Source of the DNA: a virus
Lineage: Duplodnaviria; Heunggongvirae; Uroviricota; Caudoviricetes
DNA length: 26,780 bases
Reading direction: 5' to 3' (one strand)
Virus record (IMG/VR): IMGVR_UViG_2713897161_000007
In this document: positions 1 through 26,780 of the stretch, piece after piece
How positions within the stretch are numbered: position 1 is the stretch's first letter
Layout of the letters: every line of letters starts with the position of its first letter
The notes under the pieces: generated by a model
Database searches by the model: none
Told to the model about the DNA's origin: nothing
The model's input: the letters and a program-made list of their open reading frames with translations, nothing else
Translations under genes and position numbers: made by a program

Positions 1-1002
1 TTACCCTCTATTGTCAAAAGGGTTCAATTCAACAGCAGCCTCTAAATGACCTGGAGCAAAATGCGCATAACGCATAGTCATTTTTATATCGCTATGCCCC
101 AGTATTTTTTGCAACACAAGAATATTTCCGCCCCGCATCATAAAATGACTGGCAAACGTGTGACGTAGCACATGAGTTAATTGCCCATCAGGAAGCTCGA
201 TCTTCGCTCTCTTAATTGCAGCGTCAAAAGCCTCATAACATGGTGAAAATAGCGCTCCTCGTTTTTGAGGAAGCATAGCCTGCAATTGAGGTGAAATCGG
301 TACAGTGCGGTTCTTCTTTCCTTTAGTTTTAACAAATGTGATTCGACCGGGCAGTACTTGAGATTGCTTTAATCCTTCAGCTTCACTCCACCGAGCACCA
401 GTCGCAAGCCCAATACGGACAACAACCCCCAAATCTTTATTCCGTGACTCATCACACGCAATCAGAAGGCGTTCAATCTCATCTACATACAGAAACGCCA
501 GTTCCTTTTCTTCCTCACGAAACTTGCGAATACCAGTCAGGGGGTTTTCACCAGACCACTCCCCAAGGCGCTTCAGTTCGGCAAAAACAGCATGTAGATA
601 TGACTGCTCGCGATTAACGGTTGCTTCACTAAGTTTTTTCTTCCCCTTGGGATTCCATTCTCCTGATAGCCTTCTTTCCCGATAAGTAGCAAACATATTT
701 TTGTCAAACTGAGAAGCAAATGGATCCCCCAGCCTGGAACAAATCGCCTCAAGTTTGACTTTGCGCTCTGCACCAGAGGACAAGGTTTTACCGTACATCT
801 CAAACCAACGAGCAATCAACTCAGAAAGACGAGGACCAGAACCATCTTGAAACTCGTCTCCAACTCTACTATTCATTAAACGGCGCTCATAAGAGAGCGC
901 CTCACTTTTTGTCGCAAACTGTTTACGAATGCGTTTTCCCGATGCCCCGTAGGGATAACATTCGCAAAGCCATTTACCTGATGGAATCTTACGAACCGAC
1001 AT
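1..1002 (-). CDS. int: Tyrosine recombinase / phage integrase, P2-186 family
   Basis: 333-aa ORF. C-terminal catalytic signature (TGARWSEA, RITFVKTKGKKNRTVPIS, HVLRHTFASHFMMRGG, GHSDIKMTMRYAHF) typical of P2-type integrases. Confidence 0.9.
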   Translation of the reverse strand: MSVRKIPSGKWLCECYPYGASGKRIRKQFATKSEALSYERRLMNSRVGDEFQDGSGPRLSELIARWFEMYGKTLSSGAERKVKLEAICSRLGDPFASQFDKNMFATYRERRLSGEWNPKGKKKLSEATVNREQSYLHAVFAELKRLGEWSGENPLTGIRKFREEEKELAFLYVDEIERLLIACDESRNKDLGVVVRIGLATGARWSEAEGLKQSQVLPGRITFVKTKGKKNRTVPISPQLQAMLPQKRGALFSPCYEAFDAAIKRAKIELPDGQLTHVLRHTFASHFMMRGGNILVLQKILGHSDIKMTMRYAHFAPGHLEAAVELNPFDNRG

Positions 1003-1007
1003 TTTAG

Positions 1008-1355
1008 TTACTTATCACATAAATCAAATGCAGCCTTAGTGACATCCCCCAGACTCTTTTTTAACCCTGGGGCGGCATCATTATCTAGCCAAAATGGATT
1101 ATTGTTATCTAACGGTAACGCACCAAATGTTTTACCTTTTATTCGAGCTAAACCTGTAAGCGCATATAACTTATTATCGTCAAAATTCATCACATAAGGA
1201 TTACCATCAAGACACTGTAATTGAACCTCATCAGTATTAAATGGCCATACCCCATTGAAACTCTCACGTTCAATAGTTTTAAAAGGCATTGCGACGGCGG
1301 AAAAAGAAAACATAGATAAAAAAGTAACTAATAGTTGAACCTTTTTTACTTTCAT
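1008..1355 (-). CDS. Secreted protein of unknown function (N-terminal signal peptide, two Cys); cargo in lysogenic operon
   Basis: 115-aa ORF with hydrophobic N-terminus (MKVKKVQLLVTFLSMFSFSAVA). Packed 5 nt upstream of int on the same strand. AT-rich relative to phage core. Confidence 0.55.
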   Translation of the reverse strand: MKVKKVQLLVTFLSMFSFSAVAMPFKTIERESFNGVWPFNTDEVQLQCLDGNPYVMNFDDNKLYALTGLARIKGKTFGALPLDNNNPFWLDNDAAPGLKKSLGDVTKAAFDLCDK

Positions 1356-1384
1356 ATCATTACCTCAATTTAGCTCAAGTAAGA

Positions 1385-2035
1385 TTACAAATTAAAAAAC
1401 ACCCTAGAAATGGCACCGCCTACCAAAACCCCTACGCAGATAAAGAATATTATTTCTTTTGGATAAAGTCGGATTAATTCTGAAGCACGAAGTCGAACTT
1501 CTGGTAAGGCCGAACTCTCTGTGTGACTTGATGCCGATTGTTGCTCTAACCACGACAATGCAGACTGTAACTGAGAACGAGTAAGATCGTTTAAACGTCC
1601 TGTACCGAAATTGATATGGCAATACCGCAGAAGTTTTTGTCGAAGTCCACAGTCTTCACTGTTACGTAGTAATAAACTTACAAGAGTCTTACAGGCATCA
1701 TGATCTTTACATCGCTCAAGCATTGCATGCAGAAAACTCTCCGCTGTTTTATATTGATTTACTGTCATATCATCAATACCAGCTACACCAATCTCCGCAT
1801 GTACTTTTTGCCAAATAATAAACGCTTCAGTATTGCTAGCTTCTGCAATAGCAGCAACCAAGCTATTTAGCTCCTTACGCTGAGCCTTAAGCAAAGGGCG
1901 ATCGTCATCATCATTATTCGAAGGGATTGCGATATTGACGGTATGAGAACCATCATATCGCTCTATCTGAATATTCTTTTCGTGAAAATCACGCCCAGCA
2001 ACGCGATTGTTTGAACCGTTTGAGTTGACGGCCAT
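1385..2035 (-). CDS. Tail-anchored membrane protein of unknown function (single C-terminal TM); cargo in lysogenic operon
   Basis: 216-aa ORF. C-terminal hydrophobic stretch IIFFICVGVLVGGAISRVFF. N-terminus carries NNRVAGRDF, echoing the repressor C-terminus. Confidence 0.55.
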   Translation of the reverse strand: MAVNSNGSNNRVAGRDFHEKNIQIERYDGSHTVNIAIPSNNDDDDRPLLKAQRKELNSLVAAIAEASNTEAFIIWQKVHAEIGVAGIDDMTVNQYKTAESFLHAMLERCKDHDACKTLVSLLLRNSEDCGLRQKLLRYCHINFGTGRLNDLTRSQLQSALSWLEQQSASSHTESSALPEVRLRASELIRLYPKEIIFFICVGVLVGGAISRVFFNL

Positions 2036-2050
2036 GTCACCTCCCTACTA

Positions 2051-2455
2051 TCACCTACCCTTAGTTTCGTTATAGTCACGACCAGCGATACGGTTATTAC
2101 CACCAGAAATATTTAACTCACGTCCTGATGGCTGAGTTTCCTTTTCACTGATCGCACCTTTTAAAGCCCCGATCACCGCGTTTTTCACATCTAACGAAGC
2201 TGCTCGAAAGCGAGTAATCAACTCCTGCTCATCATCGTTATAAGTTTCAGGTGAGTGAATTCCCAACACAACATACTGAACATCAAGGCCAAAACGAGAC
2301 AGCGCTGCCAAATACGCAGCATCAGGAAAGCTATCTCCTTTCTCATATCTAAGCTGAGTTAGCTTTTTGACTCCACCAATGTCGCTCATGGCAACTTGAC
2401 TAAGTCCCAATCTTTCCCTTTCCTCACGCAACCGCTGACCAATATCATTTTTCAT
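2051..2455 (-). CDS. HTH (XRE/Cro-CI type) transcriptional repressor, probable prophage immunity repressor (P2 C analogue)
   Basis: 134-aa ORF with N-terminal HTH (QRLREERERLGLSQVAMSDIGGVKKLTQLRYEKG). First gene of the leftward operon ending in int. No LexA-like peptidase domain. Confidence 0.7.
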   Translation of the reverse strand: MKNDIGQRLREERERLGLSQVAMSDIGGVKKLTQLRYEKGDSFPDAAYLAALSRFGLDVQYVVLGIHSPETYNDDEQELITRFRAASLDVKNAVIGALKGAISEKETQPSGRELNISGGNNRIAGRDYNETKGR

Positions 2456-2464
2456 ACAAAAACC

Positions 2465-2493
2465 TTGACAGGTATCTTTTTTGATACCAAAAT
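2465..2493 (+). promoter_or_regulatory. Divergent switch region: TTGACA -35-like hexamer followed by palindrome GGTATC-N6-GATACC (candidate operator)
   Basis: TTGACA at 2465-2470; perfect inverted repeat GGTATCttttttGATACC at 2471-2488 in the 75-bp gap between divergent repressor and early operon. Confidence 0.4.
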
Positions 2494-2530
2494 GATTTCA
2501 CGAGCTATTAGATGATCACAATATACCACT

Positions 2531-2737
2531 ATGAAACAAGTTCTTCACGATACCAGATCACGCATTCCGCGTAACACCGCCACAGGTCCAAGACTGGCAC
2601 TTCGGCTGTCCCTCGAGGAGCGAGCCGTCATTGATGAAATGGCAGCTAAAGAACAACGCTCATCCTCTAACATGGCGCGCATGATCTTCCTTCGCGGCCT
2701 AGAGCTAACCCAGAAAGAACAAAACAAATCTTCCTGA
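2531..2737 (+). CDS. Small ribbon-helix-helix-like regulator (first early gene; Cox/Apl/Cro position)
   Basis: 68-aa ORF; RLSLEERAVIDEMAAKEQRSSSNMARMIFLRGLE resembles CopG/MobC-type RHH proteins. No clear SD, so start uncertain. Confidence 0.45.
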   Translation: MKQVLHDTRSRIPRNTATGPRLALRLSLEERAVIDEMAAKEQRSSSNMARMIFLRGLELTQKEQNKSS

Positions 2738-2753
2738 TCAGGAGGCTAGTGGG

Positions 2754-2957
2754 ATGTCAGGTATAACCATCAATATCAATGTGAATGCCCCCTATGTATC
2801 CCTGCAGAAATATGCAGAGATAACAGGTATCCCTCTTAATACATGCAAAAAGATGTTGGCTGACGGTCGAATTATTATCCGCCCCAAACGCGCCAAAATG
2901 GAAAAGCCTGAAGTAAACCTTGTGGCGATGTTAAAAGACGCTTTGGCTAACAGCTAA
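2754..2957 (+). CDS. Small HTH DNA-binding protein (excisionase/regulator-like)
   Basis: 67-aa ORF with AGGAGG 8 nt upstream of the ATG. HTH-like segment VSLQKYAEITGIPLNTCKKMLADGRI. Confidence 0.55.
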   Translation: MSGITININVNAPYVSLQKYAEITGIPLNTCKKMLADGRIIIRPKRAKMEKPEVNLVAMLKDALANS

Positions 2958-2978
2958 AACAATGAACAGAGCATCATC

Positions 2979-3329
2979 ATGAAAAAAAACACTAATAATC
3001 CATACTCCAAATTTCGTAATGGCGTAGAACGCCATGTACACCACGTCGCTACCAGTGCATCACGTAGTAACAGCCGCTATAACCTGAACGAGACGCACGC
3101 AACACCAGATGGGCACGCTGTAAAACAAATCGGCGAACACACCTGGCTGATTGAGAAAGCTGGAATCGTGGTTCACAGATGCCCACACAATCCGTTTACC
3201 GGAAACCGCATTTTTGCATTAAGCAGCGGCGATAATCAGTTCGGGCAGGATTTCACATTGTACGAAGCACTACGCACAGTCGATCGTCTGCTTCGCGGGC
3301 AAAGTTTTATTAAACAGGCTGCTTTATAA
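2979..3329 (+). CDS. Hypothetical early protein
   Basis: 116-aa ORF, co-oriented and tightly packed in the early operon. Confidence 0.5.
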   Translation: MKKNTNNPYSKFRNGVERHVHHVATSASRSNSRYNLNETHATPDGHAVKQIGEHTWLIEKAGIVVHRCPHNPFTGNRIFALSSGDNQFGQDFTLYEALRTVDRLLRGQSFIKQAAL

Positions 3330-3339
3330 CAGGTGCTTT

Positions 3340-3618
3340 ATGACTAAAGACCATGCACAAGGTGTATTTATCCGCTTTATTGATTTTCGCGGTGAACTGT
3401 TATTACGCGCATCAGCTATTGACGGAGTAGTTCCATCTGAAAAAAACGCAGCTACCTACGTTTATCTGAACGGTACACGCCTGACTGTAGAGCTTCCGTA
3501 CCAGATCATTCGCGAAATAATTAGCGAAGCCGAAAAATCTCGTCAGGTTAATGGCGATGAACCCTATATCGAGATTATCTGCATGGATTCAGAAGCTGAA
3601 ATTCAGAAAGCAGATTAA
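3340..3618 (+). CDS. Hypothetical early protein
   Basis: 92-aa ORF in the early operon. Confidence 0.5.
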   Translation: MTKDHAQGVFIRFIDFRGELLLRASAIDGVVPSEKNAATYVYLNGTRLTVELPYQIIREIISEAEKSRQVNGDEPYIEIICMDSEAEIQKAD

Positions 3619-3629
3619 AGGGTGTTGCG

Positions 3630-3872
3630 ATGGATAAAGAATATAAAACTCTCATCAACAAAGCACTTGAGCGTTTTTATTTTCGTTTAAGCGCATCCGG
3701 CGCTCATTCAGAACGTGCAGCCCGTGACTCATTGACCAGGGCTATCCGGAGTCTGTATGACGTAGCTTTTTACGCTGACGATCTGGATGCACTTAATGAA
3801 CTTTCTGAGCTTATCTGCGCCGCAGAATGCGGGGAGCATATTGAGCCGTACAAACTGGGAAATATCGCATGA
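3630..3872 (+). CDS. Hypothetical early protein
   Basis: 80-aa ORF in the early operon. Confidence 0.5.
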   Translation: MDKEYKTLINKALERFYFRLSASGAHSERAARDSLTRAIRSLYDVAFYADDLDALNELSELICAAECGEHIEPYKLGNIA

Positions 3873-3982
3873 GTATATTTATATCCTGGATTGTTCTTAT
3901 TATTTCGGTGGTTTGTGCAATTGGTATTATGCGAATTATTAATTCAGTAAAAAAGATTGAACGCTTTTTCACTGGCGAATAA
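3869..3982 (+). CDS. Small hydrophobic peptide (37 aa, one predicted TM), overlapping upstream gene by ATGA
   Basis: Translation MSIFISWIVLIISVVCAIGIMRIINSVKKIERFFTGE. Below the ORF-track size cutoff; AT-rich. Confidence 0.35.
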   Translation: MSIFISWIVLIISVVCAIGIMRIINSVKKIERFFTGE

Positions 3983-4068
3983 CCGCATAAATAAAACCCC
4001 AGCTTAAATAAAAAAATGTGAACACAATCTGCATTCGCAGAGGTATTCACACACACCAAGGAGGCGTA

Positions 4069-4272
4069 ATGGCAATTAAGCATTTTCCTGTCGTTCGTTT
4101 CACCTCCAGAGGACGTGAATACGAAGTCGACGAACGTCTGATTACCACAATCGACAAACACCGCTCAGAAAAGGATGCACACCACATCTATCTCACTGAC
4201 GGCACTTACTTTTGCGCCACTAATGTGGCGCGGGTGAATCTTATCCGACAGGTACAGGATCCACGCAAATGA
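4069..4272 (+). CDS. Hypothetical early protein
   Basis: ATG at 4069 preceded by AGGAGG (longer track ORF starts at 4018). Protein MAIKHFPVVRF... Confidence 0.45.
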   Translation: MAIKHFPVVRFTSRGREYEVDERLITTIDKHRSEKDAHHIYLTDGTYFCATNVARVNLIRQVQDPRK

Positions 4273-4487
4273 GTAGGAGAAGAATCACTCGCAGACATCA
4301 CCGAACACACCTGAGTTCCTCAGCAACGCTAAAGGCACTTATTCAAAGCGAGATCGGTGATTTCTTCGCGGGAGTTGGCTCACCAGGCGAACCAGAAACA
4401 CCAGAAGCGATGCAGCGTGAGCTCATGATACGCATAGATAACACTTTTGATTTCTTCTACAGCATGCACGGAATTAAACAGAAATGA
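4269..4487 (+). CDS. Hypothetical early protein
   Basis: 72-aa ORF; start overlaps the upstream stop. Confidence 0.45.
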   Translation: MSRRRITRRHHRTHLSSSATLKALIQSEIGDFFAGVGSPGEPETPEAMQRELMIRIDNTFDFFYSMHGIKQK

Positions 4488-4595
4488 ACCTCAAGCCAGC
4501 AATAACTACTCGTAGAACGTCAATTCCTGTAACCGACCGCTTCTGAGTTTTTTGGCAGGAAGCCTTCGCACATCTGTAGTAAAGAGAATTGCAGC

Positions 4596-4985
4596 ATGAT
4601 TGACGCTCATGACTTCACAAGATGGGTGCGCACACAGGACACCCGTCTGGCTCCCGTTCTTCAGGGATTATTTGATCTCTACATCCGTGGTCGTGACAAC
4701 AGAGCACGCACCACAAAACCGGAGAATGCAGACACCCTTTATTTCACAGTAGACGACTGCTACCGCGTGGACTTCACACCACACGGGCTGGCGTTGCACT
4801 GCCTGACACCACACGGCGAATCACTGCTGGCGTATTACGACTCCCCGGCCTCCATATTTGCGGCAATGCTGGCGCATCGCACTGCTGGCGGGTGTGCCTC
4901 GCTGAGTGAATACTCCGCTGAATTTAACCGCCTTTCCGCCCTCTTCTCACAGGAGTGGCAGCGCGTGACGGGATACCAGCCATGA
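4596..4985 (+). CDS. Hypothetical protein immediately upstream of replication gene A
   Basis: 129-aa ORF; its stop overlaps the A start (ATGA at 4982-4985). Confidence 0.5.
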   Translation: MIDAHDFTRWVRTQDTRLAPVLQGLFDLYIRGRDNRARTTKPENADTLYFTVDDCYRVDFTPHGLALHCLTPHGESLLAYYDSPASIFAAMLAHRTAGGCASLSEYSAEFNRLSALFSQEWQRVTGYQP

Positions 4986-7822
4986 GTGCGTTTGCATGGA
5001 GCTGGAATGAACCACGGCCAGCCATTGATCCGGCCAGATTTACGGAGCGCAGGCAGGAAACTGAAACCGACCTGCAACGCGCCATCCGTTACTACCTTGA
5101 GGCAAACAAAAGGGCACAGGAAGAACAGGAAGCGAAGGAAGAAGCCTTTTTCGCACAATCCACCGTGGGTAAAAAACTCATGGCATCCCTTGAGGAAGCC
5201 GGACAGCGTGAAAAGCTGGCACAAAGCATCATCAGCAAGCGTCAGGCAACAGAACAAGACCCGGTGGCCCGTGCTTTTGCCACACTGAAGGTGCTTCCCG
5301 TTTATCTGCGTGAACCTCTGAGCCGCCACCTCTCTTTTCTGCGCAAGAAGCAGGAAGCCGATCGTCAGAAAGGCAAAAAGAGCTGGCAGGCTGAACGCTA
5401 CGCGCGCGGAACCCTGCGCAAAATATTCGAACGTCTGGACCGCACCGACAGCCGCTGGCTGACACCGGGCTATCGCTCCCTTGCCGGACGCGAACGCCTG
5501 GACGATTTGCTTTACCTGCCGCAGCTCAACAAACACCAGATACAGACGCTGGCCACCATGACGGCGGCGATGTTCAGTGGCACTTTTGAAAAACTCTGCG
5601 ATGGCTTTGGCGCGACCGATGGCGAGCTGACCATGGATGTAACGCTGAAGGCGTATCAGATGCTGGCCCGCATGGCGTTACACCTGCACGCTATGCCTCC
5701 ACATTATGACGCTCTGACAACAGACAAAGACCGGAGGAATGAACCGGACACGGAGCTGCTGCCGGGCGCAATCCTTCGCCTGACCTGTGCGGAATGGTGG
5801 AAACGCAAACTGTGGCTGTTACGTTGCGAGTGGAGAGAAGAACAACTCCGCGCCGCCTGTCTGGTTTCCAGAAAAACATCACCCTATCTGAGCCAGGACG
5901 CGTTAAGCGAGTTTCGCGCACAGCGCGAGAAAACACGCGATTTCCTGAAAAGTTTCATGCTGGAAAACGAAGACGGGTTCACGATTGATCTCGAGACAGT
6001 GTATTACGCGGGAGTAAGTAACCCGATTCACCGTAAGGCAGAAATGATGGCCACCATGAAGGGGCTGGAACTTCTGGCCGAAGCCCGTGGCGACAGAGCG
6101 GTGTTTCTGACTGTCACCTGCCCGTCAAAATACCACGCCACAACAGAGAACGGTCATCCGAATCCCAAATGGAACGGGGCCACCATGCGCGACTCCAGCG
6201 ATTACCTGGTTAACACGTTTTTTGCGGCGGTCCGCAAGAAACTGAACCGCGACGGCCTGCGCTGGTATGGCATCCGCACGGTGGAGCCTCACCATGACGG
6301 CACCGTGCACTGGCATATGATGGTCTTTGCTCATCCGGAAGAAATCGACACCATTGTGTCCCACACCCGCGATATTGCCATTCAGGAAGACCGCCACGAG
6401 CTGGGCAATGATATTACTCCGCGCTTTAAGGTGGAGTATGTCGACGGCTCAAAAGGCACGCCAACCAGCTACATCGCCACCTACATCGGAAAGAACCTGG
6501 ACAGCCGCGCCGTGGATGGCATCGACCCGAAAACGGGCAAGCCACGCGTTGACCACGAAACCGGAAAATCAATGGCCGAGAGCGTGGAACGCGCCATCGG
6601 CTGGGCACGCCTTCACCGGGTCCGCCAGTTCCAGTTCTTTGGCATCCCCTCCCGTCAGGTATGGCGTGAACTCCGCCGCCTTGCCAGCCAGATGGCACGC
6701 AACCCGGAAGGCCCACAACGGCTGAAGGATGATGCAATGGATGCGGTACTCGCTGCCGCTGATGCCGGATGTTTTGCCACCTACATTGAAAAACAGGGTG
6801 GCGTACTTGTTCCGCGCAAGGACTACCTGATTCGCACAGCCTACGACCTCGCAGATGAGCTGAACGATTACGGCGAACAGAGTGTACAGATTTACGGGAT
6901 CTGGTCGCCATTCATCGGGGAATCCTCCCGTGTGTGCACGCATCCGGATAACTGGAAGCTGGTAAGACGTAAACCGGAAGCGGAAGACAGCGCCCGCGAA
7001 AATGGTTTTGACCTTCAGGGCGGCCCTGCCGCCCCTTGGACTCGTGGCAATAACTGTCCCCGTGTACAGGAAACAGGCAACAACGGGACAGAACAGCCGG
7101 AAGAACGGCCAGCACCGTGGCCGCAGCTTCCTGACGGCGTTGAAGTAAATGAATGGATGCGCTCACTGAAACGGCACGAACGCCGGGCGCTGATGCGTTC
7201 GCTTCGTGACAAACAGGCAAAAAACAGCAGCGATGAAATGCAGAACTGGACACAGAGCCGCAAACAGCAGCGGCCTTTGCCTGATAACCACGAGTTACTC
7301 GCTAAAGAATGGCGGGAGTCTGCTGAATCTCTCGGCCTGCATATCGGTGAACAACAGATGCAGCACCTGTTACGGGGCGGCAGTCTGTACGTTGACGGCA
7401 GCATCATTGCACCGCAGGGATTTGAAATTGTACGCAAACCGGATACCCGCCCGGACAGCCGAATCACGCAGCTCTGGCAGCGTCTGAGCCGTAATCATGG
7501 CGTAAGCAGCACGGAGATCCGCCATAACCCGGTCGCCAGCTATCTGGCACAGCTGGGGGCATCAGACCCTGAAGCCGCCGCACGCCTGGCATCCACACTT
7601 CAGCAGGACCAGAACACCATGAAAACACCCGTTACCGTGCTTTCTGACATGCTGCGCGCCATCCGCGACGCAGAGCACGCACAGAGAATCAGTGAAACCA
7701 CTGAACGCGCCAGCCGCAAAGCAGACCTGCTGCGGGGTGGCCTGACCAGTGGAAACAAAAAACAGACAGAAACGGGACTCACGAATCCCGTAAATGAGCA
7801 AAAAACGCGCAGCGATATATGA
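4982..7822 (+). CDS. A: Rolling-circle replication initiator (HUH endonuclease), P2 gene A homologue
   Basis: HUH motif in TVHWHMMVF and paired catalytic tyrosines in YIATYIGK. Position matches P2 A. Start at 4982 or 4955. Confidence 0.85.
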   Translation: MSAFAWSWNEPRPAIDPARFTERRQETETDLQRAIRYYLEANKRAQEEQEAKEEAFFAQSTVGKKLMASLEEAGQREKLAQSIISKRQATEQDPVARAFATLKVLPVYLREPLSRHLSFLRKKQEADRQKGKKSWQAERYARGTLRKIFERLDRTDSRWLTPGYRSLAGRERLDDLLYLPQLNKHQIQTLATMTAAMFSGTFEKLCDGFGATDGELTMDVTLKAYQMLARMALHLHAMPPHYDALTTDKDRRNEPDTELLPGAILRLTCAEWWKRKLWLLRCEWREEQLRAACLVSRKTSPYLSQDALSEFRAQREKTRDFLKSFMLENEDGFTIDLETVYYAGVSNPIHRKAEMMATMKGLELLAEARGDRAVFLTVTCPSKYHATTENGHPNPKWNGATMRDSSDYLVNTFFAAVRKKLNRDGLRWYGIRTVEPHHDGTVHWHMMVFAHPEEIDTIVSHTRDIAIQEDRHELGNDITPRFKVEYVDGSKGTPTSYIATYIGKNLDSRAVDGIDPKTGKPRVDHETGKSMAESVERAIGWARLHRVRQFQFFGIPSRQVWRELRRLASQMARNPEGPQRLKDDAMDAVLAAADAGCFATYIEKQGGVLVPRKDYLIRTAYDLADELNDYGEQSVQIYGIWSPFIGESSRVCTHPDNWKLVRRKPEAEDSARENGFDLQGGPAAPWTRGNNCPRVQETGNNGTEQPEERPAPWPQLPDGVEVNEWMRSLKRHERRALMRSLRDKQAKNSSDEMQNWTQSRKQQRPLPDNHELLAKEWRESAESLGLHIGEQQMQHLLRGGSLYVDGSIIAPQGFEIVRKPDTRPDSRITQLWQRLSRNHGVSSTEIRHNPVASYLAQLGASDPEAAARLASTLQQDQNTMKTPVTVLSDMLRAIRDAEHAQRISETTERASRKADLLRGGLTSGNKKQTETGLTNPVNEQKTRSDI

Positions 7823-7870
7823 AGCGCGCACAAAACAGGCAAAAACGGGATTTCAGAATCCCGTAAACGA
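7759..7870. repeat. Two copies of a ~39-bp direct repeat, each with an internal palindrome ACGGGA-N7-ATCCCGT; candidate parC-like centromere/operator or origin element
   Basis: 7759-7797 and 7832-7870 are about 85% identical by eye. Palindromes at 7772-7791 and 7846-7865. Straddles the A stop and the parM upstream region. Confidence 0.5.
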
Positions 7871-7898
7871 TTAATTAATCAACATAAGGAAAACCGAC

Positions 7899-8858
7899 AT
7901 GAAAATTTACATCGACGACGGCTCCACCAACATCAAGCTGGCATGGACTGAGAACGGCGAACGCCGCAACGCCATCAGCCCGAACAGCTTCAAGTCGGAA
8001 TGGTCTGCGCCGTTCGGTGGCTCGCAGCCTGCTAACTACATGCTTGATGGCGTGCGCTATGGTTTTGATCCGGTCAGCGATCGCTTTGTCCAGACGACCG
8101 ACACGCAATACCAGTACAGCGATGTGAATGTCATTGCCATTCATCACGCGCTGGTCAAATCAGACATCACGCCACAGGAAGTGGATGTGGTTGTTACCCT
8201 GCCACTGAGCGAATATTTCGACACAAACGCACAGCCGGACATGGCCAACATCAACCGCAAAAAAGCGAACGTCATGCGCCCGGTGGAGTACCAGAACGGC
8301 GAAGCATTCACTATCCGTAACGTACGGGTTATGCCTGAATCCATTCCGGCTGGCTTTAAAGCACTGGCTGACATGAGTCCGTTTGAATCCCTGCTGATTG
8401 TGGATTTGGGCGGAACCACGCTGGATGTGGCAAAGGTTCAGGGGCAACTGGCAGGTATCAGCCAGGTGTTTTGCGATCCACACGTAGGCGTTTCTCTTAT
8501 GGCCGATGCCGTACTGTCGGTGATGGCCACTAACGGTATGCGCACCAGTCACCACATCGCCAATACCATTATCGAACATCGCCATAATGAAGCCTGGCTG
8601 CGCCAGCACATCCACAATGACGCGCATTACGCCAGCCTGATGGCGGTTATTCGTGAAAAGGAAGAAACACTGAAACAACGCGTGATCCGCGCGCTGGCGG
8701 TTTTTTCGGGTTACGGGCGGGTGATGGTTGTCGGTGGCGGGGCGGAGATTGTGGCACCCGCTATCCGCGAAGCCTGCGGAGTTAATGCGACTTTCATCGC
8801 GGACGGGGTGCCACAGTTTGCTCTGGTTAATGGGCTGTACGCAATGGACAAGGAGTAA
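7899..8858 (+). CDS. parM: ParM/StbA-family actin-like ATPase
   Basis: 319-aa ORF. N-terminus MKIYIDDGSTNIKLAW...ISPNSFKSEW and YSDVNVIAIHHAL match the plasmid R1 ParM signature. RBS AAGGA 8 nt upstream. Confidence 0.8.
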   Translation: MKIYIDDGSTNIKLAWTENGERRNAISPNSFKSEWSAPFGGSQPANYMLDGVRYGFDPVSDRFVQTTDTQYQYSDVNVIAIHHALVKSDITPQEVDVVVTLPLSEYFDTNAQPDMANINRKKANVMRPVEYQNGEAFTIRNVRVMPESIPAGFKALADMSPFESLLIVDLGGTTLDVAKVQGQLAGISQVFCDPHVGVSLMADAVLSVMATNGMRTSHHIANTIIEHRHNEAWLRQHIHNDAHYASLMAVIREKEETLKQRVIRALAVFSGYGRVMVVGGGAEIVAPAIREACGVNATFIADGVPQFALVNGLYAMDKE

Positions 8859-8862
8859 ACCA

Positions 8863-9174
8863 ATGACGACACCAACCAGACGGATAAGTTTCTATCTGAA
8901 GCCCGCCGCCGTCAAGAACGAAGGAGAAGCATGCGCCTGGCTGGACAGCCTTACACCAGAAGCCCGCAAAAGCGGCCAACGCGTGGCTTTTCTGGCCGGG
9001 CTGGCACTTCTGAAGACGAATCCGGCAGAGGCTTACCGACTGGCCGCATGGGCTGATGATGAGATGTTACCTGTGACACAAATCAGCTCAAAAAAGTTTG
9101 AAGCACAGTCTGCACCAGTGGCTAAGATAACCAGCCAGATGGCTGGGAATATCCGGGCGTTATTTCCTGAGTAA
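8863..9174 (+). CDS. parR: ParR-like ribbon-helix-helix centromere-binding protein
   Basis: 104-aa product from ATG 8863. RISFYLKPA and RVAFLAGLAL resemble R1 ParR (TIAFKLNP, RAALTAGLAL). Directly follows parM. Confidence 0.65.
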   Translation: MTTPTRRISFYLKPAAVKNEGEACAWLDSLTPEARKSGQRVAFLAGLALLKTNPAEAYRLAAWADDEMLPVTQISSKKFEAQSAPVAKITSQMAGNIRALFPE

Positions 9175-9244
9175 AAGCATCTGCGCGAAAAATGCTCACG
9201 TTTATAGAGACAGTATCATTCCATTTGGCACACTTACTTCAATA

Positions 9245-9331
9245 ATCGATCTGTTAAACAAATAGATTGTCTATTATCTATCGATTAAAACGATCAATTA
9301 TCTTGACAGTAATGTGCCTTTTTGTAAGATC
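9245..9331 (+). promoter_or_regulatory. Nested palindromes (AATCGAT...ATCGATT; TAGAT...ATCTA) directly upstream of a sigma70-like promoter (TTGACA-16-TAAGAT)
   Basis: TTGACA at 9303-9308, TAAGAT at 9325-9330; inverted repeats at 9245-9286 abut the -35. Confidence 0.35.
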
Positions 9332-9363
9332 GTTCGCATTGTGAGCGACAAGATAATTGCGCG

Positions 9364-9515
9364 GCATTGTCCATGCAAAACGCCCCAATAGCAGCAACTA
9401 TTGGGGCGTAAAACTCGGTCGGACTCACTTAACCTGATATGCGTGCCTTCCGAAGTAAATCAAAATGTGCGTCGTATATTTTATTGCTTACACGCACCTC
9501 TGTAAAGGCACGCAT
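9364..9515 (+). promoter_or_regulatory. Structured 5' leader or small RNA: hairpin CGCCCCAATAG/CTATTGGGGCG, then a long-range stem ATGCGTGCCTT/AAGGCACGCAT enclosing an inner hairpin and followed by a T-run
   Basis: Inverted repeats read directly: 9383-9410 and 9438-9510, then ATTTTT. Two short uORFs (11 and 29 codons) lie in the leader. Confidence 0.3.
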
Positions 9516-9538
9516 ATTTTTCCTATGAGGTAAATAAA

Positions 9539-9808
9539 GTGCGGGCTAAAACAGGTATTTGCAAGAACCCTCATCGTTATAATCCAACATTTCTGTCTCT
9601 CCCTGAATATCAAGGACAAGAAGGTCGGCACAAATGCGCTGCCTGTGCTTTTGAGCTAGGCATAAAAGATGCGCTTGAAGGACGCGCTATGGCTCAGAAT
9701 GATTTAGTTTTAGCTAACATTCCGTTTAGCCAGGCTGGAACTGTAAGGCACAGAGATGCCTATGAAGCATATGTTCGTGGTTGGCGATTAATAAACAGCA
9801 ACAATTGA
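9539..9808 (+). CDS. Hypothetical 89-aa protein with Cys/His cluster (possible zinc-binding), cargo in the A-cos slot
   Basis: GTG start with GAGG RBS 8 nt upstream. C-x3-H and H-x-C-x2-C spacing (ICKNPH...HKCAACAFE). Followed by an intrinsic terminator. Confidence 0.5.
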   Translation: MRAKTGICKNPHRYNPTFLSLPEYQGQEGRHKCAACAFELGIKDALEGRAMAQNDLVLANIPFSQAGTVRHRDAYEAYVRGWRLINSNN

Positions 9809-9816
9809 TACTTTTG

Positions 9817-9840
9817 AAGCGCCGATAAGGCGCTTTTTTT
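9817..9840 (+). terminator. Rho-independent terminator
   Basis: Stem AAGCGCC/GGCGCTT with loop GATA, then TTTTTTT. Confidence 0.6.
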
Positions 9841-10293
9841 GTTTGCACGATAGTGCACAAGTTTGCACAATTTTTTTGAACGACTTTTTGTACTTCCGGC
9901 CCGCGTGGTGGCTGGATCCGTCAAGGATCCGTACGTGCACAAAAAAACGCGTTTTTTCTGCGCGCAGGTGACGGGGGAACAGCCCGCGTTTCAGGGGGTA
10001 AATAGCATCCCCTGAACGATGTCGCAGCGACACAACAGAATGGCTGTATTTCTCACGCTGAGCGTGAAAAAGACGTGAGGGCTTTTGATTTGATGGGTGG
10101 CAGATAAGGCCGTCAAAATCGCACTGAGGCGGCGAGAACATGCAGTCAACGCGGTGGGATTGCGTAAGAGTCTGACCGCCGATGATGACAATAAGCAGAA
10201 AAGCGTCGTGAAATTATCTGATTGATACAGGAGCTGGAGAGTCGGGGCATAAATTTTTTATGCCCCGGCGAAGCAGCAGACAAGCGAAGCGCG

Positions 10294-11340
10294 TCAGGAT
10301 GTGGGCTGGGTATCTAGCAGTGCGTAAGGGTTAAAGCGGATCACCTCTTCGCCAAGCCAGTCATTGATGTGCTTCATGGCCTCCATGACGGGCATCAGCT
10401 CGTTAATTGCGTAAACCCGCGCGGCCTTCTCCACATCACCAAACGCACTTTTTTCGCCCGGCATCGCCCCCATCAGTTGCGGCGGAACGCGGTGCGCAGC
10501 CAGCACATCATCACGGGATGCCGCCTTAACATTCATGAACTCATCCTTTGCAGTGATCTGCTGGAACGGCAAAATTTGCACACCTTCTTTGCCCCCGTTG
10601 GGCGCATGGATGAGTACGTTTTTAAACGCACCACCACCACGCGCGCCCTGTAACGTTTCTTTCAGGGAGTCCATGCTTTCGCGGTTTACCTGCGCTGCAC
10701 CGATGTAGATGATGCACCCGGCGTGGGATCCGTTGTCGTAGTACAGTTTTCTGAACATGTCCGCCGAATGAGAAAGGCTGGCCGAGAGTAATGCGCCAAG
10801 ATATTCCGGCATGCCGTAGATTTCCTGGTTAATATCCGGATTCATCAGGTGGCACACTTTGCCAGGGCGAAACTGGAACGCGTCCTTGCCATCCTGCACA
10901 TACCACCATGATTCAAGATCGCTTCCGCGTCGCATGTATTTCGCCAGGGCGTGCCGTAATTTAAGCGGTTCGCCGAGCATATTGCTTCTAAGCTCAAGGA
11001 ATGCGTTACCGAACACAAACCAGTCCAGCGCCAGCGCCGAGAAATCCTGCCGGGAAAGCAGCGGGTGCGGGATGTAGCAACCGAGTAATACATTGCGCTT
11101 AAAGTAAAGCGCAGACTGATGCCAGGACGTTTGCCGGGCTGCTCTTGCCAGACCGTACCAGTCCACCGGGGTTTCATACCACCGTCCGTTATCAGCACAG
11201 TACATATTGTCCAGCAGGTCATGCCCGGTCAGGCGATAAGGACCATCAAATGTGAATGCACTGAGCGATGATTCTTTCCTGAGCGCATCAGCGAGATCAA
11301 TGCGTGAACTCATGCGCACTTTTTTATTTTTTCTGCTCAT
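10294..11340 (-). CDS. Q: Portal protein, P2 gpQ homologue
   Basis: 348-aa ORF immediately downstream of terminase with overlapping stop/start; size and position match P2 Q. Confidence 0.85.
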   Translation of the reverse strand: MSRKNKKVRMSSRIDLADALRKESSLSAFTFDGPYRLTGHDLLDNMYCADNGRWYETPVDWYGLARAARQTSWHQSALYFKRNVLLGCYIPHPLLSRQDFSALALDWFVFGNAFLELRSNMLGEPLKLRHALAKYMRRGSDLESWWYVQDGKDAFQFRPGKVCHLMNPDINQEIYGMPEYLGALLSASLSHSADMFRKLYYDNGSHAGCIIYIGAAQVNRESMDSLKETLQGARGGGAFKNVLIHAPNGGKEGVQILPFQQITAKDEFMNVKAASRDDVLAAHRVPPQLMGAMPGEKSAFGDVEKAARVYAINELMPVMEAMKHINDWLGEEVIRFNPYALLDTQPTS

Positions 11341-13091
11341 CAGAACTCCATAACCGTGAAACGCTCGTTTTCTCCTTCGCCGCCAATCGGTTCGTTAATG
11401 ACAGCAAGCATGGTTGCCCACGCAAGGTCGCCGTGGCTGATCCCCCTCGCGCGGTCCGTTTCGTAAGTGATAAAGCCGCCCGGTGTTTTCACCTTACGCA
11501 CGGCGTTAAAGGCCGCGACCAGCTCGCGTTCGGCGCGATCGTATTCCCACCGCCCGGCACGCATTATTTGCAGCATTTTCAGTACCAGCGACCGTTTTGA
11601 TGACAGCGTGAAGGTGTACGGAATAGCAGCAGGGAAAAACCGTTTCACTATCTGATAAACAGCCTCCCCGTTCCCGCCCGTCACATCAATGCCGATGTGT
11701 TCCACGTTGTAGCGATACGTGAACTCTTCAATGACTCTGGCCTGTTCTTCAAACTCCAGCCCCTGAACGCGTCGCGTCTCCACCGTTCGAAAACGGCCAC
11801 CAAGAACAGCCGGAGGAACCACCACGGACACAGCGCCGCTGTCGCCGTTGCCACTACTGCCGTTTGCGTCATACCCAATCCATACCGGACGATTCCCCAT
11901 CGGGCGGGGAGCAAAAGGTTTCCAGTCTTTCCAGTCGTCGTATCCGTCAACACCGCAGCCAATCAGGATATTCAGGTTAAATGCCGATTCCCCTTCGCGG
12001 ACAAACTCACACATATAGAGATTGAGGAACTCGTCTTCGGTGTTTTCATCACGAATTTCGTCGATATCGGTGTGTTTCCAGCCGTGATTGACCACATCTT
12101 CCAGCGTGACAATTTGCCGCCACGTCCGGTCAGGGCAGATAAGCCCGTTATGCAGAGTTTTCCAGTCCACAGAAAAACGCTGGCGTTTATGCGTGGCCTT
12201 TTTCTCGTTCCAGCGGTCGCCGTTCCAGTAGGCGTATGCCTCGTGCGTTTCGGTGGATGGCGTGGAGAAGTAGGTGCGCCGCAGTCCGCTGAGGGTTGCC
12301 ATAGCGCCAGCCACCTTGCGCAGTTCAGCAAAGCGACTGACCCAGAAAAATTCATCAAAATAAAAATTGCCCGTATAGGACTGTGCCGACGCAGCAGAAG
12401 TGCCGAGAAAATGCAGCTCTGCGCCGTTGGAGAGGATGATTTTATCGCCCCCTTTCAGCTCCACATCAACTTCAGCCGCGGCCTTCTGAATAATGCTTTT
12501 AAACTGGAACGCCTGACGACGCGACGCAGACAAAAAAATCTGGTTACGCTGGTAAGGTTGCGCCACATCGTCACGCAGCGCCATCAGCAGAGCTTCCTGT
12601 GCAAAATACCAGGTCGCCCCAATCTGTCGGGATTTCAGGATCATCCTGTTACGTATCCCGGCTTCCCTGCAAAGGGTCAGGGAGTCAAACCAGCCCCGCT
12701 GATGCCACTCCAGCCTGCTGATGATTTTTTCCCGCAGTGCGGCAATCTGTTCCGGCGTGAAATGATTTTTGAGTTTTTTCGCCCGGCCTTTCTTTCCTGT
12801 GACCGTCGCATCCGGCTGGCCATCATGCAGTTTTTTAAGCTGCCGGGTCAGCAGGTCTATTTCCTTAAAGTCACCGCCTGTTTTATTCTGTTTTTCAGTA
12901 AGCTGGATGAGGCGCGCATCGATGGACTGCGTGACACGCTGCACGGGTGGCGTTTCATCCCACTGGTCGCGTTTTTTCCACGCATAAATCGTGTTCGGGT
13001 TTATTCCCATCAGACGTGATATTTCTGCGGGCGGATAACCCTGCCAGTAAAGTTGCCGCGCACGCTGGCGCACAAAAGCGTCCTGAATCAT
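11340..13091 (-). CDS. P: Terminase large (ATPase) subunit, P2 gpP homologue
   Basis: 583-aa ORF, close to P2 gpP length. Divergent from O, as in P2. Confidence 0.9.
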   Translation of the reverse strand: MIQDAFVRQRARQLYWQGYPPAEISRLMGINPNTIYAWKKRDQWDETPPVQRVTQSIDARLIQLTEKQNKTGGDFKEIDLLTRQLKKLHDGQPDATVTGKKGRAKKLKNHFTPEQIAALREKIISRLEWHQRGWFDSLTLCREAGIRNRMILKSRQIGATWYFAQEALLMALRDDVAQPYQRNQIFLSASRRQAFQFKSIIQKAAAEVDVELKGGDKIILSNGAELHFLGTSAASAQSYTGNFYFDEFFWVSRFAELRKVAGAMATLSGLRRTYFSTPSTETHEAYAYWNGDRWNEKKATHKRQRFSVDWKTLHNGLICPDRTWRQIVTLEDVVNHGWKHTDIDEIRDENTEDEFLNLYMCEFVREGESAFNLNILIGCGVDGYDDWKDWKPFAPRPMGNRPVWIGYDANGSSGNGDSGAVSVVVPPAVLGGRFRTVETRRVQGLEFEEQARVIEEFTYRYNVEHIGIDVTGGNGEAVYQIVKRFFPAAIPYTFTLSSKRSLVLKMLQIMRAGRWEYDRAERELVAAFNAVRKVKTPGGFITYETDRARGISHGDLAWATMLAVINEPIGGEGENERFTVMEF

Positions 13092-13245
13092 TGCTCCCCC
13101 TGAGTAATTACAGGAAGATTACCCGCGCGCGAAACTGTTCTCCTTAACCCCCTGTTCTGGCCGTTTTCTTACAACAAAATCCCTTTGTATCAGCCTGTTA
13201 CGCTTTGCCATCATGACTGAAGAACCAGTCAGAGGGGCAAAAACT

Positions 13246-14082
13246 ATGGCTAATGAAAAAAAGACATCCCGCAAAAAGTTTCGCGTGGCTGTCTCCGGAT
13301 CAACTGTTGATGGCCGTGAAATCAGTCCGGTGCATCTGCGTGAAGCCGCCGAGAACTTCAACCCGGATGTTTACGCTGCCCGCGTGAACGTTGAGCACTA
13401 TCTCTCGCCATGCCCGTCAAGCGAATTTTCCGCAATGGGCGATGTCACCGCGCTGAGTACGGAAGATATTACGGAAGGCCCGCTGGCCGGACGTACTGCG
13501 CTGTATGCAGAAATCGAACCGACCGAGCGCATGAAGCAGCTTGTCGCTGACGGCAAGAAAATCTATTCCAGTATCGAACTGCACCCGCAGTTCTCCGTTA
13601 ACGGGCGTGCCTATCTGGTCGGGCTGGCGATGACCGACACCCCGGCAAGCCTGGGCACTGAGCGCCTGAAATTCACGGCACAGCAGCGTCAGGCGGTGAT
13701 GACGTTCAACAGTATCCAGGGTGAAGCACCGCTTATCTCCGAAGCCATCGAGTCTGAAATCATCGAAATGGCAGAACAACGCCAGGAAGAAGGCACCCAG
13801 TGGTTTAACCGCGTAATGGGGATTATTGGTCGTGGCCGCAAAGCGGATGACGCCAGTTTCTCCCGTATTCAGGAAGCGGTGGAAGGCGTTGCAACATCAC
13901 AGGCCGACATTATCGACCGTTTTAATGTGCTGGAAACCCGCCATCAGTAGGACCGCCAGAAAATCACGTCACTGACCACAGAGCTGACAGCACTGAAGGA
14001 AAAACTGCGCACGCAGGACGGCGATCCGCAGAACCGCTTCACCGCAACGGGCGCAGCCTCCGACCAGCTGGCTGACTTCTGA
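13246..14082 (+). pseudogene. O: Capsid scaffold/protease gene (P2 gpO homologue) interrupted by an in-frame TAG at 13948-13950; frame continues 43 codons to TGA at 14080-14082
   Basis: N-terminus MANEKKTSRKKFRVAVSGSTVDGREIS matches the gpO pattern. After ...ETRHQ-TAG the same frame reads DRQKITSLTTELTALKEKLRTQ...QLADF with no internal ATG. Summed length is close to P2 gpO. Confidence 0.7.
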
Positions 14083-14105
14083 TAAGACAAAGGAGCAAAT
14101 TTTTT

Positions 14106-14744
14106 ATGAATCTGGTGATGTCAGATATTACCCGCAACAAGCTGGGGTGCTATATGGCGCAGCAGGCGTCGCTTAACAATATCCCGGTATCTGCACTGGT
14201 ATCGCGATTTACCGTGGAACCCGCGGTGCAGCAGCGTTTTGAAAACGCCTCAAAGGAAAGTACCGAATTTACGAAAAGAATTAACGTGATCGGCGTGACC
14301 GACCAGAAAGGCGAAAAAATCCTCCTGGACACCACCGGGCCAATTGCGCGCACGAATAGCAGTTATGACGGCATCAAACGCCGTAAAACGGTTTATGACG
14401 TGGCATCAGGGGACTCGTTATTTATTTCTGAACTCGGTCCATTACCGGAAAATGTTACCTGGTTGTCGCCGTATGGAGAGTATCAGAAGTGGAACGGCAC
14501 ATCCTGGGTGAAAGATGCAGAAGCAGAAAAACTGTTTCGGATAAGGGAGGCGGAAGAAACAAAAAACAGCCTGATGCAGGTAGCCAGCGAGCATATTGCG
14601 CCACTTCAGGATGCCGTAGATTTGGATATTGCAACGGAGGAAGAGGCATCGTTACTGGCTGCATGGAAGACATACCGGGTATTGTTGAATCGTGTTAATA
14701 CAGCGGTAGCAGCGGATGTTGAGTGGCCAGTCGCCCCACAATAA
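14106..14744 (+). CDS. Chimeric ORF: N-terminal ~90 aa of major capsid protein (gpN-like) fused in frame to the C-terminal ~120 aa of a tail fibre assembly protein (Tfa/gpG-like)
   Basis: Residues ~30-90 ([10 protein letters not shown]...[17 protein letters not shown]) match the P2 gpN N-terminus as remembered. Residues 94-212 ([23 protein letters not shown]...[11 protein letters not shown]...EWPVAP) match lambda/P2 Tfa C-termini. Junction near 14370-14385. Confidence 0.7.
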
Positions 14745-14780
14745 AGAGAAAAAGCCATCGATTGAAATATAGATGGCTTT
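14745..14780. terminator. Hairpin between convergent genes; T-rich on the minus strand (terminator for the acetyltransferase gene)
   Basis: Stem AAGCCATC (14752-14759) / GATGGCTT (14772-14779); minus-strand reading is followed by TTTTTCTCTTT. Confidence 0.5.
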
Positions 14781-14787
14781 ATGTACT

Positions 14788-15393
14788 CTATTTATACAAT
14801 ACAACACCGCTCTTTTTAGTTATATATGTGCAGTTCGATGGTATATCTTTATTTATAAAAGACATTGCACCTATTTTTACATTATCCCCAATTTTACGTG
14901 ATAATCCAATGATGCAACAATTAGCTCCGATATCAACGTTACTACCAATTTTTACTCTTGAACCAGGCATGTCACCATCTATCTGTCCAATGGTAGTATT
15001 CTGTCGTAACACCAGATTTTCACCAGCATCAACAGCAAAATGAACAACAATTCCAGCATGATGGGGAATTGTTAACCCTTTTCCAATATTTGCGCCCAAT
15101 CCAATTTCACAACCAAATTTGTTAATTATTTTACTGTTTAACTTTTTGGCTGCTTTCTTATGTAATTTATTACCATTAATATACATTTCGTTAGCCAACC
15201 GCCACCAGAAAAGGAAATTCCGGTTACGCTGTTTTTTCTCTCTTAAAAGCCTCCAGATATCCATACGTTTCCGCCGAATTACTTCATATTTCCAGAAGTT
15301 TTTTAAATTAGTAGAGTCCCCAAATAAAACAAAGTGAATTGCCATTAAGTAAGACAGCACGATAATCTCCTTAATTATTATTTCAGACCACAC
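14788..15393 (-). CDS. Hexapeptide-repeat acetyltransferase, serine O-acetyltransferase (CysE/WcaB-like) family
   Basis: 201-aa ORF with left-handed beta-helix hexapeptide repeats (IGANIGKG, IGSNVDIGAN, IGDNVKIGAM) and a CysE-like segment before them. AT-rich. Start may be GTG at 15360 after AAGGAG. Confidence 0.8.
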   Translation of the reverse strand: MWSEIIIKEIIVLSYLMAIHFVLFGDSTNLKNFWKYEVIRRKRMDIWRLLREKKQRNRNFLFWWRLANEMYINGNKLHKKAAKKLNSKIINKFGCEIGLGANIGKGLTIPHHAGIVVHFAVDAGENLVLRQNTTIGQIDGDMPGSRVKIGSNVDIGANCCIIGLSRKIGDNVKIGAMSFINKDIPSNCTYITKKSGVVLYK

Positions 15394-15516
15394 ATATTAT
15401 AAGGTTAAGAGATTATAAAATCCTGTTGTTTGTTATTCAAAAACAATTTTCTGAGAAGGACATACAACAGCAAGTCGCCAGTCACCTTCATCAGGAAATT
15501 GGCGACATACGTTAAA

Positions 15517-16011
15517 TCAGAGCAGCCCCTTAACTGAGCTGGTCGCGCTATTAAGGGATGATGTCACCTTATCTTTGAAGCCGGACAACATATCGCTGAA
15601 CGATGAGGATTGCAGGCGCTCCCGCAAATCCTCATCACAGCGTTCAAGAGTCAGTGAAAATTCTATCTTTTTCGCCTTACCGTAGCGATCAAACTCGGAG
15701 CGGGTCGTATTCGTTTCGGTCAGGACATACATGCCGTAAATCTGCCCGACGCCATCAATCAGAGGCCAGGGCCGTCCTGTATACGCCTGCGTGGTCAGCA
15801 GAGACAGCGACACTTCGCCACCTGTAATTTCAGGATAAAGCACACCAGAAAGAACGATGCGATCATCACCTGCACCGATATACTGCCAGCTTGCTGAACG
15901 GTTAACGCGTTCATTTTTCACATGCCGCCAGCTTTTGTTTTGCTGTAACTGCTGATGCGGCAGCGTGCGCAGCTCAAAAACAAACATGCCATAGATCATC
16001 ATCATGGCCAT
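15517..16011 (-). CDS. U: Tail protein, P2 gpU homologue
   Basis: 164-aa ORF downstream of the tape measure gene; N-terminus MMMIYGMFVFELRTLPHQQLQ resembles gpU. Hairpin plus T-rich tract follows on the minus strand. Confidence 0.8.
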   Translation of the reverse strand: MAMMMIYGMFVFELRTLPHQQLQQNKSWRHVKNERVNRSASWQYIGAGDDRIVLSGVLYPEITGGEVSLSLLTTQAYTGRPWPLIDGVGQIYGMYVLTETNTTRSEFDRYGKAKKIEFSLTLERCDEDLRERLQSSSFSDMLSGFKDKVTSSLNSATSSVKGLL

Positions 16012-16017
16012 GACTCC

Positions 16018-18861
16018 TCAATCTTTATCGTAAAAACTGCCACGCCCGGCACGGGCGCGCCGTTCCATTTCTGCCCTGACCATTTCACCGACCAGTTTCG
16101 CCAGTTCGCGGGGATTCTGCGTAACAACGTTATGCAGATGAACATGAATTTCACCGCCAAATCTGGAGACAGCAGGCTCCCGATTACGGGAAGCTGCAGG
16201 AACTGATGCCACTGGCGATCGTATGGCCTCCGCCACCGGGCGGGAGCTGGCCGCAACAACAGGGACCAGCGCCGGAGGCAGCGGAGCCGGGACTACGGGT
16301 GTGATATTAATTGCGGGGGCAGGCTTACTGACCTGCGCAATCTTCCGCTCCTGCCACTCCCCACGAACAGCAAGTGCGCGGGGCAGGTTCTTAAAGACAA
16401 TATCGCCAGGGCCAATGCGTTTTTTCGTCTCATCAACCAGCTTACCTGTGTTATCAGCAATTTTGCTGAGTCTGCGTAGCGTCCCGGTATTGCTGTCTGT
16501 GAGCGGTTTGTTGTCTTTGGGTTTATCACCTCCGGTGCCATTGCCATTTTCCACAGGCTTCGGCGGATTGATTTTCGCCAGGTCCCCCTGAAGTAAGGCA
16601 ACCTTATCCTGAAGAATGGCCGCACGCTGTGCGTCTTCGATTTTCTTGCGCGCCCTTTCCGCTTCATCCGGAAGGACGCCAAGTTTTTCAAGTATCCACG
16701 CCAGCGTATCCAGTAGCATTTTTGCAGGTGTCAGAACAAGTTGTAACGCACCGCCAAGAACGTTACCGAATATCTCGCCAGCACTGGTACATTTATCCAG
16801 CGTTTCCTTGCTGGACTCCATCGGTGACAGCAGCGATTTAAACCAGTTAAACACCTGGCTGATCCCGCTTCCGATTGCGTCAAAAACAGGGCCAAACCGT
16901 TCAAAGGTTTCACGCAACGGGTTCAGCCTTTCCATAATCCCGCTGAACACCCCGGCAAAAAATGCCCTGATGGGATCCCAGTATTTCCAGATAAGGACGG
17001 CAGCTCCGGCAAGCGCAGCCACGATAAGACCAACCGGACTGAACAGCGCCCCGATAGCGCCTCCCAGTAAAGAAACGGAACCCGTCACCATTCCCCATAG
17101 TGCTGGCAGGACCCTGACAGCATTCATTGATCCGGTCAGGAGAGAAAAACCAAGACGCAGTTTTGCCAGCGGACCAGCAAGCACACCAATAGCCAGCGAC
17201 AACGAGCCAACCGTTGCAGTCATTGCCAGCAACGCACCGCCTGCTATCAGTAGCTGGCGCGTCAGTGCCGGATGGGCCTGCGCCAGCGCCGTCACCCTTG
17301 ATACCACCCGCGTGAGCCACTGCGTGACAGAACGCAGCGGACCGTCAATCAGATCTGCAATGCGGATGCGCAACCCTTCCCATGCACTGCCGAGTGATTT
17401 CAGATCGCCGTCAAGGTTGTTGGCCATAACCTTTGCTGTGCGTTCAGCCTCACCGCGCGCGCCTTCAAGTTCTTTTCTCAGTTTGGGTAAGGAACCGTCA
17501 CCCACTGCATCAACGAGCGCCATAAACGATGTGAAAGCCTCTTCTCCGGCAATGTCCTTAAAGAACGATACCCGGTCAACTTCCCCGTATTTGCGGGTGG
17601 CTTTATAAAGGTCGGCCAGCACATCCTCCATCGGGCGCATTTTACCCCCGGCATCCGAGACGGACACGCCCAGCTCTTTCAGAGCTTCTGCCGCCGCCTT
17701 TGGCGGTGATGCCAGACGAGCCAGGCTGGCACGCATTGCCGTCCCGGCATCACTCCCTCTGATGCCCATATTCGCCAGCACACCAGCCATCGCTGCGGCC
17801 TGCTCCAGCGATATTCCCAGCTTACCCGCCACCGGACCTGCATATTTCATGGTTTCGCCCAGTGCGCGAAGGTCAGTGTTGGTACGGGTAAACGCTGCGG
17901 TGAGTGTGTCACCGACCCGGTCCATCTGGTCAGCAGAAAGGCCGAACTGCGTCAGGATATTTGAGCCAATATCTGCCGTCTCGCCGAGATCCATACCGCC
18001 AGCCGTTGCCATGCTCAGCACTCCGGGAAGCGCAGCCTGAATGGCCTGCGGTGTGAAGCCTGCCATTGCAAGAAATGCCTGCCCACTGGCGGCATCGCCT
18101 GCGGTGAACTGCGTTTCAGAGCCAAGTTTTAACGCCTGCTCACGCAGCGCCTTAAACTGCGGGCTGTTCTGGTCGATTCGCGTCAGCGCCTGAACGCGGG
18201 ACATCTCTTTGCCGAACCCGATCGCGGGCTGCAAAAAACGCCCGGCAGCATAGCCGCCCGCCGCTGCCGCACCAATTGCCAGCGCACCACCTGTTTTCAG
18301 TTTTCCCGCGGTTTCCTGCGCGCGCGAATACCACTCACGCGCCCGCGTTACACGCGCAAGCGCCTGCCGTTCGCGTTCAAGCTGGTTGTTGTACTGTTCG
18401 GTGCGTCTGATGGCCTGCTGGATGGTGTTATCGCTGCCTGTCAGGGAAATGCCGTGGCGTTTCAGCTCTCCGCCAAGCTCCCGCATTTTCTGAATTTCCC
18501 GTGTGCGCGATTCATTCAGGCGTTCAAGCCGGGTGCTTAACTGCTGCATCAGCTTTTGTTGTTTTTCGCTGAGCACTGTACCCGTGCGTTGTAACTGATT
18601 AAGGGCGTTAAGCTGGCGTCGTGCTTTCACGATACCCGCATCCGCTTTACTGACAGCGTCGCGGGCGCGCTCAAATGAACGAGCCTGACGCTCGAGATTT
18701 TTAATCGCCCCCTGCGTTCGCTGGATGGAGTCACCAAACTGCCCCATCAGGCGGCGGGCGTTTTCGGCAGGCCGGGTCAGCCTGTCAACGGCGCTGAAAG
18801 CGACCCGGATATCAAGAGTCTTCATTGTCTGCATTCCCGCTGCGAAGTGCCGCCCGCTCAC
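16018..18861 (-). CDS. T: Tail tape measure protein, P2 gpT homologue
   Basis: 947-aa ORF, coiled-coil-rich N-half and hydrophobic Gly/Ala-rich central segments. Start is GTG at 18861 or ATG at 18834/18825. Confidence 0.9.
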   Translation of the reverse strand: MSGRHFAAGMQTMKTLDIRVAFSAVDRLTRPAENARRLMGQFGDSIQRTQGAIKNLERQARSFERARDAVSKADAGIVKARRQLNALNQLQRTGTVLSEKQQKLMQQLSTRLERLNESRTREIQKMRELGGELKRHGISLTGSDNTIQQAIRRTEQYNNQLERERQALARVTRAREWYSRAQETAGKLKTGGALAIGAAAAGGYAAGRFLQPAIGFGKEMSRVQALTRIDQNSPQFKALREQALKLGSETQFTAGDAASGQAFLAMAGFTPQAIQAALPGVLSMATAGGMDLGETADIGSNILTQFGLSADQMDRVGDTLTAAFTRTNTDLRALGETMKYAGPVAGKLGISLEQAAAMAGVLANMGIRGSDAGTAMRASLARLASPPKAAAEALKELGVSVSDAGGKMRPMEDVLADLYKATRKYGEVDRVSFFKDIAGEEAFTSFMALVDAVGDGSLPKLRKELEGARGEAERTAKVMANNLDGDLKSLGSAWEGLRIRIADLIDGPLRSVTQWLTRVVSRVTALAQAHPALTRQLLIAGGALLAMTATVGSLSLAIGVLAGPLAKLRLGFSLLTGSMNAVRVLPALWGMVTGSVSLLGGAIGALFSPVGLIVAALAGAAVLIWKYWDPIRAFFAGVFSGIMERLNPLRETFERFGPVFDAIGSGISQVFNWFKSLLSPMESSKETLDKCTSAGEIFGNVLGGALQLVLTPAKMLLDTLAWILEKLGVLPDEAERARKKIEDAQRAAILQDKVALLQGDLAKINPPKPVENGNGTGGDKPKDNKPLTDSNTGTLRRLSKIADNTGKLVDETKKRIGPGDIVFKNLPRALAVRGEWQERKIAQVSKPAPAINITPVVPAPLPPALVPVVAASSRPVAEAIRSPVASVPAASRNREPAVSRFGGEIHVHLHNVVTQNPRELAKLVGEMVRAEMERRARAGRGSFYDKD

Positions 18862-19341
18862 GCCAGCTAACCACTTCGCCGGGCGTCATCATGAAGATTT
18901 CGGCGGGCGACCAGTTAAAAATAACGGCAATATCTGCCACAAAGTCTTCTATGTGCTCAAAGCACACAACCGTGATCAGGCTTCCGTCGCCTGTTCGTTC
19001 TTCCCGCCAGAGTCCGCACCGCTCAAAAAATTTACGGCAACCACACATAACTGAATAAAGTCACGGGATGCCATTTTTTTGATCGTCACTTCATCCAGTC
19101 GCGGTGATGTCACGCGTGACAGCAGCGTAAACATGGATTCCGCTTTCAGATTCAGCACATCAGACAGCGACAAATCTCGCAGAGATCCAGCCTGCTCAAT
19201 AGCCCCGGTGATCTCCACATACGTGATTTTTTCGCCGCCTCGCTCAATTGGTTGGGTAAGTTTTACACCACGCTCACTGGTTTCTTTCACAGTGTCAGCA
19301 ACTACCGTGTTTTCGGTATCGATGTTTTTCGTCTCTTTCAT
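18812..19341 (-). CDS. E+E' fusion product made by programmed -1 frameshift; E' portion reads ...FFERCGLWREERTG... and ends at 18812, overlapping the T start
   Basis: The -1 frame is open from the slippery site to 18812 and closed just upstream (stop at 19061-19063). Same architecture as the P2 E/E' frameshift. Confidence 0.7.
18976..19341 (-). CDS. E: Tail assembly chaperone, P2 gpE homologue
   Basis: 121-aa ORF with AGGAG RBS; contains slippery heptamer T_TTT_TTG near its 3' end. Confidence 0.75.
   Translation of the reverse strand: MKETKNIDTENTVVADTVKETSERGVKLTQPIERGGEKITYVEITGAIEQAGSLRDLSLSDVLNLKAESMFTLLSRVTSPRLDEVTIKKMASRDFIQLCVVAVNFLSGADSGGKNEQATEA
19024..19030 (-). promoter_or_regulatory. 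Slippery heptamer T_TTT_TTG for the E/E' -1 frameshift
   Basis: Plus-strand CAAAAAA at 19024-19030; in the E frame the codons read AAT TTT TTG AGC (N F L S). Confidence 0.7.
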
Positions 19342-19395
19342 CAGGAAACTCCTTTCAGTCAGAGGCGACGCACTGCGCCGCCTGCATATTACTTA

Positions 19396-19908
19396 TCAGC
19401 CAAGCCCGAGCGCGGAACGGATGCGATCGGGCACAATGTCCTTGCCGTCCTTCCGGTAAATGAAGTTCAGCAGGTCAATCTCCCACAACGGGCGATCGTT
19501 AACACTCAGCTTGTAGTAGGTGTTTTTAATGGCGTAAGTGTGTGATGTGGCTTCGCCCTGTTTGGCTTCCCCCATATCAATTTCCGTCACACGTCCGCGC
19601 ATTTCGACTTCATACAGGTCGCTTTCTGCATCGGTGTAATATTCACCCGCAAAACGCAGCAGCGTGCCGTCAATCGTGCCGCCATACTTAAGGAACAGCT
19701 CACGAACTGCGCCCCCCATGACAAAGCTCGCATCAAGCGCGGAGTCGTCCAGACCGAGATCAATACTTACCGCACCCATCATGCCACCACCCCGGTAGCT
19801 GTCGGTTTTGCGCGTCAGCTTAGGCAGAGTGACGGACGTCACCTTACCCACTTCGTTTTCACCATCCACAAACAGCGTAAAAAAGCGAAGATGTTTTGGT
19901 ACAGCCAT
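19396..19908 (-). CDS. FII: Tail tube protein, P2 gpFII homologue
   Basis: 170-aa ORF immediately downstream of the sheath gene; length and position match gpFII. Confidence 0.9.
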   Translation of the reverse strand: MAVPKHLRFFTLFVDGENEVGKVTSVTLPKLTRKTDSYRGGGMMGAVSIDLGLDDSALDASFVMGGAVRELFLKYGGTIDGTLLRFAGEYYTDAESDLYEVEMRGRVTEIDMGEAKQGEATSHTYAIKNTYYKLSVNDRPLWEIDLLNFIYRKDGKDIVPDRIRSALGLG

Positions 19909-21092
19909 CAGGCACCTCCCAGCACCGCAAATGCGGGTTCAAAGTATTCATCAGTAAACGTCTGGTAAAGCTCCATGTCTTCCAGTGGCGGAACGGGCGT
20001 ATATTTGTAGCGAATACGCACACGCCCCTGACGTAAATCCGTGGTGCTGTTATCCACCACGTCATACCAGCACTCCGCGCCAATCAGTTTCCCGGCAGTA
20101 ACCAGCGAATCCAGTTTTGCCCTGATGGCACTGATAACATCCTTCACGTTCGCAGGCGTCAGTGGACTGTCGATGGTTTCAAACTGCGCTTCCGCAATTG
20201 AATCAGCCAGCACCTGTGCGGTTCGGGTATACACCTCAAAGATGTAGGCGTTCGTTTCCGGTGTGCGGTTGCCCCAGAAGCGGAACCCGTTGCGACGAAT
20301 AATGGTCGTGATTTCTTTGTTGTTGAGGCTGTTGGCATCACTGTCTTCGGCCTGCAACGACCAGAAAACATGCCTGGACATCCCCAGCACATTTTTAACA
20401 GGAACGTTGGACAGCGATTTGTGCCAGCCCTGCTCATGGTCAATGTACGCACGAAGGCCGCACGCATAGGCAGGCGCGGGGAACGTTTCGTTTTTGCCAC
20501 TTTTCGGGTTGTAGGCGATGAAGTCCGGCCATAAGAGCATCACCTCACGTTCGTTGAATTTCTGGCGGTAGGTAATTGCCTCAGCCATCGTGTTACAGTC
20601 ATGACATGAGGCATACACAAACGCGCGCAGTTTACCCGCAATCACGCACAGGGATTTTGTCACCGCCTCCGTGTCCAGCTCCGGCGCGGCCAGAATACGC
20701 GGACGGTATCCGATGCTTTCATCCTGCTCTGCAACAAGCAGCGCATACATCCCCGTATAGCTGCCGTCAGATTCAGAACCACCGATAACCAGTTGATCCT
20801 GCGTCTTACCGCCTTCTTCTTTGTGTTCAGCCACGCGAACGACGATCACTTTTGTGCTCACCTGGTCTGCAATAGCCTTAAGCGCACGATAAAGCGTCCC
20901 CGTAGTCCCGCATTTTCCCAGCACGTCATTGACGCGGGTCAGCAGTGTGGGCTTGTTCAGCGGGAACAGCTCCGCGTCCGCATCATCCGCCGTTGCCACG
21001 ATACCGATAACACTGGAATCAACATCATTAATCGCTGTTACCAGGTCGGTACTTTCCGTAACACGGGCACCATGAAAACGAGTTTCACTCAT
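19908..21092 (-). CDS. FI: Contractile tail sheath protein, P2 gpFI homologue
   Basis: 394-aa ORF. Motifs match gpFI: FPLNKP, YRQ.F..RE, WPDF, GWHK.LSNV, IRR.GFRFWGNRT, YTPVPPLE. Confidence 0.9.
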   Translation of the reverse strand: MSETRFHGARVTESTDLVTAINDVDSSVIGIVATADDADAELFPLNKPTLLTRVNDVLGKCGTTGTLYRALKAIADQVSTKVIVVRVAEHKEEGGKTQDQLVIGGSESDGSYTGMYALLVAEQDESIGYRPRILAAPELDTEAVTKSLCVIAGKLRAFVYASCHDCNTMAEAITYRQKFNEREVMLLWPDFIAYNPKSGKNETFPAPAYACGLRAYIDHEQGWHKSLSNVPVKNVLGMSRHVFWSLQAEDSDANSLNNKEITTIIRRNGFRFWGNRTPETNAYIFEVYTRTAQVLADSIAEAQFETIDSPLTPANVKDVISAIRAKLDSLVTAGKLIGAECWYDVVDNSTTDLRQGRVRIRYKYTPVPPLEDMELYQTFTDEYFEPAFAVLGGA

Positions 21093-21249
21093 AGCTTCAG
21101 CCCCTTGTATCCGTTAAATGATTCGGCAACAATCATCACCCACCACGCGCGTAATCTCACCCCTGCGCCGTTCTCCCGCCACGGCGACAACAAAAAGCAG
21201 TAACCCCCTATGCACGCACATGCGACCATGCCGCACAGGGAGGGAACAG

Positions 21250-22350
21250 ATGACCGATACCACCATGCAATTGCTCAGTCAGAGCACAGACCCCGTGAAA
21301 ATGCCGGATTTTGATATTCTCGCGGAGGGGGAAACACTGTCCGGCGTGGCAGAGCGCCTGATGAGCCTGTCACTGACCGACAACCGGGGATTTGAAGCGG
21401 ACCTGCTCACCATCACGCTGGATGATGCGGATGGTCAGTTGCAGCTACCGCCACGGGGCGCGCGCCTGACGGTTCTCATTGGCTGGAAAGGAGAACCGCT
21501 GACAGAAAAAGGCACTTACATTGTTGATGAAATCGCTCACGAAGGACCGCCGGACAGGCTGACTGTTTCAGCCAGAAGCGCAGATTTTCGGGATGAATTT
21601 AACGTTAAACGTGAGGTGTCCTGGCATGATGTGACCGTTGAGCGCGTGGTATCCGCCATCGCTCATCGGTACGGTCTGAAACCACAAATCAGCGAAATGC
21701 TGATGGATATTGAAATCGACCACGCCGACCAGACCGAAGAAAGCGACATGTCCTTCCTTACGCGCATGGCGGAAATGCTGGGCGCAATCACTACGGTAAA
21801 AAGCAGTAATCTGTTATTCATCATGCCAGGCGGTGGCGTGAACGCACAGGGCCAGCCGTTGCCATCGTTCGCCATCACGCGCAGCAGTGGCGATCGCCAT
21901 CAGTTCCGCATTGCTGACCGCGAAGCGTATACGGGGGTACGTGCTTACTGGCTTGATCTTAATTACGGGAAAAAGAAAAAAGTCAGCGTGAAACGCCGCA
22001 AACCGAAAAAGGAGAAAAGCAGCAGCCGTGAAGGTGACTATATGGAAGGTGCGGAAGGCAACGTGTTTGTGTTACGCAAGACTTATCAGAACGAGCAGGC
22101 AGCAAGACGTGCAGCGGCGGCAAAGTGGCAGCAGCTACAACGCGGAGCCGCATCATTCTCCATCACGCTGGCGCGTGGACGCGCAGAACTCTATCCCGAA
22201 ATGCATGGCACGGTGACAGGCTTCAAAAGTGACATCGATAATCAGGACTGGATTATTGCAAAAGCCGAGCACACCATTGATAACAGCGGCTTTACCACAC
22301 AGCTTGAGCTTGAAGCAAAAATCCCGGAATGGATAGCAGAAACAGAATGA
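21250..22350 (+). CDS. D: Tail protein, P2 gpD homologue
   Basis: ATG at 21250 preceded by GGGAGGGAA. Motifs LTLTDNRGFEAD, DRLT.SARSADFR, ESWHD, EGDYMEG, AKW..LQRG, NSGFTT.LELE match gpD. Confidence 0.85.
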   Translation: MTDTTMQLLSQSTDPVKMPDFDILAEGETLSGVAERLMSLSLTDNRGFEADLLTITLDDADGQLQLPPRGARLTVLIGWKGEPLTEKGTYIVDEIAHEGPPDRLTVSARSADFRDEFNVKREVSWHDVTVERVVSAIAHRYGLKPQISEMLMDIEIDHADQTEESDMSFLTRMAEMLGAITTVKSSNLLFIMPGGGVNAQGQPLPSFAITRSSGDRHQFRIADREAYTGVRAYWLDLNYGKKKKVSVKRRKPKKEKSSSREGDYMEGAEGNVFVLRKTYQNEQAARRAAAAKWQQLQRGAASFSITLARGRAELYPEMHGTVTGFKSDIDNQDWIIAKAEHTIDNSGFTTQLELEAKIPEWIAETE

Positions 22351-22749
22351 GCAAATTAGATGTATTGACTCAAACCAGAACTGACACACTCACAGCACAG
22401 TGCCAGACCCAATCTGGCAGCCCGCTTTGTGCCTAGAGCAGGTGTTGCTTATGTAACAGTTAATCCACGGATAGTGGTCATGAATGCTGGTTGAAGTTGT
22501 ATTGCCATGAGTGGTCAATTAGGGACTCACTTATTATCGCGTGCTCACCATTGATGGGTAAGATCATGCATTTCGGCTACTGTACTTCGCGAATCCTCCG
22601 CACACAGGCAACACCTGATTTAAGAACAGAGGGAGATGATGACGCAAGGAAGATTTATTATCGTGCATGTGGCAGATGATCTTTTAGCTGCCGGAGTGAT
22701 AAATTACACCTATTTTCGATAAGTGTTTTTGTTATAGAACATTAATTTC

Positions 22750-23889
22750 GTGGGAAACAATAAAGTGAAATTAGGAAGAAATGATAAGTGCTGGTGTAAT
22801 TCAGGACTTAAGTATAAAAAGTGCCATCTTGGTCGAGATCGTGAAACTCCGGTATCCAAAGCCGAGGCACTGAAATTTTCAAAGTCTCTCTCGCAGAGAA
22901 AGGCATGTTATGCGCCAGCATCCATGCACGAAGATTGTGATAAACGCATCGTTCAGGCGCATACGATATCTAAGAGCAGTAGCCTTAAGGCGATCGCCGA
23001 CTCCAGCAATCACGTCATGGGGGTGATAATGAACTTAGCAAGCCTGATGAGAAACAACGGAAAATGGCTTCCCGAGAAGATCGGTATCAATCAGGCATCC
23101 ACTTTTACAGGATTTTGTGCAGTTCATGACAGAATCTTATTTTCATGCCTAGAGAACGAAAAATTTACAGGCACGGACGAGCAGTGCTTTGCCTTAATGT
23201 TTCGTTCATTGTCTAAAGAAATTTATGCCAAAGAAGGGGGAGTGCTATCTTCTGATTTTGCTAAAAATGCCGATAAAGGAAAGCTACAAGTTGAACAGTA
23301 TTATATTCAGAAATTAATCGACCAGCACCAAAGTGGCTTAAATGCAGCAATAATTGAATTAAATAATCTTAAAACTAGCCTCGACCGCATCCTACTTAGC
23401 AGGCAATTTTCAGAAATTGAAAGTGTTATCTTCACTTTTGCAGAGCCTTTACCAATTGTAGTTTCGTCAATTCTTTCACCGGAGAGGGATTTCGATGGGA
23501 CCAAAATTCAGGATTTGAGCGATCTTACAGTGTCGGCGGAACAAGTATGTTTCAATGCTTTTTCCTGCGGAGGTAAGGGATATGTAGTGTTCAGTTGGCT
23601 GAGAACTTCAACAATTATCAGACGTTTTATACGGACACTAATTAAGATCCCAGCTAACAGGATGTTCAATACCCTTCTGTATTTTTTCTTCACAAAGGCC
23701 GAAAATACATATTCATCCCCTGAGTGGTGGGACAGGCTCAGTGATAAACAGCGAGAGAATATCGGCAACATGATTATGTCAGGGGTTGAATTTTTTGGCA
23801 TACCTACATCACAGGTTGATCATTCCGTTGATTATAACGCCGCTGCACTTGAAGAGATAACATGCAGCAACAACGAAATTTGCAGCTGA
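22750..23889 (+). CDS. SEC-C-motif protein of unknown function (N-terminal zinc-binding motif plus ~350-aa uncharacterised domain); cargo between D and ogr
   Basis: 379-aa ORF with GTG start. N-terminal LGRNDKCWCNSGLKYKKCH matches the SEC-C metal-binding motif. AT-rich, preceded by ~400 bp AT-rich non-coding DNA. Confidence 0.7.
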   Translation: MGNNKVKLGRNDKCWCNSGLKYKKCHLGRDRETPVSKAEALKFSKSLSQRKACYAPASMHEDCDKRIVQAHTISKSSSLKAIADSSNHVMGVIMNLASLMRNNGKWLPEKIGINQASTFTGFCAVHDRILFSCLENEKFTGTDEQCFALMFRSLSKEIYAKEGGVLSSDFAKNADKGKLQVEQYYIQKLIDQHQSGLNAAIIELNNLKTSLDRILLSRQFSEIESVIFTFAEPLPIVVSSILSPERDFDGTKIQDLSDLTVSAEQVCFNAFSCGGKGYVVFSWLRTSTIIRRFIRTLIKIPANRMFNTLLYFFFTKAENTYSSPEWWDRLSDKQRENIGNMIMSGVEFFGIPTSQVDHSVDYNAAALEEITCSNNEICS

Positions 23890-24178
23890 ATGTTTACATG
23901 CTGTTAGAAAAAGCGGGCTGAACAATCATTTCGGGATTGTAACAGATAAGATGGCACTGCCCGCTTGCTTCCCGATATGCACCTCAGCCAATAAACTTAT
24001 GTAAGCAACCGATTTCCATTTATGCGGAGGTTATCAAAGTTGTTGGAGTTGCGAACTTCCGCTCTTCGCACAAAGCGTACCGCTAGGTTTGATTGTATTC
24101 TGGCTGCGCAAACTGTCAGTTGGAGTCTGAGCTATTACAACTTAGAATAGCGGCAGCACCACGTTAAGGGAGGTCGCT

Positions 24179-24439
24179 ATGTTCCGTTGTCCGCTTTGTG
24201 GCGCATCTGCCCGAATCCGCACCAGTCGTCCGGAAAACGATTCAAACACTGTGCGGCAAAAGTATTACCAGTGTAACAACCTGGAATGCGGCGTATGCTT
24301 CTCAACACTGGAAGCTTTCCATAAATTCACATCAAAACACGCCTCCGGCGTTCACTCTTCGGAAGGTATCCCGTGGCATGAGCTGCCAGCTTCACACAGG
24401 GGAAACAATCAGATGAGTTTGCCTTTACCTCAGAATTAA
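24179..24439 (+). CDS. ogr: Ogr/Delta-family zinc-finger late-gene activator
   Basis: MFRCPLCGASARIRTSR...YYQCNNLECGVCFST matches the P2 Ogr zinc-finger pattern. GGGAGG RBS 6 nt upstream. Confidence 0.85.
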   Translation: MFRCPLCGASARIRTSRPENDSNTVRQKYYQCNNLECGVCFSTLEAFHKFTSKHASGVHSSEGIPWHELPASHRGNNQMSLPLPQN

Positions 24440-24629
24440 CAGGCAGAATTGCCGGAGTAACAAAAAAACGATAGATTACCCGCGGGTGCCTTTCGGCTGA
24501 TGGTCGGAGGAATACCCGAAGGCCGGATGTGGAAAGACCCCGGAAAACATTTCTGTTTAACCGAGGCCCTAACATATCTACCTTAAGCAAGTGATAGGTT
24601 AGCGCCTCTCCAACAAAGGAGCAAGCGCT

Positions 24630-24770
24630 ATGTCGCAAAAATCGCTTACAGCCATCACGTTCTGCGTGACGGTAATCCTCATCATCTGGATGCTACACGG
24701 TTCGCTGTGTGAAATACGGATGAGCTTCTGGGGAGCGGAGTTTGCGGCGTTCTTACAGTGTAAGCAGTAA
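24630..24770 (+). CDS. hok: Hok/Gef-family small membrane toxin (type I toxin-antitoxin toxin)
   Basis: 46-aa ORF MSQKSLTAITFCVTVILIIWMLHGSLCEIRMSFWGAEFAAFLQCKQ. Hydrophobic N-half plus SLCEIR and E[FV]AAF motifs of Hok. AAGGAG RBS. Not in the ORF track (short). Confidence 0.75.
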   Translation: MSQKSLTAITFCVTVILIIWMLHGSLCEIRMSFWGAEFAAFLQCKQ

Positions 24771-24856
24771 GGAAACCGCGACGGGGGAGCAATCCCCCGT
24801 CAATCGGTTGCTAAGGTTGGCTGAAGTGGCACCCTATCTCACAGACATGAACAACA

Positions 24857-24890
24857 AACCCGCAGCGTAAGAACTGCGGGTTTTCTTTTT
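24857..24890 (+). terminator. Rho-independent terminator downstream of hok
   Basis: Stem AACCCGCAG/CTGCGGGTT with loop, then TTTTCTTTTT. Confidence 0.7.
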
Positions 24891-24958
24891 GGAACAATCA
24901 CTAGCTAGTGTACCGTTAACGGCACATAATGCTCGCACAACAAACCTGTTAAAAGAGA

Positions 24959-25240
24959 TTACTCAGCATTCTCCTGCTTCCATTGCCGGATCATTTCATC
25001 GGTAACATCACCCTCATAACATACCACGTCATACCCTCCATTACGGCTATATGCACTGCGTCCACCACATCTACTACCATTCCTTGCATGATTATAAGGA
25101 CACGCACAATTGCCTGGATAAGATTCAATGGATTCTTTAATTATTTCTTTTTTGATCTGAGCATCAGACTTTCCTGTTGCTGCATATCCACTAAAAGATA
25201 CTAAACAAAGGCAGATTGCCATTAATAAACCACATCGCAT
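24959..25240 (-). CDS. Small secreted Cys-rich protein of unknown function
   Basis: Longest ORF is 24959-25354, but a signal-peptide-like segment (MRCGLLMAICLCLVSFSGYAA) begins at the internal ATG at 25240. No convincing SD at any start. Confidence 0.45.
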   Translation of the reverse strand: MRCGLLMAICLCLVSFSGYAATGKSDAQIKKEIIKESIESYPGNCACPYNHARNGSRCGGRSAYSRNGGYDVVCYEGDVTDEMIRQWKQENAE

Positions 25241-25710
25241 ACCGATACACTCTATTACTAACCAATCATAGCCCACATCATAAAATCGAGATGAGGAGTA
25301 CAATACCTTTAACAAGAAGGTGTCATAACGATAATATGTCGTGCAATTCATCAAAAAAAAGATCTATATCAAAGAGATAGAACTCTTATCAGCGCTTCAG
25401 ACATCGGCATTCGAGGCAGCAGAAAAACAGTAAATCTGACGAATTTGCCTTTTCCCAAGATGTTGTCAGATTAAAAAGATAGATTAGCGCAGGTACCTGT
25501 TGGTGGATTGCAGGAGGAAAAATGAAGTCGAGTGAAAAAATCCCAGAAAAATTTTTGTTTAACAGAGGTCCTGGTTCACTATGCGAAATACGGAGGAGCT
25601 GCAGAAGAATTCTGCTTCATCCTTAGAGTTTAAACAGCACGTGCACTACCATTGTTTCTGCATATCGCCACACCATCGCCACTCTACCGCCATTGCACAA
25701 AATACAAATA

Positions 25711-25734
25711 CGAAAAAACCACCCGAAGGTGGTT
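25711..25734 (-). terminator. Rho-independent terminator of the glyW-cysT-leuZ tRNA operon
   Basis: Minus-strand reading AACCACC-TTCG-GGTGGTT followed by TTTTTT, 45 nt downstream of the tRNA-Leu 3' end. Confidence 0.6.
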
Positions 25735-25778
25735 TCACGACACTGCTTATTGCTTTGATTTTATTCTTATCTTTCCCA

Positions 25779-25865
25779 TGGTACCCGGAGCGGGACTTGA
25801 ACCCGCACAGCGCGAACGCCGAGGGATTTTAAATCCCTTGTGTCTACCGATTCCACCATCCGGGC
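25779..25865 (-). tRNA. leuZ: tRNA-Leu (anticodon UAA)
   Basis: 87-nt minus-strand sequence GCCCGGATGG...ends CCGGGTACCA; anticodon loop TTTAAAA gives UAA. Matches E. coli leuZ as remembered. Confidence 0.95.
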
Positions 25866-25877
25866 TCGGGAAGAAAG

Positions 25878-25951
25878 TGGAGGCGCGTTCCGGAGTCGAA
25901 CCGGACTAGACGGATTTGCAATCCGCTACATAACCGCTTTGTTAACGCGCC
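25878..25951 (-). tRNA. cysT: tRNA-Cys (anticodon GCA)
   Basis: 74-nt minus-strand sequence GGCGCGTTAACAAAGCGG...CGCCTCCA; anticodon GCA. Confidence 0.95.
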
Positions 25952-26004
25952 AAATTCTTCAGGCCTTTCAGCCAGACATCCGCTGACGCCGATGTCTTTT
26001 AAAC

Positions 26005-26080
<76 letters not shown>

Positions 26081-26231
26081 ATTCATCAAGCAATCAGTTA
26101 ATCACTTGATTTTATTATCGTCTGGCAATCAGTGCCGCCGTTCGATGCGTTGCATTCTACTTACCTGGCGCGATGAGTCAACGATATTTTTCACCACTTT
26201 TGATCGTTTGCTGAAAATTGCGCCGAAACGA

Positions 26232-26780
26232 TCACTGATCAAGCAAATCTGCACGCGCAGCGCTCAAATATTGCAACATTGACCACAGAGTCAGTACCGC
26301 AGCCACAAAGAAAAGTGCAATACCGGCGTACTCAACCCAAATGTTCGGACGCCACAGCAGCCAGGCCAACGCCACCATCTGGGCAGTGGTTTTCACTTTC
26401 CCAATCCAGGAGACAGCCACGCTACTGCGTTTACCCAACTCCGCCATCCATTCGCGTAGCGCAGAAATAATAATTTCACGGGCGATCATCGTTGCCGCCG
26501 GTAAGGTCACCCACCAGCTGTGATAATGCTCGGTTACCAGCACCATGGCGATAGCCACGAGAACTTTATCTGCTACAGGGTCAAGGAAAGCACCAAACCG
26601 GGTACTCTGGTTCCAGCGGCGTGCCAGAAAACCATCGAACCAGTCAGTTACCGCCGCGACGCAGAAAATGAGCGCGGCGGCAAACGGCGACCAGGTGACA
26701 GGCAGATAAAAGACCAATACAAAGAATGGGATAAGGATGACACGGAACAGTGTAAGCAACGTAGGGATATTAAATTGCAT
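26232..26780 (-). CDS. pgsA: CDP-diacylglycerol--glycerol-3-phosphate 3-phosphatidyltransferase
   Basis: 182-aa multi-TM ORF with CDP-alcohol phosphotransferase motif ([27 protein letters not shown]). Conserved pgsA-glyW-cysT-leuZ arrangement of E. coli. Confidence 0.95.

Follow-up and report, generated by a model that had tools for sequence, protein, structure and literature searches.

A repressor-adjacent Flk_N membrane protein with a shared terminal motif and a variable cargo slot before the integrase gene of P2-like prophages

Accessory genes behind a phage repressor are exemplified by rexAB of phage lambda, which follow cI and share its transcript in the lysogen. Accessory genes are likewise found behind the repressor in the locus described here; however, RexAB forms an abortive-infection pair that is complete in itself and has no motif tying it to CI, and the two gene pairs are not homologous. 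By analogy of gene order, the direct precedent for the present layout is the cI-orf2-glo-int region of the P2-related Vibrio phage K139 (Peduoviridae; NC_003313), where two genes also lie between repressor and integrase on a lysogenic transcript with a mapped promoter (Nesper et al. 1999, J Bacteriol 181:2902, as reported in PMC4870250). Glo is a periplasmic protein annotated as being involved in phage exclusion (NC_003313). K139 has a 186/CI-type repressor (Phage_CI_repr and CI_C), with neither a Flk_N partner nor the motif described below. The relevant passage of Rousset et al. 2022 (PMC9122126) describes cI-int as a defence hotspot in K139-like phages; judged by analogy with K139 and with that passage, the position between repressor and int is a known place for accessory or exclusion genes expressed in the lysogen. 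In the passages available on P2-like prophages, hotspots are variable, precisely bounded and filled with alternative anti-phage or moron genes; the main ones in E. coli P2 prophages are gpA-gpQ and a site inside the tail genes, and, according to a passage in NAR 2026 (PMC13586616), the region from integrase to primase accounts for 8% of P2 defence systems. P2 itself has C next to int, the two being separated by 115 nt that contain no gene.

In Salmonella and E. coli, Flk (RflH), a protein of ~330 aa with two units of the helical Flk_N domain, is tail-anchored in the inner membrane and faces the cytoplasm; reportedly, it couples the assembly state of the envelope to the activity of the regulator FlgM/sigma-28. 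Amyloid-signalling pairs, known from fungal HET-S/NWD2, bacterial BASS (bioRxiv 2020.01.06.895854) and E. coli Bab/Agp (bioRxiv 2024.11.07.622273), are encoded by adjacent, collinear genes and carry a short G/N/Q-rich motif at the C-terminus of the upstream and the N-terminus of the downstream product, with motif families that differ among lineages and match within pairs.

The stretch of DNA analysed here (the window) comprises 26,780 nucleotides of the IMG/VR record IMGVR_UViG_2713897161_000007 and belongs to a P2-like E. coli prophage that is defective, is of the Sp13/CP-933T type and occupies a site between yecA and tRNA-Leu; the RefSeq sequence of E. coli O26:H11 11368 is 100% identical, with the identical four coding sequences annotated. 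According to the ORF list of the window, the minus strand carries, in this order, a repressor gene (2051–2455), a gene for a 216-aa protein (1385–2035), a gene for a 115-aa protein (1008–1355) and the integrase gene (1–1002), the latter encoding a P2-type tyrosine integrase of 333 aa (Pfam Int_N and Phage_integrase) and having its start codon 5 nt past the stop codon of the 115-aa gene. The gaps between these genes amount to 15, 29 and 5 nt and contain Shine-Dalgarno-like GGGAGG and GAGG; such spacing suggests translational coupling. GC content is 0.353 in the 115-aa gene and 0.410 in the 216-aa gene, as compared with 0.442 in the repressor gene, 0.451 in int and ~0.55 in the replication and late genes. 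A preliminary description of this DNA had proposed two closely spaced, AT-rich genes in operon-like order between repressor and integrase, at a junction where P2 has none, and in these respects it was right. No terminator-like site was detected on the minus strand between the four genes, the promoter/terminator scan gave no enrichment in the region, and Rfam returned no RNA family for positions 1–3000. Because of the close spacing and the absence of terminators, we infer that the 216-aa and the 115-aa gene would both be expressed in the lysogen. The span 1008–2455, under which the two genes had been described, also takes in the repressor gene; reading positions 1385–2455, i.e., the repressor and the 216-aa gene, through in frame meets three stop codons.

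On the opposite side of the repressor gene, a sigma-70-like promoter predicted by consensus match (TTGACA-17-CAAAAT; 2465–2493, plus strand) faces the early operon and is probably Pe. It precedes two divergent plus-strand early genes, annotated in phage 520873 as an Arc-like repressor (68 aa; 2531–2737) and a Cox-like protein (67 aa; 2754–2957), neither of which has a Pfam match; in RefSeq E. coli records, this region is annotated with a 45-aa ORF on the minus strand (2545–2682) instead. The exact four-gene block is present in 506 of 5426 complete E. coli genomes (~9%), including EHEC of the serogroups O157, O26, O111, O103, O121 and O145. When both proteins and one distant Flk_N homologue were searched with tblastn against 50,697 phage records, the prophage-derived record 520873 was the sole match.

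In the immunity repressor (134 aa; Pfam HTH_31/HTH_3 and PHROG transcriptional-repressor families), an XRE-type HTH domain (approximately aa 5–55) is joined by a conserved helix and a flexible linker to a C-terminal tail motif, LNISGGNNRIAGRDYNE (aa 114–130; 2066–2116, minus strand), which is followed by the basic end TKGR. Its 232 homologues are spread across Enterobacterales, Gilliamella and Pseudomonas, and the tail motif is invariant among repressors that are just 40% identical elsewhere. The homologous repressor P0373 has no tail, and the prophages encoding it have no Flk_N gene. Sp13 of O157 Sakai, a prophage whose repressor has no peptidase motif, has been described as being induced spontaneously and as “remarkably” responsive to induction with mitomycin C (PMC2669165).

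Encoded by the second gene, the 216-aa protein is anchored in the inner membrane by its tail and belongs to the Flk_N family (Pfam PF27202, NCBIfam, phrog_5825). Nearly all of the 120 homologues listed, one of which is 99% identical to the window protein, have a precomputed PF27202 assignment, and the match to phrog_5825 has an E-value of 4e-102. An N-terminal head motif, VNSNGSNNRVAGRDFHE (aa 3–19; 1979–2029, minus strand), which matches the repressor tail, is followed by a cytoplasmic helical Flk_N domain consisting of two similar small helical sub-domains (aa 46–172; 1520–1900, minus strand) and by a C-terminal transmembrane anchor (aa 194–216; 1388–1456, minus strand; Kyte-Doolittle 2.36; AF2 helix 192–215). 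In keeping with the tail-anchored topology that had been proposed, this anchor is the single hydrophobic segment, located at the extreme C-terminus, and there is no signal peptide; in the AF2 model, the head-motif region is disordered (pLDDT 41–54). The anchor is conserved throughout the Flk_N family, true Flk included, and the window protein shares with Flk the Flk_N helical domain and the orientation towards the cytoplasm. It is not Flk, however. The NCBIfam Flk model NF007987 covers positions 20–149 only (E 9e-16) and scores 58.1 bits against an equivalog cut-off of 353 bits, and the full-length architecture is absent: true Flk representatives have two Flk_N stretches in 320–410 aa and no motif, whereas the phage type combines the motif, one Flk_N unit and the TM anchor in ~210 aa, is prophage-borne and always stands beside a repressor. 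Only 132 clusters among 1.84 billion representatives match the family, which is very common in Klebsiella prophages (the homologue P0096 occurs on 754 contigs). A PDB profile search with the 216-aa family gave no match; the modelled Flk_N fold is similar to that of small helical modules that bind peptides, for instance the C-terminal domain of Red-beta, which binds the SSB tail.

In every locus examined (>100, from P2-like and Mu-like prophages), the Flk_N gene lies directly downstream of an XRE repressor gene on the same strand, starting anywhere between a 4-nt overlap with the repressor stop codon and 73 nt after it. This pairing holds for 80 of 80 IMG/VR loci, nine genome loci and further loci from Klebsiella, E. 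coli and metagenomes; the Mu-like prophages concerned carry rve and Mu Gp27. Rather than being cargo, the 216-aa gene is constantly paired with the repressor.

The two partners are also connected by their matching termini. In the window, tail and head align over 17 aa with a score of 62, as compared with 20.8 ± 4.5 for shuffled sequences, 0 of 5000 of which reached 62. Among the 17 pairs compared, motif variant classes match within pairs, as illustrated by the loci L024 (tail QTFNAPISGGEFAARDIVN, head QEFNNQIHDGQFAGRDIVN) and L020 (tail QQFNGPVGTVTTGDVVN, head QQFHGAVEQVAAGDIKN). When tails of five loci with non-GRD variants were set against the heads, the cognate head ranked first in three, second in L020 and fifth in L025; L025 (score 17) and L021 (tail NRTAGENY versus head NRVAGRDY) are weak pairs. 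The copies are separated by 72–99 nt of DNA. Their identity is 0.75 at codon positions 1 and 2 and 0.40 at position 3, and motif DNA is hardly more alike within a locus (0.637) than between loci (0.626). This codon-position pattern, together with a within-locus identity that is not raised, indicates selection at the protein level, and not gene conversion, as the source of the similarity. The motif pair appears to be new to description, with no prior account found in the literature on membrane-bound antirepressors or on links between Flk and prophages.

The 115-aa gene behaves differently. Its product is a secreted DUF2511/YebY-like protein (Pfam DUF2511, phrog_2950, YebY similarity), the N-terminus of which (MKVKKVQLLVTFLSMFSFSAVA/MPF) resembles a signal peptide, as had been predicted: a basic n-region and a hydrophobic core precede an A-x-A site. 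The Pfam model DUF2511 (PF10709) scores 28.4 bits (gathering cut-off 21), and a phmmer comparison with the sequence of the YebY crystal structure 7n0j aligns residues 34–113 (E 0.003). With E. coli YebY (7n0j) and with MlbQ, the protein has in common the Pfam family, the signal peptide and the pair Cys48–Cys113, these disulfide cysteines being invariant in 14 homologues. The top three PDB hits in Foldseek are likewise YebY 7n0j (E 0.05–0.2, TM ~0.4–0.5), a fold match that is merely supportive because the AF2 query model is of low confidence (pLDDT just 63). In contrast to YebY, to which it is ~25–30% identical, the protein is encoded between a Flk_N gene and an integrase gene and outside any yobA-yebZ-yebY (CopC-CopD) operon. 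YebY, a periplasmic protein, modulates a membrane transporter (PMC8689200, PMC11923076), and yebY homologues between a XerD-type recombinase and a phage CI-type HTH gene have already been noted in Enterobacteriaceae (PMC8689200). DUF2511/YebY is a characterised family with no demonstrated defence role, and neither the 115-aa nor the 216-aa protein has a match in PADLOC-DB 2.0 at E ≤ 1, in agreement with the earlier statement that neither represents a known defence family. A comparison of the DUF2511 protein with K139 Glo showed no homology between the two.

Same-strand genes between repressor and int vary in content among related prophages, as is characteristic of an accessory slot, and this variation is confined to the interval between the Flk_N gene and int, which is occupied by at least ten alternative inserts. 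Slot occupants in relatives, among them known defence genes, include PD-Lambda-5_A (E 2e-227), TIR-TM (E 4e-103), an Imm_superinfect protein and lipoproteins, besides DUF2511, DUF8087 and BRCT proteins and a 117+140-aa pair; several of them (BRCT proteins, TIR, PD-Lambda-5) are cytoplasmic. A 291-aa cargo protein of Kosakonia/Enterobacter relatives is a full-length homologue of K139 orf2 (BRCT; 33% identity, E 3e-51). In at least one locus (L088), no ORF of at least 50 aa is present between the Flk_N gene and int. The fused Flk_N-TM proteins P0172 and P0196, which come from other lineages, carry a periplasmic domain that matches the separate downstream lipoproteins of the loci L023 and L026 (E 5e-19 and 4e-16). 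The slot shares its variability, precise boundaries and alternative contents with the P2-like hotspots described in the passages cited above but differs from the main E. coli ones in being bounded by the Flk_N gene and int; the keyword-retrieved passages of PMC9122126 and PMC13586616 do not single out this slot or its DUF2511 occupant. Of the two genes between repressor and integrase, the 115-aa gene alone is true cargo. The preliminary description had taken both for cargo, naming universal presence in the lineage as evidence to the contrary. Comparison of the repressor-int junction across relatives upholds this view for the variable 115-aa gene and overturns it for the 216-aa gene, since the latter is universal with the repressor type; likewise, profile searches placed the former in DUF2511/YebY and the latter in Flk_N.

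The reading that we favour, with somewhat more confidence than doubt, is that of a conserved repressor/Flk_N immunity cassette with a membrane-tethered modulator, replaceable cargo and a coupled int. The repressor and the 216-aa protein would form a two-gene cassette in which the membrane protein engages the repressor via the matching termini, either through head-tail pairing or through binding of either motif copy by the Flk_N helical domain. By either route, the amount of active repressor could be tuned, making the 216-aa protein a putative membrane-tethered modulator of immunity and induction. The 115-aa gene would be replaceable cargo in the hotspot between cassette and int. To judge from family and position, its product is most likely a small, secreted, disulfide-bonded binding or blocking protein in the periplasm of the lysogen, with a possible lysogenic-conversion or exclusion-type function similar to that of K139 Glo. 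Int would be translationally coupled to whichever cargo precedes it.

The original proposal that the membrane protein and the periplasmic protein form a single superinfection-exclusion or abortive-infection module was not sustained and now seems unlikely. It gains from the constant position of the phage-type DUF2511 gene, which directly follows a Flk_N gene in all 46 of the 46 IMG/VR loci that carry it, from the periplasmic exclusion precedent of K139 Glo, and from P0172 and P0196, since fusion to domains that elsewhere are separate lipoproteins shows that a functional link between Flk_N proteins and a periplasmic partner is possible. However, the two genes are not co-inherited: the Flk_N gene always travels with the repressor, the gene behind it changes among at least ten others, several with cytoplasmic products, or is missing as in L088, and PADLOC recognises neither protein. 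That the 216-aa protein mimics Flk, acts on the flagellar type III export switch and alters motility or blocks flagellotropic phages is very unlikely, despite the homology to the N-terminal region of Flk and the similar topology; besides the low equivalog score and the single Flk_N unit, the gene is very common in prophages of Klebsiella, which is classically non-flagellated, and neither the motif shared with the repressor nor the strict adjacency would be explained. The copies of the motif are close enough for slippage or duplication, so that tail and head might be a functionless relic of a local duplication and the 216-aa gene be kept merely by linkage to the immunity region. We consider this extremely improbable in view of nearly randomised third codon positions beside conserved first and second ones, of motifs that persist in pairs highly diverged elsewhere and change in parallel in both genes, and of the coincident loss of tail and Flk_N gene in the case of P0373.

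The motif could equally co-vary because both termini are recognised by some other factor, for example a protease or an antirepressor. In its specific form, this alternative makes the shared motif a recognition site for ClpXP, Lon, FtsH or an antirepressor of the phage, a satellite or a rival, with the membrane protein displaying a copy of the repressor tail and titrating or recruiting that factor (compare lambda CIII versus CII for FtsH). The exposed, disordered position of the motif at both termini would suit such a role, as would the induction of Sp13 without self-cleavage of its repressor (PMC2669165) and the P4 epsilon-like derepression protein encoded by the O157 prophage copy. On the other hand, host proteases are conserved but the motif differs strongly from lineage to lineage, and a phage-encoded binder therefore fits the co-variation better; moreover, the window has no epsilon-like gene, and no candidate third factor was identified. 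We regard this alternative as rather unlikely. The P4 epsilon-like “derepression” gene itself, proposed for Sp13 induction, is found in O157 EDL933 and absent from the window, which excludes it as a general partner for this repressor.

A further possibility, put forward by analogy and viewed by us with considerable doubt, is that the G/N-rich tail and head motifs act as an amyloid-signalling, prion-like induction switch independent of SOS. An envelope or infection cue might cause the Flk_N protein to cluster and its head to adopt a beta fold; the head would then template the repressor tail, and the repressor would aggregate and be inactivated. In some cases, the sensor may be the periplasmic or lipoprotein cargo encoded downstream, as the fused proteins P0172 and P0196 could indicate. 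The locus resembles amyloid-signalling pairs in gene arrangement, in the position and composition of the motif and in its lineage-specific, pairwise matching variants, and the 17-aa match in the window lies within the range of BASS/FASS motifs (at least 15 aa, in adjacent collinear genes). It departs from them in its partners. BASS/FASS pairs join an NLR/STAND or oligomerising receptor to a membrane-targeting cell-death domain, whereas an XRE repressor and a tail-anchored Flk_N protein take the place of the Bell/HeLo pore-former and the NLR/TPR sensor here; in addition, the GRD-class motif of the window is more highly charged. If true, such a switch would be common to P2-like and Mu-like prophages.

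In the favoured reading, a repressor partner with a co-evolving copy of the repressor tail is a testable candidate for the control of induction in P2-like prophages where repressors have no RecA-cleavable domain. The repressor type is widespread in Enterobacterales and beyond, and the interval between the Flk_N gene and int supplies candidates for exclusion and defence screens, namely the DUF2511, DUF8087 and BRCT proteins and the 117+140-aa pair. The cassette points to a new mode of phage repressor control and may exemplify signalling through matching termini in a setting other than that of NLRs and cell death.

The window begins in the interior of a P2-like prophage. Escherichia phage 520873 (Peduoviridae, Xuanwuvirus) shares 98.3% identity with bases 1–2800, and bases 1–2500 have a perfect (100%) match in E. 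coli O26:H11 11368, in which yecA flanks the element on one side and the tRNA-Leu/Cys/Gly–pgsA cluster on the other. Four consecutive minus-strand ORFs encode a 134-aa repressor with an XRE helix-turn-helix (HTH) domain (2455–2051), a 216-aa protein of the Flk_N family (2035–1385), a 115-aa DUF2511 protein (1355–1008) and the integrase (1002–1). These are separated by gaps of 15, 29 and 5 nt; Shine-Dalgarno-like sequences are present, and a search for terminator-like sites between the four genes returned none. Replication and late genes have a GC content of approximately 0.55; that of repressor and int is 0.44–0.45, with still lower values for the 216-aa gene (0.41) and the 115-aa gene (0.35). 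The only hydrophobic segment of the 216-aa protein lies at its extreme C-terminus, and the N-terminus of the 115-aa protein is predicted to be a typical signal peptide. In P2 itself, by contrast, C adjoins int with no gene in between. Given this gene order, spacing, composition and protein topology, the preliminary description, which had reported two AT-rich genes for a membrane and a signal-peptide protein in the repressor–int interval, was right in every particular.

Annotations conflict upstream of the repressor, with a 68-aa Arc-like gene (2531–2737, plus strand) in the phage 520873 record and a 45-aa ORF (2545–2682, minus strand) in RefSeq E. coli records and from metagenome gene callers. 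The 68-aa ORF had no match in the local Pfam; based on its sequence (LSLEERAVIDEMA...), we favour the plus-strand reading and a putative ribbon-helix-helix product.

That accessory genes expressed in the lysogen would occupy this part of the lysogeny operon is a sound idea, but an already known one. In the Vibrio phage K139, a P2 relative, a lysogenic transcript covering cI-orf2-glo-int has been mapped, and its annotation describes Glo as periplasmic and involved in phage exclusion; a passage in Rousset et al. 2022 (PMC9122126) describes the cI-int interval of K139-like phages as a defence hotspot, and, according to a section of a 2026 survey (PMC13586616), 8% of P2 defence systems sit between integrase and primase. 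The further proposal, that the two genes form a membrane-plus-periplasm pair, found no support. Homology over the full length links K139 orf2 to a 291-aa protein encoded before int in relatives from Kosakonia and Enterobacter (33% identity, E 3e-51); Glo, compared as a possible DUF2511 relative, is unrelated.

The 216-aa gene, in particular, does not behave as cargo. Flk_N neighbourhoods were inspected in Klebsiella and other E. coli, nine further genera, 80 IMG/VR contigs, and nine distant metagenomic or genomic loci (L019–L027). At every locus, the Flk_N gene directly follows an HTH repressor gene on the same strand, with a start that ranges from a 4-nt overlap to 73 nt past the repressor's stop codon. 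In P2-like prophages, a P2-type integrase comes next; the pair is also present in Mu-like transposable prophages (rve transposase, Mu Gp27) with lysis genes downstream; since the pairing is kept in both, repressor and Flk_N constitute one cassette that predates, and is independent of, the carrier phage type. A natural control is provided by P0373, a homologous 119-aa repressor without the C-terminal tail described below, which is found on 239 contigs and whose P2-like prophages have no Flk_N gene. About 9% of complete E. coli genomes contain the cassette, and many Klebsiella genomes have the Flk_N gene. Among the 50,697 INPHARED phage records, Flk_N genes were found in one phage only, 520873 (CP025923 and its RefSeq copy NC_049344), which is named after its host strain and carries the host gene yecA at the left end of its record. 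It seems that prophages with this cassette rarely turn up as plaque-forming isolates.

The two proteins share a terminal motif. Some 20 residues at the repressor's C-terminal end (LNISGGNNRIAGRDYNE-TKGR; the tail) resemble residues 3–19 of the 216-aa protein (VNSNGSNNRVAGRDFHE; the head) with a local score of 62, as against 20.8 ± 4.5 for shuffled sequences, none of which reached 62 in 5000 shuffles. The tail is invariant in repressors with only 40% identity elsewhere, and the head motif is kept in all partner proteins. In distant pairs, the motif is altered in both proteins together, as seen from tail and head at L024 (QTFNAPISGGEFAARDIVN and QEFNNQIHDGQFAGRDIVN), L026 (IFNGDISGQFAGNQIINNG and EFNGTAQGQFSSRDIINIH) and L020 (QQFNGPVGTVTTGDVVN and QQFHGAVEQVAAGDIKN). 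At the five loci outside the GRD motif class, the cognate head ranked first in three, second in one (L020) and fifth in one (L025). Over 43 distinct DNA pairs, the two motif copies match at 75% of codon positions 1 and 2, but at only 40% of position 3, and within-locus DNA identity (0.637) is not above between-locus identity (0.626) by any real margin. Because third positions have diverged and within-locus identity is no higher, gene conversion is excluded as the source, and the resemblance is, as judged from the sequences, maintained by selection at the protein level. Past the motif, every repressor compared ends in a short Lys-rich basic or mixed-charge run (2051–2065 in the window), such as TKGR, ENKK, GSKGKK, SNKKNK or REKE, irrespective of motif class; the partner heads have no counterpart of it.

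What varies is the gene behind Flk_N. Depending on the prophage, this slot holds DUF2511 (the window and L010, L080, L105 and L159), DUF8087-like proteins (81–108 aa), a 288–295-aa protein carrying a BRCT domain at its N-terminus, another of 291–298 aa whose C-terminal region is BRCT-like, a membrane protein of 244 aa, the 117+140-aa pair described below, ORFs of 137, 194 and 73 aa, or no gene at all. In Mu-like prophages, it holds lipoproteins or one of three known defence or exclusion genes: PD-Lambda-5_A (E 2e-227; L024, 1256–3569), behind which lies a gene for a D12-class (Dam-type) N6-adenine methyltransferase; a TIR-TM protein of PADLOC (E 4e-103; L020, 4990–5862); and a T4 Imm-type superinfection-immunity protein (Imm_superinfect; L027, 3261–3671). 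These three mark a defence hotspot in transposable phages. The 117+140-aa pair is a mobile cassette that combines a Cys-rich protein, which may bind zinc, with a 135–163-aa, probably coiled-coil protein, tail-anchored in the only member checked (L029, 140 aa); it had no convincing PADLOC match and occurs behind tail-less repressors or as Flk_N cargo (L029–L033, 4357–5132; also L081, L096, L101 and L103). Since it lies directly behind the tail-less repressor P0373 and is followed by int, the hotspot is located after the immunity gene(s) and before int, with Flk_N on the immunity side.

The true cargo of the window operon is the 115-aa gene, whose low GC content and tight int junction fit a precise cassette exchange. 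Both disulfide cysteines of YebY are invariant across 14 homologues of its product, and the three top PDB matches of a low-confidence AF2 model (pLDDT 63) are YebY chains. YebY itself, which is monomeric and periplasmic, is similar to the lantibiotic-binding MlbQ and dampens the copper importer YebZ (PMC8689200, PMC11923076); that, in Enterobacteriaceae, yebY homologues can have a recombinase on one side and a phage CI-type HTH gene on the other has been remarked on before (PMC8689200). The slot with its YebY-like occupant is another case of an already known type of accessory slot.

Several other features of the window deserve mention. In a chimeric ORF (14106–14744, plus strand), residues 15–93 resemble the P2 major capsid protein and residues 92–212 a tail-fibre assembly protein; everything between these two genes has, therefore, been lost to a deletion, and the prophage is defective. 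The Rfam family IS009 matches at 14509–14707 (192 bits). Directly behind replication gene A, in the classical gpA–portal hotspot, a ParM/StbA actin-like plasmid-segregation protein is encoded (7899–8858, plus strand; E 1e-80), followed in EDL933 by a "plasmid partitioning/stability" gene; for a P2-like prophage, which integrates, a partition module is unusual. Another cargo position may lie beside att, where, between gpD and the prophage end on the tRNA side, a protein of 379 aa is encoded (22750–23889, plus strand) whose only recognisable feature is an N-terminal SEC-C motif.

Given the strict adjacency, the co-varying termini, the joint loss of tail and gene, and a predicted membrane-anchored, cytoplasm-facing fold resembling peptide-binding modules, we infer that the 216-aa protein would engage the repressor via the matching termini and would modulate the pool of active repressor. 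Alternatively, the head may be a decoy, with a third factor recognising both termini. The motifs may also act by analogy with amyloid-signalling sequences, whose hallmark, adjacent collinear genes with C- and N-terminal copies of a lineage-specific G/N/Q-rich motif, is shared by the HET-S/NWD2, BASS and Bab/Agp pairs; the partner domains of those pairs, however, are unlike repressor and Flk_N. The anchor protein may also be functionally linked to some periplasmic cargo, and the paired module of the preliminary description is kept as a minor rival, because the Flk_N proteins P0172 and P0196 extend past the membrane anchor into a periplasmic domain homologous (E 5e-19 and 4e-16) to a separate lipoprotein just downstream of Flk_N in L023 (4638–5165) and L026 (3597–4544), a Rosetta-stone hint at trans-membrane coupling, and the phage-type DUF2511 gene lies behind Flk_N in 46/46 IMG/VR loci having DUF2511. 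Against it, the 216-aa gene is tied to the repressor while the following gene varies.

The repressor/Flk_N cassette and its co-evolving motif seem to be undescribed, no earlier description having been found in the literature searched. The O157 copy belongs to a Sp13/CP-933T-type prophage that shares the block at 99.3% identity and sits at the corresponding insertion site, but has larger deletions; in EDL933, portal and terminase genes, retained in the window (O26 type), are lost to an IS3 element. An epsilon-like gene, as suggested for Sp13 (PMC2669165), was looked for in the window and is absent; a P4 epsilon-like "derepression protein" is encoded at 25600–25830 of the EDL933 locus (L162). 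Sp13 undergoes both spontaneous and mitomycin C-triggered induction although its repressor lacks a peptidase motif, with a "mechanism yet to be elucidated" (PMC2669165). Engagement of the repressor by its Flk_N partner would fit such induction without a peptidase motif.

Follow-up and report, generated by a model that had tools for sequence, protein, structure and literature searches.

Why should the last residues of a prophage repressor resemble the first residues of the protein encoded next to it? The question is raised by a P2-like prophage represented by a 26,780-nucleotide stretch of DNA (IMG/VR record IMGVR_UViG_2713897161_000007, the whole of which we refer to as the window), in which the initial annotation had pointed to a shared NNR[IV]AGRD[YF] peptide at the C-terminus of a helix-turn-helix (HTH) repressor and the N-terminus of the downstream 216-residue protein. 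That observation is confirmed by our analysis. The repressor gene (2051..2455, minus strand) ends with LNISGGNNRIAGRDYNE (residues 114-130; 2066..2116, minus strand), followed by the basic end TKGR and the stop, and the next open reading frame (1385..2035, minus strand) begins with MA followed by VNSNGSNNRVAGRDFHE (residues 3-19; 1979..2029, minus strand). The match is longer than first described, with 17 aligned residues of which 10 are identical, and its local BLOSUM62 score is 62 against 20.7 +/- 4.1 for shuffled tails, a value reached by 0 of 20,000 shuffles. The window contains no third copy.

The genes that carry the two peptides lie in the lysogeny operon. The upstream gene encodes a predicted immunity repressor of 134 residues, for which Pfam returned only weak HTH_31, HTH_19 and HTH_3 hits, all below the cut-offs, and which matches PHROG transcriptional regulator and repressor families. 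In the AlphaFold2 (AF2) model an HTH (residues 1-65) and two helices (74-104) are confident, whereas the flexible tail (105-134) has a pLDDT below 50 and is not docked. The protein lacks the C-terminal S24 peptidase domain of the LexA and lambda CI-type SOS-cleavable repressors. It resembles the P2 C and 186 CI functional class in its context, as the gene order is int, DUF2511, partner and repressor, followed by the divergent early genes and gpA, although repression itself is inferred. A promoter-like site for the divergent early operon lies at 2465..2493 on the plus strand (TTGACA, 17 nt, CAAAAT; 10 of 12 consensus matches), and its spacer holds the perfect palindrome GGTATC-TTTTTT-GATACC (2471..2488), a candidate operator by position only. 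In the Mu-like loci the repressor gene is divergent from the ner-like, rve transposase and AAA_22 genes. The junction between the two motif-bearing genes (2036..2053, minus strand) reads TGA TAG TAG GGAGGTGAC, with three in-frame stops and a Shine-Dalgarno-like GGAGG 7 nt before the ATG of the partner, and the two reading frames are in the same frame. There is no room for a terminator here, and no terminator-like site was found anywhere in 900..2800, including between the repressor gene and int. The third gene of the same transcription unit (1008..1355, minus strand) encodes a DUF2511 protein (2.3e-06) with a signal-peptide-like N-terminus and is context only, not part of the motif pair.

The downstream partner is a Flk_N-domain protein with a predicted C-terminal membrane anchor. 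Its homologues carry a precomputed PF27202 (Flk_N) hit, the NCBIfam Flk model (NF007987) matches residues 37-166 at E 8.9e-16, and phrog_5825 matches at 3.7e-102. The helical Flk_N core spans residues 46-172 (1520..1900, minus strand), and the transmembrane anchor spans residues 184-215 (1391..1486, minus strand), where AF2 places helices at 184-190 and 192-215 and a hydropathy scan finds a transmembrane-like segment at 187-205. By the strict criterion 48 of 59 partners have such a segment; of those without one, the partners at two loci (L002 and L106) end in a shorter hydrophobic stretch and that at a third (L012) is truncated. The N-terminal motif lies in a low-confidence terminus (AF2 pLDDT about 45) and, by inference from the topology of Flk, on the cytoplasmic side. 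Flk (RflH, 'Fluke'), the flagella biosynthesis regulator of Salmonella and E. coli, is likewise a tail-anchored protein with its bulk in the cytoplasm, where it acts as a membrane-tethered latch on the fT3SS export gate (PMC13344023). The phage proteins are nevertheless distinct from chromosomal Flk: the window protein scores 58 bits against the equivalog cut-off of 353 (a model of about 333 residues with two domain copies) and has a single copy in 216 residues. Chromosomal Flk, typically about 330-350 residues (representatives 327-416), carries two matched stretches, starts MQPLSGPG... and has no repressor-matching N-terminal motif, whereas the phage proteins are about 190-216 residues and always follow a repressor gene. 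A PADLOC search gave no defence-system hit for the partner.

Is the pairing peculiar to this prophage? In 108 related loci from P2-like and Mu-like prophages of Enterobacterales, Orbaceae and Pseudomonas, which yielded 59 unique pairs, all 59 have the repressor gene followed, at -4..+35 nt on the same strand (most often 9 nt, and 15 nt in the window), by a protein whose N-terminus matches the tail; the partner is usually a Flk_N-domain, tail-anchored protein. As a blind control we examined 58 metagenomic repressor homologues, among which the 22 tails that are G/N/Q-rich with a basic end had a mean cognate score of 48 (13 ranking their cognate first and 19 ranking it sixth or better), while the 36 other tails, mostly from chromosomal HTH genes next to a response regulator, averaged 18.8, which is background. 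For 19 of the 22 motif-type tails the repressor gene is followed within -4..+35 nt by a membrane protein whose N-terminus matches that repressor's own tail. Four metagenomic repressors (L192, L194, L203 and L243) carry a motif-type tail but have no matching partner nearby. A chance resemblance of two low-complexity termini, which the richness of these segments in G, N and S might suggest, is refuted by the shuffles, by the recurrence of the pairing in related loci and in several distinct variants, and by the background scores. A lack of conservation in homologues, or a motif that is a common low-complexity pattern in unrelated proteins, had been named beforehand as conditions that would overturn the observation; the motif is conserved in homologues of both proteins, and a strict DNA pattern for the class-1 motif occurs in only 71 stretches of 2.9 million viral contigs, nearly all of which are the same tail and N-terminus pair. 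In 44 class-1 repressors R122, R126, D127 and E130 are invariant and G118, A124 and G125 are at least 90% conserved, and in 28 homologues of the partner S5, G7, N10, R11, D16 and E19 are invariant and G14 and R15 are at least 90% conserved. The module is present in about 10% of complete E. coli genomes (521 of 5,426), including O157:H7 genomes at 99.2% identity, and in many other Gammaproteobacteria.

Does selection act on the protein or is the similarity inherited at the level of DNA? The initial annotation had argued from differing codons that the conservation is at protein level and not a recent DNA duplication, and this is correct. In the window pair the copies share 59% nucleotide identity and only 4 of 10 identical residues use the same codon; across pairs nucleotide identity is 60%, and over 605 identical positions the same-codon rate is 0.46 against 0.41 expected from codon usage. 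Gene conversion as the cause of the match is rejected on this evidence. A functionless evolutionary relic, in which an ancestral membrane-anchored HTH protein split into two genes or the junction was duplicated, also appears very unlikely. It draws some support from the shared reading frame in the window and in most class-1 loci, and from one PHROG profile (phrog_17822, 267 positions) that matches the repressor at profile positions 5-103 and a Flk_N partner at 132-204, with room for one motif copy between them. However, no natural HTH-Flk_N fusion appeared among the 89 representative clusters of the partner family or in a search of 5.8 billion proteins with a profile built from synthetic fusions; of the candidate proteins, P0179 is a tandem HTH protein and P0335 and P0336 are over-called starts. 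In addition, other classes use other frames or overlap by 4 nt, both copies are invariant at key positions across genera while synonymous sites are randomized, and the motif is attached to unrelated partner proteins. The suggestion in the initial annotation of a relic of domain shuffling is thus not supported, as no fused protein was found and both copies are under long-term purifying selection.

The tails and N-termini vary together between classes. At least five mutually distinct variants (NRxAGRD; NT..QIAG..IY; Q.I.G.N.G.VV.A; AK...G.VG..V.A..G.T; and the FHG.VGQ supergroup) each score best with their own partner, with cognate scores averaging 56.2 against 20.4 +/- 5.5 between classes, and 5 of 9 class representatives rank their cognate first. 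This co-variation is only between classes: within class 1 the variable positions (Y/F after RD, and the residue between NR and AG) do not co-vary, and within the FHG.VGQ supergroup non-cognate partners can score as high as cognates. The motif is also portable. The same motif supergroup heads unrelated membrane proteins, namely a two-TM 152-residue protein at locus L001, a coiled-coil plus TM 255-residue protein at L110 and a 186-residue protein at L108, and different HTH domains carry the same helix-plus-tail module at L081, L005, L021 and L023. This favors motif-to-motif pairing over docking on the core of either protein. Single host genera hold different variants, as in Pectobacterium (proteins P0159 and P0174 against P0170), Dickeya (protein P0142 against locus L023) and Gilliamella (L001 against L003), which argues against a shared host receptor.

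This last observation bears on the possibility that both termini are recognized by a common third factor, such as a host protease or adaptor (ClpXP, Lon, FtsH), a chaperone or another phage protein, and that the motif is a shared degron or docking tag. The initial annotation had proposed a degradation motif, the repressor tails end in a basic cluster (2.4 K/R on average in the last six residues), and C-terminal tails control ClpXP degradation of Mu repressor and MuA. We consider this reading unlikely, as a conserved host receptor would not drive different variants, each matched to its own partner, within single genera; the basic end is not part of the shared segment, since the partner copy is N-terminal and continues differently; and the motif has no third copy in the window and appears in viral contigs nearly always as the pair. 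The comparison with Mu is further limited in that, although a flexible C-terminal tail governs inactivation of this transposable-phage repressor and the tails here also end in a basic cluster, Mu Rep is not an XRE-type HTH protein and no matching peptide on a neighboring gene product is known for it. A second alternative, also unlikely, is mimicry or competition, in which the repressor tail would normally dock in trans on another subunit, for example to build the dimers or higher oligomers needed for cooperative operator binding, and the N-terminus of the partner would occupy the same site and so cap or titrate the repressor, the two peptides never binding each other but resembling each other because they share one receptor on the repressor. 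This equally explains the matched variants and the portability on the partner side, and the conserved helical region next to the tail could be the receptor. However, the tail is not docked on the repressor body in the AF2 monomer model, and because different HTH domains carry the same tail, any receptor would have to lie in the short helical region.

The interpretation in the initial annotation is therefore supported only in part: an interaction motif coupling the two proteins is the reading best supported by the between-class co-variation, a host-recognized degradation motif fits poorly, and the 216-residue protein is not variable cargo but a constant companion of this repressor type. We favor, with moderate confidence, the view that the two peptides are a cognate pair of interaction modules, each a short (about 12-29 residues), flexible segment rich in Gly, Asn/Gln and Val/Ile, that would bind each other by strand-to-strand (homotypic beta) pairing and so physically couple the repressor to the inner membrane. 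The likeliest consequence would be control of how much active repressor is available, through regulated sequestration or inactivation at the membrane, which would give these repressors a route to derepression in the absence of a peptidase domain. What our analysis establishes is the match, its conservation, its between-class co-variation, its portability between different partner proteins, its placement in flexible termini, and the operon and membrane context, whereas the binding itself, its beta or amyloid nature (including fibril formation and templating) and the direction of any effect on lysogeny are inferred. AF2 predicts no beta structure for either terminus in the models of the single proteins, and as the two proteins are made from one operon at a near-fixed ratio, constitutive binding would have to be reconciled with the need for free repressor on DNA.

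The layout resembles that of amyloid-signaling motif gene pairs, which include bacterial BASS1-10 (Bell-domain protein plus NLR), BASS11 in E. coli Bab/Agp, and fungal HET-S/NWD2 (10.1101/2020.01.06.895854 section 7; PMC8086366; 10.1101/2024.11.07.622273). In those systems, as here, adjacent collinear genes with tiny or overlapping spacing carry a motif of about 20 residues, rich in G, N/Q, V/I and A/S and poor in Pro, at the C-terminus of the first product and the N-terminus of the second, several non-homologous motif families exist that are each matched within their pair, the motif is portable between domains, and one member of the pair is membrane-directed. The matched segments here are 9-29 residues, typically 12-29 (median about 18), with G 15%, N+Q 21%, VILFY 26% and P 1%, and lie outside the globular domains, so that templated cross-beta assembly is a plausible form of the pairing, although the class-1 motif is unusually charged (R, R, D, E) for an amyloid core. 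The domains are entirely different: the C-terminal motif is on a DNA-binding, XRE-type HTH prophage repressor and not on a Bell/HeLo pore-forming effector, the N-terminal motif is on a constitutively membrane-anchored Flk-like protein and not on an NLR-like (NACHT or NB-ARC) or TPR sensor, and the context is the lysogeny operon of P2-like and Mu-like phages and not a defense island. Literature searches on Flk with prophage repressors, amyloid signaling with HTH proteins and prophages, tail-anchored prophage proteins, and antirepressors with membrane proteins found no prior description of this arrangement.

Repressors of P2-like phages and of many Mu-like phages have no self-cleaving peptidase domain, and how such prophages sense when to leave the host is largely unknown. 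The O157 P2-like prophage Sp13, for example, is mitomycin-inducible although its repressor lacks a peptidase motif, by a mechanism described as unexplained (PMC2669165). A conserved, co-varying peptide link between the repressor and a membrane-anchored protein from the same operon gives this question a concrete, testable handle. Phage antirepressors that bind or aggregate a peptidase-less repressor offer a functional parallel, in that a small phage-encoded protein controls the repressor through direct contact, as P4 epsilon does with P2 C (PMC2669165). Further examples are 186 Tum and VP882 Qtip, the latter of which sequesters cI into foci. These antirepressors are, however, soluble and expressed only on a signal from separate promoters, and none is known to share a peptide with its target or to be a membrane protein co-transcribed with the repressor. 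A more speculative possibility, which we regard as unlikely though not excluded, is that the lysis-lysogeny switch is controlled by prion-like templating, whereby the Flk-like protein would act as a membrane sensor (of envelope damage, an incoming phage, or a secretion or division cue) and on activation its clustered N-terminal motifs would nucleate a cross-beta fold that recruits and converts the repressor tail, pulling the repressor off its operator into a membrane-bound assembly and inducing the prophage. This would extend amyloid signaling from cell-death effectors to a transcription factor, and would also explain SOS-independent, or peptidase-independent, induction of P2-like and Mu-like prophages such as Sp13. 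If the pairing proves to be amyloid-like it would be the first case of such signaling acting on a transcription factor rather than a pore-forming effector, and the naturally orthogonal variants could also serve as small, portable protein-protein coupling tags.

Two further observations concern the partner and its relatives. We considered whether the N-terminus of the partner contains a HET-s-like internal repeat (unit 1 NRVAGRDF..., unit 2 ...FDGRHTINIAIP), but the resemblance is not significant, with a score of 15 against 14.3 +/- 3.4 and 2006 of 5000 shuffles at least as high. Finally, the 'Flk' gene of phage record NC_049343 is the host flk gene, which lies next to fabB and was caught inside the boundaries of the record.

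The window is a P2-like prophage, in which the minus strand carries, from the left end, a tyrosine integrase (1..1002), a DUF2511 secreted-type protein (1008..1355), a 216-aa ORF (1385..2035) and a 134-aa HTH protein (2051..2455). The early genes and a Phage_GPA replication protein (4955..7822) run on the plus strand; the latter is 955 aa long, but its Phage_GPA domain covers only residues 194-518, leaving a C-terminal region of about 430 aa without a family assignment. The 1.5-kb segment holding the two genes of interest is found at 95% identity or more in 506 of the 5,426 complete E. coli genomes, with some match in 521 genomes, including many O157:H7 strains at 99.2%, and it also occurs in Escherichia phage 520873. 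A strong, near-consensus promoter-like site (TTGACA, 17 nt, CAAAAT) faces the early operon at 2465..2493, and its spacer is filled by the perfect palindrome GGTATC-TTTTTT-GATACC (2471..2488), a likely operator for the HTH protein as inferred from position, which fits the HTH protein being the immunity repressor. No terminator-like site was found between the repressor gene and int, and only 15 nt, including a GGAGG, separate the stop codon of the repressor from the next ATG, thus the repressor and the 216-aa protein are almost certainly made from one transcript.

The repressor ends ...LNISGGNNRIAGRDYNE-TKGR and the next protein begins MA-VNSNGSNNRVAGRDFHE..., a match of 17 residues with 10 identities, which confirms the peptide sharing reported in the initial annotation. 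This alignment scores 62 against 20.7 ± 4.1 for shuffled tails, and 0 of 20,000 shuffles reach the observed value. The nucleotide identity of the two copies is 59%, only 4 of the 10 identical residues share a codon, and the window holds no third copy. The two ORFs are in the same frame on the minus strand, separated by three consecutive in-frame stops (TGA TAG TAG) and three sense codons (2036..2053). Most loci of class 1, the NRxAGRD class to which this pair belongs, also have an in-frame gap (9, 15 or 18 nt), though other classes use other frames or a 4-nt overlap.

Of the 120 listed homologues of the 216-aa protein, from Escherichia, Klebsiella, Enterobacter, Serratia, Erwinia, Citrobacter, Raoultella and others, 119 begin M.VNS.G..NR.[AS]GRD[FY].E or a close variant, and the remaining one, P0254, differs by one residue (AERD). 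Most repressor homologues from these genera, and from Yersinia, Salmonella, Dickeya, Pectobacterium and Hafnia, end [IV]N[VI][ST]G...NR[IV]AGRD[YF][NH]E.KK, and in family alignments the shared core residues are invariant or nearly so on both sides. Homologues therefore do conserve the motif, which the initial annotation had set as a test of its own proposal. Just after the shared motif, at 1919..1972 (partner residues 22-39), the partner has a second strongly conserved segment, IQI..[FY]DG.HT[IV]NIAIP, in which I24, D28, G29, T32, N34 and P38 are invariant; this segment has no counterpart in the repressor and is not a significant repeat of the first. In the endosymbiont Candidatus Symbiopectobacterium endolongispinus (locus L012, about 2400..2670) both sides look degraded together, as the repressor tail reads ..NRVAGNNFHENKK (RD changed to NN), and the partner reads ..NRVAVRDF.. 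and is truncated to 55 aa, which may represent coupled decay of the pair.

The decisive result comes from more distant repressor homologues, which carry different tails, and in every case we examined the gene immediately downstream starts with the same variant. In Brenneria, Pectobacterium and Dickeya the repressor tail QVFHGDINGQFAGNKIVN is followed by the N-terminus QEFNGTAQGQFSSRDIIN; in Gilliamella locus L003, NNTIRGEGQIAGGNIY by QDNTAEQIAGRDIY; in Orbaceae locus L021, QIIHGNNHGLVVDA by QHICGDNLGNVVNA; and in Pseudomonas locus L104, QQFNGPVGTVTSGDVVN by QQFHDRVHQVAAGDIKN. Likewise, QTFHGSVGQSVAGSITN is followed by QDFHGEVGQAAGGDINN in locus L106, VFHGDVGQVVNAD by KFDGPVGQAIQAD in locus L108, and KFVVHGDVGQNVDASQGGT by KVSIDGSVGAAVNAETGAT in locus L110. 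These loci are Mu-like prophages, in which the repressor is divergent from ner-like, rve-transposase and AAA_22 genes. Over 59 unique pairs the cognate score averages 56.2, against 20.4 ± 5.5 between classes, and five of nine class representatives rank their own partner first, where chance predicts about one. The FHG.VGQ-type tails form one related supergroup whose members cross-score, while the other classes are mutually distinct; within a class, however, the signal is conservation rather than co-variation.

As a blind control, the locus search was re-seeded with divergent repressors in metagenomes, and the last 35 residues of each homologue and the first 35 of the next same-strand ORF were taken mechanically. 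Of 58 unique cases, 22 have a G/N/Q-rich tail with a basic end, and their cognate scores average 48, with thirteen ranking first and 19 ranking sixth or better (the lower ranks reflect near-duplicates in the sample). Several new variants appear among these metagenomic loci (L196, L197, L198, L201, L202, L211, L218 and L226). The other 36, mostly chromosomal HTH genes upstream of a response regulator, have no such tail and average 18.8, which is background, although one of them (L193, score 61) is a genuine class-1 pair that our composition filter missed. Four repressors with a motif-type tail (L192, L194, L203 and L243) have no matching partner downstream within the DNA examined, and for L192, L194 and L203 a scan of every ORF in that DNA also found none, the next gene in L203 encoding a lipoprotein instead; the rule is thus strong but not absolute. 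A strict degenerate DNA pattern for NRxAGRD[YF][NH]E occurs in only 71 stretches of 2.9 million viral contigs, of which forty-seven hold both copies 78-108 nt apart. Of the 24 single matches, 21 have a slightly divergent second copy in the expected place, and the other three are L142, an apparent chance hit in an 86-codon frame, L145, where the match sits at the locus edge, and L161, where no upstream tail was picked up. The motif is therefore not a common pattern of unrelated proteins. Chance resemblance of the two termini is excluded.

Across all pairs the two copies are 60% identical in nucleotides, and identical residues use the same codon in 277 of 605 cases (0.46), against 0.41 expected from the codon usage of these genes. 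Gene conversion or recent duplication is excluded, and the match is maintained by selection on the peptides. This long-term purifying selection contradicts the alternative that the shared peptide is a functionless relic of gene fission, as do the portability of the motif and the absence of natural fusions from our searches. The one hint in favor of such an origin is a single 267-position PHROG family, phrog_17822, that matches the repressor (profile positions 5-103) and a Flk_N partner (profile positions 132-204), as if a fused HTH-motif-Flk_N protein existed, though no such protein was found in any search.

The repressor has an XRE-type HTH (residues 1-65), for which the Pfam hits are below the gathering thresholds, and it matches PHROG repressor and regulator families. 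Two helices follow (74-104, including the conserved DEQELL..FR.APLAVKAAALAALTAG), then a Ser/Ala-rich linker and the tail; in the AF2 model residues 105-134 have pLDDT 37-49 and do not dock on the body. There is no peptidase domain, and the protein belongs functionally with the peptidase-less repressors of P2-type and Mu-type phages. Homologues of the partner carry Pfam PF27202 (Flk_N), and the NCBIfam Flk model matches residues 37-166 at E 8.9e-16, but far below the equivalog cut-off. AF2 predicts a low-confidence N-terminus (1-45, pLDDT about 45), a confident helical core (46-172) and a C-terminal transmembrane helix (184-215). Chromosomal Flk proteins (about 330-350 aa, starting MQPLSGPG...) lack the motif. 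The partner is a relative of Flk but not an Flk orthologue. Fold searches of the core gave only weak helical-bundle similarities. The second-best viral hit of the partner model against BFVD, which is not significant (E 0.013, TM about 0.3) and is a lead only, is a protein annotated as containing an ORF6C domain, a domain of phage antirepressor-type proteins. By a strict hydropathy criterion 48 of 59 partners have a TM-like segment, and of those without one, L002 and L106 end in a shorter hydrophobic stretch and L012 is truncated.

The same motif supergroup heads unrelated membrane proteins, namely a 152-aa protein with two TM segments in locus L001, a 255-aa coiled-coil plus TM protein in L110, and a 186-aa protein in L108. 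On the repressor side, the genes upstream of the Flk_N match at about 2501 in loci L081, L005, L021 and L023 encode an HTH domain clearly different from that in the window, joined to the same C-terminal helix (..FR.APLA.KAAALAALTAG) and tail, thus the DNA-binding (immunity-specificity) part and the tail module assort independently. A peptide that stays matched while the bodies on both sides are exchanged is most simply explained by the two peptides recognizing each other. Mimicry, in which the N-terminus of the partner competes with the tail for a site on the repressor, explains the same data, however, and is hard to separate from direct recognition by sequence analysis alone. Different variants, each with its own partner, also coexist within single host genera (Pectobacterium, Dickeya and Gilliamella), which argues against a common host receptor such as a protease; a shared third-party receptor or degron is further disfavored because the basic C-terminal end lies outside the shared segment. 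The interpretation in the initial annotation is therefore partly supported, as an interaction motif coupling the two proteins is the favored reading, while its alternatives of a degradation motif or an evolutionary relic are not.

What our computational analysis establishes is a conserved pair of terminal peptides that co-varies between classes, is portable, is flexible, and joins a cytoplasmic repressor to a membrane-anchored protein made from the same operon. That the peptides bind each other, probably as paired beta strands, and that this controls the pool of active repressor at the membrane, is inferred from these observations. We consider it likely that the peptides are a functional coupling module and about as likely as not that they bind each other directly, though an amyloid-like pairing is doubtful on present evidence and antirepression as the direction of the effect is only tentatively proposed; the functional outcome may be sequestration, stabilization, tethering or triggering of the membrane protein. 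The layout, spacing, length and composition (G 15%, N+Q 21%, VILFY 26%, P 1%) are those reported for amyloid-signaling motif pairs (10.1101/2020.01.06.895854; PMC8086366), and an E. coli prophage-borne example, Bab/Agp, has been shown experimentally to signal by amyloid templating (10.1101/2024.11.07.622273). By position, the repressor with its C-terminal motif corresponds to the "effector" and the membrane protein with its N-terminal motif to the "sensor", which suggests a model in which an event at the membrane would trigger capture of the repressor and so derepression. The pair fails the domain criteria of that family, however, since there is no Bell/HeLo effector and no NLR or TPR sensor, and as any amyloid behavior remains hypothetical we do not assign it as a member. 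Paired terminal signaling motifs are already known, but we found no description of this pairing in the searchable literature, and what is new here is their occurrence on a prophage immunity repressor and a membrane anchor. Sp13, the P2-like prophage of O157 Sakai, is induced by mitomycin C although its repressor lacks a peptidase motif, by a mechanism described as unelucidated (PMC2669165), and O157:H7 genomes carry the present module, though we acknowledge that this is context only and not evidence that the module is responsible. The gene after the partner often encodes a lipoprotein or secreted protein, as with DUF2511 in the window (1008..1355) and the genes at 5039..5989 in L002, 2917..3321 in L106 and 4999..5373 in L003. 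The L002 and L106 products look homologous to each other (shared ..DDP....LPAIR...PGLDKYS..F), and these genes could be lysogenic-conversion or exclusion genes of the same operon.

Follow-up and report, generated by a model that had tools for sequence, protein, structure and literature searches.

The 26,780-nucleotide stretch of DNA analysed here (the window) comes from a P88-like P2-family prophage, and directly behind its replication gene A it carries the actin-type partition genes parM and parR, preceded by a pair of palindrome-containing repeats (Table 1). We think it probable that these constitute a type II (actin-type) parC-parM-parR cassette belonging to the P88-like replication module and acting on extrachromosomal phage circles, a reading built on homology, gene order, and unique, conserved repeats, and on the findings that the genes are under purifying selection, fixed in the lineage, and nearly always chromosomal. 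The cassette had been annotated before and is mentioned in the literature: a putative plasmid partitioning system has been described in the gpA-gpQ hotspot of roughly one P2-like phage in four (Rousset et al. 2022, PMC9122126). The locus in the window is the same, but here the partition genes behave as a fixed part that extends the replication module of a single lineage.

Table 1. Features of the partition region and its surroundings, in window coordinates.
Feature	Position	Strand	Remarks
Integrase gene	1-1002		integrative context
Early-promoter-like site, TTGACA-17-CAAAAT	2465..2493	+	consensus scan
Replication endonuclease gpA, long P88-type	4982..7822	+	946 aa; PF05840, E 1e-129
Predicted ori nick-site region	7025..7056	+	homologous to the P2 ori nick site annotated in NC_001895
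Candidate parC unit 1	7756..7797		palindrome ACGGGACTCACGAATCCCGT at 7772-7791; inside last 22 codons of A
Candidate parC unit 2	7829..7870		palindrome ACGGGATTTCAGAATCCCGT at 7845-7864; A-parM spacer, 35 nt before parM start
parM	7899..8858	+	actin-like segregation ATPase, 319 aa
parR (stbB-type)	8863..9174	+	centromere-binding adaptor by homology, 103 aa
Variable hotspot, parR to portal gene	9175..10293		short here; one 89-aa ORF and promoter-/hairpin-like sites
89-aa ORF	9539-9808		phrog_3941; inside the variable hotspot

The first-pass annotation had named a ParM-family actin-like ATPase and a ParR-like protein and had proposed that both be checked by profile search, and such searches match all of the expected families. 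The ParM product has the StbA_N domain (PF06406, E 1e-80) and the ParM C-terminal domain (PF21523, E 3e-68) of an R1-type ParMRC ATPase, and R1 ParM (1mwk) aligns with it from end to end (E 7.7e-92), with about half of the residues identical and the nucleotide-binding motifs DDGSTNIKL, MPESIPAG, DLGGTTLD, and GGGAE intact; it is a full-length canonical enzyme with no added domain. All 87 close relatives have ParM proteins at least 97.8% identical, and a dN/dS of 0.067 over 58 distinct alleles indicates that purifying selection on parM is very strong. In nearly every locus examined, both the parM and the parR reading frame are intact.

The parR start lies 5 nt beyond the parM stop, in the place of the small downstream adaptor gene of type II partition systems, and its product matches PF10784 (Plasmid_stab_B, E 1e-23) and phrog_2515 ('partition protein'), and shares 34% identity with R100 ParR in an N-terminal stretch of 56 aa. 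The N-terminal 14 residues are invariant across three allele classes, a linker at aa 67-90 is variable, and the C-terminal tail (NIRALFPE) is conserved; dN/dS is 0.135 in the N-terminal domain, 0.70 in the linker, and 0.058 in the tail, and by these ratios the linker is near-neutral and the tail constrained. The pattern fits a ribbon-helix-helix N-terminus, a flexible linker, and a C-terminal ParM-binding helix. An AlphaFold monomer model built with 33 homologues is of low confidence (mean pLDDT 59) and predicts helices for residues 20-61 and 87-100 with a disordered stretch (62-86) between them, but no N-terminal strand; Foldseek comparison of the model against the PDB found nothing at E below 7, and a sequence search of the PDB with ParR had no hit. 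A plasmid origin of ParR gained no support, as tblastn for plasmid relatives returned prophage copies only and none on true plasmids, which points to an old, phage-resident lineage.

Upstream of parM are two 42-nt direct repeats that are 81% identical and 73 bp apart, each containing a 20-bp palindrome. They were first reported as about 39 bp long, with the first in the 3′ end of A, and since A terminates at 7820-7822 the first repeat does lie inside the gene; the repeats are real, but calling them iterons overstates the case, there being two units (four half-sites) as opposed to the ten of an R1-like array. The motif GGGAYTN4AATCCC occurs twice in the 26.8 kb, both times in the candidate parC, where 0.15 sites are expected, and this count was reached in none of 100 shuffles. 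Of the 47 distinct upstream sequences taken from relatives, 46 keep unit 1; both palindromes are conserved across relatives, varying in their 4-nt spacer and towards their outer ends, and one centromere core is common to all ParR classes. These observations support the interpretation of the candidate parC as a centromere-like repeat pair at the place expected for ParR sites, and with it the original identification of ParM, ParR, and centromere-like repeats as a whole.

From the RefSeq (PGAP) start at 4982, gpA is 946 aa long as compared to 761 aa for P2 A, which confirms the difference of 185 aa noted at first. P2 A is 31% identical to it over aa 98-750 and the next gpA relatives are 41-44% identical but cover aa 2-802 only, such that the C-terminal 140-190 residues or so are without a counterpart in P2 A or the nearest relatives; a tblastn search for a plasmid homologue of this extension found prophage copies only, and a plasmid origin was set aside. 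For gpA dN/dS is 0.29, and pS is 0.07-0.09 across the block formed by the extension, parC, and parM, versus 0.165 in the upstream part of gpA. The sequences flanking the ori nick site align with P2 at both the protein and DNA levels, and the ori, its position predicted by homology only, is 0.7 kb upstream of the cassette.

The early-promoter-like site adjoins a divergent repressor gene, in a position matching that of P2 Pe beside gene C, and is likely to be the start of an operon running through A into parM and parR. No match to the sigma-70 consensus was found on the plus strand between 6322 and 9302, although a consensus scan may miss a weak promoter, and the scan thus recovered no autoregulated par promoter embedded in parC of the kind that type II systems have. 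Because there is also no plus-strand terminator or consensus promoter between A and parM, the cassette is probably expressed together with the early replication operon. Papers on the O157 proteome and transcriptome, supplements included, had no entry for the partition genes.

Comparison with characterised systems reveals both likenesses and differences. The cassette shares with ParMRC (StbA/StbB) of R1/R100 the order parC-parM-parR, repeats directly upstream of parM, a ParM that is alignable over its full length, and a ParR with the same Pfam domain and a similar N-terminus. However, in R100 parC the par promoter, with a clear TTGACA, lies between two clusters that each consist of five direct iterons, A/C-rich and 11 bp long, whereas the window has two 42-bp palindromic units with no detectable promoter and no consensus match; the plasmid ParR is 116 aa, 13 residues longer than that of the window, for which tblastn finds no plasmid relative; and R1/R100 ParMRC serves a low-copy plasmid, while the window cassette resides on an integrating P2-family phage. 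It had been argued that an integrating phage does not need partition, but there are two precedents to the contrary. The first is srpMRC of the SXT/R391 ICEs, which stabilises the excised ICE (Carraro et al. 2015, PMC4489591); its centromere, srpC, lies in the leader of srpM and is made up of four repeats, direct and inverted, the external promoter of the operon fires on activation of the element, and the system acts on the excised form replicating by rolling circle (PMC4489591). The anatomy matches that of the window, in that a normally integrated, rolling-circle element encodes an actin-type ATPase and a small adaptor and has direct and inverted repeats in the leader as its known or candidate centromere, but the analogy is functional only: the relationship of SrpM to R1 ParM is distant and no ParR domain can be recognised in SrpR, whereas the window proteins are close canonical members; and srpMRC is an ICE system of demonstrated function, while that of the phage cassette is predicted. 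The second is AlpA/AlpC/alpS of the Corynebacterium glutamicum prophage CGP3, in which the genes for a filament-forming actin-like protein and its adaptor are transcribed together and induced early, the adaptor binds sites upstream of the operon, and AlpAC is needed for efficient replication of circular CGP3 phage DNA (Donovan et al. 2015, PMC4446434). In the window, too, an integrated prophage encodes an actin-like protein and an adaptor with candidate sites upstream, although in CGP3 the actin-like family is another one, the host is Gram-positive, and the adaptor gene comes first.

By analogy with srpMRC and AlpAC, the cassette most likely moves circular phage copies following infection or excision. 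ParR dimers would bind the two palindromes just upstream of parM through their N-terminal ribbon-helix-helix part, the conserved C-terminal tail of ParR would capture the ends of ATP-ParM filaments, and filament growth between two ParR-parC complexes would drive two phage DNA circles apart. If the proteins are made with the early replication proteins, either post-infection or after derepression and excision, then the substrate would be the circular extrachromosomal copies generated by gpA-driven replication, not the integrated prophage, and the benefit would probably be the distribution of copies through the cell or to both daughters ahead of integration or packaging. In this scheme we infer that ParR binds the palindromes and that the cassette is transcribed together with A, and likewise what its substrate is and what the phage gains from it. 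We count against this explanation the small number of centromere units relative to R1, the low-confidence ParR model without its N-terminal strand, the chance that a weak promoter escaped the scan, a lytic cycle so short that segregating copies within it brings no obvious advantage, and a single phage-sized circular record that would allow for longer episomal life.

That record bears on a different explanation, namely that P88-like phages are facultative phage-plasmids, able to remain unintegrated as low-copy plasmids over many generations, a possibility raised by Rousset et al. 2022 (PMC9122126), and one that we consider unlikely. NZ_CP148288.1 is a 34,461-bp circular 'plasmid' that is a complete P88-like phage with parMR, and another strain of that study has an integrated twin of it, with 100% identity over the 24 kb that were compared. 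It is, however, the only phage-sized circle among 72,556 plasmids (PLSDB); the remaining plasmid matches proved to be on large replicons or a linear fragment, or to be pieces of chromosome under a wrong label. The cassette is present in about 24% of complete E. coli genomes, and 1441 of the 1443 parM places in these are chromosomal and two are plasmid-borne, so that residence in lysogens as a stable extrachromosomal replicon, as expected of a phage-plasmid, is not the rule. The integrase is always present, the sole replicon is the gpA rolling-circle system of a lytic early operon with no plasmid-type replication gene seen, and the centromere core shared by all ParR classes is not what one would expect if incompatibility had often acted on these elements as plasmids sharing a cell. 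The record for 'Escherichia phage 520873' proved to be a linear prophage cut-out including yecA, and that for '503458' was likewise set aside as evidence of an episome. An identical region is in the chromosome of E. coli SCU-105 next to yecA, in agreement with the integrative prophage context first proposed; the accompanying suggestion of episomal maintenance is plausible for a transient extrachromosomal form only. A related proposal, that the block of gpA extension, parC, and parM couples the rolling-circle initiator to a segregation machine and permits episomal inheritance for some generations (a facultative phage-plasmid or carrier state), we regard as improbable; if true, roughly a quarter of E. 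coli genomes would hold a prophage with a hidden plasmid-like phase.

It is similarly doubtful that the palindromes are something other than a centromere, being instead leftward terminators, RNA stem-loops in the A-parM transcript, or sites for another protein, with the ParR site elsewhere or absent. Both palindromes do score as minus-strand terminator-like hairpins with a T-run, but no minus-strand gene reads into them, and in many relatives the T-run of unit 2 is degraded (GCGAAAGCGGG). The RNA fold of 7750-7900 is far more stable than shuffles (z = -5.3), yet an RNA structure is not supported because none of 22 palindrome variants has a compensatory change, all changes being one-sided. There is no second repeat family in 7600-9500, and the arrangement matches that of srpC, directly upstream of parM with direct and inverted repeats mixed. 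Rfam searches of the window, and of 7700-10300 at lax thresholds, found nothing at the repeats; two sub-threshold ctRNA/sar-like matches fall on a hairpin at 9380-9409.

The first-pass annotation placed the cassette in a slot for variable anti-phage cargo and raised a role in defence or addiction. A survey of relatives does not bear this out. All 14 phage records with a P88-type (Xuanwuvirus) gpA also carry parMR, and among E. coli genomes parM (with at least 80% of its length covered) is in 1279 and P88-type gpA in 1320, and about 97% of the genomes with this gpA have the cassette; this is not the presence/absence variation expected of gpA-gpQ cargo. Homology to other phages breaks at 9174, the parR stop, and the slot beyond it ranges from 990 to 4170 bp across 61 loci with variable content, including IetA/IetS (IetAS), AbiL-like genes, toxin-antitoxin genes, and others. 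By this comparison the variable hotspot starts downstream of parR, outside the partition cassette, and the cassette is a fixed part of the P88-type lineage and not anti-phage cargo. The P2 19-nt cos cohesive end is not recognisable by eye in 9800-10300, and the cos position in the window is assumed from synteny only. That ParMR-parC acts against incoming phages or plasmids, or penalises prophage loss, is a highly improbable reading: the cassette adjoins a proven defence hotspot, and if a superinfecting relative has the same parC, ParR made by the prophage might in principle bind it, but PADLOC has no match for ParM, ParR, or the 89-aa ORF while matching IetA/IetS and AbiL among the slot genes of relatives, the cassette is invariant as the neighbouring slot turns over, both proteins are canonical and strongly conserved, there is no toxin-like partner, and no promoter of its own for expression in a lysogen was detected. 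A non-functional passenger, a plasmid-derived relic hitch-hiking with gpA, is strongly disfavoured, for although the defective prophage of the window retains the cassette, parM is under tighter constraint than gpA (the corresponding P2 gene carries an annotation as essential), both reading frames are intact, and ParR appears to be of an old phage lineage.

The partition cassette should be subtracted first when the gpA-gpQ region is mined for defence genes. Given its frequency among complete E. coli genomes, it may be the commonest actin-type segregation system of the species. Active partition of integrating elements is known so far from the SXT/R391 ICEs and CGP3, and if positioning or distribution of phage circles were shown, it would extend to a very widespread coliphage lineage; distribution of the circles would also help to explain how P2-family phages avoid abortive lysogeny.

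The cassette lies directly after gene A in the rightward-oriented early region of this P2-family prophage, and is a real, canonical partition system of the ParMRC type. The first-pass annotation had recognised a ParM-family ATPase and a ParR-like protein here, and profile searches bear out both assignments (see the table below). R1 ParM structures align end to end with the ORF at 7899–8858 (1mwk, E 7.7e-92), with the phosphate- and adenosine-binding motifs kept, and R100 ParR shares 34% identity with the product of ORF 8863–9174 across the N-terminal 56 residues. Two other first-pass observations also hold: gpA (946 aa) exceeds P2 A (761 aa) by 185 aa, with the first repeat in the last 22 codons of its gene, and the direct repeats, originally put at about 39 bp, are found as two 42-nt units, each containing a palindrome. 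As an observation the cassette is already known, being both annotated and noted in the literature. RefSeq names the products 'plasmid segregation protein ParM' and 'plasmid partitioning/stability family protein'; the region is 95–98% identical to Escherichia phage P88, phage 520873, PhiR44_2, Citrobacter phage PhiSM and other Xuanwuvirus (Peduoviridae); the partition genes are listed, though not studied, in the genome papers on P88 and PhiSM; and a putative partition system has been reported in the gpA-gpQ hotspot of about a quarter of P2-like phages (Rousset et al. 2022, PMC9122126).

Coordinates of the partition cassette and other features of the window
Feature	Position	Strand	Match or remark
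Phage integrase gene	1-1002	minus	opens the window
Early-promoter-like site	2465-2493	+	adjoins divergent repressor gene
Gene A, replication endonuclease	4982-7822	+	start per RefSeq (PGAP) annotation
Direct repeats, 42 nt each	7756-7797, 7829-7870		81% identical, spacing 73 bp
parM, 319 aa	7899-8858	+	PF06406 (E 1e-80); PF21523 (E 3e-68)
parR, 103 aa	8863-9174	+	PF10784 Plasmid_stab_B (E 1e-23); PHROG 'partition protein' family phrog_2515
Promoter-like site TTGACA-16-TAAGAT, near-consensus	9303-9330	+	variable slot
Perfect 12-bp hairpin, T-run on minus strand	9380-9409		variable slot
Facing promoter-like site	9506-9478	minus	variable slot
89-aa ORF, cysteine pairs	9539-9808		phrog_3941 (unknown function)
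Rfam IS009 match	14509-14707		Rfam
379-aa ORF, N-terminal SEC-C motif	within 22750-23889		near prophage right end
Three tRNA genes	within 25782-26080	minus	mark chromosomal flank

The cassette was initially viewed as variable cargo of the A-to-cos interval, possibly with a defence or addiction function. It is instead fixed with the P88-type gpA: this gpA (at least 85% identity) and parMR are present in exactly the same 14 phage-collection records, and among E. coli genomes with at least 80% length coverage the counts are 1320 for P88-type gpA and 1279 for parM. Homology among relatives ends precisely where parR stops (9174), or within parR, and the interval from that stop to the portal gene ranges from 990 to 4170 bp across 61 loci. 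Its cargo differs by locus: PADLOC recognises IetA/IetS and AbiL-like genes there, and toxin-antitoxin-like pairs also occur. The survey of this slot in related prophages that had been proposed thus finds variable cargo, downstream of parR only, with parMR itself fixed in the lineage. Because of the homology break, the changing cargo and the co-occurrence with gpA, we conclude that the defence hotspot starts downstream of parR and that the partition genes extend the replication module. No positive evidence emerged for a defence or addiction function, and PADLOC models gave no match for ParM, ParR or the 89-aa ORF of the slot; we regard the cassette neither as hotspot cargo nor as a defence system. 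The next gpA relatives, in Klebsiella and Salmonella phages (41–44% identity), align to residues 2–802 only, so the C-terminal extension is specific to the P88-type lineage, where it co-occurs with the cassette; no plasmid homologue of the extension was found.

Synonymous diversity is low (pS 0.07–0.09) in a block at 7346–8858 that comprises the gpA extension, the repeats and parM, compared with 0.165 in the upstream part of gpA and 0.12–0.32 in parR. In the window and its relatives, the block is accompanied by portal genes just 30% identical to each other and by three ParR allele classes, which suggests spread by recombination.

The sole protein cargo of the window's hotspot is the 89-aa ORF, which has no Pfam match and a 92-aa relative in other loci (L042, for example). 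The promoter-like site preceding it is flanked by a perfect 11-bp inverted repeat (9295–9305 and 9349–9359), and the layout of 9295–9510 suggests a small antisense RNA or a type I toxin-antitoxin-like unit; Rfam ctRNA/sar matches here are sub-threshold only. Window 13213–16011 shows that the prophage is defective. Truncation has left a scaffold gene of 245 aa, and in the ORF at 14106–14744 the N-terminus of the P2-type major capsid protein is fused to a tail-fibre assembly protein. The fusion implies that roughly 11 kb, with the genes for head, lysis, baseplate and fibre, has been deleted relative to the intact prophage of E. coli SCU-105. Despite this, parM and parR are intact.

A stable plasmid-prophage life of P88-like phages has been suggested (Rousset et al., PMC9122126), and one record speaks for it: a complete P88-like phage deposited as a circular plasmid of 34,461 bp (NZ_CP148288.1) from E. 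coli Z1323PEC0009 (cat). The chromosome of Z1323HEC0067 (human, same study) has an integrated twin with 100% identity across the 24 kb that were compared, and the circle may be an episome that the strain maintains or a phage form excised on induction. Several findings speak against a stable plasmid life. Of 5426 complete E. coli genomes, 1303 have parM DNA, at 1443 places, 1441 of them chromosomal and two on plasmids; the integrase is always present, a plasmid replicon is absent, and the ParR classes occur without diversification of the centromere. We note also that a 226-kb contig labelled Vagococcus sp. WN89Y (NZ_JBQPOM010000071.1) carries this enterobacterial prophage region (ParM 97%, portal 99.7% identical); for a Gram-positive Vagococcus, contamination or mislabelling of the assembly is the probable explanation.

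Each repeat of the candidate centromere contains a 20-bp palindrome, ACGGGAYT-N4-AATCCCGT, whose core motif has only two sites in the 26.8-kb window (0.15 expected; 0 of 100 shuffles reached the observed count). Both units are kept in 46 of 47 distinct upstream sequences of relatives, and the palindrome variants retain the half-sites GGGAYT and AATCC, with changes limited to the 4-nt spacer and the outermost positions. The palindromes resemble terminators on the minus strand; no minus-strand gene reading into them was found, and in many relatives unit 2 has a degraded T-run. That they are something other than the centromere we consider improbable. The RNA of the repeat region has a stable predicted fold, yet a reading as RNA hairpins gains no support, since none of the 22 palindrome variants has a compensatory change. 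By homology, the counterpart of the nick site annotated in the P2 ori falls at about 7025–7056, 0.7 kb upstream of the repeats. The one upstream sequence that does not keep both units (IMGVR_UViG_2657245439_000011) has a single unit upstream of parM, the 73-bp interval being deleted and the gpA C-terminus altered too, and is a possible natural test of whether one palindrome is enough.

All 87 close relatives examined (IMG/VR and GTDB genomes) have a ParM of at least 97.8% identity, while their gpA goes down to about 87%. ParR falls into three allele classes (about 100%, 83% and 54% identity to the window copy), in all of which the N-terminus MTTPTRRISFYLKP is invariant and residues 67–90 are hypervariable; the C-terminal tail is conserved as N-I-R/Q-x-L/F-F-P-E. 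The dN/dS ratio is 0.067 for parM, 0.29 for gpA, and 0.135, 0.70 and 0.058 for the N-terminal domain, linker and C-terminal tail of ParR, a pattern that would be expected of a ParR that binds DNA through its N-terminal domain and ParM through a C-terminal helix, with a flexible linker between them. A low-confidence AlphaFold model of ParR (helices at 20–61, disorder at 62–86, helix at 87–100) agrees in secondary structure with this layout and had no fold match. The ParR family is limited to prophage-type contexts in Escherichia, Shigella, Salmonella, Cronobacter and Hafnia, with no relatives detectable on true plasmids, and it is an old phage-resident lineage rather than a recent capture. A neutral relic is excluded by the selection ratios. 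We think it very likely that the cassette works as a partition-type machine of some kind.

A scan for consensus promoters and terminators found neither a sigma-70 consensus nor a plus-strand terminator between gene A and parM, and transcription apparently runs on from the early operon into the cassette. By established knowledge of the family, ParR would bind the two palindromes, its tail would capture the ends of ParM filaments, and filament growth would push phage DNA circles apart. Given this apparent read-through and the integrated state of nearly every copy, the cassette probably acts on the circular, extrachromosomal copies that gpA produces after infection or excision. We lean towards this combination of palindrome binding, filament segregation and extrachromosomal substrate as a whole.

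The R100 centromere is built differently, with two clusters of five 11-bp A/C-rich direct iterons around a clear promoter, and the best published match to the repeat layout is srpC of the SXT/R391 ICEs (Carraro et al. 2015, PMC4489591). The srpMRC system lowers the loss of excised, rolling-circle-replicating R391 (PMC4489591), and in prophage CGP3 the AlpAC system, which efficient replication requires, connects the circular phage DNA with actin-like filaments (Donovan et al. 2015, PMC4446434). Integrating elements do therefore use partition-type systems, contrary to the initial premise that an integrating phage needs no plasmid partition. Since about one in four E. coli genomes has the cassette, its role in an integrating phage merits a modest experiment.

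Follow-up and report, generated by a model that had tools for sequence, protein, structure and literature searches.

A mobile prophage cassette encoding a small predicted zinc-binding protein, with a predicted cis-antisense RNA opposite its mRNA leader

The cassette, its position and its carriers

The window considered here, a stretch of 26,780 nucleotides, belongs to a P88-like (Xuanwuvirus, P2-family) prophage, in which the cos-proximal cargo hotspot directly after parMR holds a whole cargo cassette, or 'moron', at 9175..9836 on the plus strand, between parR and the cos/portal side. Nested palindromes are followed in it by a sense promoter (P+), a long mRNA leader, the gene for an 89-aa protein and an intrinsic mRNA terminator (9816..9841, plus strand; GAAGCGCC-GATAA-GGCGCTTT, then TTTTGTTT) recovered by a terminator scan; a second promoter (P-) faces P+ from within the leader.

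The segment 9175-9836 is an autonomous accessory-gene cassette that moves among temperate phages of Enterobacterales. Sequence comparison showed one cassette of ~650 bp to be conserved across about 30 divergent relatives, carried by P2-like, P22-like and lambdoid prophages of E. coli, Salmonella, Providencia/Proteus, Yersinia, Rahnella, Pantoea, Gilliamella and Serratia. At 95-100% identity it is present in 166 of 5426 complete E. coli genomes; carriers make up about 3.6% of complete E. coli genomes, O157:H7 strains among them. Phage P88 shares parM-parR and the portal genes with the window and has a different cargo, after which similarity returns only at about 9829; likewise, PhiR44_2 shares parMR and carries other cargo immediately downstream. 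The position of the cassette varies with the carrier: in E. coli P2-like prophages it is placed after parR, and all E. coli variants follow parMR, while in the Salmonella P22-like BIS08P22 it lies downstream of cI, in the rexAB position, and in the Providencia phage PSTCR7lys it separates Q from the lysis genes. In P2-like phages the gpA-gpQ interval has been documented as a hotspot of diversity and defence (bioRxiv 10.1101/2021.01.21.427644); this was the sole relevant paper in our literature search, which returned no description of the cassette or of its protein family. Since all these sites (gpA-gpQ, the rexAB position, the Q-lysis interval) are lysogenic-conversion/defence hotspots, the cassette may influence conflicts between phages or between phages and R-M systems.

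The 89-aa protein and its restriction-modification associations

The gene at 9539..9808 (plus strand, GTG start) codes for an 89-aa protein with a putative CHCC zinc site and an internal duplication of a Q-x-G-x-x-R-H motif, its conserved residues being C8, H12, C33 and C36 together with Q25, R30, H31 and Q65, R70, H71. The AF2 model (pLDDT 90) comprises two repeats of a short helix, two strands and a long helix, and the chain is hydrophilic, with no membrane or hydrophobic segment. The product is predicted to be a small zinc-binding protein. The initial annotation had reported this Cys/His ORF as one it could not place in known families, and profile and structure searches confirm this: Pfam, NCBIfam, PADLOC and PDB searches yielded none but phrog_3941, of unknown function, the single Pfam match being sub-threshold and unrelated. 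The predicted fold has no helix-turn-helix and no PDB structural match, the best Foldseek PDB match being 2jrm (E 1.9, probability 0.21). Ribosome modulation factor (RMF), considered on account of weak Foldseek matches and an 'AY.xGY..G' motif, was rejected at an hhalign probability of 4.5%.

A word-indexed search returned just two near-identical homologues; exhaustive and profile searches revealed a family of 173 clusters at 50% identity and at least 1,593 clusters at 90%, all labelled 'hypothetical', with no Pfam model and no structural neighbor. Its gene neighbors point to GATC methylation/restriction biology. In 29 of 46 non-enterobacterial loci, genes for a D12 (Dam-class) MTase, an N6_N4 MTase or a DpnII endonuclease lie within 3 kb, often in the order M-X-R with overlapping stop and start codons; in other phyla the genes for homologues (e.g. 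L059, L038, L071) directly precede or overlap the R or M gene of a type II system. Precomputed Pfam neighborhoods provide independent confirmation of this link, and family members are also found fused to DndB, WYL, HNH_2 and NOV_C domains. The copies in the window and in other phages stand alone: neither an R nor an M gene lies within 3 kb of them. A classical HTH (HTH_3) gene precedes the family gene in one R-M context; thus, the family protein need not be the regulator. By its gene neighborhoods, then, the family is tied to GATC (Dam/DpnII-type) R-M systems, and the 89-aa product is most likely a nucleic-acid-binding modulator of GATC methylation/restriction or of their regulation.

The sense promoter and a candidate operator

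P+ (9303..9330, plus strand) consists of TTGACA at 9303-9308, a 16-nt spacer and TAAGAT at 9325-9330, with 10/12 matches and a predicted transcription start at about 9337. The promoter scan found two sites against 2.1 expected in shuffles, which by itself is not above chance, and P+ is accepted only because it is conserved in relatives: 22/22 representative loci have an equivalent between -200 and -236, so the TTGACA-16-TAAGAT promoter of the initial annotation stands. GATC sites adjoin it. One (9328-9331) overlaps the -10 element and another (9292-9295) sits 7 nt upstream of the -35, a GATC being present 5-7 nt upstream of the -35 in 21 of the 22 representative loci. Over the 22 upstream regions there are 83 GATC sites at conserved positions versus 22.8 expected, a figure computed on homologous, non-independent sequences. 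The GATC within the -10 is absent from several relatives, unlike the near-universal one beside the -35.

Abutting P+, as had been noted earlier, are nested palindromes with GATC/ATCGAT cores (9242..9301; inverted repeats I1 and I7). The outer arms (9242-9267 / 9276-9301) are 26 nt long and 73% complementary; the inner ones (9243-9250 / 9280-9287) are perfect, TAATCGAT / ATCGATTA, and GATC occurs within the palindromes at 9248 and 9292. They are 82-83% identical to those of the cassette variants L121 and L122, compared with 62-66% for the ORF and 42-58% for the leader, making them the best-conserved non-coding segment between cassette variants. This conservation supports the operator-like behavior proposed for them, and we regard them as a candidate operator. 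A further perfect 11-nt inverted repeat (I4; CAATTATCTTG / CAAGATAATTG, 9295..9359) brackets the P+ core and is variant-specific, as it is not visible by eye in L120 or L122.

The mRNA leader and the predicted antisense promoter within it

The mRNA 5' leader of about 200 nt (9337..9538, plus strand) holds the complement of the predicted antisense RNA, a long-range stem, a T-run and the SD. The stem is a perfect one of 13 bp (9437-9449 / 9505-9517) enclosing GTGCGT...ACGCAC; after it come TTTTT (9518-9522), the SD GAGG (9527-9530) and the GTG start at 9539. The leader folds at -68.2 kcal/mol (z = -4.4), with none of 200 shuffles as good, and the long structured leader described in the initial annotation, with its long-range stem, inner hairpin and T-run before the ribosome-binding site, is borne out in both sequence and folding. 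The two uORFs reported there (9373-9411, 12 aa; 9439-9528, 29 aa) exist as well, but inspection by eye found no counterparts in the leaders of other groups. In the full-leader fold the SD is paired back into the leader, and the antisense target in the window includes the segment with which it pairs; computed SD accessibility changes little, whether up or down. In most groups pairing of the SD/start region exceeds that of shuffles, and masking the antisense target leaves the region closed.

P- (9478..9506, minus strand) has TTTACA at 9506..9501, a 17-nt spacer and TAAAAT at 9483..9478, again with 10/12 matches, and a predicted transcription start at about 9471. It came from the same promoter scan as P+ and had been overlooked in the first reading of the sequence. 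In 29/29 representative loci the pattern TTTAC(A/T)-17-TAnnnT recurs 28-47 nt ahead of the start codon, with spacers of unrelated sequence; in a Serratia homologue the promoter reads TTTACA-18-TACAAT. P+ and P- are convergent in 22/22 loci, their predicted starts lying 101-134 nt apart.

Downstream of P- on the minus strand is a GC-rich hairpin (9380..9409), the presumed intrinsic terminator of the antisense RNA. Previously listed as a perfect 11-bp hairpin, it is present as described except for its length: it has 12 perfect pairs on the plus strand (9380-9391 / 9398-9409) and 13 bp with a 4-nt loop when read on the minus strand. It is 87-97% identical in the L121/L122 variants. The T-rich tail is found on the minus strand (TTTGCATG), the plus strand continuing with AAAACTCG. 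Across variants the minus-strand tail reads UUUGCAUG or UUUCCCUUA, below the terminator-scan threshold, and the corresponding U-tail is short, UUUG in the window and UUUCC in many relatives; it is on account of this short tail that the scan missed the hairpin on both strands. Because conservation in the leader centers on a promoter of the minus strand and on a hairpin whose pyrimidine tail is on that strand, the predicted small RNA is to be placed there as well.

Architecture and covariation of the predicted antisense RNA

We infer that a cis-antisense RNA of about 100 nt (predicted ends giving 97-100 nt; 9372..9471, minus strand) is made from the minus strand, running from 9471 to ~9372. In the window it would comprise a 5' region, stem-loop 1, a UUUU linker, stem-loop 2 (9409..9380) and the tail UUUGCAUG, with a fold z of -3.8; in relatives the predicted RNA is 70-79 nt long with an identical plan. 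Most relatives have a 5' palindrome, GAGAUCUC, that is absent from the window variant, and a single-stranded 5' end, GAGAUCUCAAGAAAAC, is highly conserved in most groups. The 5' sequence is entirely different in the window, second E. coli group, Providencia and Serratia variants.

A covariance model was seeded from four equal-length Salmonella-type sequences and its matches were re-aligned to it. Full-length minus-strand matches in the equivalent location (E-values 1e-5 to 1e-25) came from the second E. coli group and from Gilliamella, Yersinia, Rahnella, Pantoea and Enterobacter. For the window variant, the model matches the terminator hairpin (helix 2) only, with 23.6 bits on the minus and 20.4 on the plus strand, so that the window antisense RNA is to be seen as a divergent variant. 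The Providencia/Proteus and Serratia variants went undetected by the model, and the antisense architecture there, as in the window, is derived from promoter geometry and folding. In enterobacterial loci the model finds matches solely upstream of this gene; there was one weak, unrelated match in a Chitinophaga locus.

The two helices covary, with 94.5% of alignment cells paired and 17 of 22 pairs showing compensatory double changes; the covariation score of 0.56 (0.19 in shuffles) was reached by 0/500 of these, and alignments slid as controls have 44-56% of cells paired. These counts lean toward structure, the alignment having been fitted to the model and drawn from related sequences. On a plain MAFFT alignment RNAalifold found no pairs, owing to misalignment of the hairpins. 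G-U cells outnumber A-C cells 88 to 7, which favors the minus strand; the hairpins form on both strands, hence the strand assignment rests on these G-U counts, the tail and the promoter. An Rfam search of 8700-10400 at E <= 10 gave sub-threshold matches only, covering the hairpin alone, to sar (RF00262, 22.0 bits against a gathering score of 43), ctRNA_pGA1 (RF00236, 22.1 against 45) and Spot 42 (RF00021, 19.4 against 80); when six related loci were scanned at gathering level, nothing but a tRNA was returned. The Rfam check proposed in the initial annotation therefore returns no family at threshold, and the predicted antisense RNA is a previously undescribed one whose family is absent from Rfam.

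Mechanistic interpretation and its alternatives

We consider it reasonably probable that the locus is a mobile prophage cassette in which an antisense sRNA from the opposite strand of the leader restrains a small zinc-binding protein. Under this proposal, two convergent sigma-70 promoters, about 134 bp apart in the window, would drive opposing transcripts: P+ an mRNA of ~500 nt with the ~200-nt folded leader, the 89-aa ORF and the terminator, and P-, inside the leader about 40 nt upstream of the start codon, a non-coding RNA of ~100 nt that would end at the hairpin 9409..9380 and match the middle of the leader with perfect complementarity. This RNA might keep the protein off in the lysogen through a long leader duplex leading to degradation, transcriptional interference between the two facing promoters might add to the effect, and in most variants a hairpin burying the SD and start codon could contribute further repression. 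The palindromes, with the GATC sites at the -35 flank and -10 of P+, may, as the parallel with IS10 pIN/RNA-OUT suggests, form an operator sensitive to a protein and/or to Dam methylation. The comparisons show the conserved architecture, the conservation of both promoters, the covarying helices, the breadth of the family and its gene neighborhoods; production of the RNAs, repression as the direction of regulation, a role for Dam and the activity of the protein are inferred.

Two alternatives assign the DNA or the plus strand of the leader a different role. The palindromes might be the parC centromere/operator of the adjacent ParMR system or a LexA/SOS operator, and so lie outside the cassette; they are indeed only 68 nt downstream of parR, and parMR precedes every E. 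coli variant of the cassette. If they were parC, these repeats should travel with parMR, and here the idea fails: P88 and PhiR44_2 combine the same parMR with other cargo, and the P88 sequence after parR, as read, has no such palindromes. Further, ParR falls to 49-55% identity while the palindromes stay at 82-83%, and a GATC a few nt upstream of the -35 with a small inverted repeat recurs in P22-like/lambdoid cassettes that have no parMR. A LexA site, which the initial annotation had suggested looking for at 9245-9300, is likewise not there, as CTGT-N8-ACAG with at most one mismatch is absent from 9175-9340. We therefore hold this reading to be highly improbable: the palindromes belong to the cassette and are neither parC nor a LexA box. 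It is also quite unlikely that the plus-strand leader is an attenuator or riboswitch, or the source of an sRNA of ~180 nt ending at the T-run 9518-9522. The window variant does offer the perfect 13-bp stem with TTTTT just before the SD, in an unusually well-folded leader, but the stem and T-run are limited to this E. coli variant and kept by no other cassette group; the others conserve SD/start sequestration and the minus-strand promoter instead, and their SD/start hairpins are followed by no U-run. The stem also closes a 55-nt loop, which is atypical of intrinsic terminators, it was not listed by the terminator scan, and no Rfam family reaches threshold. From the attenuation or riboregulation envisaged in the initial annotation, what survives is the dedicated promoter, the structured leader and control at the RNA level, while attenuation and the separate plus-strand sRNA lose support with the unconserved stem and T-run.

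Other alternatives accept the minus-strand RNA and differ on what it does. It might mainly be a trans-acting sRNA of the Hfq type, its overlap with the leader incidental and the protein expressed independently; the conserved single-stranded 5' end, AU-rich stem-loop, U-rich linker and U-tailed terminator would suit such a role. This is, however, very unlikely, as in each enterobacterial locus inspected by eye the RNA keeps a constant distance from a gene of this family, the model finds it in enterobacterial loci only upstream of this gene, and its 5' sequence changes completely between variants, which suits a co-varying cis target better than a shared trans target. The antisense-controlled cassette has a special case, with toxicity added, in a type I toxin-antitoxin system, where the 89-aa protein would be a toxin silenced by a labile antisense antitoxin RNA and freed by prophage loss or by transcription shut-off by an infecting phage (post-segregational killing/abortive infection). 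A cis-antisense RNA facing a long, folded 5' UTR whose SD is sequestered, and the presence of the cassette in cargo/defence hotspots of three phage types, are compatible with this, and non-membrane type I toxins such as SymE and RalR are known. Yet the typical type I toxin is a hydrophobic membrane peptide under 60 aa, unlike this hydrophilic 89-aa protein with a conserved zinc site and no membrane segment; there is no PADLOC match; and relatives are ordinary co-operonic R-M components with no antisense RNA, which argues against intrinsic toxicity. We judge the toxin-antitoxin version to be unlikely.

Relationship to known systems and implications

Control of a phage accessory gene by an antisense RNA is already known, and the cassette with its antisense-restrained protein adds a variant. 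Its closest parallels include sar/ant of P22 immI, along with c4/icd-ant of P1 and OOP/cII of lambda, where, as predicted for the cassette, a short cis-antisense RNA comes from a convergent promoter, stops at a GC hairpin and can pair with the 5' portion of the mRNA of a phage accessory or regulatory target. In the cassette, too, the opposite-strand promoter lies in the 5' part of the target and the predicted RNA would be short with a conserved secondary structure. On the other hand, the cassette RNA scores 22 bits against sar, on the hairpin alone and short of the gathering score of 43; it would cover the middle of a 200-nt leader and not the ribosome-binding site; its target is an unrelated zinc protein; and the unit is portable, occurring in three phage lineages. 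The sense promoter pIN of IS10 (Tn10) RNA-IN/RNA-OUT is Dam-sensitive. The cassette appears analogous in that its promoters face each other, the predicted antisense RNA is directed at the 5' portion of the mRNA and GATC sites lie at the sense promoter, features that together would couple expression to the methylation state, but its product is not a transposase and the -10 GATC is found in the window and not in all relatives. With symE/symR and ralR/ralA it shares a small soluble protein, an mRNA that a short antisense RNA is predicted to oppose and a prophage-borne location; SymR, however, overlaps the SD and start codon, which the cassette RNA does not, and, in contrast to both systems, cassette homologues are routinely found in R-M operons that have no antisense RNA.

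The predicted antisense RNA family accompanies a portable cassette in prophages of at least eight enterobacterial genera, and the combination of convergent promoters, antisense RNA and GATC-decorated operator may offer a compact model for methylation-coupled riboregulation. A bolder reading, which we consider speculative and somewhat unlikely, casts the ~85-aa CHCC domain as a new kind of module that reads or modulates GATC sites or the methylation state of such sites. If so, it could time or tune restriction versus methylation in DpnII/Dam-type cassettes and target the HNH or PD-(D/E)xK-like nucleases fused to it. Enterobacterial phages would then have captured a solitary copy under an antisense-RNA and Dam-sensitive switch, such that production of the protein would be confined to times of lapsed GATC methylation or perturbed transcription (DNA entry, induction, superinfection), its targets then being GATC restriction, Dam methylation or incoming DNA. 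It would then represent a new class of phage-borne epigenetic sensor or of anti-restriction (or defence) factor.

Among regulators and modulators of R-M systems, homologues in other phyla occupy the classical position of C-protein genes (C.PvuII; for R-M genes controlled by antisense RNA, compare the reverse promoters of EcoRI). Unlike C proteins, the family has no Xre-type helix-turn-helix, a separate HTH_3 gene is present in some R-M cassettes, and the phage copies are solitary. Ral of lambda and Lar of Rac are small phage-borne proteins that act on host R-M enzymes, and Lar has a Cys-rich zinc-ribbon-like motif. The likeness to the 89-aa protein would be one of functional analogy only, since neither shows similarity to it (in Pfam, the sub-threshold unrelated match only), and Ral and Lar act on type I systems, whereas the present family is linked to type II GATC systems.

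The cassette in its prophage setting

The window is an E. coli prophage of P88-like type (Xuanwuvirus, Peduoviridae, P2-family) in which the replication endonuclease (4955-7822), parM (7899-8858) and parR (8863-9174) precede a cargo region, with the portal gene (10294-11340, minus strand) and then the terminase beyond it. The 726-base stretch around this cargo is found, with 95-100% identity, in 166 of the 5426 complete E. coli genomes, O157:H7 strains among them, and is chromosomal every time; the 89-aa ORF is annotated only as 'hypothetical protein'. Phage P88 shares the parM-parR and portal genes but has different cargo: no palindromes follow the parR stop in its sequence and its similarity to the window picks up again only at ~9829. 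PhiR44_2 has other cargo too. The insert can therefore be delimited to ~9175-9830, exactly the region considered here, which these sequence comparisons indicate to be a portable cassette. For P2-like phages, the gpA-gpQ interval has been documented as a hotspot where cargo and defence genes accumulate (bioRxiv 10.1101/2021.01.21.427644).

Homologues of the product (51-63% identity) are encoded at other cargo positions in other phage types, e.g. downstream of cI, i.e. the rexAB position, in the Salmonella P22-like phage BIS08P22, and in the Q-lysis gene interval of Providencia phage PSTCR7lys; scans of genome and viral collections yielded 160 further loci. The ~300 nt upstream of the gene show a single architecture in all examined Enterobacterales and Orbaceae loci (two E. 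coli groups, Salmonella, Enterobacter, Pantoea, Yersinia, Rahnella, Providencia/Proteus and Gilliamella), and are often unalignable in sequence. In BIS08P22 (locus L004), an ORF annotated as 'hypothetical protein' in the cI-homologue interval (3665-3901) overlaps the cassette promoter, the 5' stem-loop and the antisense terminator, and is probably a spurious call.

A conserved, predicted antisense RNA opposite the leader

All the features listed in the initial annotation are present in the sequence: nested palindromes (arms 9242-9267 and 9276-9301, the inner 8-nt arms perfect), a TTGACA-16-TAAGAT promoter (9303-9330), a perfect leader hairpin (9380-9391/9398-9409; 12 bp rather than the 11 bp given), a perfect 13-bp long-range stem enclosing a smaller hairpin (9437-9449/9505-9517), a TTTTT run after this stem followed by the Shine-Dalgarno (SD) sequence GAGG (9527-9530) and the GTG start (9539), two leader uORFs (9373-9411 and 9439-9528) and the 89-aa ORF (9539-9808). 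A clean terminator lies at 9816-9836, and the leader is more stably folded than shuffled versions of it (z = -4.4). Two features had gone unnoticed: the 12-bp hairpin has its T-rich side on the minus strand, and an equally good minus-strand promoter, TTTACA-17-TAAAAT, lies at 9506..9478. Of the earlier interpretation riboregulation is supported, whereas a plus-strand attenuator or a plus-strand small RNA of ~180 nt does not represent the conserved logic, because only this variant has the 'stem plus T-run'.

The conserved content of the leader is instead a predicted minus-strand transcription unit. A minus-strand TTTAC(A/T) is present 28-47 nt before the start codon in 29/29 representative loci, each with TAnnnT exactly 17 nt after it, while the spacers differ completely between groups; a Serratia homologue (46% identity) has TTTACA-18-TACAAT in the equivalent place. 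The predicted antisense RNA begins with a short single-stranded 5' end (in most groups GAGAUCUC, GUGAUCAC or GAGCUC). Two stem-loops follow, the first AU-rich and the second GC-rich, separated by a U-rich linker, and the RNA finishes in a pyrimidine tail. Its predicted length is 70-79 nt for most groups; the window version is longer, about 100 nt, and would run from 9471 to ~9372 on the minus strand (fold z = -3.8). The GC-rich hairpin is not called by a simple terminator scan because its T-tail is short.

A covariance model seeded with only four Salmonella-type sequences recovered full-length minus-strand matches at the equivalent position (E 1e-5 to 1e-25) in the second E. coli group, Gilliamella, Yersinia, Rahnella, Pantoea and Enterobacter. 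In the resulting alignment, which is model-fitted and of sequences related to each other, 94.5% of cells are paired, as against 44-56% in slid registers, and 17/22 pairs show compensatory changes; the covariation score of 0.56 (0.19 in shuffles) was reached by 0/500 shuffles. G-U cells outnumber A-C cells by 88 to 7, and the minus strand is therefore favoured as the folded one. In the window variant the model matches the terminal hairpin only (23.6 bits on the minus strand versus 20.4 on the plus strand). It missed the Providencia/Proteus and Serratia variants, for which the case is made by promoter geometry and folding, and gave no matches upstream of the non-enterobacterial homologues. Rfam, a check proposed at the outset, returned no family matches.

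In most enterobacterial groups the predicted 5' end is a short palindrome (GAGATCTC, GTGATCAC or GAGCTC; e.g. 3908-3922 in L004), and the same sequence is therefore present in the sense leader; it usually contains GATC and is absent from the window variant. A further variant (L148, 2761-2902, minus strand) has a ~66-nt insertion in the loop of the first stem-loop, with an end-to-end model match of 40.3 bits.

Sense promoter, palindromes and translation start

In 22/22 representatives a predicted sigma-70 promoter, convergent with the antisense promoter, is located at -200 to -236 relative to the start codon; 101-111 nt separate the two predicted transcription starts (134 nt in the window). GATC occurs 5-7 nt upstream of the sense -35 element in 21/22 loci, and a second GATC overlaps the -10 element (TAAGATC) in the window and several other loci. 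The 22 upstream regions contain 83 GATC sites at recurrent positions versus 22.8 expected, an excess that, the regions being homologous, does not count as a statistic on independent samples.

The palindrome block (9237-9302) retains 82-83% identity to two other variants of the cassette (L121 and L122), versus 62-66% for the ORF and 42% for the mid-leader. It is missing from P88 despite the presence of parMR there, and the ParR of L121/L122 has diverged to 49-55% identity; this argues against parC and makes the block a candidate operator of the cassette. A LexA site, for which a check had been advised, is likewise rejected, there being no LexA box. A perfect 11-nt inverted repeat, CAATTATCTTG/CAAGATAATTG (9295-9305 and 9349-9359), brackets the sense promoter core, its left arm overlapping the -35 element and its right arm covering ~+12 to +22; it was not seen in the L120 and L122 variants.

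A predicted hairpin just 3' of the antisense -35 element sequesters the SD and start codon in most groups. Masking the antisense target in silico did not open the SD, accessibility being the same or lower in 7/8 cases, which is weakly compatible with repression.

The protein family and its restriction-modification neighbourhood

The family comprises 173 clusters at 50% identity in an exhaustive search and 1,593 clusters at 90% identity in a profile search, all named 'hypothetical' and none with a Pfam domain. Conserved residues are C8, H12, C33 and C36, together with a duplicated Q-x-G-x-x-R-H motif (Q25/R30/H31 and Q65/R70/H71); the confident AlphaFold2 model (pLDDT 90) has two repeats of short helix, strand, strand and long helix. 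Fused forms also occur: the domain is appended at the C-terminus of DndB-like proteins, joined to WYL, or placed, often as tandem copies, N-terminal to HNH_2 and NOV_C nuclease-type domains. Some family members, among them P0003 (182 aa) and P0153 (187 aa), consist of the whole ~85-aa domain duplicated in tandem, and others of 220-290 aa have two copies followed by a nuclease-like C-terminal domain.

Gene neighbourhoods link the family to GATC restriction-modification (R-M) systems. In 29/46 non-redundant loci outside Enterobacterales, genes for a D12 (Dam-class) methyltransferase, an N6_N4 methyltransferase and/or a DpnII endonuclease lie within 3 kb, the GATC-specific DpnII in 19 of these 29. 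The genes are frequently ordered M-X-R or X-M-R, with stop and start codons that overlap, and precomputed annotations of further contigs agree (N6_N4 methyltransferase/HTH_3-X/DpnII/D12 methyltransferase; D12 methyltransferase-DUF6996/6997/7226-X). The phage copies are solitary. In six Bacteroidota loci (L017, L018, L062, L066, L078, L083) a DndB-like (DGQHR) protein ends in this domain; its gene lies between a DpnII endonuclease/D12 methyltransferase pair and an N6_N4 methyltransferase, forming a GATC-type R-M arrangement of four genes. One metagenomic DpnII cassette (L173, 1431-1952; L174, 2210-2731) has a 70-aa HTH_3 (Xre-type, C-protein-like) gene ahead of the small gene in the same orientation, which suggests that the putative zinc protein is an additional component and not the controller itself.

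Mechanistic interpretation

The mobile cassette thus has two convergent promoters, both of them conserved, a predicted antisense RNA opposite its leader that is conserved and covaries, a structured region for translation initiation and a conserved GATC-bearing candidate operator; the family of its product is linked by genomic context to GATC R-M systems. We propose that the antisense RNA represses the gene, by way of duplex formation, degradation and promoter interference, and that the operator may be acted on by Dam methylation and/or a protein, possibly the cassette product itself. The protein would bind nucleic acid and modulate GATC methylation, restriction or their control. A type I toxin-antitoxin module is a possible but less favoured reading, as the protein is hydrophilic and its relatives belong, as ordinary members, to R-M operons that have no antisense RNA. 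Antisense control of phage accessory genes is of a known kind (sar/ant, c4/icd-ant, OOP/cII, IS10 RNA-OUT); no description of this RNA family, of its tie to a portable cassette or of the protein family turned up in Rfam, Pfam, the PDB or the literature searched.

Flanking sequences

The parM/parR genes (7899-9174) form a complete R1-type partition pair (StbA_N/ParM, Plasmid_stab_B) between the replication gene and the cargo hotspot, with no obvious iteron array in the 76 nt upstream of parM; across variants ParM is 96-98% conserved and ParR falls to 49-55% identity. Just beyond the cassette terminator, TTTGCAC/GTGCACA-type motifs repeat at 9840-9960 (tttgcacgatagtgcacaagtttgcacaa ... gtacgtgcacaaaaaaacgcg) with an adjoining GGATCCGTCAAGGATCC palindrome, in a stretch common to P88-like phages and close to the expected cos region.

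Follow-up and report, generated by a model that had tools for sequence, protein, structure and literature searches.

The window, i.e., the whole stretch of 26,780 nucleotides that was analysed, is a defective P88-like prophage (Xuanwuvirus, P2 family) in the chromosome of E. coli, and it adjoins the leuZ-cysT-glyW tRNA genes and pgsA. The head genes are arranged in the P2-type order (Table 1): Q and P are located on the minus strand, O begins at position 13246 and N' at position 14106, both on the plus strand, and N is truncated by a deletion. A search for a P2-type Ogr box (TGT-N12-ACA) between P and O gave no match.

Table 1. Coordinates of the head-gene region, the amber codon and the deletion in the window
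Feature	Positions	Strand	Remarks
Portal gene Q	10294-11340	-	Divergent from O-N
Large terminase gene P	11340-13091	-	With Q; P2-type Q-P / O-N synteny, cf. annotations of SCU-105 and P88
Ancestral gpO frame (capsid scaffold / maturation protease)	13246-14082	+	278 codons plus TGA, now interrupted
Truncated gpO ORF	13246-13950	+	234 codons plus TAG; protease half and first part of the C-terminal helix kept
Premature amber codon	13948-13950	+	C-to-T at 13948, CAG (Gln235) to TAG
Orphaned gpO 3' end	13951-14082	+	43 codons plus TGA; residues 236-278 of the scaffolding domain
Chimeric ORF N'::Tfa'	14106-14744	+	212 aa; N residues 1-93 in frame with tail-fibre-assembly residues ~73-192
Deletion junction	14383-14386		4-bp microhomology GTAA; positions 17387-28753 of the SCU-105 locus (L005) absent (11,367 bp)

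Accessory genes are found at several places in the remnant. ParM/StbA-type segregation genes (7899-9174, plus strand) and a Hok/Gef toxin gene (24630-24770, plus strand), both identified from the annotations of SCU-105 and P88 and both intact, represent plasmid-like maintenance functions. A hexapeptide-repeat acetyltransferase gene is located on the minus strand (14788-15393) between the tail-fibre-assembly gene and gpU. Its RefSeq name in SCU-105 is serine O-acetyltransferase, its Pfam Hexapep matches are sub-threshold only, and its position, which in phage P88 is occupied by an inverted tail-fibre cassette and a DNA invertase, looks like the site of a cargo-gene swap. Another likely cargo gene (22750-23889, plus strand) is situated between gpD and ogr and encodes a 379-aa SEC-C motif protein ("YecA family protein" in SCU-105). 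The minus-strand section beside the integrase (1008-2455) codes for a DUF2511 protein, a 216-aa protein ("membrane protein" in SCU-105) for which Pfam gave nothing above threshold, and a repressor-like HTH protein. In P2-family phages, the immunity-region slot by the integrase is variable and often holds defence cargo, and we take 1008-2455 to be that slot.

A stretch of 124 bp (25710-25833) overlaps the tRNA-Leu(TAA) gene (25779-25865, minus strand) and is repeated with 99.2% identity just upstream of the SCU-105 integrase (L005 2771-2894, outside the window); this repeat, into which part of leuZ falls, probably represents the attR/attL duplication of the prophage. The host flank (25978-26649), which comprises the tRNA spacer and pgsA, differs from that of SCU-105 by four SNPs and a 1-bp indel in about 700 bp, compared with only 5 SNPs in the entire 25.7-kb prophage remnant. 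That the prophage is much closer to its SCU-105 counterpart than the flank is suggests a recent horizontal spread of the phage or a recombination of the flank.

The gpO frame is opened by the ATG at 13246, which is preceded by an AGGGG ribosome-binding site and is equivalent to the RefSeq start in relatives; for an upstream ATG at 13213, no ribosome-binding site was found. The position that the initial annotation gave for an in-frame TAG (13948-13950) is exact, and so is its description of the continuing frame, i.e., 43 sense codons (13951-14079) without a methionine up to a TGA (14080-14082), directly 3' of which a TAA is present. By simple arithmetic, an open run of 43 codons has a chance of ~(61/64)^43 = 0.13 in random sequence and is only weakly unusual, and the case therefore rests on homology. 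The truncated product matches Pfam PF05929 (Phage_GPO) with 269.8 bits (E=3.6e-80; gathering cut-off, 33.6 bits), and an intact relative reaches 303.9 bits (E=1.6e-90). The exact 234-aa protein is recorded at NCBI as EJP4580990.1, which is on 14 contigs. The peptide encoded downstream of the stop had been called coiled-coil-like, which is a fair description of residues 236-257 given the spacing of the hydrophobic residues I240, L243, L247, L250, and L254 (3-4-3-4, heptad type).

In all annotated relatives that were inspected, the gpO gene is 837 nt long and agrees exactly in extent with window positions 13246-14082. The window frame runs colinear to the genes annotated as "GPO family capsid scaffolding protein" in E. 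coli SCU-105, FORC_028, and phage P88. The comparison with SCU-105, the nearest complete genome, bears out the proposed single-base nonsense mutation from CAG to TAG, because T versus C at 13948 is the sole difference over 837 nt; the stretch behind the stop (13951-14082) is identical in nucleotides to the intact gene. CAG is also present at codon 235 in FORC_028 and in P88, which differs from the window at 12 of the 837 nucleotides. With a 1.1-kb query around the gene, nucleotide identity to P88 and the Xuanwuvirus prophages was 98.5-99.9%. At the protein level, the P88/Xuanwuvirus gpO (WP_001262655.1, in SCU-105 and strain 4/4) and the window copy are identical in amino acids outside codon 235, where the former reads CAG and continues to 278 aa and the latter has TAG. 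Alignment to intact relatives thus revealed a sense codon at 235 and a frame that runs on to the same TGA, and none of them ends gpO at the place of the amber.

The gpO region is common. It is 97-99.9% identical to prophages in ~1,070 of 5,426 (~20%) complete E. coli genomes and to records of P88 and other Xuanwuvirus (Peduoviridae). A 61-mer bearing the TAG had no exact match in the 5,426 complete RefSeq E. coli genomes, 842 of which hold the region with a best match of 98.4% (one mismatch), and none in 50,697 phage records, 11 of which hold the region. Likewise, a TAG-bearing 36-mer had no match in IMG/VR, the GTDB species representatives, or the JGI metagenomes, and its CAG counterpart matched 69 IMG/VR contigs. 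As all intact relatives checked (842 complete E. coli genomes, 11 phage records, and 69 IMG/VR contigs) read CAG and TAG is absent among them, CAG is the ancestral and TAG the derived state.

The consequences for the protein can be judged from P2 gpO, with which the P88-type protein aligns over its full length (BLASTP, E=2e-47), the domain map thus being carried over at 37% identity. In P2, residues 1-141 of gpO constitute the protease and residues 195-284 an internal scaffolding domain that is "absolutely required" for procapsid assembly (PMC7552001). Q235 aligns with residue 235 of P2 gpO, the last kept residue corresponds to P2 residue 234, and the orphaned 3' end corresponds to P2 residues ~236-280. 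The PF05929 profile is covered from position 2 to 222 of 268 by the truncated product and from 2 to 267 by the intact one, so that positions 223-268 are gone, and a product that stops at 234 has only an incomplete equivalent of the scaffolding domain (P2 195-284). With residues 235-278, the protein has lost the distal half of its C-terminal scaffolding domain, which is alpha-helical and oligomerises, and also the very C-terminal tail. Chang et al. are said to have shown in 2009 that P2 gpO has a helical segment at ~197-257, that its extreme C-terminus is needed for correct assembly, and that His48 and Ser107 are the catalytic residues. According to BLASTP, the latter two positions are occupied by the identical residues H51 and S109 in the window gpO.

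Judged from this domain map, gpO(1-234) would have kept its protease half and would be unable to scaffold procapsid assembly. The initial annotation had expected the C-terminal capsid-binding region to be removed unless the codon is suppressed; the distal scaffolding domain is indeed lost, but the condition is moot, since the capsid gene N and ~11.4 kb of essential late genes had already been deleted. Because its scaffolding domain is incomplete, the window gpO is a truncated allele or pseudogene of the GPO family and not a functional member. It shares with P2 gpO the family PF05929, the position in the divergent Q-P / O-N arrangement, and the two-part layout, with the protease at the N-terminus and the helical scaffolding domain at the C-terminus; it differs from it by the cut at residue 234 of 278, with the equivalent of P2 ~235-284 lost, and by the additional deletion of the partner capsid gene.

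This deletion, which the initial annotation had overlooked, is located ~430 bp downstream of the amber codon. The window matches SCU-105 at ~100% identity over 25 kb in two BLAST pieces, i.e., window positions 1-14386 correspond to L005 3001-17386 and window positions 14383-26780 to L005 28754-41152. According to the SCU-105 annotation, the deletion removed most of N, the genes M, L, and X, the holin, endolysin, and spanin-like genes, a DUF6645 gene, the genes for tail completion, baseplate, and tail fibre, and tfa in its 5' part. The chimeric protein encoded across the junction, the parts of which were assigned by comparing its translation with N and Tfa of SCU-105, matches PF05125 on residues 15-93 and PF02413 on residues 92-212. 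Compared with close intact relatives, genes essential for virion production have been lost, to which the nonsense codon in gpO adds, and the element cannot produce virions whether or not gpO is intact. The junction is absent from the complete RefSeq E. coli genomes but present in L006, L008, L009, L011-L013, and L015-L020, and the fusion protein is indexed in 70 blocks of draft and metagenome assemblies, compared with 31 for the truncated gpO.

The order of the two events is documented by assemblies that have the deletion junction together with CAG (L017 [GCA_020373465.1], L018 [GCA_020282305.1], and L020). Over 11-20 kb, these assemblies are just 1-2 nt apart from the window, and they share, where covered, its private SNPs relative to SCU-105 (4978, 19125, and 23398); the deletion therefore came first and the amber later in a sub-lineage. 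The wider distribution of the fusion protein (70 blocks) than of the truncated gpO (31 blocks) is in line with this order. Deletion and amber aside, the prophage has four base differences from SCU-105 (4978, 19125, 23398, and 24537). The first is a Leu/Gln exchange in a small ORF, 19125 is synonymous, and 23398 is a Ser/Cys exchange, which falls at residue 217 of the 379-aa SEC-C protein. So few differences indicate that both the deletion and the amber are recent.

We consider it very likely that the locus is a defective P88-like prophage in which the deletion was followed by a neutral amber at Q235, without suppression or recoding. The 11,367-bp deletion between 4-bp microhomologies killed the phage, and a later spontaneous C-to-T transition at 13948 in one sub-lineage of the deletion clone ended translation at residue 234, with the N-terminal serine-protease half kept and residues 235-278 lost. 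The amber was then most likely inherited clonally as a neutral, pseudogenising change in a dead prophage. As the capsid protein was already gone, it had no further effect on phage production, from which we infer its neutrality.

A sequencing or assembly error might be suspected, because gpO is only one base apart from the nearest complete genome and none of the 5,426 complete E. coli genomes in RefSeq has the TAG, as would be the case if the true base at 13948 were C and gpO intact. However, the index of the ENA/Logan/NCBI assembly collection lists exact copies of the 234-aa product in 31 blocks, a count that may include contig-end fragments of the kind described below for L014, and the TAG was verified in the DNA of L006-L013, L015, and L019, i.e., in ENA metagenomes, Logan SRA assemblies, and the NCBI assembly GCA_958308305.1. 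L008, L009, and L011-L013 match the window at 100% identity over 5.8-12.3 kb. Since the same TAG, haplotype, and deletion junction recur in many samples that were sequenced and assembled independently, including ENA gut metagenomes, the sequencing error that the initial annotation wished to see checked is excluded, and an intact gpO misread at one base is extremely improbable. There is virtually no chance that the TAG is a programmed feature, be it a conserved site of recoding or readthrough or the end of a short isoform of gpO that is made regularly. The 43 downstream codons that are still open in frame would fit such a site, but they are open because the mutation is recent, the stretch being identical to that of SCU-105. 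A recoding site would be expected to have a stop conserved in functional relatives, and sense CAG is found in every intact one (the 842 genomes, the 11 phage records, the 69 IMG/VR contigs, P88, and SCU-105). A suppressor tRNA, which had also been suggested for checking, is not encoded in the window, as its three tRNAs, Leu(TAA), Cys(GCA), and Gly(GCC), belong to the leuZ-cysT-glyW cluster and none has a CTA anticodon; with the capsid gene N deleted, suppression would rescue nothing and no suppressor is needed. In E. coli, a G after UAG makes for comparatively efficient termination. Gene O ambers of P2 belong to the classical tools of phage genetics, and one might think of a laboratory mutant of the "Oam" type of a P2-family phage kept in a suppressor strain. 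Against this origin, the chance of which is negligible, stand the P88-like nature of the element (37% protein identity to P2 gpO), its state as a deleted remnant in a chromosome, and the occurrence of the allele in human-gut metagenome assemblies and many isolates.

The amber was found a second time, in a different P88-like prophage. In the contig L007 (Logan SRR17179356_288, position 10703), codon 235 of gpO has likewise gone from CAG to TAG, and a comparison with the intact prophage of strain 4/4 of E. coli (L090) gave 2 differences in 12,868 nt, one of which is this C-to-T. Compared with the window, L007 has nine other nucleotide differences inside gpO and another set of accessory genes upstream; downstream, the genes N, M, L, and X and those for holin and endolysin are all of full length. 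Its TAG is either of independent origin or the result of a conversion tract of <97 bp, a limit set by the flanking differences 13896 and 13993, which makes gene conversion from an L007-like donor unlikely. A mutational hotspot at 13948 was not apparent, since neither a Dcm (CCWGG) site nor a quasi-palindrome was detected in the region tested, and deamination at a Dcm site and quasi-palindrome-templated mutation were accordingly rejected as causes of the recurrence.

Such a recurrence is not predicted by a purely neutral account with a single origin, and selection has to be considered, i.e., that Q235* is favoured because disabled capsid assembly of an inducible prophage protects the host or because the fragment is dominant-negative against superinfecting P2-family phages. 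The appearance of the same C-to-T in a second prophage with N, M, L, and the lysis genes intact, at a site with no Dcm or quasi-palindrome motif to explain a hotspot, speaks for such a force. However, the allele is rare, as the truncated protein is on 14 contigs and the otherwise identical intact protein on at least 1,000. Furthermore, L007 is a single contig that may contain an error itself, and protection of the host from induction was not the force in the lineage of the window, where the phage had died before the amber arose. The look-up was made by exact protein sequence and could return only truncations at codon 235, and hence sampled no recurrence at other codons. Selection for the truncation is, on this evidence, very unlikely. 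Still less probable is the specific version in which the recurrence reflects selection for a gpO fragment with the protease/gpN-binding half and without oligomerisation and tail, acting as a dominant-negative decoy; if true, the decoy would prevent superinfecting P2-family phages, or the resident prophage on induction, from assembling capsids and would represent an anti-phage function encoded by a remnant. A stop codon can arise in gpO by 79 single-base routes, 19 of which are transitions, and because the gene has been sequenced at least 1,000 times and the prophage region is present in ~20% of the complete E. coli genomes, a second chance change at one of these 19 is unremarkable. The recurrence is best explained by chance and ascertainment.

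The contig L014 (ENA ERZ28599379 scaffold_10721) has an L007-like background and ends at position 2192, i.e., at the first base (C) of codon 235. It was rejected as a further TAG case, and its partial product mimics the 234-aa truncation. The break at this very codon is probably a coincidence brought up by the exact-sequence look-up; alternatively, the contig may have been broken at a C/T polymorphism within the sample.

The history of the window prophage is a case of ordinary prophage decay, in which gpO behaves like any other nonsense pseudogene and no new mechanism is involved. Like prophage pseudogenisation in general and the classical gene O ambers of P2, it combines deletion with point mutation and has a nonsense codon in an essential head gene; unlike the P2 ambers, the window allele is natural, is clonally inherited in wild E. 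coli, and arose in an already defective element. For annotation, gpO should be treated as a pseudogene or truncated allele and the element as a defective P88-like prophage that is unable to form particles. The biological weight of the amber is small, the prophage having been dead before it occurred. The locus provides a datable example of stepwise decay, with a large microhomology deletion followed by a point nonsense mutation, and since both intermediate haplotypes are still circulating, they could mark the lineage of this E. coli clone. The wider interest lies in the second, independent nonsense mutation in an otherwise intact prophage, which, if non-random, would suggest selection for scaffold truncation.

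Follow-up and report, generated by a model that had tools for sequence, protein, structure and literature searches.

Gene organization of the prophage

An open reading frame that starts as a capsid gene and ends as a tail fiber assembly gene raises two questions: how did two genes that lie about 9 kb apart in phage P88 come to share one frame, and does their joint product have a role? The window, i.e., the whole 26,780-nucleotide stretch of DNA that was analyzed, is almost wholly one P2-type prophage, which is inserted in the E. coli chromosome beside leuZ, in the interval from yecA to pgsA. Mapping was referenced to the closest intact relative, a P88-like (Xuanwuvirus) prophage of E. coli O103 strain RM8385 (NZ_CP028112.1) that lies between yecA and leuZ-cysT-glyW-pgsA. 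The features surrounding the fused open reading frame are the following.

1 to 1002, minus strand: integrase (Pfam Int_N and Phage_integrase), left prophage end, 0 amino-acid differences from RM8385
2051 to 2455, minus strand: HTH repressor
4982 to 7822, plus strand: replication gene A
7899 to 9174, plus strand: ParM/StbB
10294 to 11340, minus strand: portal gene Q (Pfam), intact, no stop codons relative to RM8385
11340 to 13091, minus strand: large terminase gene P (Pfam), intact, no stop codons relative to RM8385
13246 to 14082, plus strand: capsid scaffold/protease gene O, inactivated by an amber codon at 13948 to 13950
14788 to 15360, minus strand: cargo gene for a serine O-acetyltransferase, intact and convergently oriented to the fused open reading frame (RefSeq annotation of the identical RM8385 gene)
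15517 to 21092, minus strand: tail genes U, T, E'/E, FII, and FI (Pfam), all intact, no stop codons
21250 to 22350, plus strand: gene D (baseplate hub/late control D), intact
22750 to 23889, plus strand: SEC-C/YecA-family gene
24179 to 24439, plus strand: ogr/delta-type late-gene activator (annotation of the identical RM8385 gene), 0 amino-acid differences
24630 to 24770, plus strand: hok
25710 to 25833, no strand assigned: attachment-site repeat at the right-hand end, overlapping tRNA-Leu (leuZ) in its 3' part
25779 to 26780, minus strand: host tRNA-Leu/Cys/Gly and pgsA

The attachment-site repeat comprises 124 bp and matches the sequence just past int in RM8385 (L004, 10023 to 10146). The acetyltransferase shows 0 amino-acid differences from its RM8385 counterpart, and its hexapeptide-repeat Pfam matches fall below the gathering threshold. 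The ParM/StbA actin-like segregation ATPase with StbB and the hok/gef toxin represent plasmid-type maintenance genes, which are intact here and common to P88 and RM8385. Between StbB and the portal gene, approximately 670 bp (9175 to 9843) find no aligning sequence in RM8385, where an ead/Ea22-like gene takes this place; the segment, a variable cargo slot, contains an 89-residue open reading frame at about 9539 to 9808, and a similar-sized gene at the matching position of the carrier loci is on record without a Pfam match. The 19-nt cos sequence of P2 found no match at up to three mismatches, which says nothing about packaging potential, as the P88-type cos may differ.

While the original prediction had taken P2 as the comparator, P88 (NC_026014, Xuanwuvirus), an inducible phage that has been induced and propagated (PMC5285337), provides a better fit. 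P88 and RM8385 share with the window int, the repressor, A, and ParM/StbB, followed by Q and P in leftward and O and N in rightward orientation, the leftward genes U-T-E-FII-FI, the rightward gene D, and then ogr and hok; full-length N and G are located about 9 kb apart in P88 within this same layout. In the P88 group, FI-FII-E-T-U are natively on the opposite strand, and an additional rearrangement inverting FI to U was rejected, as RM8385 and P88 are natively oriented alike. RM8385 occupies the same integration site as the window and shows 99.6 to 99.9% DNA identity to it, whereas P88 is 97.7% identical over P-O-N'. P88 further differs in the type of G and in possessing an invertible alternative tail fiber segment with a DNA invertase where the window has the serine O-acetyltransferase. 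A tfa-acetyltransferase module with 92 to 94% identity is present in the large E. coli phages JL22 and Ro157c2YLVW.

Composition of the fused open reading frame

The fused open reading frame and its parts are arranged as follows.

14106 to 14744, plus strand: fused open reading frame, 212 amino acids, starting with ATG 8 nt downstream of an AAGGAG ribosome-binding site
14106 to 14386, plus strand: 5' part of N, the major capsid gene, comprising codons 1 to 93 plus 2 nt, with the native ribosome-binding site
14383 to 14386, plus strand: deletion junction; the 4-bp microhomology GTAA, found here once, occurs at each of the two endpoints in the intact relative
14387 to 14744, plus strand: 3' fragment of tail fiber assembly gene G, codons 74 to 192 plus stop

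It had been proposed from inspection of the letters and translations that a capsid N terminus and a tail-fiber-assembly C terminus are joined in frame near 14370 to 14385. Database comparisons confirmed this architecture and placed the junction at 14383 to 14386: residues 1 to 93 of a P2-family major capsid protein are followed by residues 74 to 192 of a tail fiber assembly protein, and the chimera reads ...DGIKRR/KTVYDV... across the join. In a Pfam search with the whole open reading frame, Phage_cap_P2 (PF05125) matched residues 15 to 93 (profile positions 4 to 81 of 327; E = 6e-18) with 65.4 bits against a curated cutoff of 27, which represents a family match. The match is confined to positions 4 to 81 of a profile whose full length (about 327 positions) corresponds to about 350 residues, whereas N of the intact relative covers positions 4 to 324; as judged from its sequence, the N-derived part is a fragment and not a capsid protein. 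Caudo_TAP (PF02413) matched residues 92 to 212 over the entire profile (1 to 131 of 131; E = 5.5e-39), i.e., the conserved C-terminal domain with the same span as in intact G, where it comprises residues 72 to 192, so that the whole domain is kept in the chimera. The two Pfam matches were recorded as non-overlapping.

Separate searches of the two halves against PHROGs, a check suggested by the original prediction, gave the same assignment. Residues 1 to 93 matched phrog_70 ("major head protein"; positions 1 to 83 of 345; E = 7e-25), and residues 94 to 212 matched phrog_105 ("tail fiber assembly"; positions 85 to 203 of 239; E = 1e-53). Residues 1 to 93 are 94% identical to the corresponding residues of the P88 capsid protein, and the last 119 residues do not differ from G residues 74 to 192 of the RM8385 prophage (100% identity). 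At the DNA level, positions 14106 to 14386 align with 4353 to 4633 of the RM8385 locus (L001) with 2 mismatches, and positions 14387 to 14744 are 100% identical to 16005 to 16362. The matches to both families are far beyond chance.

Tail fiber assembly (Tfa) proteins bind the fiber via a variable N-terminal region, and their conserved C-terminal helices drive trimerization (TfaMu, PDB 5YVQ; PMC9608196). With the known members of this group (PF02413; Mu U/TfaMu, P2 G, and lambda Tfa), the chimera shares the C-terminal part, and the helical C-terminal region of G aligns to residues 113 to 174 of Mu U. In contrast to these proteins, its own N-terminal region, the variable fiber-binding domain (G residues 1 to 73), is absent and swapped for the capsid fragment, and no fiber gene lies upstream: H is deleted, and the upstream neighbor is the scaffold gene O. 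The loss of "most of G" that had been assumed turned out to be too extensive, as only the first 73 of 192 codons (38%) are missing, whereas 62%, including the whole Caudo_TAP domain, is kept. In NCBI, the 212-residue chimera is named "tail fiber assembly protein" and carries no pseudogene flag (EHJ8671448.1, EIH6330020.1, EJV4826275.1, and HBC9911542.1).

A simple terminator scan downstream of the fused open reading frame found none. By eye, a hairpin is visible at about 14752 to 14781, with a T-run after it on the minus strand; with a loop of 12 nt, it was missed by the simple scan, and it looks like the terminator of the acetyltransferase gene.

Mapping of the deletion junction

Alignment to the RM8385 locus yielded two collinear blastn blocks. 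The left block joins window positions 9844 to 14386 to L001 positions 91 to 4633 (99.6% identity, no gaps), and the right block joins 14383 to 26780 to 16001 to 28399 (99.94%). The blocks overlap by exactly 4 bp, GTAA, and no sequence is inserted between them, i.e., the junction is seamless. A three-way comparison showed that GTAA occurs in intact RM8385 both at L001 4630 to 4633 within N (CGCC-GTAA-CCCG) and at 16001 to 16004 within G (CGGG-GTAA-AACG). Thus, a short direct repeat is present at both ends, one copy is retained, and filler or mobile-element DNA is lacking. Consistently, megablast matched window positions 13000 to 14386 to P88-like phages over P-O-N, and positions 14383 to 16100 to [quoted passage not shown] with 100% identity in many STEC genomes. 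The microhomology check that had been recommended for the junction thus returned a positive result.

In a simulation over plausible endpoints, a microhomology of at least 4 bp was expected in 1.9% of random endpoint pairs (0.019). Because such an overlap rarely arises by chance, a microhomology-mediated illegitimate event is favored. In this mechanism, a single deletion would have joined N codon 93 to G codon 74 at GTAA, probably by RecA-independent illegitimate recombination, i.e., replication slippage or microhomology-mediated end joining; it is the extent of homology, 4 bp, that argues for independence of RecA and of a site-specific recombinase. An invertase gene is annotated nowhere in the RM8385 prophage, with which the window is collinear.

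At the junction, the RM8385 prophage is longer by 11,371 bp. This length modulo 3 equals 1, which is the frame offset of G relative to N (+1); consequently, the fragments are read through to the stop codon of G itself. As this outcome has a one-in-three chance, selection need not be invoked to explain it. Note that this figure was obtained with a relative, RM8385, as the yardstick and not with the true ancestor. The RM8385 prophage contains a gene for a 625-residue sialate O-acetylesterase-like protein (L001 8305 to 10182, between lysC and R) that P88 lacks, so that the true extent of the deletion is uncertain: it may have been about 9.5 kb if the ancestor, like P88, was devoid of this 1.9-kb gene, compared to 11.4 kb relative to RM8385. 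The earlier estimate of approximately 10 kb is therefore fair for the former case and too low for the latter.

The same junction could have been generated by more than one event, either by two or more nested deletions, which would give an identical final product, or by recombination between two different coresident P2-like prophages that contributed N and G, respectively. Mosaicism is indeed seen, with the early region being 98.9% identical to RM8385 compared to 99.9% for the right arm, and the tail genes of some carriers contain recombination patches. However, on either side of the junction the window runs collinear with one and the same prophage, which occupies the identical chromosomal site, the host flank (leuZ-pgsA) is in the expected place, the junction is seamless, and no intermediate allele was present among the related alleles fetched. 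We therefore regard a multistep origin as extremely unlikely. A single deletion, as originally proposed, accounts for the one seamless gap between N and G in an otherwise collinear prophage, and with a probability of roughly 93%, the fused open reading frame is a chimeric pseudogene that arose when a P88-like E. coli prophage (Peduoviridae, Xuanwuvirus) suffered one internal deletion.

Genes lost by the deletion

Compared to the RM8385 annotation, the window lacks N codons 94 to 350, the genes for the small terminase M, the head completion protein L, and the tail protein X, the lysis genes (holin, M15 endolysin, LysB [DUF2570], and LysC), R, S, V, W, J, I, the gene for the 710-residue fiber protein H, and G codons 1 to 73. 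The 625-residue DUF1737-SASA-DUF6645 esterase-like cargo gene of RM8385 also falls within the deleted stretch. All genes in the list that had been drawn up from the P2 gene order are gone; X, LysC, and the esterase-like gene had not been included in it.

The consequences for the remnant were derived from its gene content and established P2 biology. The morphogenesis and lysis gene set of a functional phage is incomplete, and O additionally carries the amber codon. In agreement with the original prediction of a prophage incapable of forming heads and tail fibers or of lysing its host, for which the relevant genes are missing, the remnant is expected to be unable to form heads, baseplates, or fibers, to package DNA, or to lyse the host. 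What remains are functions for integration, immunity, replication, and partition and the cargo genes (acetyltransferase, hok, and the YecA-family gene).

Distribution, age, and further decay of the junction

The junction was absent from all complete E. coli genomes searched (0 of 5,426; queries of 3.1 kb and 301 bp). It was found in at least 24 independent public contigs from draft genomes and metagenomes, and 70 blocks of assemblies in a public collection contain a record of the exact 212-residue protein, which is also listed under several NCBI accessions. Six carrier loci, independently assembled from NCBI draft genomes and ENA metagenomes, were fetched. All six contain the identical junction 41-mer and the same neighbors (Q, P, O, the fusion, the acetyltransferase gene, U, and T), and a full-length N or G within 10 kb of the fusion was present in none of them; the possibility that intact relatives carry the fused gene alongside full N and G, named beforehand as an objection, was thus not borne out in these loci, nor was a lack of capsid similarity in the N-terminal part, given the Pfam, PHROGs, and P88 matches.

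Given the absence from all complete genomes, an assembly or chimeric-contig artifact was considered. Nothing was found in its favor, and the junction together with the exact 212-residue product occurs in independent NCBI drafts, ENA metagenomes, and Logan assemblies, some of the contigs being 100 to 280 kb long. These independent assemblies with the same junction exclude an artifact for practical purposes, and its probability is negligible. The junction is a genuine allele with a single origin.

Four of the six carrier loci differ from the window by only 1 to 2 bases, and this near-identity indicates that the lineage is young. In the other two (L005 and L006), the tail genes show additional differences. 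About 35 clustered SNPs are located in T, FI, and D of L006, in the zone corresponding to window positions 15991 to 22110, and a 9-bp insertion with 5 SNPs in D (window positions 22005 to 22110) is common to both loci, whereas their left arm is the same as that of the window except for the O-codon base in L006. These differences look like gene-conversion patches acquired from other P2-like prophages, and their distribution is out of step with that of the O amber codon.

The amber codon results from a C-to-T change at position 13948 relative to RM8385, which converts Q235 of O to TAG (Q235*). In the six other deletion-bearing loci, codon 235 is TAG in two and CAG in four. As four carriers retain CAG, the deletion came first and the amber mutation arose later in a sublineage. 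The remaining 28 prophage genes that were compared with RM8385 are free of internal stops (28/28), which indicates that decay is recent. The 11.4-kb deletion and the O amber codon are all the visible damage in the prophage of the window.

Possible function of the chimera

Several properties of the locus could suggest that the chimera has been kept for a function, either as a chaperone domain acting on the fibers of other prophages or as a capsid fragment that poisons the assembly of incoming P2/P88-like phages (superinfection exclusion). The full Caudo_TAP domain is retained, the gene has the native N ribosome-binding site in a late-operon context with an intact ogr activator gene, and the open reading frame is in frame and persists with identical sequence in many assemblies. 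However, being in frame is a one-in-three matter, and persistence reflects recent clonal descent rather than selection, since the carriers are only 0 to 2 SNPs from the window outside the recombination patches. A 93-residue piece of an HK97-fold capsid protein does not constitute an independent domain. On the chaperone side, residues 1 to 73 of G (PHROG 105 positions 1 to 84), and with them most of the variable fiber-binding N-terminal domain, are gone (PMC9608196), the cognate fiber gene H is deleted, and the upstream gene O of the same operon is already decaying. Retention for a function is therefore very unlikely, and we infer that the chimera lacks one. In view of the one-in-three odds, the non-domain capsid piece, the impaired chaperone piece without its cognate fiber, and the decay of the operon, the chimera is most simply regarded as a by-product of the deletion.

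A more far-reaching variant would view the 24-kb remnant as a mobile, helper-dependent element whose in-frame N93::G74 protein, made from the late O operon, interferes with capsid or fiber assembly of superinfecting phages. The remnant does keep intact int, repressor, A, ParM/StbB, portal, large terminase, ogr, sheath, tube, tape-measure, and D genes. We consider such an element very improbable. If it were true, the deletion would have created a satellite-like or defensive element rather than junk.

Comparison with other defective prophages

Unlike P88 and RM8385, the window lacks the 11.4 kb that separate N codon 93 from G codon 74, and its O gene carries an amber codon. Other P88-like prophages have suffered comparable losses. 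The alleles of K_EC180 and related swine ETEC strains join N codon ~215 to the C terminus of H (L002, 7107 to 8092); in AR_0128/EC7518, N codon ~172 is joined to I (L003, 5372 to 9064), and the AR_0128 allele additionally has a portal/terminase deletion; in B2C, the terminase is joined to nt 337 of N. In these deletions, head-completion, lysis, and baseplate genes are gone, whereas sheath, tube, and tape-measure genes are kept. As their endpoints differ from those in the window, they represent independent events. PGAP flags alleles of the K_EC180, AR_0128, and B2C type as pseudogenes, whereas the in-frame chimera of the window is annotated as a normal protein. Three independent alleles begin in N, but a deletion hotspot in this gene is not claimed, as the query design favored such alleles and few of the genomes with N are devoid of a full-length copy.

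About 20% of complete E. coli genomes contain an N gene of the P88 type. It is full length in 1,054 of the 1,095 complete genomes carrying N, which leaves about 41 (about 4%) without a full-length copy. In E. coli GmM066, a CRISPR-annotated stretch of 33 bp (NZ_CM183652.1, 4375635 to 4375667) is 100% identical to nt 994 to 1026 of the P88-type capsid gene and is an apparent spacer against this phage family.

Defective prophages of E. coli, such as those of the O157 Sakai pool, are eroded by deletions and point mutations but retain their genes for integration and regulation as well as cargo genes (PMC2669165, PMC6379469). The window does not differ in kind from these defective ("grounded") prophages but adds one recent, precisely mappable case. 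The fusion of N to G is ordinary prophage decay, known in kind, and the chimera itself matters little beyond bookkeeping. Within these bounds, the locus exposes an annotation slip, a chimera filed at NCBI as an ordinary "tail fiber assembly protein," and its junction sequence could mark the lineage of carrier strains. For the biology of these prophages, it offers an example, resolved to the single base, of how a prophage type widespread in E. coli was disabled, by what was probably a microhomology-mediated deletion and then by a point mutation.

Follow-up and report, generated by a model that had tools for sequence, protein, structure and literature searches.

The small AT-rich gene inserted next to the tail genes of a defective P2-like prophage is a moron encoding a putative O-acetyltransferase of the left-handed beta-helix (LbH) superfamily. 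We propose, with a probability of roughly 45%, that it acetylates lipopolysaccharide (LPS), probably its core, for lysogenic conversion and receptor masking. The prophage is the window, i.e., the whole analysed stretch of 26,780 nucleotides (virus record IMGVR_UViG_2713897161_000007). The proposal draws on sequence comparison and on analogy: the WcaB-like class of the enzyme, the LPS loci that contain its relatives, tandems with GT9 and GT25 genes, coupling to tail-fibre-assembly genes (tfa), selection, and the NeuO precedent. Solitary chromosomal loci, plasmid contexts, a possible mere linkage to tfa, and OmpC-type receptors count against it. The acetyl donor, the LPS core as acceptor, expression in the lysogen, and any effect on phage adsorption are what we infer from these comparisons.

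The features of the cassette and its flanks are listed in Table 1. The GTG start codon of the acetyltransferase is supported by the Shine–Dalgarno site and by the orthologue of the P1-like phage JL22, which has ATG at the equivalent position. An ORF listing takes the same frame out to 15393; the RefSeq protein has 190 aa. The predicted promoter recurs with the same sequence in the L102 contig, whose acetyltransferase is 70% identical. Upstream DNA can be aligned only between two P2-like alleles with U as their common neighbour, so that each other context brings its own upstream DNA, and a single promoter conserved across all contexts was ruled out.

Table 1. Features of the acetyltransferase cassette and flanking genes (positions in the window).
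Feature	Position	Strand	Basis and remarks
Capsid N/tail-fibre-assembly G fusion ORF	14106..14744	+	Pfam Phage_cap_P2, residues 15-93; Caudo_TAP, residues 92-212
Predicted terminator hairpin	14751..14780	-	9-bp stem AAAGCCAUC/GAUGGCUUU, U-run to ~14745; folding, dG -14.1 kcal/mol
Acetyltransferase CDS	14788..15360	-	RefSeq WP_000954196.1 'serine O-acetyltransferase'; helical N-domain ~residues 1-82, then left-handed beta-helix
Shine–Dalgarno site AAGGAG	15367..15372	-	Read from sequence; 6 nt 5' of GTG
Predicted sigma-70-type promoter TTGAAT-17 nt-TATAAT	15412..15440	-	10/12 consensus matches; ~50 nt 5' of the start codon
Hairpin 7 nt past the gpU stop codon	15474..15506	-	Folding, dG -18.7 kcal/mol, z -4.9; inside the inserted module
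Tail gene U	15517..16011	-	Pfam Phage_P2_GpU 5.5e-39; L001 annotation

A preliminary description of this DNA had credited the gene with its own terminator, and folding agrees: the hairpin behind the gene has a z-score of -4.5, and none of 200 shuffled sequences folds as well, though it is absent from the output of a consensus terminator scan. The complement of this hairpin on the plus strand, which lies directly past the tfa stop codon, folds equally well (-14.0 kcal/mol, z -3.9). The second hairpin probably ends the tail operon 5' of the moron promoter. The strong AT-richness described earlier is evident from GC and GC3 values of 0.346 and 0.298, versus 0.50-0.57 and 0.53-0.61 in the flanking phage genes. 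The stretch from 14745 to 15516, which had been taken as one unit, coincides with an inserted module: homology to sibling prophages without the gene ends at ~14728-14737 on the tfa side and at ~15510-15516 on the U side. Siblings whose U is 95-97% identical do not have the acetyltransferase gene. Given its own predicted promoter, Shine–Dalgarno site, and terminator and its low, foreign GC content, the cassette of ~770 bp is a classic moron (lysogenic-conversion cassette), located between conserved phage genes and missing from siblings.

Both flanks are as first described, with a tail-fibre-assembly remnant on the left and tail genes on the right. The remnant is a fusion of the N-terminus of a P2-type capsid protein N with the C-terminal 121 residues of G (tfa), and it runs tail to tail with the acetyltransferase gene. 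Coordinate offsets relative to an intact prophage (L001) indicate that the fusion arose by an 11,371-bp deletion. On the other side, U lies upstream with the same orientation; it is the last gene of an inverted FI-FII-E-T-U operon, and the tape-measure gene lies beyond it. Like the Z/fun locus of P2, the site holds a variable insert of foreign composition past gene G; however, the P2 slot lies between G and FI. Here the neighbour is U and not FI because the tail block is inverted in this lineage, which places the acetyltransferase at a convergent G|U junction. In P2-like prophages with the canonical gene order, the interval from G to FI is precisely where a 65%-identical homologue is located, and the gene has this position in five viral contigs as well. 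The earlier assignment to a slot equivalent to Z/fun thus fits these relatives and is right in spirit for the window, where the neighbour differs. In sibling prophages, the corresponding locus is occupied by an invertible tail-fibre cassette with its invertase, and the Z/fun locus itself has been described as a hotspot of mixed purpose, in which tail-fibre genes and invertases are exchanged too (bioRxiv 10.1101/2024.10.15.618418).

The Pfam and NCBIfam matches and the AlphaFold model place the protein in the hexapeptide-repeat (LbH) acyltransferase superfamily, as had been suggested. The Pfam Hexapep score of 23.6 bits is slightly short of the cutoff of 27, and 21 LbH models of NCBIfam match, among them EpsC (5e-21), cysE (9e-17), and WcaB (1e-14). 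The AlphaFold model (pLDDT 83.8) consists of a helical N-domain and a beta-helix. CysE-type structures are its sole matches (TM ~0.7, normalised to the query) in a Foldseek search against the PDB that cannot separate sugar from serine acceptors because no WcaB-like structure has been solved. The catalytic acid (D/E85) is kept in 47 of 47 family members and His100 in 46 of them.

The RefSeq name, the best solved structures (all of CysE type, by sequence and by fold), and Q120, the conserved equivalent of Gln178 in the CysE pocket, would suit a genuine serine O-acetyltransferase, an auxiliary metabolic gene raising O-acetylserine and cysteine or inducing the CysB regulon. CysE and the acetyltransferase also share an alpha-helical N-domain followed by a left-handed beta-helix and equivalents of Asp143 and His158; however, the N-domain of the family is much shorter. 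The C-terminal tail of CysE ends in Ile and docks into CysK in the cysteine synthase complex, whereas the acetyltransferase ends in ...GVVLYK, with no CysK-binding Ile (C-termini in the family are variable and unaligned). According to the residue roles established for CysE (His158 and Asp143 catalytic, others forming the serine/cysteine pocket; PMC9547175), pocket residues Asp157, Arg192, and His193 align to P99, S134, and R135. No family member has Asp at position 99, positions 134 and 135 are variable, and the Asp92 region has no counterpart. The curated CysE models score far below their cutoffs (TIGR01172, 61.5 bits vs 210.65; NF008349, 36.7 vs 397), and even the best NCBIfam match, EpsC NF041874, reaches 75.2 bits vs 150. 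Near family members no cys genes were found; one sulfate permease adjoins a copy (L032) that is N-terminally truncated and was discounted as a sign of cysteine metabolism. Since the serine pocket, the CysK tail, and the curated cutoffs all fail, the protein is disfavoured as a serine enzyme, and we regard the metabolic role as very improbable. The label 'CysE-like' thus describes the fold and not the function.

Judging by profile comparison with hhalign, the closest characterised relative of the family is WcaB, the colanic acid enzyme of E. coli K-12 (36% identity over the beta-helix, E 2e-23, vs 27% and 3.5e-17 for CysE). Two sequence features are common to them, an I-R-x-x-x-T-I-G turn and, around the catalytic His, the motif H-H/G. 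WcaB differs in being chromosomal, inside the wca cluster, whereas the acetyltransferase is prophage-borne; it does not have the longer N-terminal region of the family, in which W52 of a WWR motif is invariant and W53 nearly so, nor the invariant Q120-N121. The relationship could indicate that another envelope glycan (colanic acid, enterobacterial common antigen, an O-unit, or capsule) is acetylated on an undecaprenyl-linked intermediate, with similar surface conversion. One RefSeq record for a plasmid copy indeed says 'colanic acid biosynthesis acetyltransferase', and a Pseudomonas member lies within an O-antigen-like cluster, between a GT2 glycosyltransferase and WbpA/WbpB-like genes. However, the WcaB models match far below their cutoffs (TIGR04016, 53.3 bits vs 194.65; NF007564, 54.2 vs 196), and the contexts in Enterobacterales indicate core or lipid A loci (waa, arn, GT9, GT25). 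Carriers are found among many O serotypes, an observation that speaks against an acceptor confined to one O antigen, although the core is not thereby proven; the carriers of O157, O26, O111, and O103 presumably share the R3 core type. Altogether, acetylation of such another glycan seems quite unlikely.

LPS as the acceptor is suggested mainly by the neighbourhoods of family members. The scan of genome contigs revealed at least 14 true family loci (66 further listed loci contain distant LbH enzymes and were left out). Among the matches listed, 10 of the 14 chromosomal loci are solitary genes in uninformative neighbourhoods, 9 of these 10 having been scanned. The clearest LPS-locus case is the waa core operon of Leminorella grimontii, in which the family member comes last (waaP-waaB-waaI/O-waaY-waaZ-family member) and is convergent with rfaL; waaB, waaI/O, waaZ, and rfaL score above NCBIfam cutoffs, and waaP and waaY were assigned on Pfam alone. 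A Halopseudomonas member adjoins HldE-like, MsbA-like, and Kdo-kinase-like genes, and an Intestinirhabdus member is convergent with genes whose Pfam domains resemble ugd and the arn operon. The Pseudomonas cluster mentioned above is a further locus of this kind. The Halomonas member, without the N-terminal WWR region, has a WaaZ-like gene on one side and a Ugd-like fragment on the other. In two prophage lineages, the family gene directly beside the tail fibre forms a tandem with a glycosyltransferase gene of the LPS-core type: GT25 in Xenorhabdus and heptosyltransferase-like GT9 in Morganella. On the neighbour-joining tree, which does not include the Halomonas copy, the LPS-locus members with hallmark residues nest within the family. 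The preliminary description had put forward surface-polysaccharide modification as one hypothesis; the Leminorella operon, the other LPS loci, the GT25/GT9 tandems, and the tfa pairing lend it specific support, the activity itself being putative.

Pairing with tfa is a nearly constant feature of the phage copies. A convergent tfa follows the stop codon of the acetyltransferase in 69 of 80 viral contigs, at a spacing of a few to ~100 nt (1.1 kb in one case). The pairing persists where protein identity has fallen to 45% and whichever of four different neighbours lies upstream, and it is also found in phage phiNP and inside the invertible C segment of JL22. Identities of the acetyltransferase and Tfa correlate with a Spearman coefficient of 0.90, uncorrected for common descent, and the coupling may simply reflect linkage at a hotspot of recombination. 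The accompanying tail-fibre tip is of the lambda-Stf/T-even type, whose known receptors include LPS and also the protein OmpC.

Such tight and deep pairing across phage types might also reflect a role in the virion, where the substrate of the enzyme during assembly would be, e.g., the tail fibre, Tfa, or some other phage component. Against this, the gene has its own predicted sigma-70 promoter and is convergent with late genes, it is kept in prophages unable to make virions, and it is abundant on non-phage plasmids and present in chromosomal LPS operons. Moreover, we know of no LbH protein acetyltransferase of this type. A role in assembly is therefore a very unlikely explanation.

The family is narrow (62 clusters in 1.84 billion representatives); the cluster of the acetyltransferase comprises 1,530 member sequences. 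Of the complete E. coli genomes, ~10% contain the gene, and EDL933, the O104:H4 outbreak strain, and STEC of types O26, O111, and O103 are among them. Its carriers are P2-, P1-, and other prophages, IncI-complex and EAF plasmids, and islands; a homologue at E<=1e-8 is present in 18 phage records, and P2 itself is not one of them. Plasmid copies number in the hundreds, with the gene order repA, toxin-antitoxin pair, acetyltransferase, ProQ/FinO, and no LPS or adhesin gene adjoins the IncI-complex and EAF copies. In the IncI1 plasmid R64, the first 12 kb past repA contain no annotated family member, and ars, transposon, and IS genes are found there.

The AT-rich foreign composition and the location in a recombination hotspot could be explained by a silent hitch-hiker, a foreign remnant that is functionless now and kept by linkage to tail-fibre cassettes. 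This is extremely improbable in view of the evidence for constraint. The dN/dS ratio between diverged alleles is 0.07-0.19, i.e., the family is under purifying selection; the ORF was full-length in all 13 copies examined for dN/dS; and the large cluster and conserved catalytic residues are at odds with loss of function. The ORF is also intact in two decayed prophages, that of the window and CP-933T of EDL933, in which T has a frameshift and there is an IS3 insertion, but the acetyltransferase is annotated as intact.

Acetylation of a small molecule (a toxin, antibiotic, metabolite, or signal), with a role in detoxification or in unconventional defence against phages or competitors, would fit a solitary gene on such different mobile elements, conjugative plasmids and islands included. 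LacA, Maa, Vat, and the CatB-type detoxifiers are LbH enzymes too, with weak matches to LacA and Maa, and the P2 hotspot is known for defence cargo (bioRxiv 10.1101/2024.10.15.618418, PMC13586616). However, the sequence is nearer WcaB/CysE than the xenobiotic acetyltransferase group, the informative neighbourhoods are all LPS-related, there is no partner effector gene, and the plasmid copies inspected have no resistance-gene annotation. The statement of the preliminary description that no phage-defence system of this type has been described agrees with the search against PADLOC-DB 2.0, in which no family matched at E<=1. We consider a small-molecule substrate unlikely.

Returning to LPS acetylation, the following course can be proposed. 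Transcription of the moron in the lysogen would probably start at its sigma-70 promoter, and the product would be a cytoplasmic, probably trimeric, acetyl-CoA-dependent LbH O-acetyltransferase of the WcaB/CysE clade. It would O-acetylate an LPS sugar, the core oligosaccharide being the likeliest target, while the core is still being built on lipid A on the cytoplasmic side of the inner membrane and MsbA has yet to flip LPS outward. The acetyl group would alter the LPS surface recognised by many tail fibres, and the outcome would be lysogenic conversion together with superinfection exclusion of phages with the co-travelling tail-fibre cassette. To our knowledge, an O-acetylated core has never been described for E. 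coli, which counts against the proposal.

The nearest functional parallel is NeuO of prophage CUS-3 in E. coli K1, likewise a single prophage gene for a cytoplasmic, acetyl-CoA-dependent LbH O-acetyltransferase (an activity that is putative for the window gene). The substrate of NeuO is the K1 capsule, whose O-acetylation gives protection against K1 phage (PMC3046976, PMC13001214), and a similar effect on a surface glycan serving as phage receptor is proposed for the acetyltransferase. The two enzymes differ in the probable acceptor, which the contexts suggest to be LPS here, and in subfamily: NeuO belongs to a different LbH subfamily, and no NeuO structure is among the PDB matches listed (in one profile search, the best 60 of 63). 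NeuO is also phase-variable through heptanucleotide repeats; Tandem Repeats Finder found no repeat at 14600-15600, which rules out phase variation of that kind. Receptor-blocking genes are found beside receptor-binding genes elsewhere, llp next to pb5 in T5 and cor next to tail-fibre genes in phi80, N15, and HK022. By analogy, llp and cor resemble the acetyltransferase in being small, separately expressed genes that travel with a receptor-binding module, but their products are lipoproteins that bind protein receptors (FhuA), whereas the acetyltransferase would chemically alter a glycan.

In this company the acetyltransferase would be a prophage surface-conversion gene of the ordinary kind, notable for its faithful travel with tail-fibre genes. 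A bolder reading, which we regard as doubtful, is a mobile module for O-acetylation of the LPS core that is functionally matched to the co-travelling tail-fibre/Tfa cassette. P2-like, P1-like, lambda-like, and other phages would in that case exchange the receptor-binding module and the receptor-masking enzyme as a single unit, and the IncI-complex plasmid copies would have the corresponding role in LPS-dependent recognition of mating pairs. If so, the E. coli pathogens O157, O26, O111, O103, and O104:H4 would have an undescribed O-acetylated LPS core, and a general rule would tie host-range cassettes to self-exclusion.

If the LPS core is acetylated at all, the database name, everywhere 'serine acetyltransferase', is wrong. 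A cryptic mobile LPS modification in these pathogens may then affect phage susceptibility, which concerns phage therapy and typing, and it could also influence recognition by serum or antibodies and, possibly, the mating of plasmids. The tfa pairing would serve as a simple genomic marker for receptor-masking genes. If LPS is unaffected, the acetyltransferase remains an abundant and conserved gene of mobile elements with no assigned role.

In the literature, no experiment on any family member was found, and no acetyltransferase is mentioned in the P2-hotspot papers (bioRxiv 10.1101/2024.10.15.618418, PMC13586616) or in the iLund4u preprint. The two papers found to mention the gene call its role unknown: in the JL22 paper it is named 'sacF', the reason for its presence being unknown (PMC9603915), and ORF4 of phiNP is listed as a 'fitness' gene (PMC6456863).

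Within the P2-like prophage of the window, homology to siblings without the acetyltransferase gene breaks off near 14728-14737 and, at the opposite end, near 15510-15516; therefore, an inserted module of about 770 bp can be delimited, in agreement with the interval 14745-15516 of the preliminary description. The RefSeq entry for the identical gene is WP_000954196.1 (190 aa, "serine O-acetyltransferase"). At the codon where the window has GTG, the orthologue of the P1-like phage JL22 has ATG. The AT-richness noticed earlier is evident: GC is 0.346 and GC3 is 0.298, against 0.50-0.57 and 0.53-0.61, respectively, in the flanking phage genes. The gene's own terminator, also noticed earlier, was predicted here as well, and 0 of 200 shuffles fold as well as its hairpin. 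A cassette consisting of a predicted promoter, a gene, and a predicted terminator has the textbook anatomy of a moron.

Coordinates of features in the window and of the inverted repeats in JL22
Feature	Coordinates	Strand	Remarks
Acetyltransferase ORF	14788-15360	minus	GTG start at 15360, AAGGAG 6 nt upstream
Predicted sigma-70-type promoter	15440-15412	minus	TTGAAT-17-TATAAT, upstream of the acetyltransferase gene
Predicted terminator hairpin, then U-run	14780-14751	minus	dG -14.1 kcal/mol, z -4.5
Second hairpin	15506-15474	minus	3' of the gpU stop codon
In-frame fusion ORF	14106-14744	plus	N-terminus of P2-type capsid protein N (residues 15-93) and C-terminal part of tail-fibre-assembly protein G
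117-aa ORF	9788-10141	minus	Accompanies the partition genes in the P2 A-Q hotspot
JL22 inverted repeats	4797-5398 and 9659-10260		602 nt each, 99% complementary, flanking the P1-type C segment

The AlphaFold model of the protein (pLDDT 83.8) starts with five helices and continues as a left-handed beta-helix (LbH). Only CysE-type structures match it in Foldseek (TM about 0.7), and the PDB searches gave no closer solved structure among the matches listed. Judging by profile comparison, K-12 WcaB is nearer to the family (36% identity, E 2e-23) than CysE (27%, E 3.5e-17). Scores lie far below the curated cutoffs for the EpsC model (75 bits, cutoff 150), the cysE model TIGR01172 (61.5, cutoff 210.65), and the WcaB models (53-54, cutoffs 195-196). 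In terms of the E. coli CysE residues (PMC9547175), the catalytic pair Asp143/His158 is kept as D/E85 (47/47) and H100 (46/47), and Gln178 is kept as Q120. The serine-pocket Asp157 aligns with P99, a position that is never Asp in the family, Arg192 and His193 align with variable positions 134 and 135, and the Asp92 region has no counterpart. W52, R54, Q120, and N121 are the family-specific invariant residues. Since the catalytic pair is conserved alongside these residues while the serine pocket is lost, the product looks like an active LbH acetyltransferase that is not a serine acetyltransferase. "CysE-like" is thus apt for the fold, but not for the function. True serine acetylation, which the database name implies, is highly improbable, given the missed cutoffs, the lost pocket, and the absence of a C-terminal Ile tail; that this name is unsupported appears to be unreported in the searchable literature.

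A crude neighbour-joining tree with no support values, which did not include the Halomonas copy or the Pseudomonas copy L032, places the tested members inside the family and WcaB and CysE outside it. By the tests applied, the protein belongs to none of the CysE, WcaB, EpsC, and NeuO families; WcaB is its closest relative. No known defence family matches it, which accords with the earlier remark that no described phage-defence system of this type is known. In the copy on the EAF plasmids (EPEC bfp plasmids, gene 6001-6594), the catalytic His100, near-invariant elsewhere, is replaced by Arg (P-R-H vs P-H-H), and the active site may be impaired or shifted; His100 is retained in near-identical IncI1 copies.

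The informative neighbourhoods, from a handful of lineages, are all LPS-related. The Leminorella grimontii member, 48% identical to the query and with all hallmark residues, is the final gene of a waa core operon (waaP-waaB-waaI/O-waaY-waaZ-acetyltransferase), convergent with rfaL; waaB, waaI/O, waaZ, and rfaL score above the NCBIfam cutoffs, and waaP and waaY were identified by Pfam only. The corresponding position in K-12 and Salmonella is taken by waaU/waaK, the terminal core decoration enzyme. The Halopseudomonas member adjoins HldE-like, MsbA-like, and Kdo-kinase-like genes, a Pseudomonas member adjoins GT2 glycosyltransferase and WbpA/WbpB-like genes, and the Halomonas copy, which is without the N-terminal WWR region, has a WaaZ-like gene and a fragment resembling Ugd as neighbours. 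Neighbours of the Intestinirhabdus member resemble ugd and the arn operon by Pfam domains. Beside tail fibres, the gene stands in tandem with LPS-core-type glycosyltransferase genes: GT25 in a Xenorhabdus prophage and a GT9 heptosyltransferase-like protein in a Morganella prophage. That chromosomal relatives belong to LPS loci appears to be unreported in the searchable literature. These loci favour the surface-polysaccharide modification suggested earlier; on the other side, 10 of the 14 genome loci among the matches listed (9 of these 10 scanned) are solitary and uninformative, and no LPS-related gene adjoins the plasmid copies. A small-molecule acceptor is unlikely, and another envelope glycan is somewhat less likely still. 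Cysteine-metabolism neighbours are absent from the neighbourhoods scanned; the single exception is a sulfate permease next to a truncated copy.

Of the 80 best viral loci, 69 have a convergent tail-fibre-assembly gene (tfa) beyond the acetyltransferase stop codon; the gap ranges from a few nt to about 100 nt, apart from one case with 1.1 kb, and four further loci end at a contig edge. The pairing is still seen at protein identities as low as 45%, and four kinds of gene stand upstream, namely gpU (44 loci), a second tfa of a P1-like C segment (11), the sheath gene FI (5), and hok (1); the other loci have no reference match within 1.2 kb upstream, a more distant fibre gene, or a contig end. In JL22, the gene (about 7089-7661) has tfa on one side and the alternative U'/S' genes on the other, in the unique centre of the C segment; since this segment is cin-invertible, the gene is turned around whenever host range is switched. 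The order in Citrobacter phage phiNP is dinI-hicAB-acetyltransferase → ← tfa ← fibre. The co-travelling fibre tip is of the lambda-Stf/T-even type. Identities of the acetyltransferase and the adjacent Tfa correlate (Spearman 0.90, uncorrected for shared ancestry), which shows co-inheritance and not necessarily co-function. A virion-related role is very improbable. Such deep tfa pairing across phage types appears to be unreported in the searchable literature.

We consider O-acetylation of LPS, probably of its core, with receptor masking and superinfection exclusion as the main reading, at a probability of about 0.45. The cassette is probably expressed in the lysogen from its own predicted promoter, and its product, judging by the family, would use acetyl-CoA. 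The gene neighbourhoods point to an LPS sugar as the acceptor, most likely in the outer or inner core, acetylated during cytoplasmic assembly. Numerous fibres of the P1, P2, Mu, and T-even types read the LPS core; therefore, phages with the co-travelling fibre cassette would find their receptor masked or altered by the acetyl group. By analogy, the enzyme would act like a lysogenic-conversion O-acetyltransferase; the closest mechanistic precedent is NeuO, which confers superinfection exclusion against K1 phages (PMC13001214), and a similar exclusion would follow here.

The intact relative in E. coli E2865 has the order H G → ← acetyltransferase ← U ← T ← E ← FII ← FI, then D → YecA-family → ogr → hok. 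Therefore, compared with P2, the FI-U tail block has the opposite orientation, with the gene at the convergent G|U junction. As for the Z/fun-equivalent slot proposed earlier, the neighbours in the window are G and U, and a 65%-identical homologue occupies exactly the P2 Z/fun position, between G and FI, in prophages with canonical gene order. Coordinate offsets against the E2865 prophage indicate that the N-G fusion reflects an 11,371-bp deletion; therefore, the window's prophage is unable to make virions. No complete E. coli genome among those listed has the exact fusion junction; the best matches span only query positions 84-1601. The acetyltransferase gene is intact despite this defect, and likewise in CP-933T of EDL933, which has a frameshift in the tape-measure gene and an inserted IS3. 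This preservation and dN/dS values of 0.07-0.19 (unsaturated pairs among 13 copies) make a gene without function the least probable alternative.

Siblings with 95-97%-identical U carry other content at the site. An invertible alternative tail-fibre/tfa cassette with a serine-recombinase invertase replaces the gene in NU14 (2511-4978) and RM13514 (2345-4978), in opposite orientations, and strain A24 has a tfa fragment only. In three P2-like prophages (L102-L104), a class-I SAM methyltransferase gene (5937-6605, plus strand), which has no match among NCBIfam models, separates a tfa fragment from a full tfa and adjoins a 70%-identical acetyltransferase. The window has a second AT-rich cargo gene (22750-23889, plus strand, GC 0.41) between tail gene D and ogr; its 379-aa product has an N-terminal SEC-C motif, and the annotation of the intact relative names it "YecA family protein". 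Between replication gene A and portal gene Q, the classical defence hotspot of P2 holds ParM (StbA) and StbB-like plasmid-partition genes (7899-9174, plus strand), a pair also present in CP-933T, and no recognisable defence system.

The family is narrow: a profile searched against 1.84 billion representative proteins gives only 62 clusters at E<=1e-30, versus 7,303 at 1e-10. The gene itself is abundant and already in databases: near-identical DNA occurs in 531 of 5,426 complete E. coli genomes, including EDL933, TW14359, and O104:H4 2011C-3493. Relatives were found on 284 IMG/VR viral contigs, on P1-like phage-plasmids, in phiNP, Hafnia phage yong2, and other phages, on 437 plasmids (most of them conjugative), on EPEC bfp (EAF) plasmids, on a Pseudomonas plasmid, and in a Salmonella island. 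AT-richness is shared by all 13 copies measured (GC 0.33-0.41 in enteric copies, 0.48 on the Pseudomonas plasmid). All three inspected IncI1/B/O and IncK2/Z plasmids have a fixed slot consisting of repA, a toxin-antitoxin pair, the acetyltransferase, and ProQ/FinO; the upstream pair in IncI-complex plasmids is of the RelE/ParE type or YacAB. A hicAB pair is directly upstream of the gene in two unrelated prophages, phiNP (643-1835) and Morganella (4068-7194). The integrase-bounded Salmonella island encodes a second, different hexapeptide-repeat protein (208 aa; 10333-10959, minus strand) 4 kb from the family member, and also holds a MazE/PIN toxin-antitoxin pair.

Follow-up and report, generated by a model that had tools for sequence, protein, structure and literature searches.

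The window analysed here, a viral DNA stretch of 26,780 nucleotides taken at its full length, carries a defective copy of a P88-like (Xuanwuvirus-type) prophage of the P2 family in which the tail genes FI to U run away from gene D. We put the probability at about 90% that this divergent FI/D order is the fixed, inherited order of the P88-like branch, that it stems from one inversion in the ancestor of the branch and that the defects of this copy are unrelated to the orientation. Judging from sequence, one dyad would most likely serve both late promoters. The divergence is accordingly not to be reported as a rearrangement, as a sign of decay or as a possible misassembly.

Layout of the tail block and its relatives

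PHROGs and Pfam matches place U, T, E', E, FII and FI on the minus strand at 15517–21092 and D on the plus strand at 21250–22350, with the start of D located upstream of FI on the opposite strand across a gap of 157 bp (21093–21249). The leftward F operon begins with the tail sheath gene FI (19908–21092; Pfam sheath domains; PHROG 23, 1.7e-127) and continues with the tail tube gene FII (19396–19908; PHROG 55, 8e-60), which is annotated in relatives as "major tail tube protein", a gpE-like tail assembly chaperone (18976–19341; PHROG 103, 3.2e-35) and its frameshift partner E' of the GpE family (18812–18967; Pfam Phage_P2_GpE, 1.7e-12; annotated in the O26 prophage). The tape measure gene T follows at 16018–18861 (PHROG 28, 2.8e-215; annotated in P88 and the O26 prophage), its start in the annotation of relatives being the position equivalent to 18825, and the last gene encodes a gpU-like tail protein (15517–16011; Pfam Phage_P2_GpU, 5.5e-39; PHROG 76). 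A stem-loop just 3' of the U stop, followed by a U-rich tract (15474–15506, minus strand), is a candidate terminator of the operon; the minus-strand RNA fold of 15440–15545 has an energy of −31.4 kcal/mol (z = −2.4), and a terminator consensus scan missed the stem-loop because its loop is longer than 8 nt. Facing the other way are D, encoding the baseplate hub or late control D protein (Pfam Phage_GPD; 98.6% identical to D of P88), and, at 24179–24439 on the plus strand, an Ogr/Delta-type zinc-finger late activator (Pfam Ogr_Delta, 5.1e-14; annotated in the O26 prophage), which is the presumed binder of the dyads described below.

The window holds the Peduoviridae gene set (Q portal, P terminase, O scaffold, N capsid, FI, FII, E/E', T, U, D, Ogr-type activator, A and integrase) by PHROGs and Pfam, N being present as a 5' remnant only, owing to a deletion, and its proteins are 31–49% identical to their P2 counterparts. 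In P2, FI, FII, E, E', T, U, D and ogr lie on one strand and are annotated as one operon from pF. The seven F-operon genes recur in the window in unchanged internal order, with the same E/E' pair, but protein identity to P2 is only 42–49%. Whereas the U stop and the D start of P2 share position 22791, D of the window is neither co-directional with U nor immediately downstream of it; it lies outside the operon and, pointing away from FI, needs a promoter of its own. The sequence-only reading had described these strands, the 157-bp gap and the co-directional order of P2, and the PHROGs and Pfam matches together with the P2 annotation bear it out. It was also right that the remaining genes keep the P2 orientation, namely int (minus), A (plus), Q and P (minus), O (plus), the remnant of tfa, the tail-fibre-assembly gene (plus), and ogr (plus).

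The same layout is found in close relatives. As the comparison with phage P88 shows, positions 15511–22360 of the window form one collinear alignment at 97.1% identity, and in the P88 annotation D is on the strand opposite to that of U, T, E', E, FII and FI. P88 is a functional phage, both inducible and lytic (PMC5285337, PMC6456863). Four blocks are shared with P88 at 96.5–97.3% identity, while the window is without about 11 kb and carries different cargo. More generally, P88 (Xuanwuvirus, Peduoviridae), the Citrobacter phage PhiSM and the intact leuZ-cysT-glyW prophage of E. coli O26/O111/O103 are 96–100% identical to the window over shared regions and have the same order and orientation of U-T-E'-E-FII-FI against D and ogr, and the same 157-bp gap; the window differs in being without N through tfa and in having a nonsense codon in O. 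A genus at the level of Xuanwuvirus is defined by 70% nucleotide identity over the full length, following ICTV practice. The layout trait of Xuanwuvirus, U-T-E-FII-FI divergent from D, is present in the window. The prophage is integrated beside leuZ-cysT-glyW-pgsA. E. coli O26:H11 carries an intact prophage at this tRNA site whose genes are arranged identically and which shows 3 SNPs over 7978 bp.

Of 5426 complete E. coli genomes, 1358, or about a quarter, are collinear with the window across the FI/D junction. In a survey of species-representative loci, in which the best 80 of 307 were considered, FI and D are divergent in all 48 loci whose D is at least 60% identical to that of the window, spanning about 20 genera of Enterobacterales, and co-directional in all 21 loci that have FI and a P2-type D (47–53% identical to D of the window). 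All of these loci are from Enterobacterales except one contig labelled Vagococcus, which is probably contamination. Klebsiella phage 3LV2017 (Reginaelenavirus), which we count as a functional phage, is also divergent; it and related Enterobacterales prophages share the layout and the conserved gap architecture, with D 60–78% identical, but belong to other genera and hosts, have gaps of 122–198 bp and differ in neighbouring cargo. The divergent layout is compatible with full phage function. Co-directional like P2 are Fels-2, a Pseudomonas Citexvirus and Burkholderia phage Musica. An assignment of the inverted block to Fels-2 and SopE-phi was rejected, the Fels-2 genome being co-directional and P2-like.

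These observations bear on two ways in which the layout could be peculiar to this copy. According to the sequence-only reading, the block inverted by illegitimate recombination, which would be a recent event in the decay of this prophage. Decay is indeed evident from the 11.4-kb deletion and the O nonsense codon, and no inverted repeat flanks the block among the 25 longest of 144 short pairs, both of which fit such an event. However, intact and functional relatives have the same layout base for base, as does a quarter of the complete E. coli genomes, it recurs in about 20 genera, and both junctions lie inside single collinear alignments, so that we give a private inversion hardly any credence. 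What stands of that reading is the inversion of the pF-FI..U segment relative to P2; as an event in this prophage, or a sign of its decay, it falls by the refuting test that it had itself set, because P88, 3LV2017 and the O26:H11 prophage are intact relatives with the same divergent genes. Misassembly at one or both junctions, which the sequence-only reading had also raised, is not borne out and is of negligible probability: we found no point in its support, the FI/D junction is collinear in the 1358 complete genomes and in several independently sequenced phage genomes, and many complete genomes match the junction of the U side with an acetyltransferase gene at 100% identity.

The divergence is already known in the sense that it is visible in annotated public genomes, and no paper was found that discusses the arrangement; papers on P88, the Citrobacter prophage, P2 diversity and hotspots and the CFT073 P2-like prophage do not take up F-block orientation. 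P2 is the wrong synteny reference for the P88-like lineage, and about one in four E. coli genomes will likewise be flagged by scans templated on P2. FI/D orientation cleanly splits two deep branches of enterobacterial P2-like phages.

Origin of the inversion and lesions of this copy

The P2 gene order is ancestral, because the relatives in Pseudomonas and Burkholderia have it. In trees of D, FI and U rooted on the co-directional Pseudomonas and Burkholderia phages, the divergent loci are monophyletic in each case, and therefore a single ancient inversion accounts for them; the trees are simple neighbour-joining trees without support values. Illegitimate recombination may have been the mechanism of this ancient inversion.

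An alternative form of the ancient event is that a module from sheath to U arrived from another phage, replaced the original and was inserted backwards. Modular exchange is common in phages, and on its left the block borders on a slot known to vary (PMC3573123). Nevertheless, divergence from P2 is of the same extent inside and outside the inverted segment, at 42–49% identity (Q 47%, P 44%, FI 45%, FII 42%, U 46%, D 49%), one and the same clade emerges from the FI, U and D trees, and pF has retained the spacing of P2, 82.5 bp between dyad and ATG and 46 bp to the −10 hexamer. We consider the replacement improbable and an inversion of the resident block the better account.

The block could also be a programmed segment flipped by an invertase of the Gin/Cin/Hin type. 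P88 and Fels-2 have a DNA invertase between the tail-fibre genes and the F block, and that of P88 lies directly beside U. Neither the window nor the intact O26 prophage contains an invertase gene, however, and among the 25 longest of 144 short pairs there is no inverted repeat joining 15394–15516 to 21093–21249. Furthermore, a single orientation is seen in all of about 50 clade loci, and 1358 E. coli genomes are collinear across the junction. The orientation of the invertase with respect to the fibre genes is the same in Fels-2, which is co-directional, and in P88, which is divergent, and the invertase therefore falls outside the inverted segment; in both phages its target is the neighbouring fibre segment. 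A programmed switch is extremely unlikely, and the sequence-only reading, which had found no obvious boundary repeats and no invertase gene in the window, had rightly dismissed one. The invertase as the origin of the ancient inversion was likewise rejected, given its place outside the segment in constant orientation and the lack of repeats at the segment ends among the 25 longest pairs.

Beside U, P88 carries the invertase and its invertible fibre segment, whereas a tfa gene and an acetyltransferase gene are found there in the window and in the O26 prophage. The acetyltransferase gene (14788–15393, minus strand) marks the left boundary of the block; it is a Hexapeptide, serine O-acetyltransferase-like accessory gene with a weak Pfam Hexapep match and is annotated as serine O-acetyltransferase in E. 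coli. It occupies the variable slot that separates the tail-fibre genes from U, has a GC content of about 38% and has its own sigma-70-like promoter at 15440–15412 on the minus strand. A PADLOC scan of the cargo genes returned only short matches at the level of SEC-C motifs or HTH domains, with no assignment to a defence system.

Two lesions are private to this copy, the 11.4-kb deletion and the nonsense codon in the scaffold gene O, and both are unrelated to the orientation. By blastn against the intact prophage, window positions 9844–14386 correspond to 4091–8633 and 14383–26780 to 20001–32396, placing the deletion junction at a GTAA microhomology (14383–14386) with the loss of about 11.4 kb, from N through tfa. 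The resulting junction of truncated N and tfa is absent from all 5426 complete E. coli genomes, and the source strain is therefore not among them. N is the major capsid gene, and the N-to-tfa deletion is the lesion that disables this copy.

The FI–D gap as a putative bidirectional late promoter

The FI–D intergenic region (21093–21249) is a putative bidirectional late promoter, with pF directed leftward and pD rightward, whose architecture is kept across 49 distinct clade sequences. The published consensus for Ogr-dependent late promoters is TGT-N12-ACA (PMC3931495). At 21172–21189, centred on 21180.5, the gap contains a dyad of the Ogr-type activator, TCT-N12-ACA (TCTCCCGCCACGGCGACA), with one mismatch to this P2 consensus. 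The homologous column has a site with at most one mismatch in 45 of 49 relatives and a perfect one in 27. The distance from dyad centre to the FI ATG is 88.5 bp in the window, and 82.5 bp both as the clade median and at pF of P2.

Within the window, an exact search for TGT-N12-ACA gave 3 matches against 6.5 expected by chance, none of them in late intergenic regions; the dyads at FI/D and at P/O appear only when one mismatch is allowed, in the TCT half-site. By our own calculation a dyad with one mismatch is expected by chance about 0.65 times per 157 bp, and the case for the window dyad therefore rests on conservation.

That conservation extends to −10-like hexamers on either side. For pF, GATGAT (21132–21137, minus strand) is located 46 bp from the dyad centre, with a predicted start at about 21125, and on the FI side 48 of 49 clade sequences have an xAxxAT hexamer at a distance of exactly 46 bp, as do 17 of 24 P2-type pF regions. 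The P2 pF geometry is that of the clade, with the dyad 82–88 bp from the FI ATG and the −10 hexamer 46–47 bp from the dyad centre. For the putative D promoter, GACCAT (21224–21229, plus strand) is also 46 bp from the dyad centre, with a start predicted at about 21236 and a short D leader of about 14 nt; here 35 of 49 sequences have xAxxAT at exactly 46 bp, and 40 of 49 have it within 44–47 bp, compared with just 1 of 24 on the non-FI side in co-directional genomes. The FI/D dyad is the only site of the 26.8-kb window with such hexamers on both sides. Ogr/Delta-dependent late promoters have a TGT-N12-ACA dyad near −55, little or no −35 element and a recognisable −10; the gap fits this pattern, its dyad being one mismatch off. 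By these signals D is not orphaned: the gap has conserved promoter-like elements that face it.

From this arrangement we infer that one shared late-activator site drives both pF and a D promoter, the two starts and the activator dependence being predictions. The Ogr-like activator encoded at 24179–24439 would bind the single dyad in the 157-bp gap and, from about −55, would switch on two back-to-back late promoters. Transcription from pF would proceed leftward through FI to U and end at the stem-loop after U, and the D promoter would be read rightward. We lean towards the view that the ancient inversion was tolerated since the late-activator site is dyad-symmetric: the flip would have set the site beside D and enabled pD, and one site would today co-activate pF and pD. 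If true, this would be a second bidirectional late promoter of the clade besides pP/pO, and a marker defining a large branch of Peduoviridae. No paper was found that describes a bidirectional FI/D late promoter.

It is possible, though doubtful, that the dyad serves pF alone and that D uses an activator-independent promoter or another signal in the gap. The geometry between dyad and FI could simply be inherited from a P2-type pF, the D-side hexamer is less conserved (35 of 49), and a sigma-70 consensus scan found no promoter in the FI–D gap. That last result is uninformative, however, because it is expected for activator-dependent late promoters. Against a dyad for pF alone, a −10-like element stands on the D side at the mirror-image distance of 46 bp, where the non-FI side has one in only 1 of 24 co-directional genomes, and D encodes a structural tail protein, expressed in P2 from a late promoter. 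There is also the precedent of P2 pP/pO, where one site serves two promoters. The prediction from the comparative data as a whole is one bidirectional Ogr-dependent promoter that FI and D would share.

The likeness to pP/pO is close. In P2, one annotated activator site lies between these promoters, with starts mapped 55.5 bp to each side; the FI/D gap has one dyad between back-to-back genes and hexamers 46 bp to each side, which leads to predicted starts at about 55 bp. The two pairs differ in that the site in the gap would serve FI and D, not P and O, and is predicted from conservation, not mapped. Finally, a matching TCT-N12-ACA dyad occurs in the P/O intergenic region of the window itself (13156–13173), in the same form, GTTCT-N12-ACAACAAAA, as at FI/D, and it has −10-like hexamers at 46–47 bp on both sides.

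Orientation of the tail block in the window and its relatives

The window is a P2-family prophage adjoining tRNA-Leu/Cys/Gly and pgsA, and every gene named in the sequence-only reading was confirmed with PHROGs and Pfam. The tail genes U (15517-16011), T (16018-18861), E' (18812-18967), E (18976-19341), FII (19396-19908) and FI (19908-21092) are on the minus strand, while D (21250-22350) and an Ogr/Delta zinc-finger gene (24179-24439) are on the plus strand, with a gap of 157 bp between FI and D. In the P2 record, by contrast, FI, FII, E, E', T, U, D and ogr share one strand and are annotated as a single operon from pF, the late promoter ahead of FI. None of the 25 longest of 144 short inverted-repeat pairs in the window joins the two block boundaries, and the window contains no invertase gene. 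The earlier description of a block inverted relative to D and to P2, lacking boundary repeats and an invertase, is therefore accurate.

The inversion had also been interpreted as an event of this prophage, with misassembly at the junctions as the alternative. Compared by megablast with sequenced phages, 13000-23000 yields a single collinear alignment of 15511-22360 to Escherichia phage P88 at 97.1% identity, with comparable matches to a dozen related phage records, and the P88 annotation places D on the opposite strand to U, T, E', E, FII and FI, as in the window. P88, which was isolated through induction, is lytic on E. coli, and spontaneous activity is documented for its relative PhiSM (PMC5285337; PMC6456863). 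Among complete E. coli genomes, 14383-23000 is 100% identical to prophages of many O26, O111 and O103 strains. The prophage at the same tRNA site in E. coli O26:H11 strain FWSEC0001 (the O26 prophage) is complete from the portal gene to the tail fibre and has exactly the layout of the window, namely tfa (+), acetyltransferase (-), U to FI (-), D (+) and ogr (+); here the two differ by 3 SNPs across 7978 bp. Of 5426 complete E. coli genomes, 1358 match a 751-bp probe spanning the FI/D junction collinearly. On these sequence comparisons, misassembly can be excluded as the source of the arrangement, since the junction is collinear in P88 and in those genomes; so can an inversion private to this prophage, since intact or functional relatives share the divergent FI and D. 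The arrangement does set the window apart from P2, yet it is the normal organisation of a common and functional phage lineage that annotated public genomes already represent. Our literature search found no paper that comments on it.

The spread of the arrangement was surveyed in one genome per bacterial species, searched with an alignment of the window and P2 D proteins; FI, FII, T, U, D and ogr were placed by tblastn in the best 80 of 307 loci. Within these 80, all 48 loci with a D at least 60% identical to that of the window have U-T-FII-FI on the opposite strand directly upstream of D, with an FI-D gap of 122-198 bp, and all 21 FI-containing loci with a P2-type D (47-53% identical) are co-directional. 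The 48 divergent loci come from hosts such as Salmonella, Klebsiella, Enterobacter, Citrobacter, Serratia, Erwinia, Pantoea, Kosakonia, Pectobacterium, Brenneria, Edwardsiella, Providencia, Morganella, Xenorhabdus, Photorhabdus, Hafnia and Yersinia. Klebsiella phage 3LV2017 (Reginaelenavirus) shares the divergent order of the window, whereas the co-directional order is seen in P2, Fels-2, a Pseudomonas Citexvirus and Burkholderia phage Musica. When D, FI and U were each placed in neighbour-joining trees rooted on the Pseudomonas and Burkholderia phages, all divergent loci grouped as a single clade, and no co-directional genome fell within it. Divergence from P2 is even for genes inside and outside the flipped segment (protein identities of 47% for Q, 44% for P, 45% for FI, 42% for FII, 46% for U and 49% for D). 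The simplest reading of these data is one in-place inversion of pF-FI through U in the clade ancestor, with the P2 order ancestral. This enterobacterial prophage also turns up, as locus L004, on a 226-kb contig labelled Vagococcus sp. WN89Y, a Firmicute, where its D is 98% identical to that of the window; the assembly is probably contaminated or mislabelled.

A predicted bidirectional late promoter

P2 late promoters require Ogr, which binds TGT-N12-ACA centred near -55 (PMC3931495; P2 annotation). A dyad with one mismatch to this site, TCT-N12-ACA, lies in the FI-D gap at 21172-21189; the same variant is found in the P/O gap at 13156-13173, and both read GTTCT-N12-ACAACAAAA. Taken alone, a single mismatched dyad-like site means little. 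When 49 distinct FI-D gaps of the divergent clade are aligned, however, 45 have a site with no more than one mismatch at the dyad column, and 27 of these are perfect. The median distance from the dyad centre to the FI start codon is 82.5 bp in the clade, equal to that of P2 pF, and to the D start codon 71 bp.

The 49 sequences were then anchored on the dyad, ungapped, and the spacing of the hexamer xAxxAT was determined. On the FI side it is centred exactly 46 bp from the dyad in 48/49; on the D side it lies at exactly 46 bp in 35/49 and at 44-47 bp in 40/49. Of 24 co-directional genomes whose pF regions served as control, 17 have the hexamer on the FI side (P2 at 47 bp) and a single one has it on the other side, so the D-facing element is specific to the divergent clade. 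In the window the minus-strand hexamer is GATGAT (21137-21132) and the plus-strand one is GACCAT (21224-21229), and no other dyad-like site within the 26.8 kb has hexamers on both sides. From these positions, transcription is predicted to begin near 21125 and 21236, in both cases some 55 bp away from the dyad centre. The divergent P2 late promoters pP and pO are built alike, with one annotated activator site and starts 55.5 bp either side, although those starts are mapped and ours predicted. On the basis of the conserved dyad, the hexamers on both sides and the pP/pO design, we propose that two late promoters share a single Ogr-type site in the FI-D gap, from which pF would be driven leftward and a D promoter rightward. 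This bidirectional promoter, predicted from conservation, is the sole mildly new element of the finding.

At the alignment column occupied by TGT-N12-ACA in other clade members, two Providencia loci (L030, L036) have TCTC-N10-GAGA; the element is still a dyad, and its different half-sites may reflect a co-evolved change of activator specificity. A perfect TGT-N12-ACA at 22724-22741, 9 bp upstream of the start codon of a SEC-C-motif gene, is probably fortuitous, being too near for the -55 geometry in a window with 3 perfect matches against 6.5 expected by chance.

Lesions particular to this copy

Compared with the intact O26 prophage, the window lacks about 11.4 kb; the deletion begins near codon 93 of capsid gene N and stops midway through the tail-fibre assembly gene. 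A 4-bp microhomology, GTAA (14383-14386), marks where the ends meet, and their joining creates an in-frame fusion ORF (N'::tfa', 14106-14744) of the first ~93 N codons and the C-terminal half of the tail-fibre assembly gene; this junction occurs in 0 of 5426 complete E. coli genomes. A C-to-T change at 13948, a second inactivating lesion, converts Gln235 of scaffold/protease gene O (13246-14082) to a TAG stop. D and the tail block are intact, but the prophage has lost its baseplate, fibre and lysis genes along with most head genes and is therefore incapable of making particles. As judged from sequence, what is truly abnormal in the window is the 11.4-kb deletion together with the O nonsense change, rather than the block orientation.

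Block boundaries and cargo

On the U side, P88 homology stops 6 bp past the U stop codon, and immediately beyond U there is a stem-loop with a U-rich tract after it. The slot beside U is a variable cargo position of P2-like phages, between the fibre genes and the sheath block (PMC3573123). P88 has an invertase and an invertible fibre segment there, whereas the window and the O26 prophage have a low-GC (~38%) hexapeptide acetyltransferase-like gene (14788-15393, minus strand) with a sigma-70-like promoter site (15440-15412, minus strand). The invertase was considered as the cause of the block orientation and rejected: it lies outside the segment, in the same orientation in Fels-2 and P88, is missing from many clade members, and no clade member has the other block orientation. 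The tfa and acetyltransferase pair is ~92-94% identical to a segment of the unrelated Escherichia phages JL22 and Ro157c2YLVW, a sequence similarity that suggests cassette exchange between phage types.

Between D and ogr, the window carries a low-GC (~41%) gene (22750-23889, plus strand) for a 379-aa product, named 'YecA family' in RefSeq, whose sole recognisable feature is an N-terminal SEC-C motif; it belongs to no PHROG family, and PADLOC gave no convincing match. The position between D and ogr is empty in P88 and so counts as a third cargo slot in the lineage. Close to the prophage end, immediately after ogr, comes a Hok/Gef-family toxin gene (24630-24770, plus strand), which P88 and the O26 prophage share. 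Downstream of replication gene A lie ParM-like segregation/partition genes (7899-8858, plus strand, and the next gene), which carry that annotation in P88 and the O26 prophage and are unusual cargo for an integrating P2-like phage. Finally, nothing in P88 or the O26 prophage corresponds to 9175-9843, between the partition genes and the portal gene; this stretch is the other variable cargo slot known in P2-like phages.

Follow-up and report, generated by a model that had tools for sequence, protein, structure and literature searches.

The window analysed here, a stretch of 26,780 nucleotides, comprises an entire P2-like (P88-like) prophage, with the integrase gene (positions 1 to 1002, minus strand) at one end and ogr, hok and then the chromosomal tRNA-Leu/Cys/Gly-pgsA flank at the other. 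A Leu-tRNA gene (25779 to 25865), which by E. coli gene order is leuZ, adjoins the prophage. The prophage is defective, with an ∼11-kb deletion in the capsid-tail fibre region. Tail gene D (phage late control; 21250 to 22350, plus strand; ORF open from 21118; annotated "phage late control D family protein" in the RM8385 record, which is 99.9% identical) and the late-gene activator gene ogr (24179 to 24439, plus strand; Pfam Ogr_Delta, E=5e-14) flank an inserted cassette of 1,786 bp (22361 to 24146, plus strand). Its limits were set by alignment with seven other cassettes and with the empty site of prophage L010, which is otherwise 95 to 97% identical to the window prophage and in which 42 bp separate the D stop from the ogr start. 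The GC content is 0.422 in the insert, 0.412 in its ORF and 0.434 in the 399-bp upstream spacer, compared to 0.54 in D and 0.547 in the tail block. The insert is missing from most of the related E. coli prophages sampled and from phages P88, Chuche, PhiR44_2, and Shae_phiSM, and other AT-rich cargos are found at the same junction. Thus, the proposal of a first-pass annotation of the sequence that ∼1.8 kb of AT-rich DNA between D and ogr was horizontally acquired at a noncanonical site is borne out. The same annotation confined the feature to positions 22351 to 23889; the insert is real but reaches 257 bp past the stop codon of the ORF. It also assigned the gene its own AT-rich upstream region, and in this case the composition of the spacer held up while a simple scan revealed no convincing sigma-70 promoter. 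Similarly, a promoter and terminator consensus scan of the insert gave nothing above shuffled expectation.

The only long ORF between D and ogr (22750 to 23889, plus strand) encodes a protein of 379 amino acids from a GTG start. Because most homologues begin with MK(L/I)GRN and a GGGA sequence is located 9 nt upstream, the true start is probably the GTG at 22765, which would give a protein of 374 amino acids beginning with MKLGRN; residue numbers below refer to the longer form. The N-terminal SEC-C motif recognized in the first-pass annotation is present at residues 10 to 27 (22777 to 22830, plus strand; Pfam PF02810, E=2e-8, 34.4 bits vs. a cutoff of 20.4), with C14, C16, C25, and H26 as the zinc ligands. 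The motif, GRNDKCWCNSGLKYKKCH, exactly fits the SecA zinc-tail pattern CxCxSGxxYxxCH, and its ligands are 84 to 98% conserved among 201 nonredundant relatives. In a profile search of PDB sequences, SecA zinc-binding tail peptides matched with E=1e-7. All matches in sequence and profile searches of the PDB were confined to SecA and YchJ zinc-binding peptides, and those to SecA chains span just the final ∼20 residues of SecA.

The remaining ∼340 residues matched no Pfam, NCBIfam, PHROGs, or PADLOC family. A PHROGs search with the protein gave no matches, its PADLOC matches were merely to the SEC-C tails of the unrelated E2 and PDC-S12 models, and no second Pfam domain recurred among 38 family sequences scanned singly at E≤10. 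Neither family searches nor hydrophobicity analysis detected a nuclease, protease, NADase, or membrane domain. A membrane effector was rejected on the grounds that the most hydrophobic 19-residue segment (1.6, residues 223 to 243) corresponds to confidently predicted beta strands, and the modelled protein is soluble. The AlphaFold2 model is confident (pLDDT 88.9), and no structural neighbour of it was found in the PDB or BFVD.

In RefSeq/NCBI, the protein is named "YecA family protein." The SEC-C motif of SecA and YecA binds SecB and the ribosome. However, the YecA equivalog model NF007704 scores 17.9 bits vs. a cutoff of 149 and aligns only at profile positions 197 to 220 of 221, the YchJ family model also fails, and the protein has its SEC-C motif at the N terminus and lacks a UPF0149 domain, which argues against YecA membership. 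SecA membership was rejected as well, as there is neither a DEAD-like ATPase motor nor a preprotein-binding domain. What the protein shares with the SecA tail, YecA, and YchJ is a zinc knuckle of ∼20 residues and, with the knuckle moved to the N terminus, nothing else. Because the name is based on this short motif alone, it is untenable. Of the two readings that the first-pass annotation had set against its own, a characterized housekeeping family therefore finds no match in the YecA model, and a chromosomal sequence predating the prophage is at odds with the position of the gene inside the prophage.

A relative of proven function was found on lactococcal plasmids. In a tblastn search of plasmids, the window protein matched five Lactococcus plasmids, pUCCL633A among them, with E values of about 5e-27. 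Rugutis belongs to a set of seven new antiphage systems described from lactococcal plasmids (Grafakou et al. 2024; PMC11381338) and has been validated by experiment as a single-gene antiphage system (PMC11381338; Mosterd et al. 2025, PMC12184496). The 359-residue protein WP_137016746.1 of plasmid pUCCL633A (strain UCCL633) is Rugutis, because it is the sole SEC-C protein of this plasmid and has the size given in Table 1 of PMC11381338. In a pairwise BLASTP comparison, residues 5 to 347 of the window protein align with residues 3 to 336 of Rugutis with 26% identity (E=3e-37), and when the family alignments of both proteins (A1, 38 sequences; A2, 29 sequences) were compared by hhalign, the probability was 100% with E=2e-69 over 326 columns. 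Both values make whole-length homology to Rugutis secure, and by sequence the window protein almost certainly belongs to the Rugutis family. The two proteins have in common an N-terminal SEC-C motif (residues 8 to 26 in Rugutis, E=3e-6; residues 10 to 27 in the window protein), a length of ∼360 to 380 residues, a stand-alone gene in mobile DNA, and the invariant core C..C..H...TFxGFCxxHD..F...E...R. They differ in their carriers, i.e., a plasmid in Lactococcus compared to a prophage hotspot in a Gram-negative host; in the fourth SEC-C ligand, which is Cys in the Rugutis branch and His in the window protein; and in H88 and N114, which are kept in the branch of the window protein but not in Rugutis. 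Because identity is just 26%, trigger and target could also differ. Rugutis, too, has a confident predicted fold without a relative in the PDB (PMC11381338, PMC13064643). The suggestion in the first-pass annotation that the gene is a single-gene defence cargo thus gains support from a full-length homologue, although the PADLOC check that it proposed was negative; the latter is explained by the absence of Rugutis from PADLOC and DefenseFinder (PMC13335696).

The family is large, and its conservation indicates constraint. An exhaustive profile search recovered 7,000 clusters (50% identity) at E≤1e-3, including 3,496 at E≤1e-10, and the best-scoring 150 cluster representatives are mostly 360 to 390 residues long with near full-length matches to the profile. 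Members are found in gamma- and alpha-proteobacteria, Firmicutes, and Clostridia. Conservation was analysed after filtering at 60% identity, which left 201 sequences; these cover both branches and include Rugutis and a relative lacking SEC-C. Eight positions are 100% conserved (C53, C63, H71, C123, H126, D127, F131, and R152 in window numbering), and these delimit a family-invariant core (residues 53 to 152; 22906 to 23205, plus strand) that is a candidate metal or catalytic site and includes the motif A-S-T-F-x-G-F-C-x-x-H-D-x-x-x-F-x-x-x-E. In the C-terminal half, fewer positions are conserved (D247, Q254, W283, E318-N319, and W327). The invariant Cys, His, Asp, and Arg residues suggest a metal-dependent site. 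We infer that the N-terminal half would form the metal-binding or catalytic core, while the more variable C-terminal half may possibly serve in sensing. The relative without SEC-C, a protein of 380 residues (hhalign probability 99.6%), is encoded on the Klebsiella pneumoniae plasmid pKPN5, where pifC and a gene for a P-loop NTPase-fold protein are located ∼1.5 kb upstream, with one hypothetical gene between. Because this relative lacks the zinc knuckle, the knuckle appears to be accessory to the large domain.

Various assignments of the core to known enzyme folds were considered and found no support. An HNH-like nuclease built on C53..C63..H71..N114..C123xxH126 was dropped as unsupported, because N114 and H88 are not kept in Rugutis and no profile or fold match appeared. 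Caspase-like, papain-like, PD-(D/E)xK, and HD-domain readings of H71, C123, and H126-D127 drew on secondary structure alone and had no support from any tool. Protein P0384 resembled a deaminase joined to a Rugutis-like part, but its gene call, from a contig of 1.3 kb, was judged to be truncated or chimeric.

Of 5,426 complete E. coli genomes, 92 (1.7%) carry the gene, and all of these copies are in mobile DNA, some interrupted by insertion sequences. In 80 genomes, the copy is at least 99.4% identical and the cassette is at the D-ogr junction; the copy in the window is about one base off the common allele. The other 12 genomes have an 87%-identical allele in a different island that carries RepL and an H-NS-like gene. 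Of the homologues in other bacteria, one is at a Klebsiella prophage edge, one shares an integrase island of Pseudomonas with a zeta toxin, one is in a clostridial mobilisable element, and one, in S. suis, has a type III restriction-modification system on one side and an nSTAND/AAA gene on the other. Across the family, the settings thus include prophages, integrase islands, and plasmids, and a few homologues are among ordinary chromosomal genes. Among sequenced phage isolates the gene is rare, with two Listeria phage records as the only carriers.

In an even sampling of matching genomes, the D-ogr junction is usually empty. Where it is occupied, the survey of related prophages called for in the first-pass annotation revealed alternative cargos, in total eight types including that of the window, with a GC content of 33 to 42% (33 to 41% in the seven alternatives). 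These comprise a PIN_4 protein (500 residues); a PIN_12 protein (356 residues); a HEPN_RiboL-PSP-like protein (340 residues), which is a weak assignment below the Pfam cutoff; a ComF/PRTase protein that is PsyrT-like (PADLOC E=1e-7) with a partner of 185 residues; a DUF3800 protein; and two further proteins of 221 and 201 residues without an assigned family. The PsyrT-like PRTase was the sole PADLOC match among the seven alternative cargos and the other ORFs of the window. D-ogr thus adds to the defence-cargo hotspots known in P2-like prophages. Like the published P2 hotspots gpA-gpQ (old/tin; Rousset et al. 2022) and Z/fun, it contains one or two AT-rich, quickly swapped cargo genes amid conserved phage genes; unlike these, it lies between D and ogr, and its cassettes are bordered by conserved inverted repeats and flanked by a direct repeat. 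No description of D-ogr as a hotspot was found in the literature searched, and no mention of inverted-repeat borders in the P2-hotspot literature, in which the term itself was searched in the iLund4u preprint only.

The borders of the cassette were defined by comparison with the empty site, which has a single copy of the repeat A(A/C)TTAGA, AACTTAGA. In the window, this repeat is present at the left (AATTAGA, 22354 to 22360) and at the right (ACTTAGA, 24140 to 24146). It accompanies degenerate terminal inverted repeats at 22358 to 22446 (blocks 22358 to 22386 and 22411 to 22446) and 24054 to 24142 (blocks 24054 to 24089 and 24114 to 24142), the arms of which pair as 22358-22386/24114-24142 and 22411-22446/24054-24089. 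These end sequences are common to all eight cassette types, the cargos of which are unrelated, and are lacking from the empty site. The left ends and the reverse-complemented right ends form one aligned family. A profile built from the left ends only matches the minus strand at the extreme right ends of five of the eight cassettes, in three with E≤0.015 (best in the window, 1.7e-5) and in two weakly (E of 0.3 and 0.8); within most single cassettes, the similarity between arms is not above that of shuffled sequences. The same type of end bounds a 1.75-kb cassette with a gene for a 331-residue protein beside a lambdoid prophage integrase (L027). In strain M9 (L026), a cassette remnant is located between IS1 and an IS256-family element, and similar sequence lies just outside the latter. 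However, because the M9 element carries its own, different inverted repeats, the cassette ends are not IS256 ends. No cognate transposase or recombinase for the ends was found. We suggest that the borders may mark a non-autonomous mobile cassette or may be mere recombination handles.

Altogether, these findings support a reading in which the gene is a prophage-carried immunity cargo of the Rugutis family, and we place the probability of this reading at roughly 0.7. It is based on the product being a distant, full-length relative of a proven antiphage protein, and defence activity in E. coli itself is likewise likely by this analogy. Weighing against it, the prophage is defective, so that hitchhiking could account in part for retention of the gene, some copies are interrupted by insertion sequences, and a few homologues are among ordinary chromosomal genes. 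In Lactococcus, Rugutis blocks phage after adsorption and injection. The mutations of phage c2 escapers affect the large terminase in its ATPase domain (PMC12184496), and expression of the c2 terminase in Rugutis-bearing cells lowers viability (PMC12184496; reviewed in PMC13064643). However, the terminase with the escape allele is still toxic together with Rugutis (PMC12184496), so that terminase sensing is a tentative reading for Rugutis itself.

By analogy, the window protein would protect the lysogen against other phages once their DNA is inside the cell. As a stand-alone protein, it would combine sensor and effector in one polypeptide. The resting protein would be switched on by a late phage protein, which is the large terminase in Lactococcus, and once activated would turn toxic, in that way stopping phage production. 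The invariant Cys/His/Asp/Arg cluster is the candidate source of the toxic activity, and the N-terminal SEC-C knuckle could act as an accessory docking, tethering, or regulatory module. We hold the parts of this model with different confidence. That the effector is a metal-dependent enzyme acting through C53, C63, H71, C123, H126, D127, and R152 is plausible, at somewhat less than even odds; terminase-type triggering with an abortive outcome is possible but more tentative. If the analogy to Rugutis holds, the protein may resemble the STAND NTPases Avs1-3 and lactococcal Rhea in being a single terminase-responsive sensor-effector. In contrast to these, it contains no STAND/NTPase or recognizable effector domain, and no sequence or fold similarity to Avs1-3 or Rhea was found. 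A more far-reaching proposal, which we think rather unlikely, holds that the D-ogr cargos are inverted repeat-bounded, target duplication-flanked, non-autonomous cassettes that shuttle single-gene immunity modules between unrelated prophages, and that the Rugutis-family core is a new metal-dependent effector fold delivered by a SecA-type knuckle.

Four other explanations were weighed, and none of them is favoured. The gene could be a moron with another benefit, i.e., counter-defence, superinfection exclusion aimed only at P2 relatives, or lysogenic conversion or virulence. A prophage accessory locus fits this equally well, and carrier strains include O157:H7, O26:H11, O103, and O111, many carriers being Shiga-toxin-producing E. 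coli. However, the sole family member to have been tested is a defence system, the family extends across Firmicutes and alpha- and gamma-proteobacteria, where its plasmids and islands have no link to virulence, and the alternative cargos at D-ogr are RNase- and PRTase-type effectors as is typical of defence and toxin systems. We consider this explanation clearly unlikely. Very unlikely is a toxin of an addiction module that stabilizes the prophage or cassette, any antiphage effect then being incidental. Consistent with such a toxin, Rugutis constructs were unstable or not introducible in two lactococcal strains (PMC11381338), a hok toxin gene lies 740 bp downstream, and the prophage is retained although it is defective. 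By contrast, there is no conserved partner gene that could encode an antitoxin beside the family members in any context examined, no conserved ORF was found in the upstream spacer, and, at the DNA level, homology to the 87% allele extends only 52 nt upstream of the start codon.

The defect in the prophage also bears on the idea that the gene is a decaying, nonfunctional remnant in a cryptic prophage. The ∼11-kb deletion and the few genomes with IS-split copies are in line with decay. However, the ORF is intact, 80 genomes carry a nearly identical copy, all family invariants are present, and the AlphaFold2 model is confident, which makes a remnant extremely unlikely. Least likely of all is a housekeeping role in secretion or at the ribosome, of the YecA, SecA, or YchJ kind, for which the RefSeq name and the perfect fit to the zinc-binding tail of SecA speak, but which is contradicted by the restriction of this match to ∼20 residues at the N terminus, the failure of NF007704, the lack of a UPF0149 or ATPase domain, the rarity of the gene in E. 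coli and its confinement to mobile DNA, and the existence of a homologue without SEC-C.

Compared to these explanations, immunity cargo of the Rugutis family is the reading that we prefer. The Rugutis antiphage family was already known; new is a family member in E. coli, identified by sequence, and its location in the D-ogr hotspot. Because Rugutis is absent from PADLOC and DefenseFinder, relatives in thousands of genomes are labelled "YecA family." The D-ogr junction holds several uncharacterized candidate systems, and its conserved inverted-repeat borders may explain how its cargo swaps. The occurrence of the family in E. coli opens tractable genetics and large phage collections to the study of its trigger and effector, for which the eight invariant residues are specific mutagenesis targets. 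The importance of the finding would be greater if the borders are a mobility device or if the core is a new effector enzyme.

Eight cassettes at the D-ogr junction, that of the window and those of the seven junctions from other E. coli prophages (L011-L017), carry unrelated cargos and share degenerate terminal inverted repeats of ~60-90 nt. In the window, these repeats lie at 22358-22446 (left) and 24054-24142 (right). The cassettes are flanked by a direct repeat, A(A/C)TTAGA, which is present as a single copy in the empty site. In these respects, the cassette borders resemble those of MITEs or mobile insertion cassettes; alternatively, they resemble conserved recombination handles. Ends of the same type are found outside this junction. 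In E. coli MN06021 (L027), they bound a 1.75-kb cassette at 4001-5753 that adjoins a lambdoid prophage integrase and whose 331-aa product matches nothing in Pfam. In E. coli M9 (L026), a single remnant end at 4001-4085 has IS1 on one side and, on the other, an IS256-family element with its own inverted repeats, which differ from the D-ogr-type ends. Within the right inverted repeat of the window cassette, 24092-24119 (-) matches a sigma-70-like promoter at 10/12 positions (CTGACA-16-TACAAT) and is oriented back toward the 3' end of the Rugutis-family gene; by its consensus match, it is a possible antisense promoter.

The cargos at L011-L017 comprise a PIN_4 protein of 500 aa, a PIN_12 protein of 356 aa, a 340-aa protein with a weak match to HEPN_RiboL-PSP-like proteins, a PsyrT-like PRTase with a 185-aa partner, a DUF3800 protein of 389 aa, and two family-less proteins of 221 and 201 aa at separate junctions. 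PADLOC matched the PRTase and none of the other cargos at these junctions; the latter are therefore rated candidate defence genes.

The window prophage has further accessory sites. The classical gpA-gpQ (old/tin) hotspot, at 7899-9174 (+), is without a recognised defence system and holds a plasmid-type partition pair, in which 7899-8858 (+) encodes a ParM/StbA actin-like ATPase and 8728-9174 (+) a Plasmid_stab_B protein. A hexapeptide-repeat acetyltransferase (14788-15393, -), annotated as a serine O-acetyltransferase in RM8385, occupies a Z/fun-like position beside the tail genes, and the adjoining tail-fibre-assembly coding remnant contains an Rfam IS009 match (14509-14707, +). After ogr lies a hok/gef toxin gene (24630-24770, +), followed, before the tRNA-Leu attachment flank, by an ORF (24959-25354, -) whose small product is rich in Cys, has a hydrophobic N-terminus and matches no family.

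The ORF at 14106-14744 (+) fuses the first ~93 aa of a P2-family major capsid protein in-frame to a C-terminal tail-fibre-assembly domain. We therefore conclude that the window prophage is defective, having lost ~11 kb with the genes for capsid, small terminase, lysis, baseplate and tail fibre. The 3.4-kb stretch spanning the deletion junction (12800-16200) is covered to at least 80% by no complete RefSeq E. coli genome.

Elsewhere, a 380-aa protein encoded by the IncR plasmid pKPN5 of K. pneumoniae (L008, 4992-6134) is homologous to the large domain of the Rugutis family, and the SEC-C motif is entirely absent from it; pifC and a gene for a P-loop NTPase-fold protein lie ~1.5 kb upstream of its gene, with one hypothetical gene intervening. 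In some O111:H11 strains, and in some others, the Rugutis-like gene is split (NZ_CP077567.1 and NZ_CP077491.1, matches H17, H18 and H240; NZ_CP037945.1, match H241), and these O111:H11 copies are interrupted by the IS4-like element ISVsa5. Thus, the gene is occasionally inactivated in the wild.
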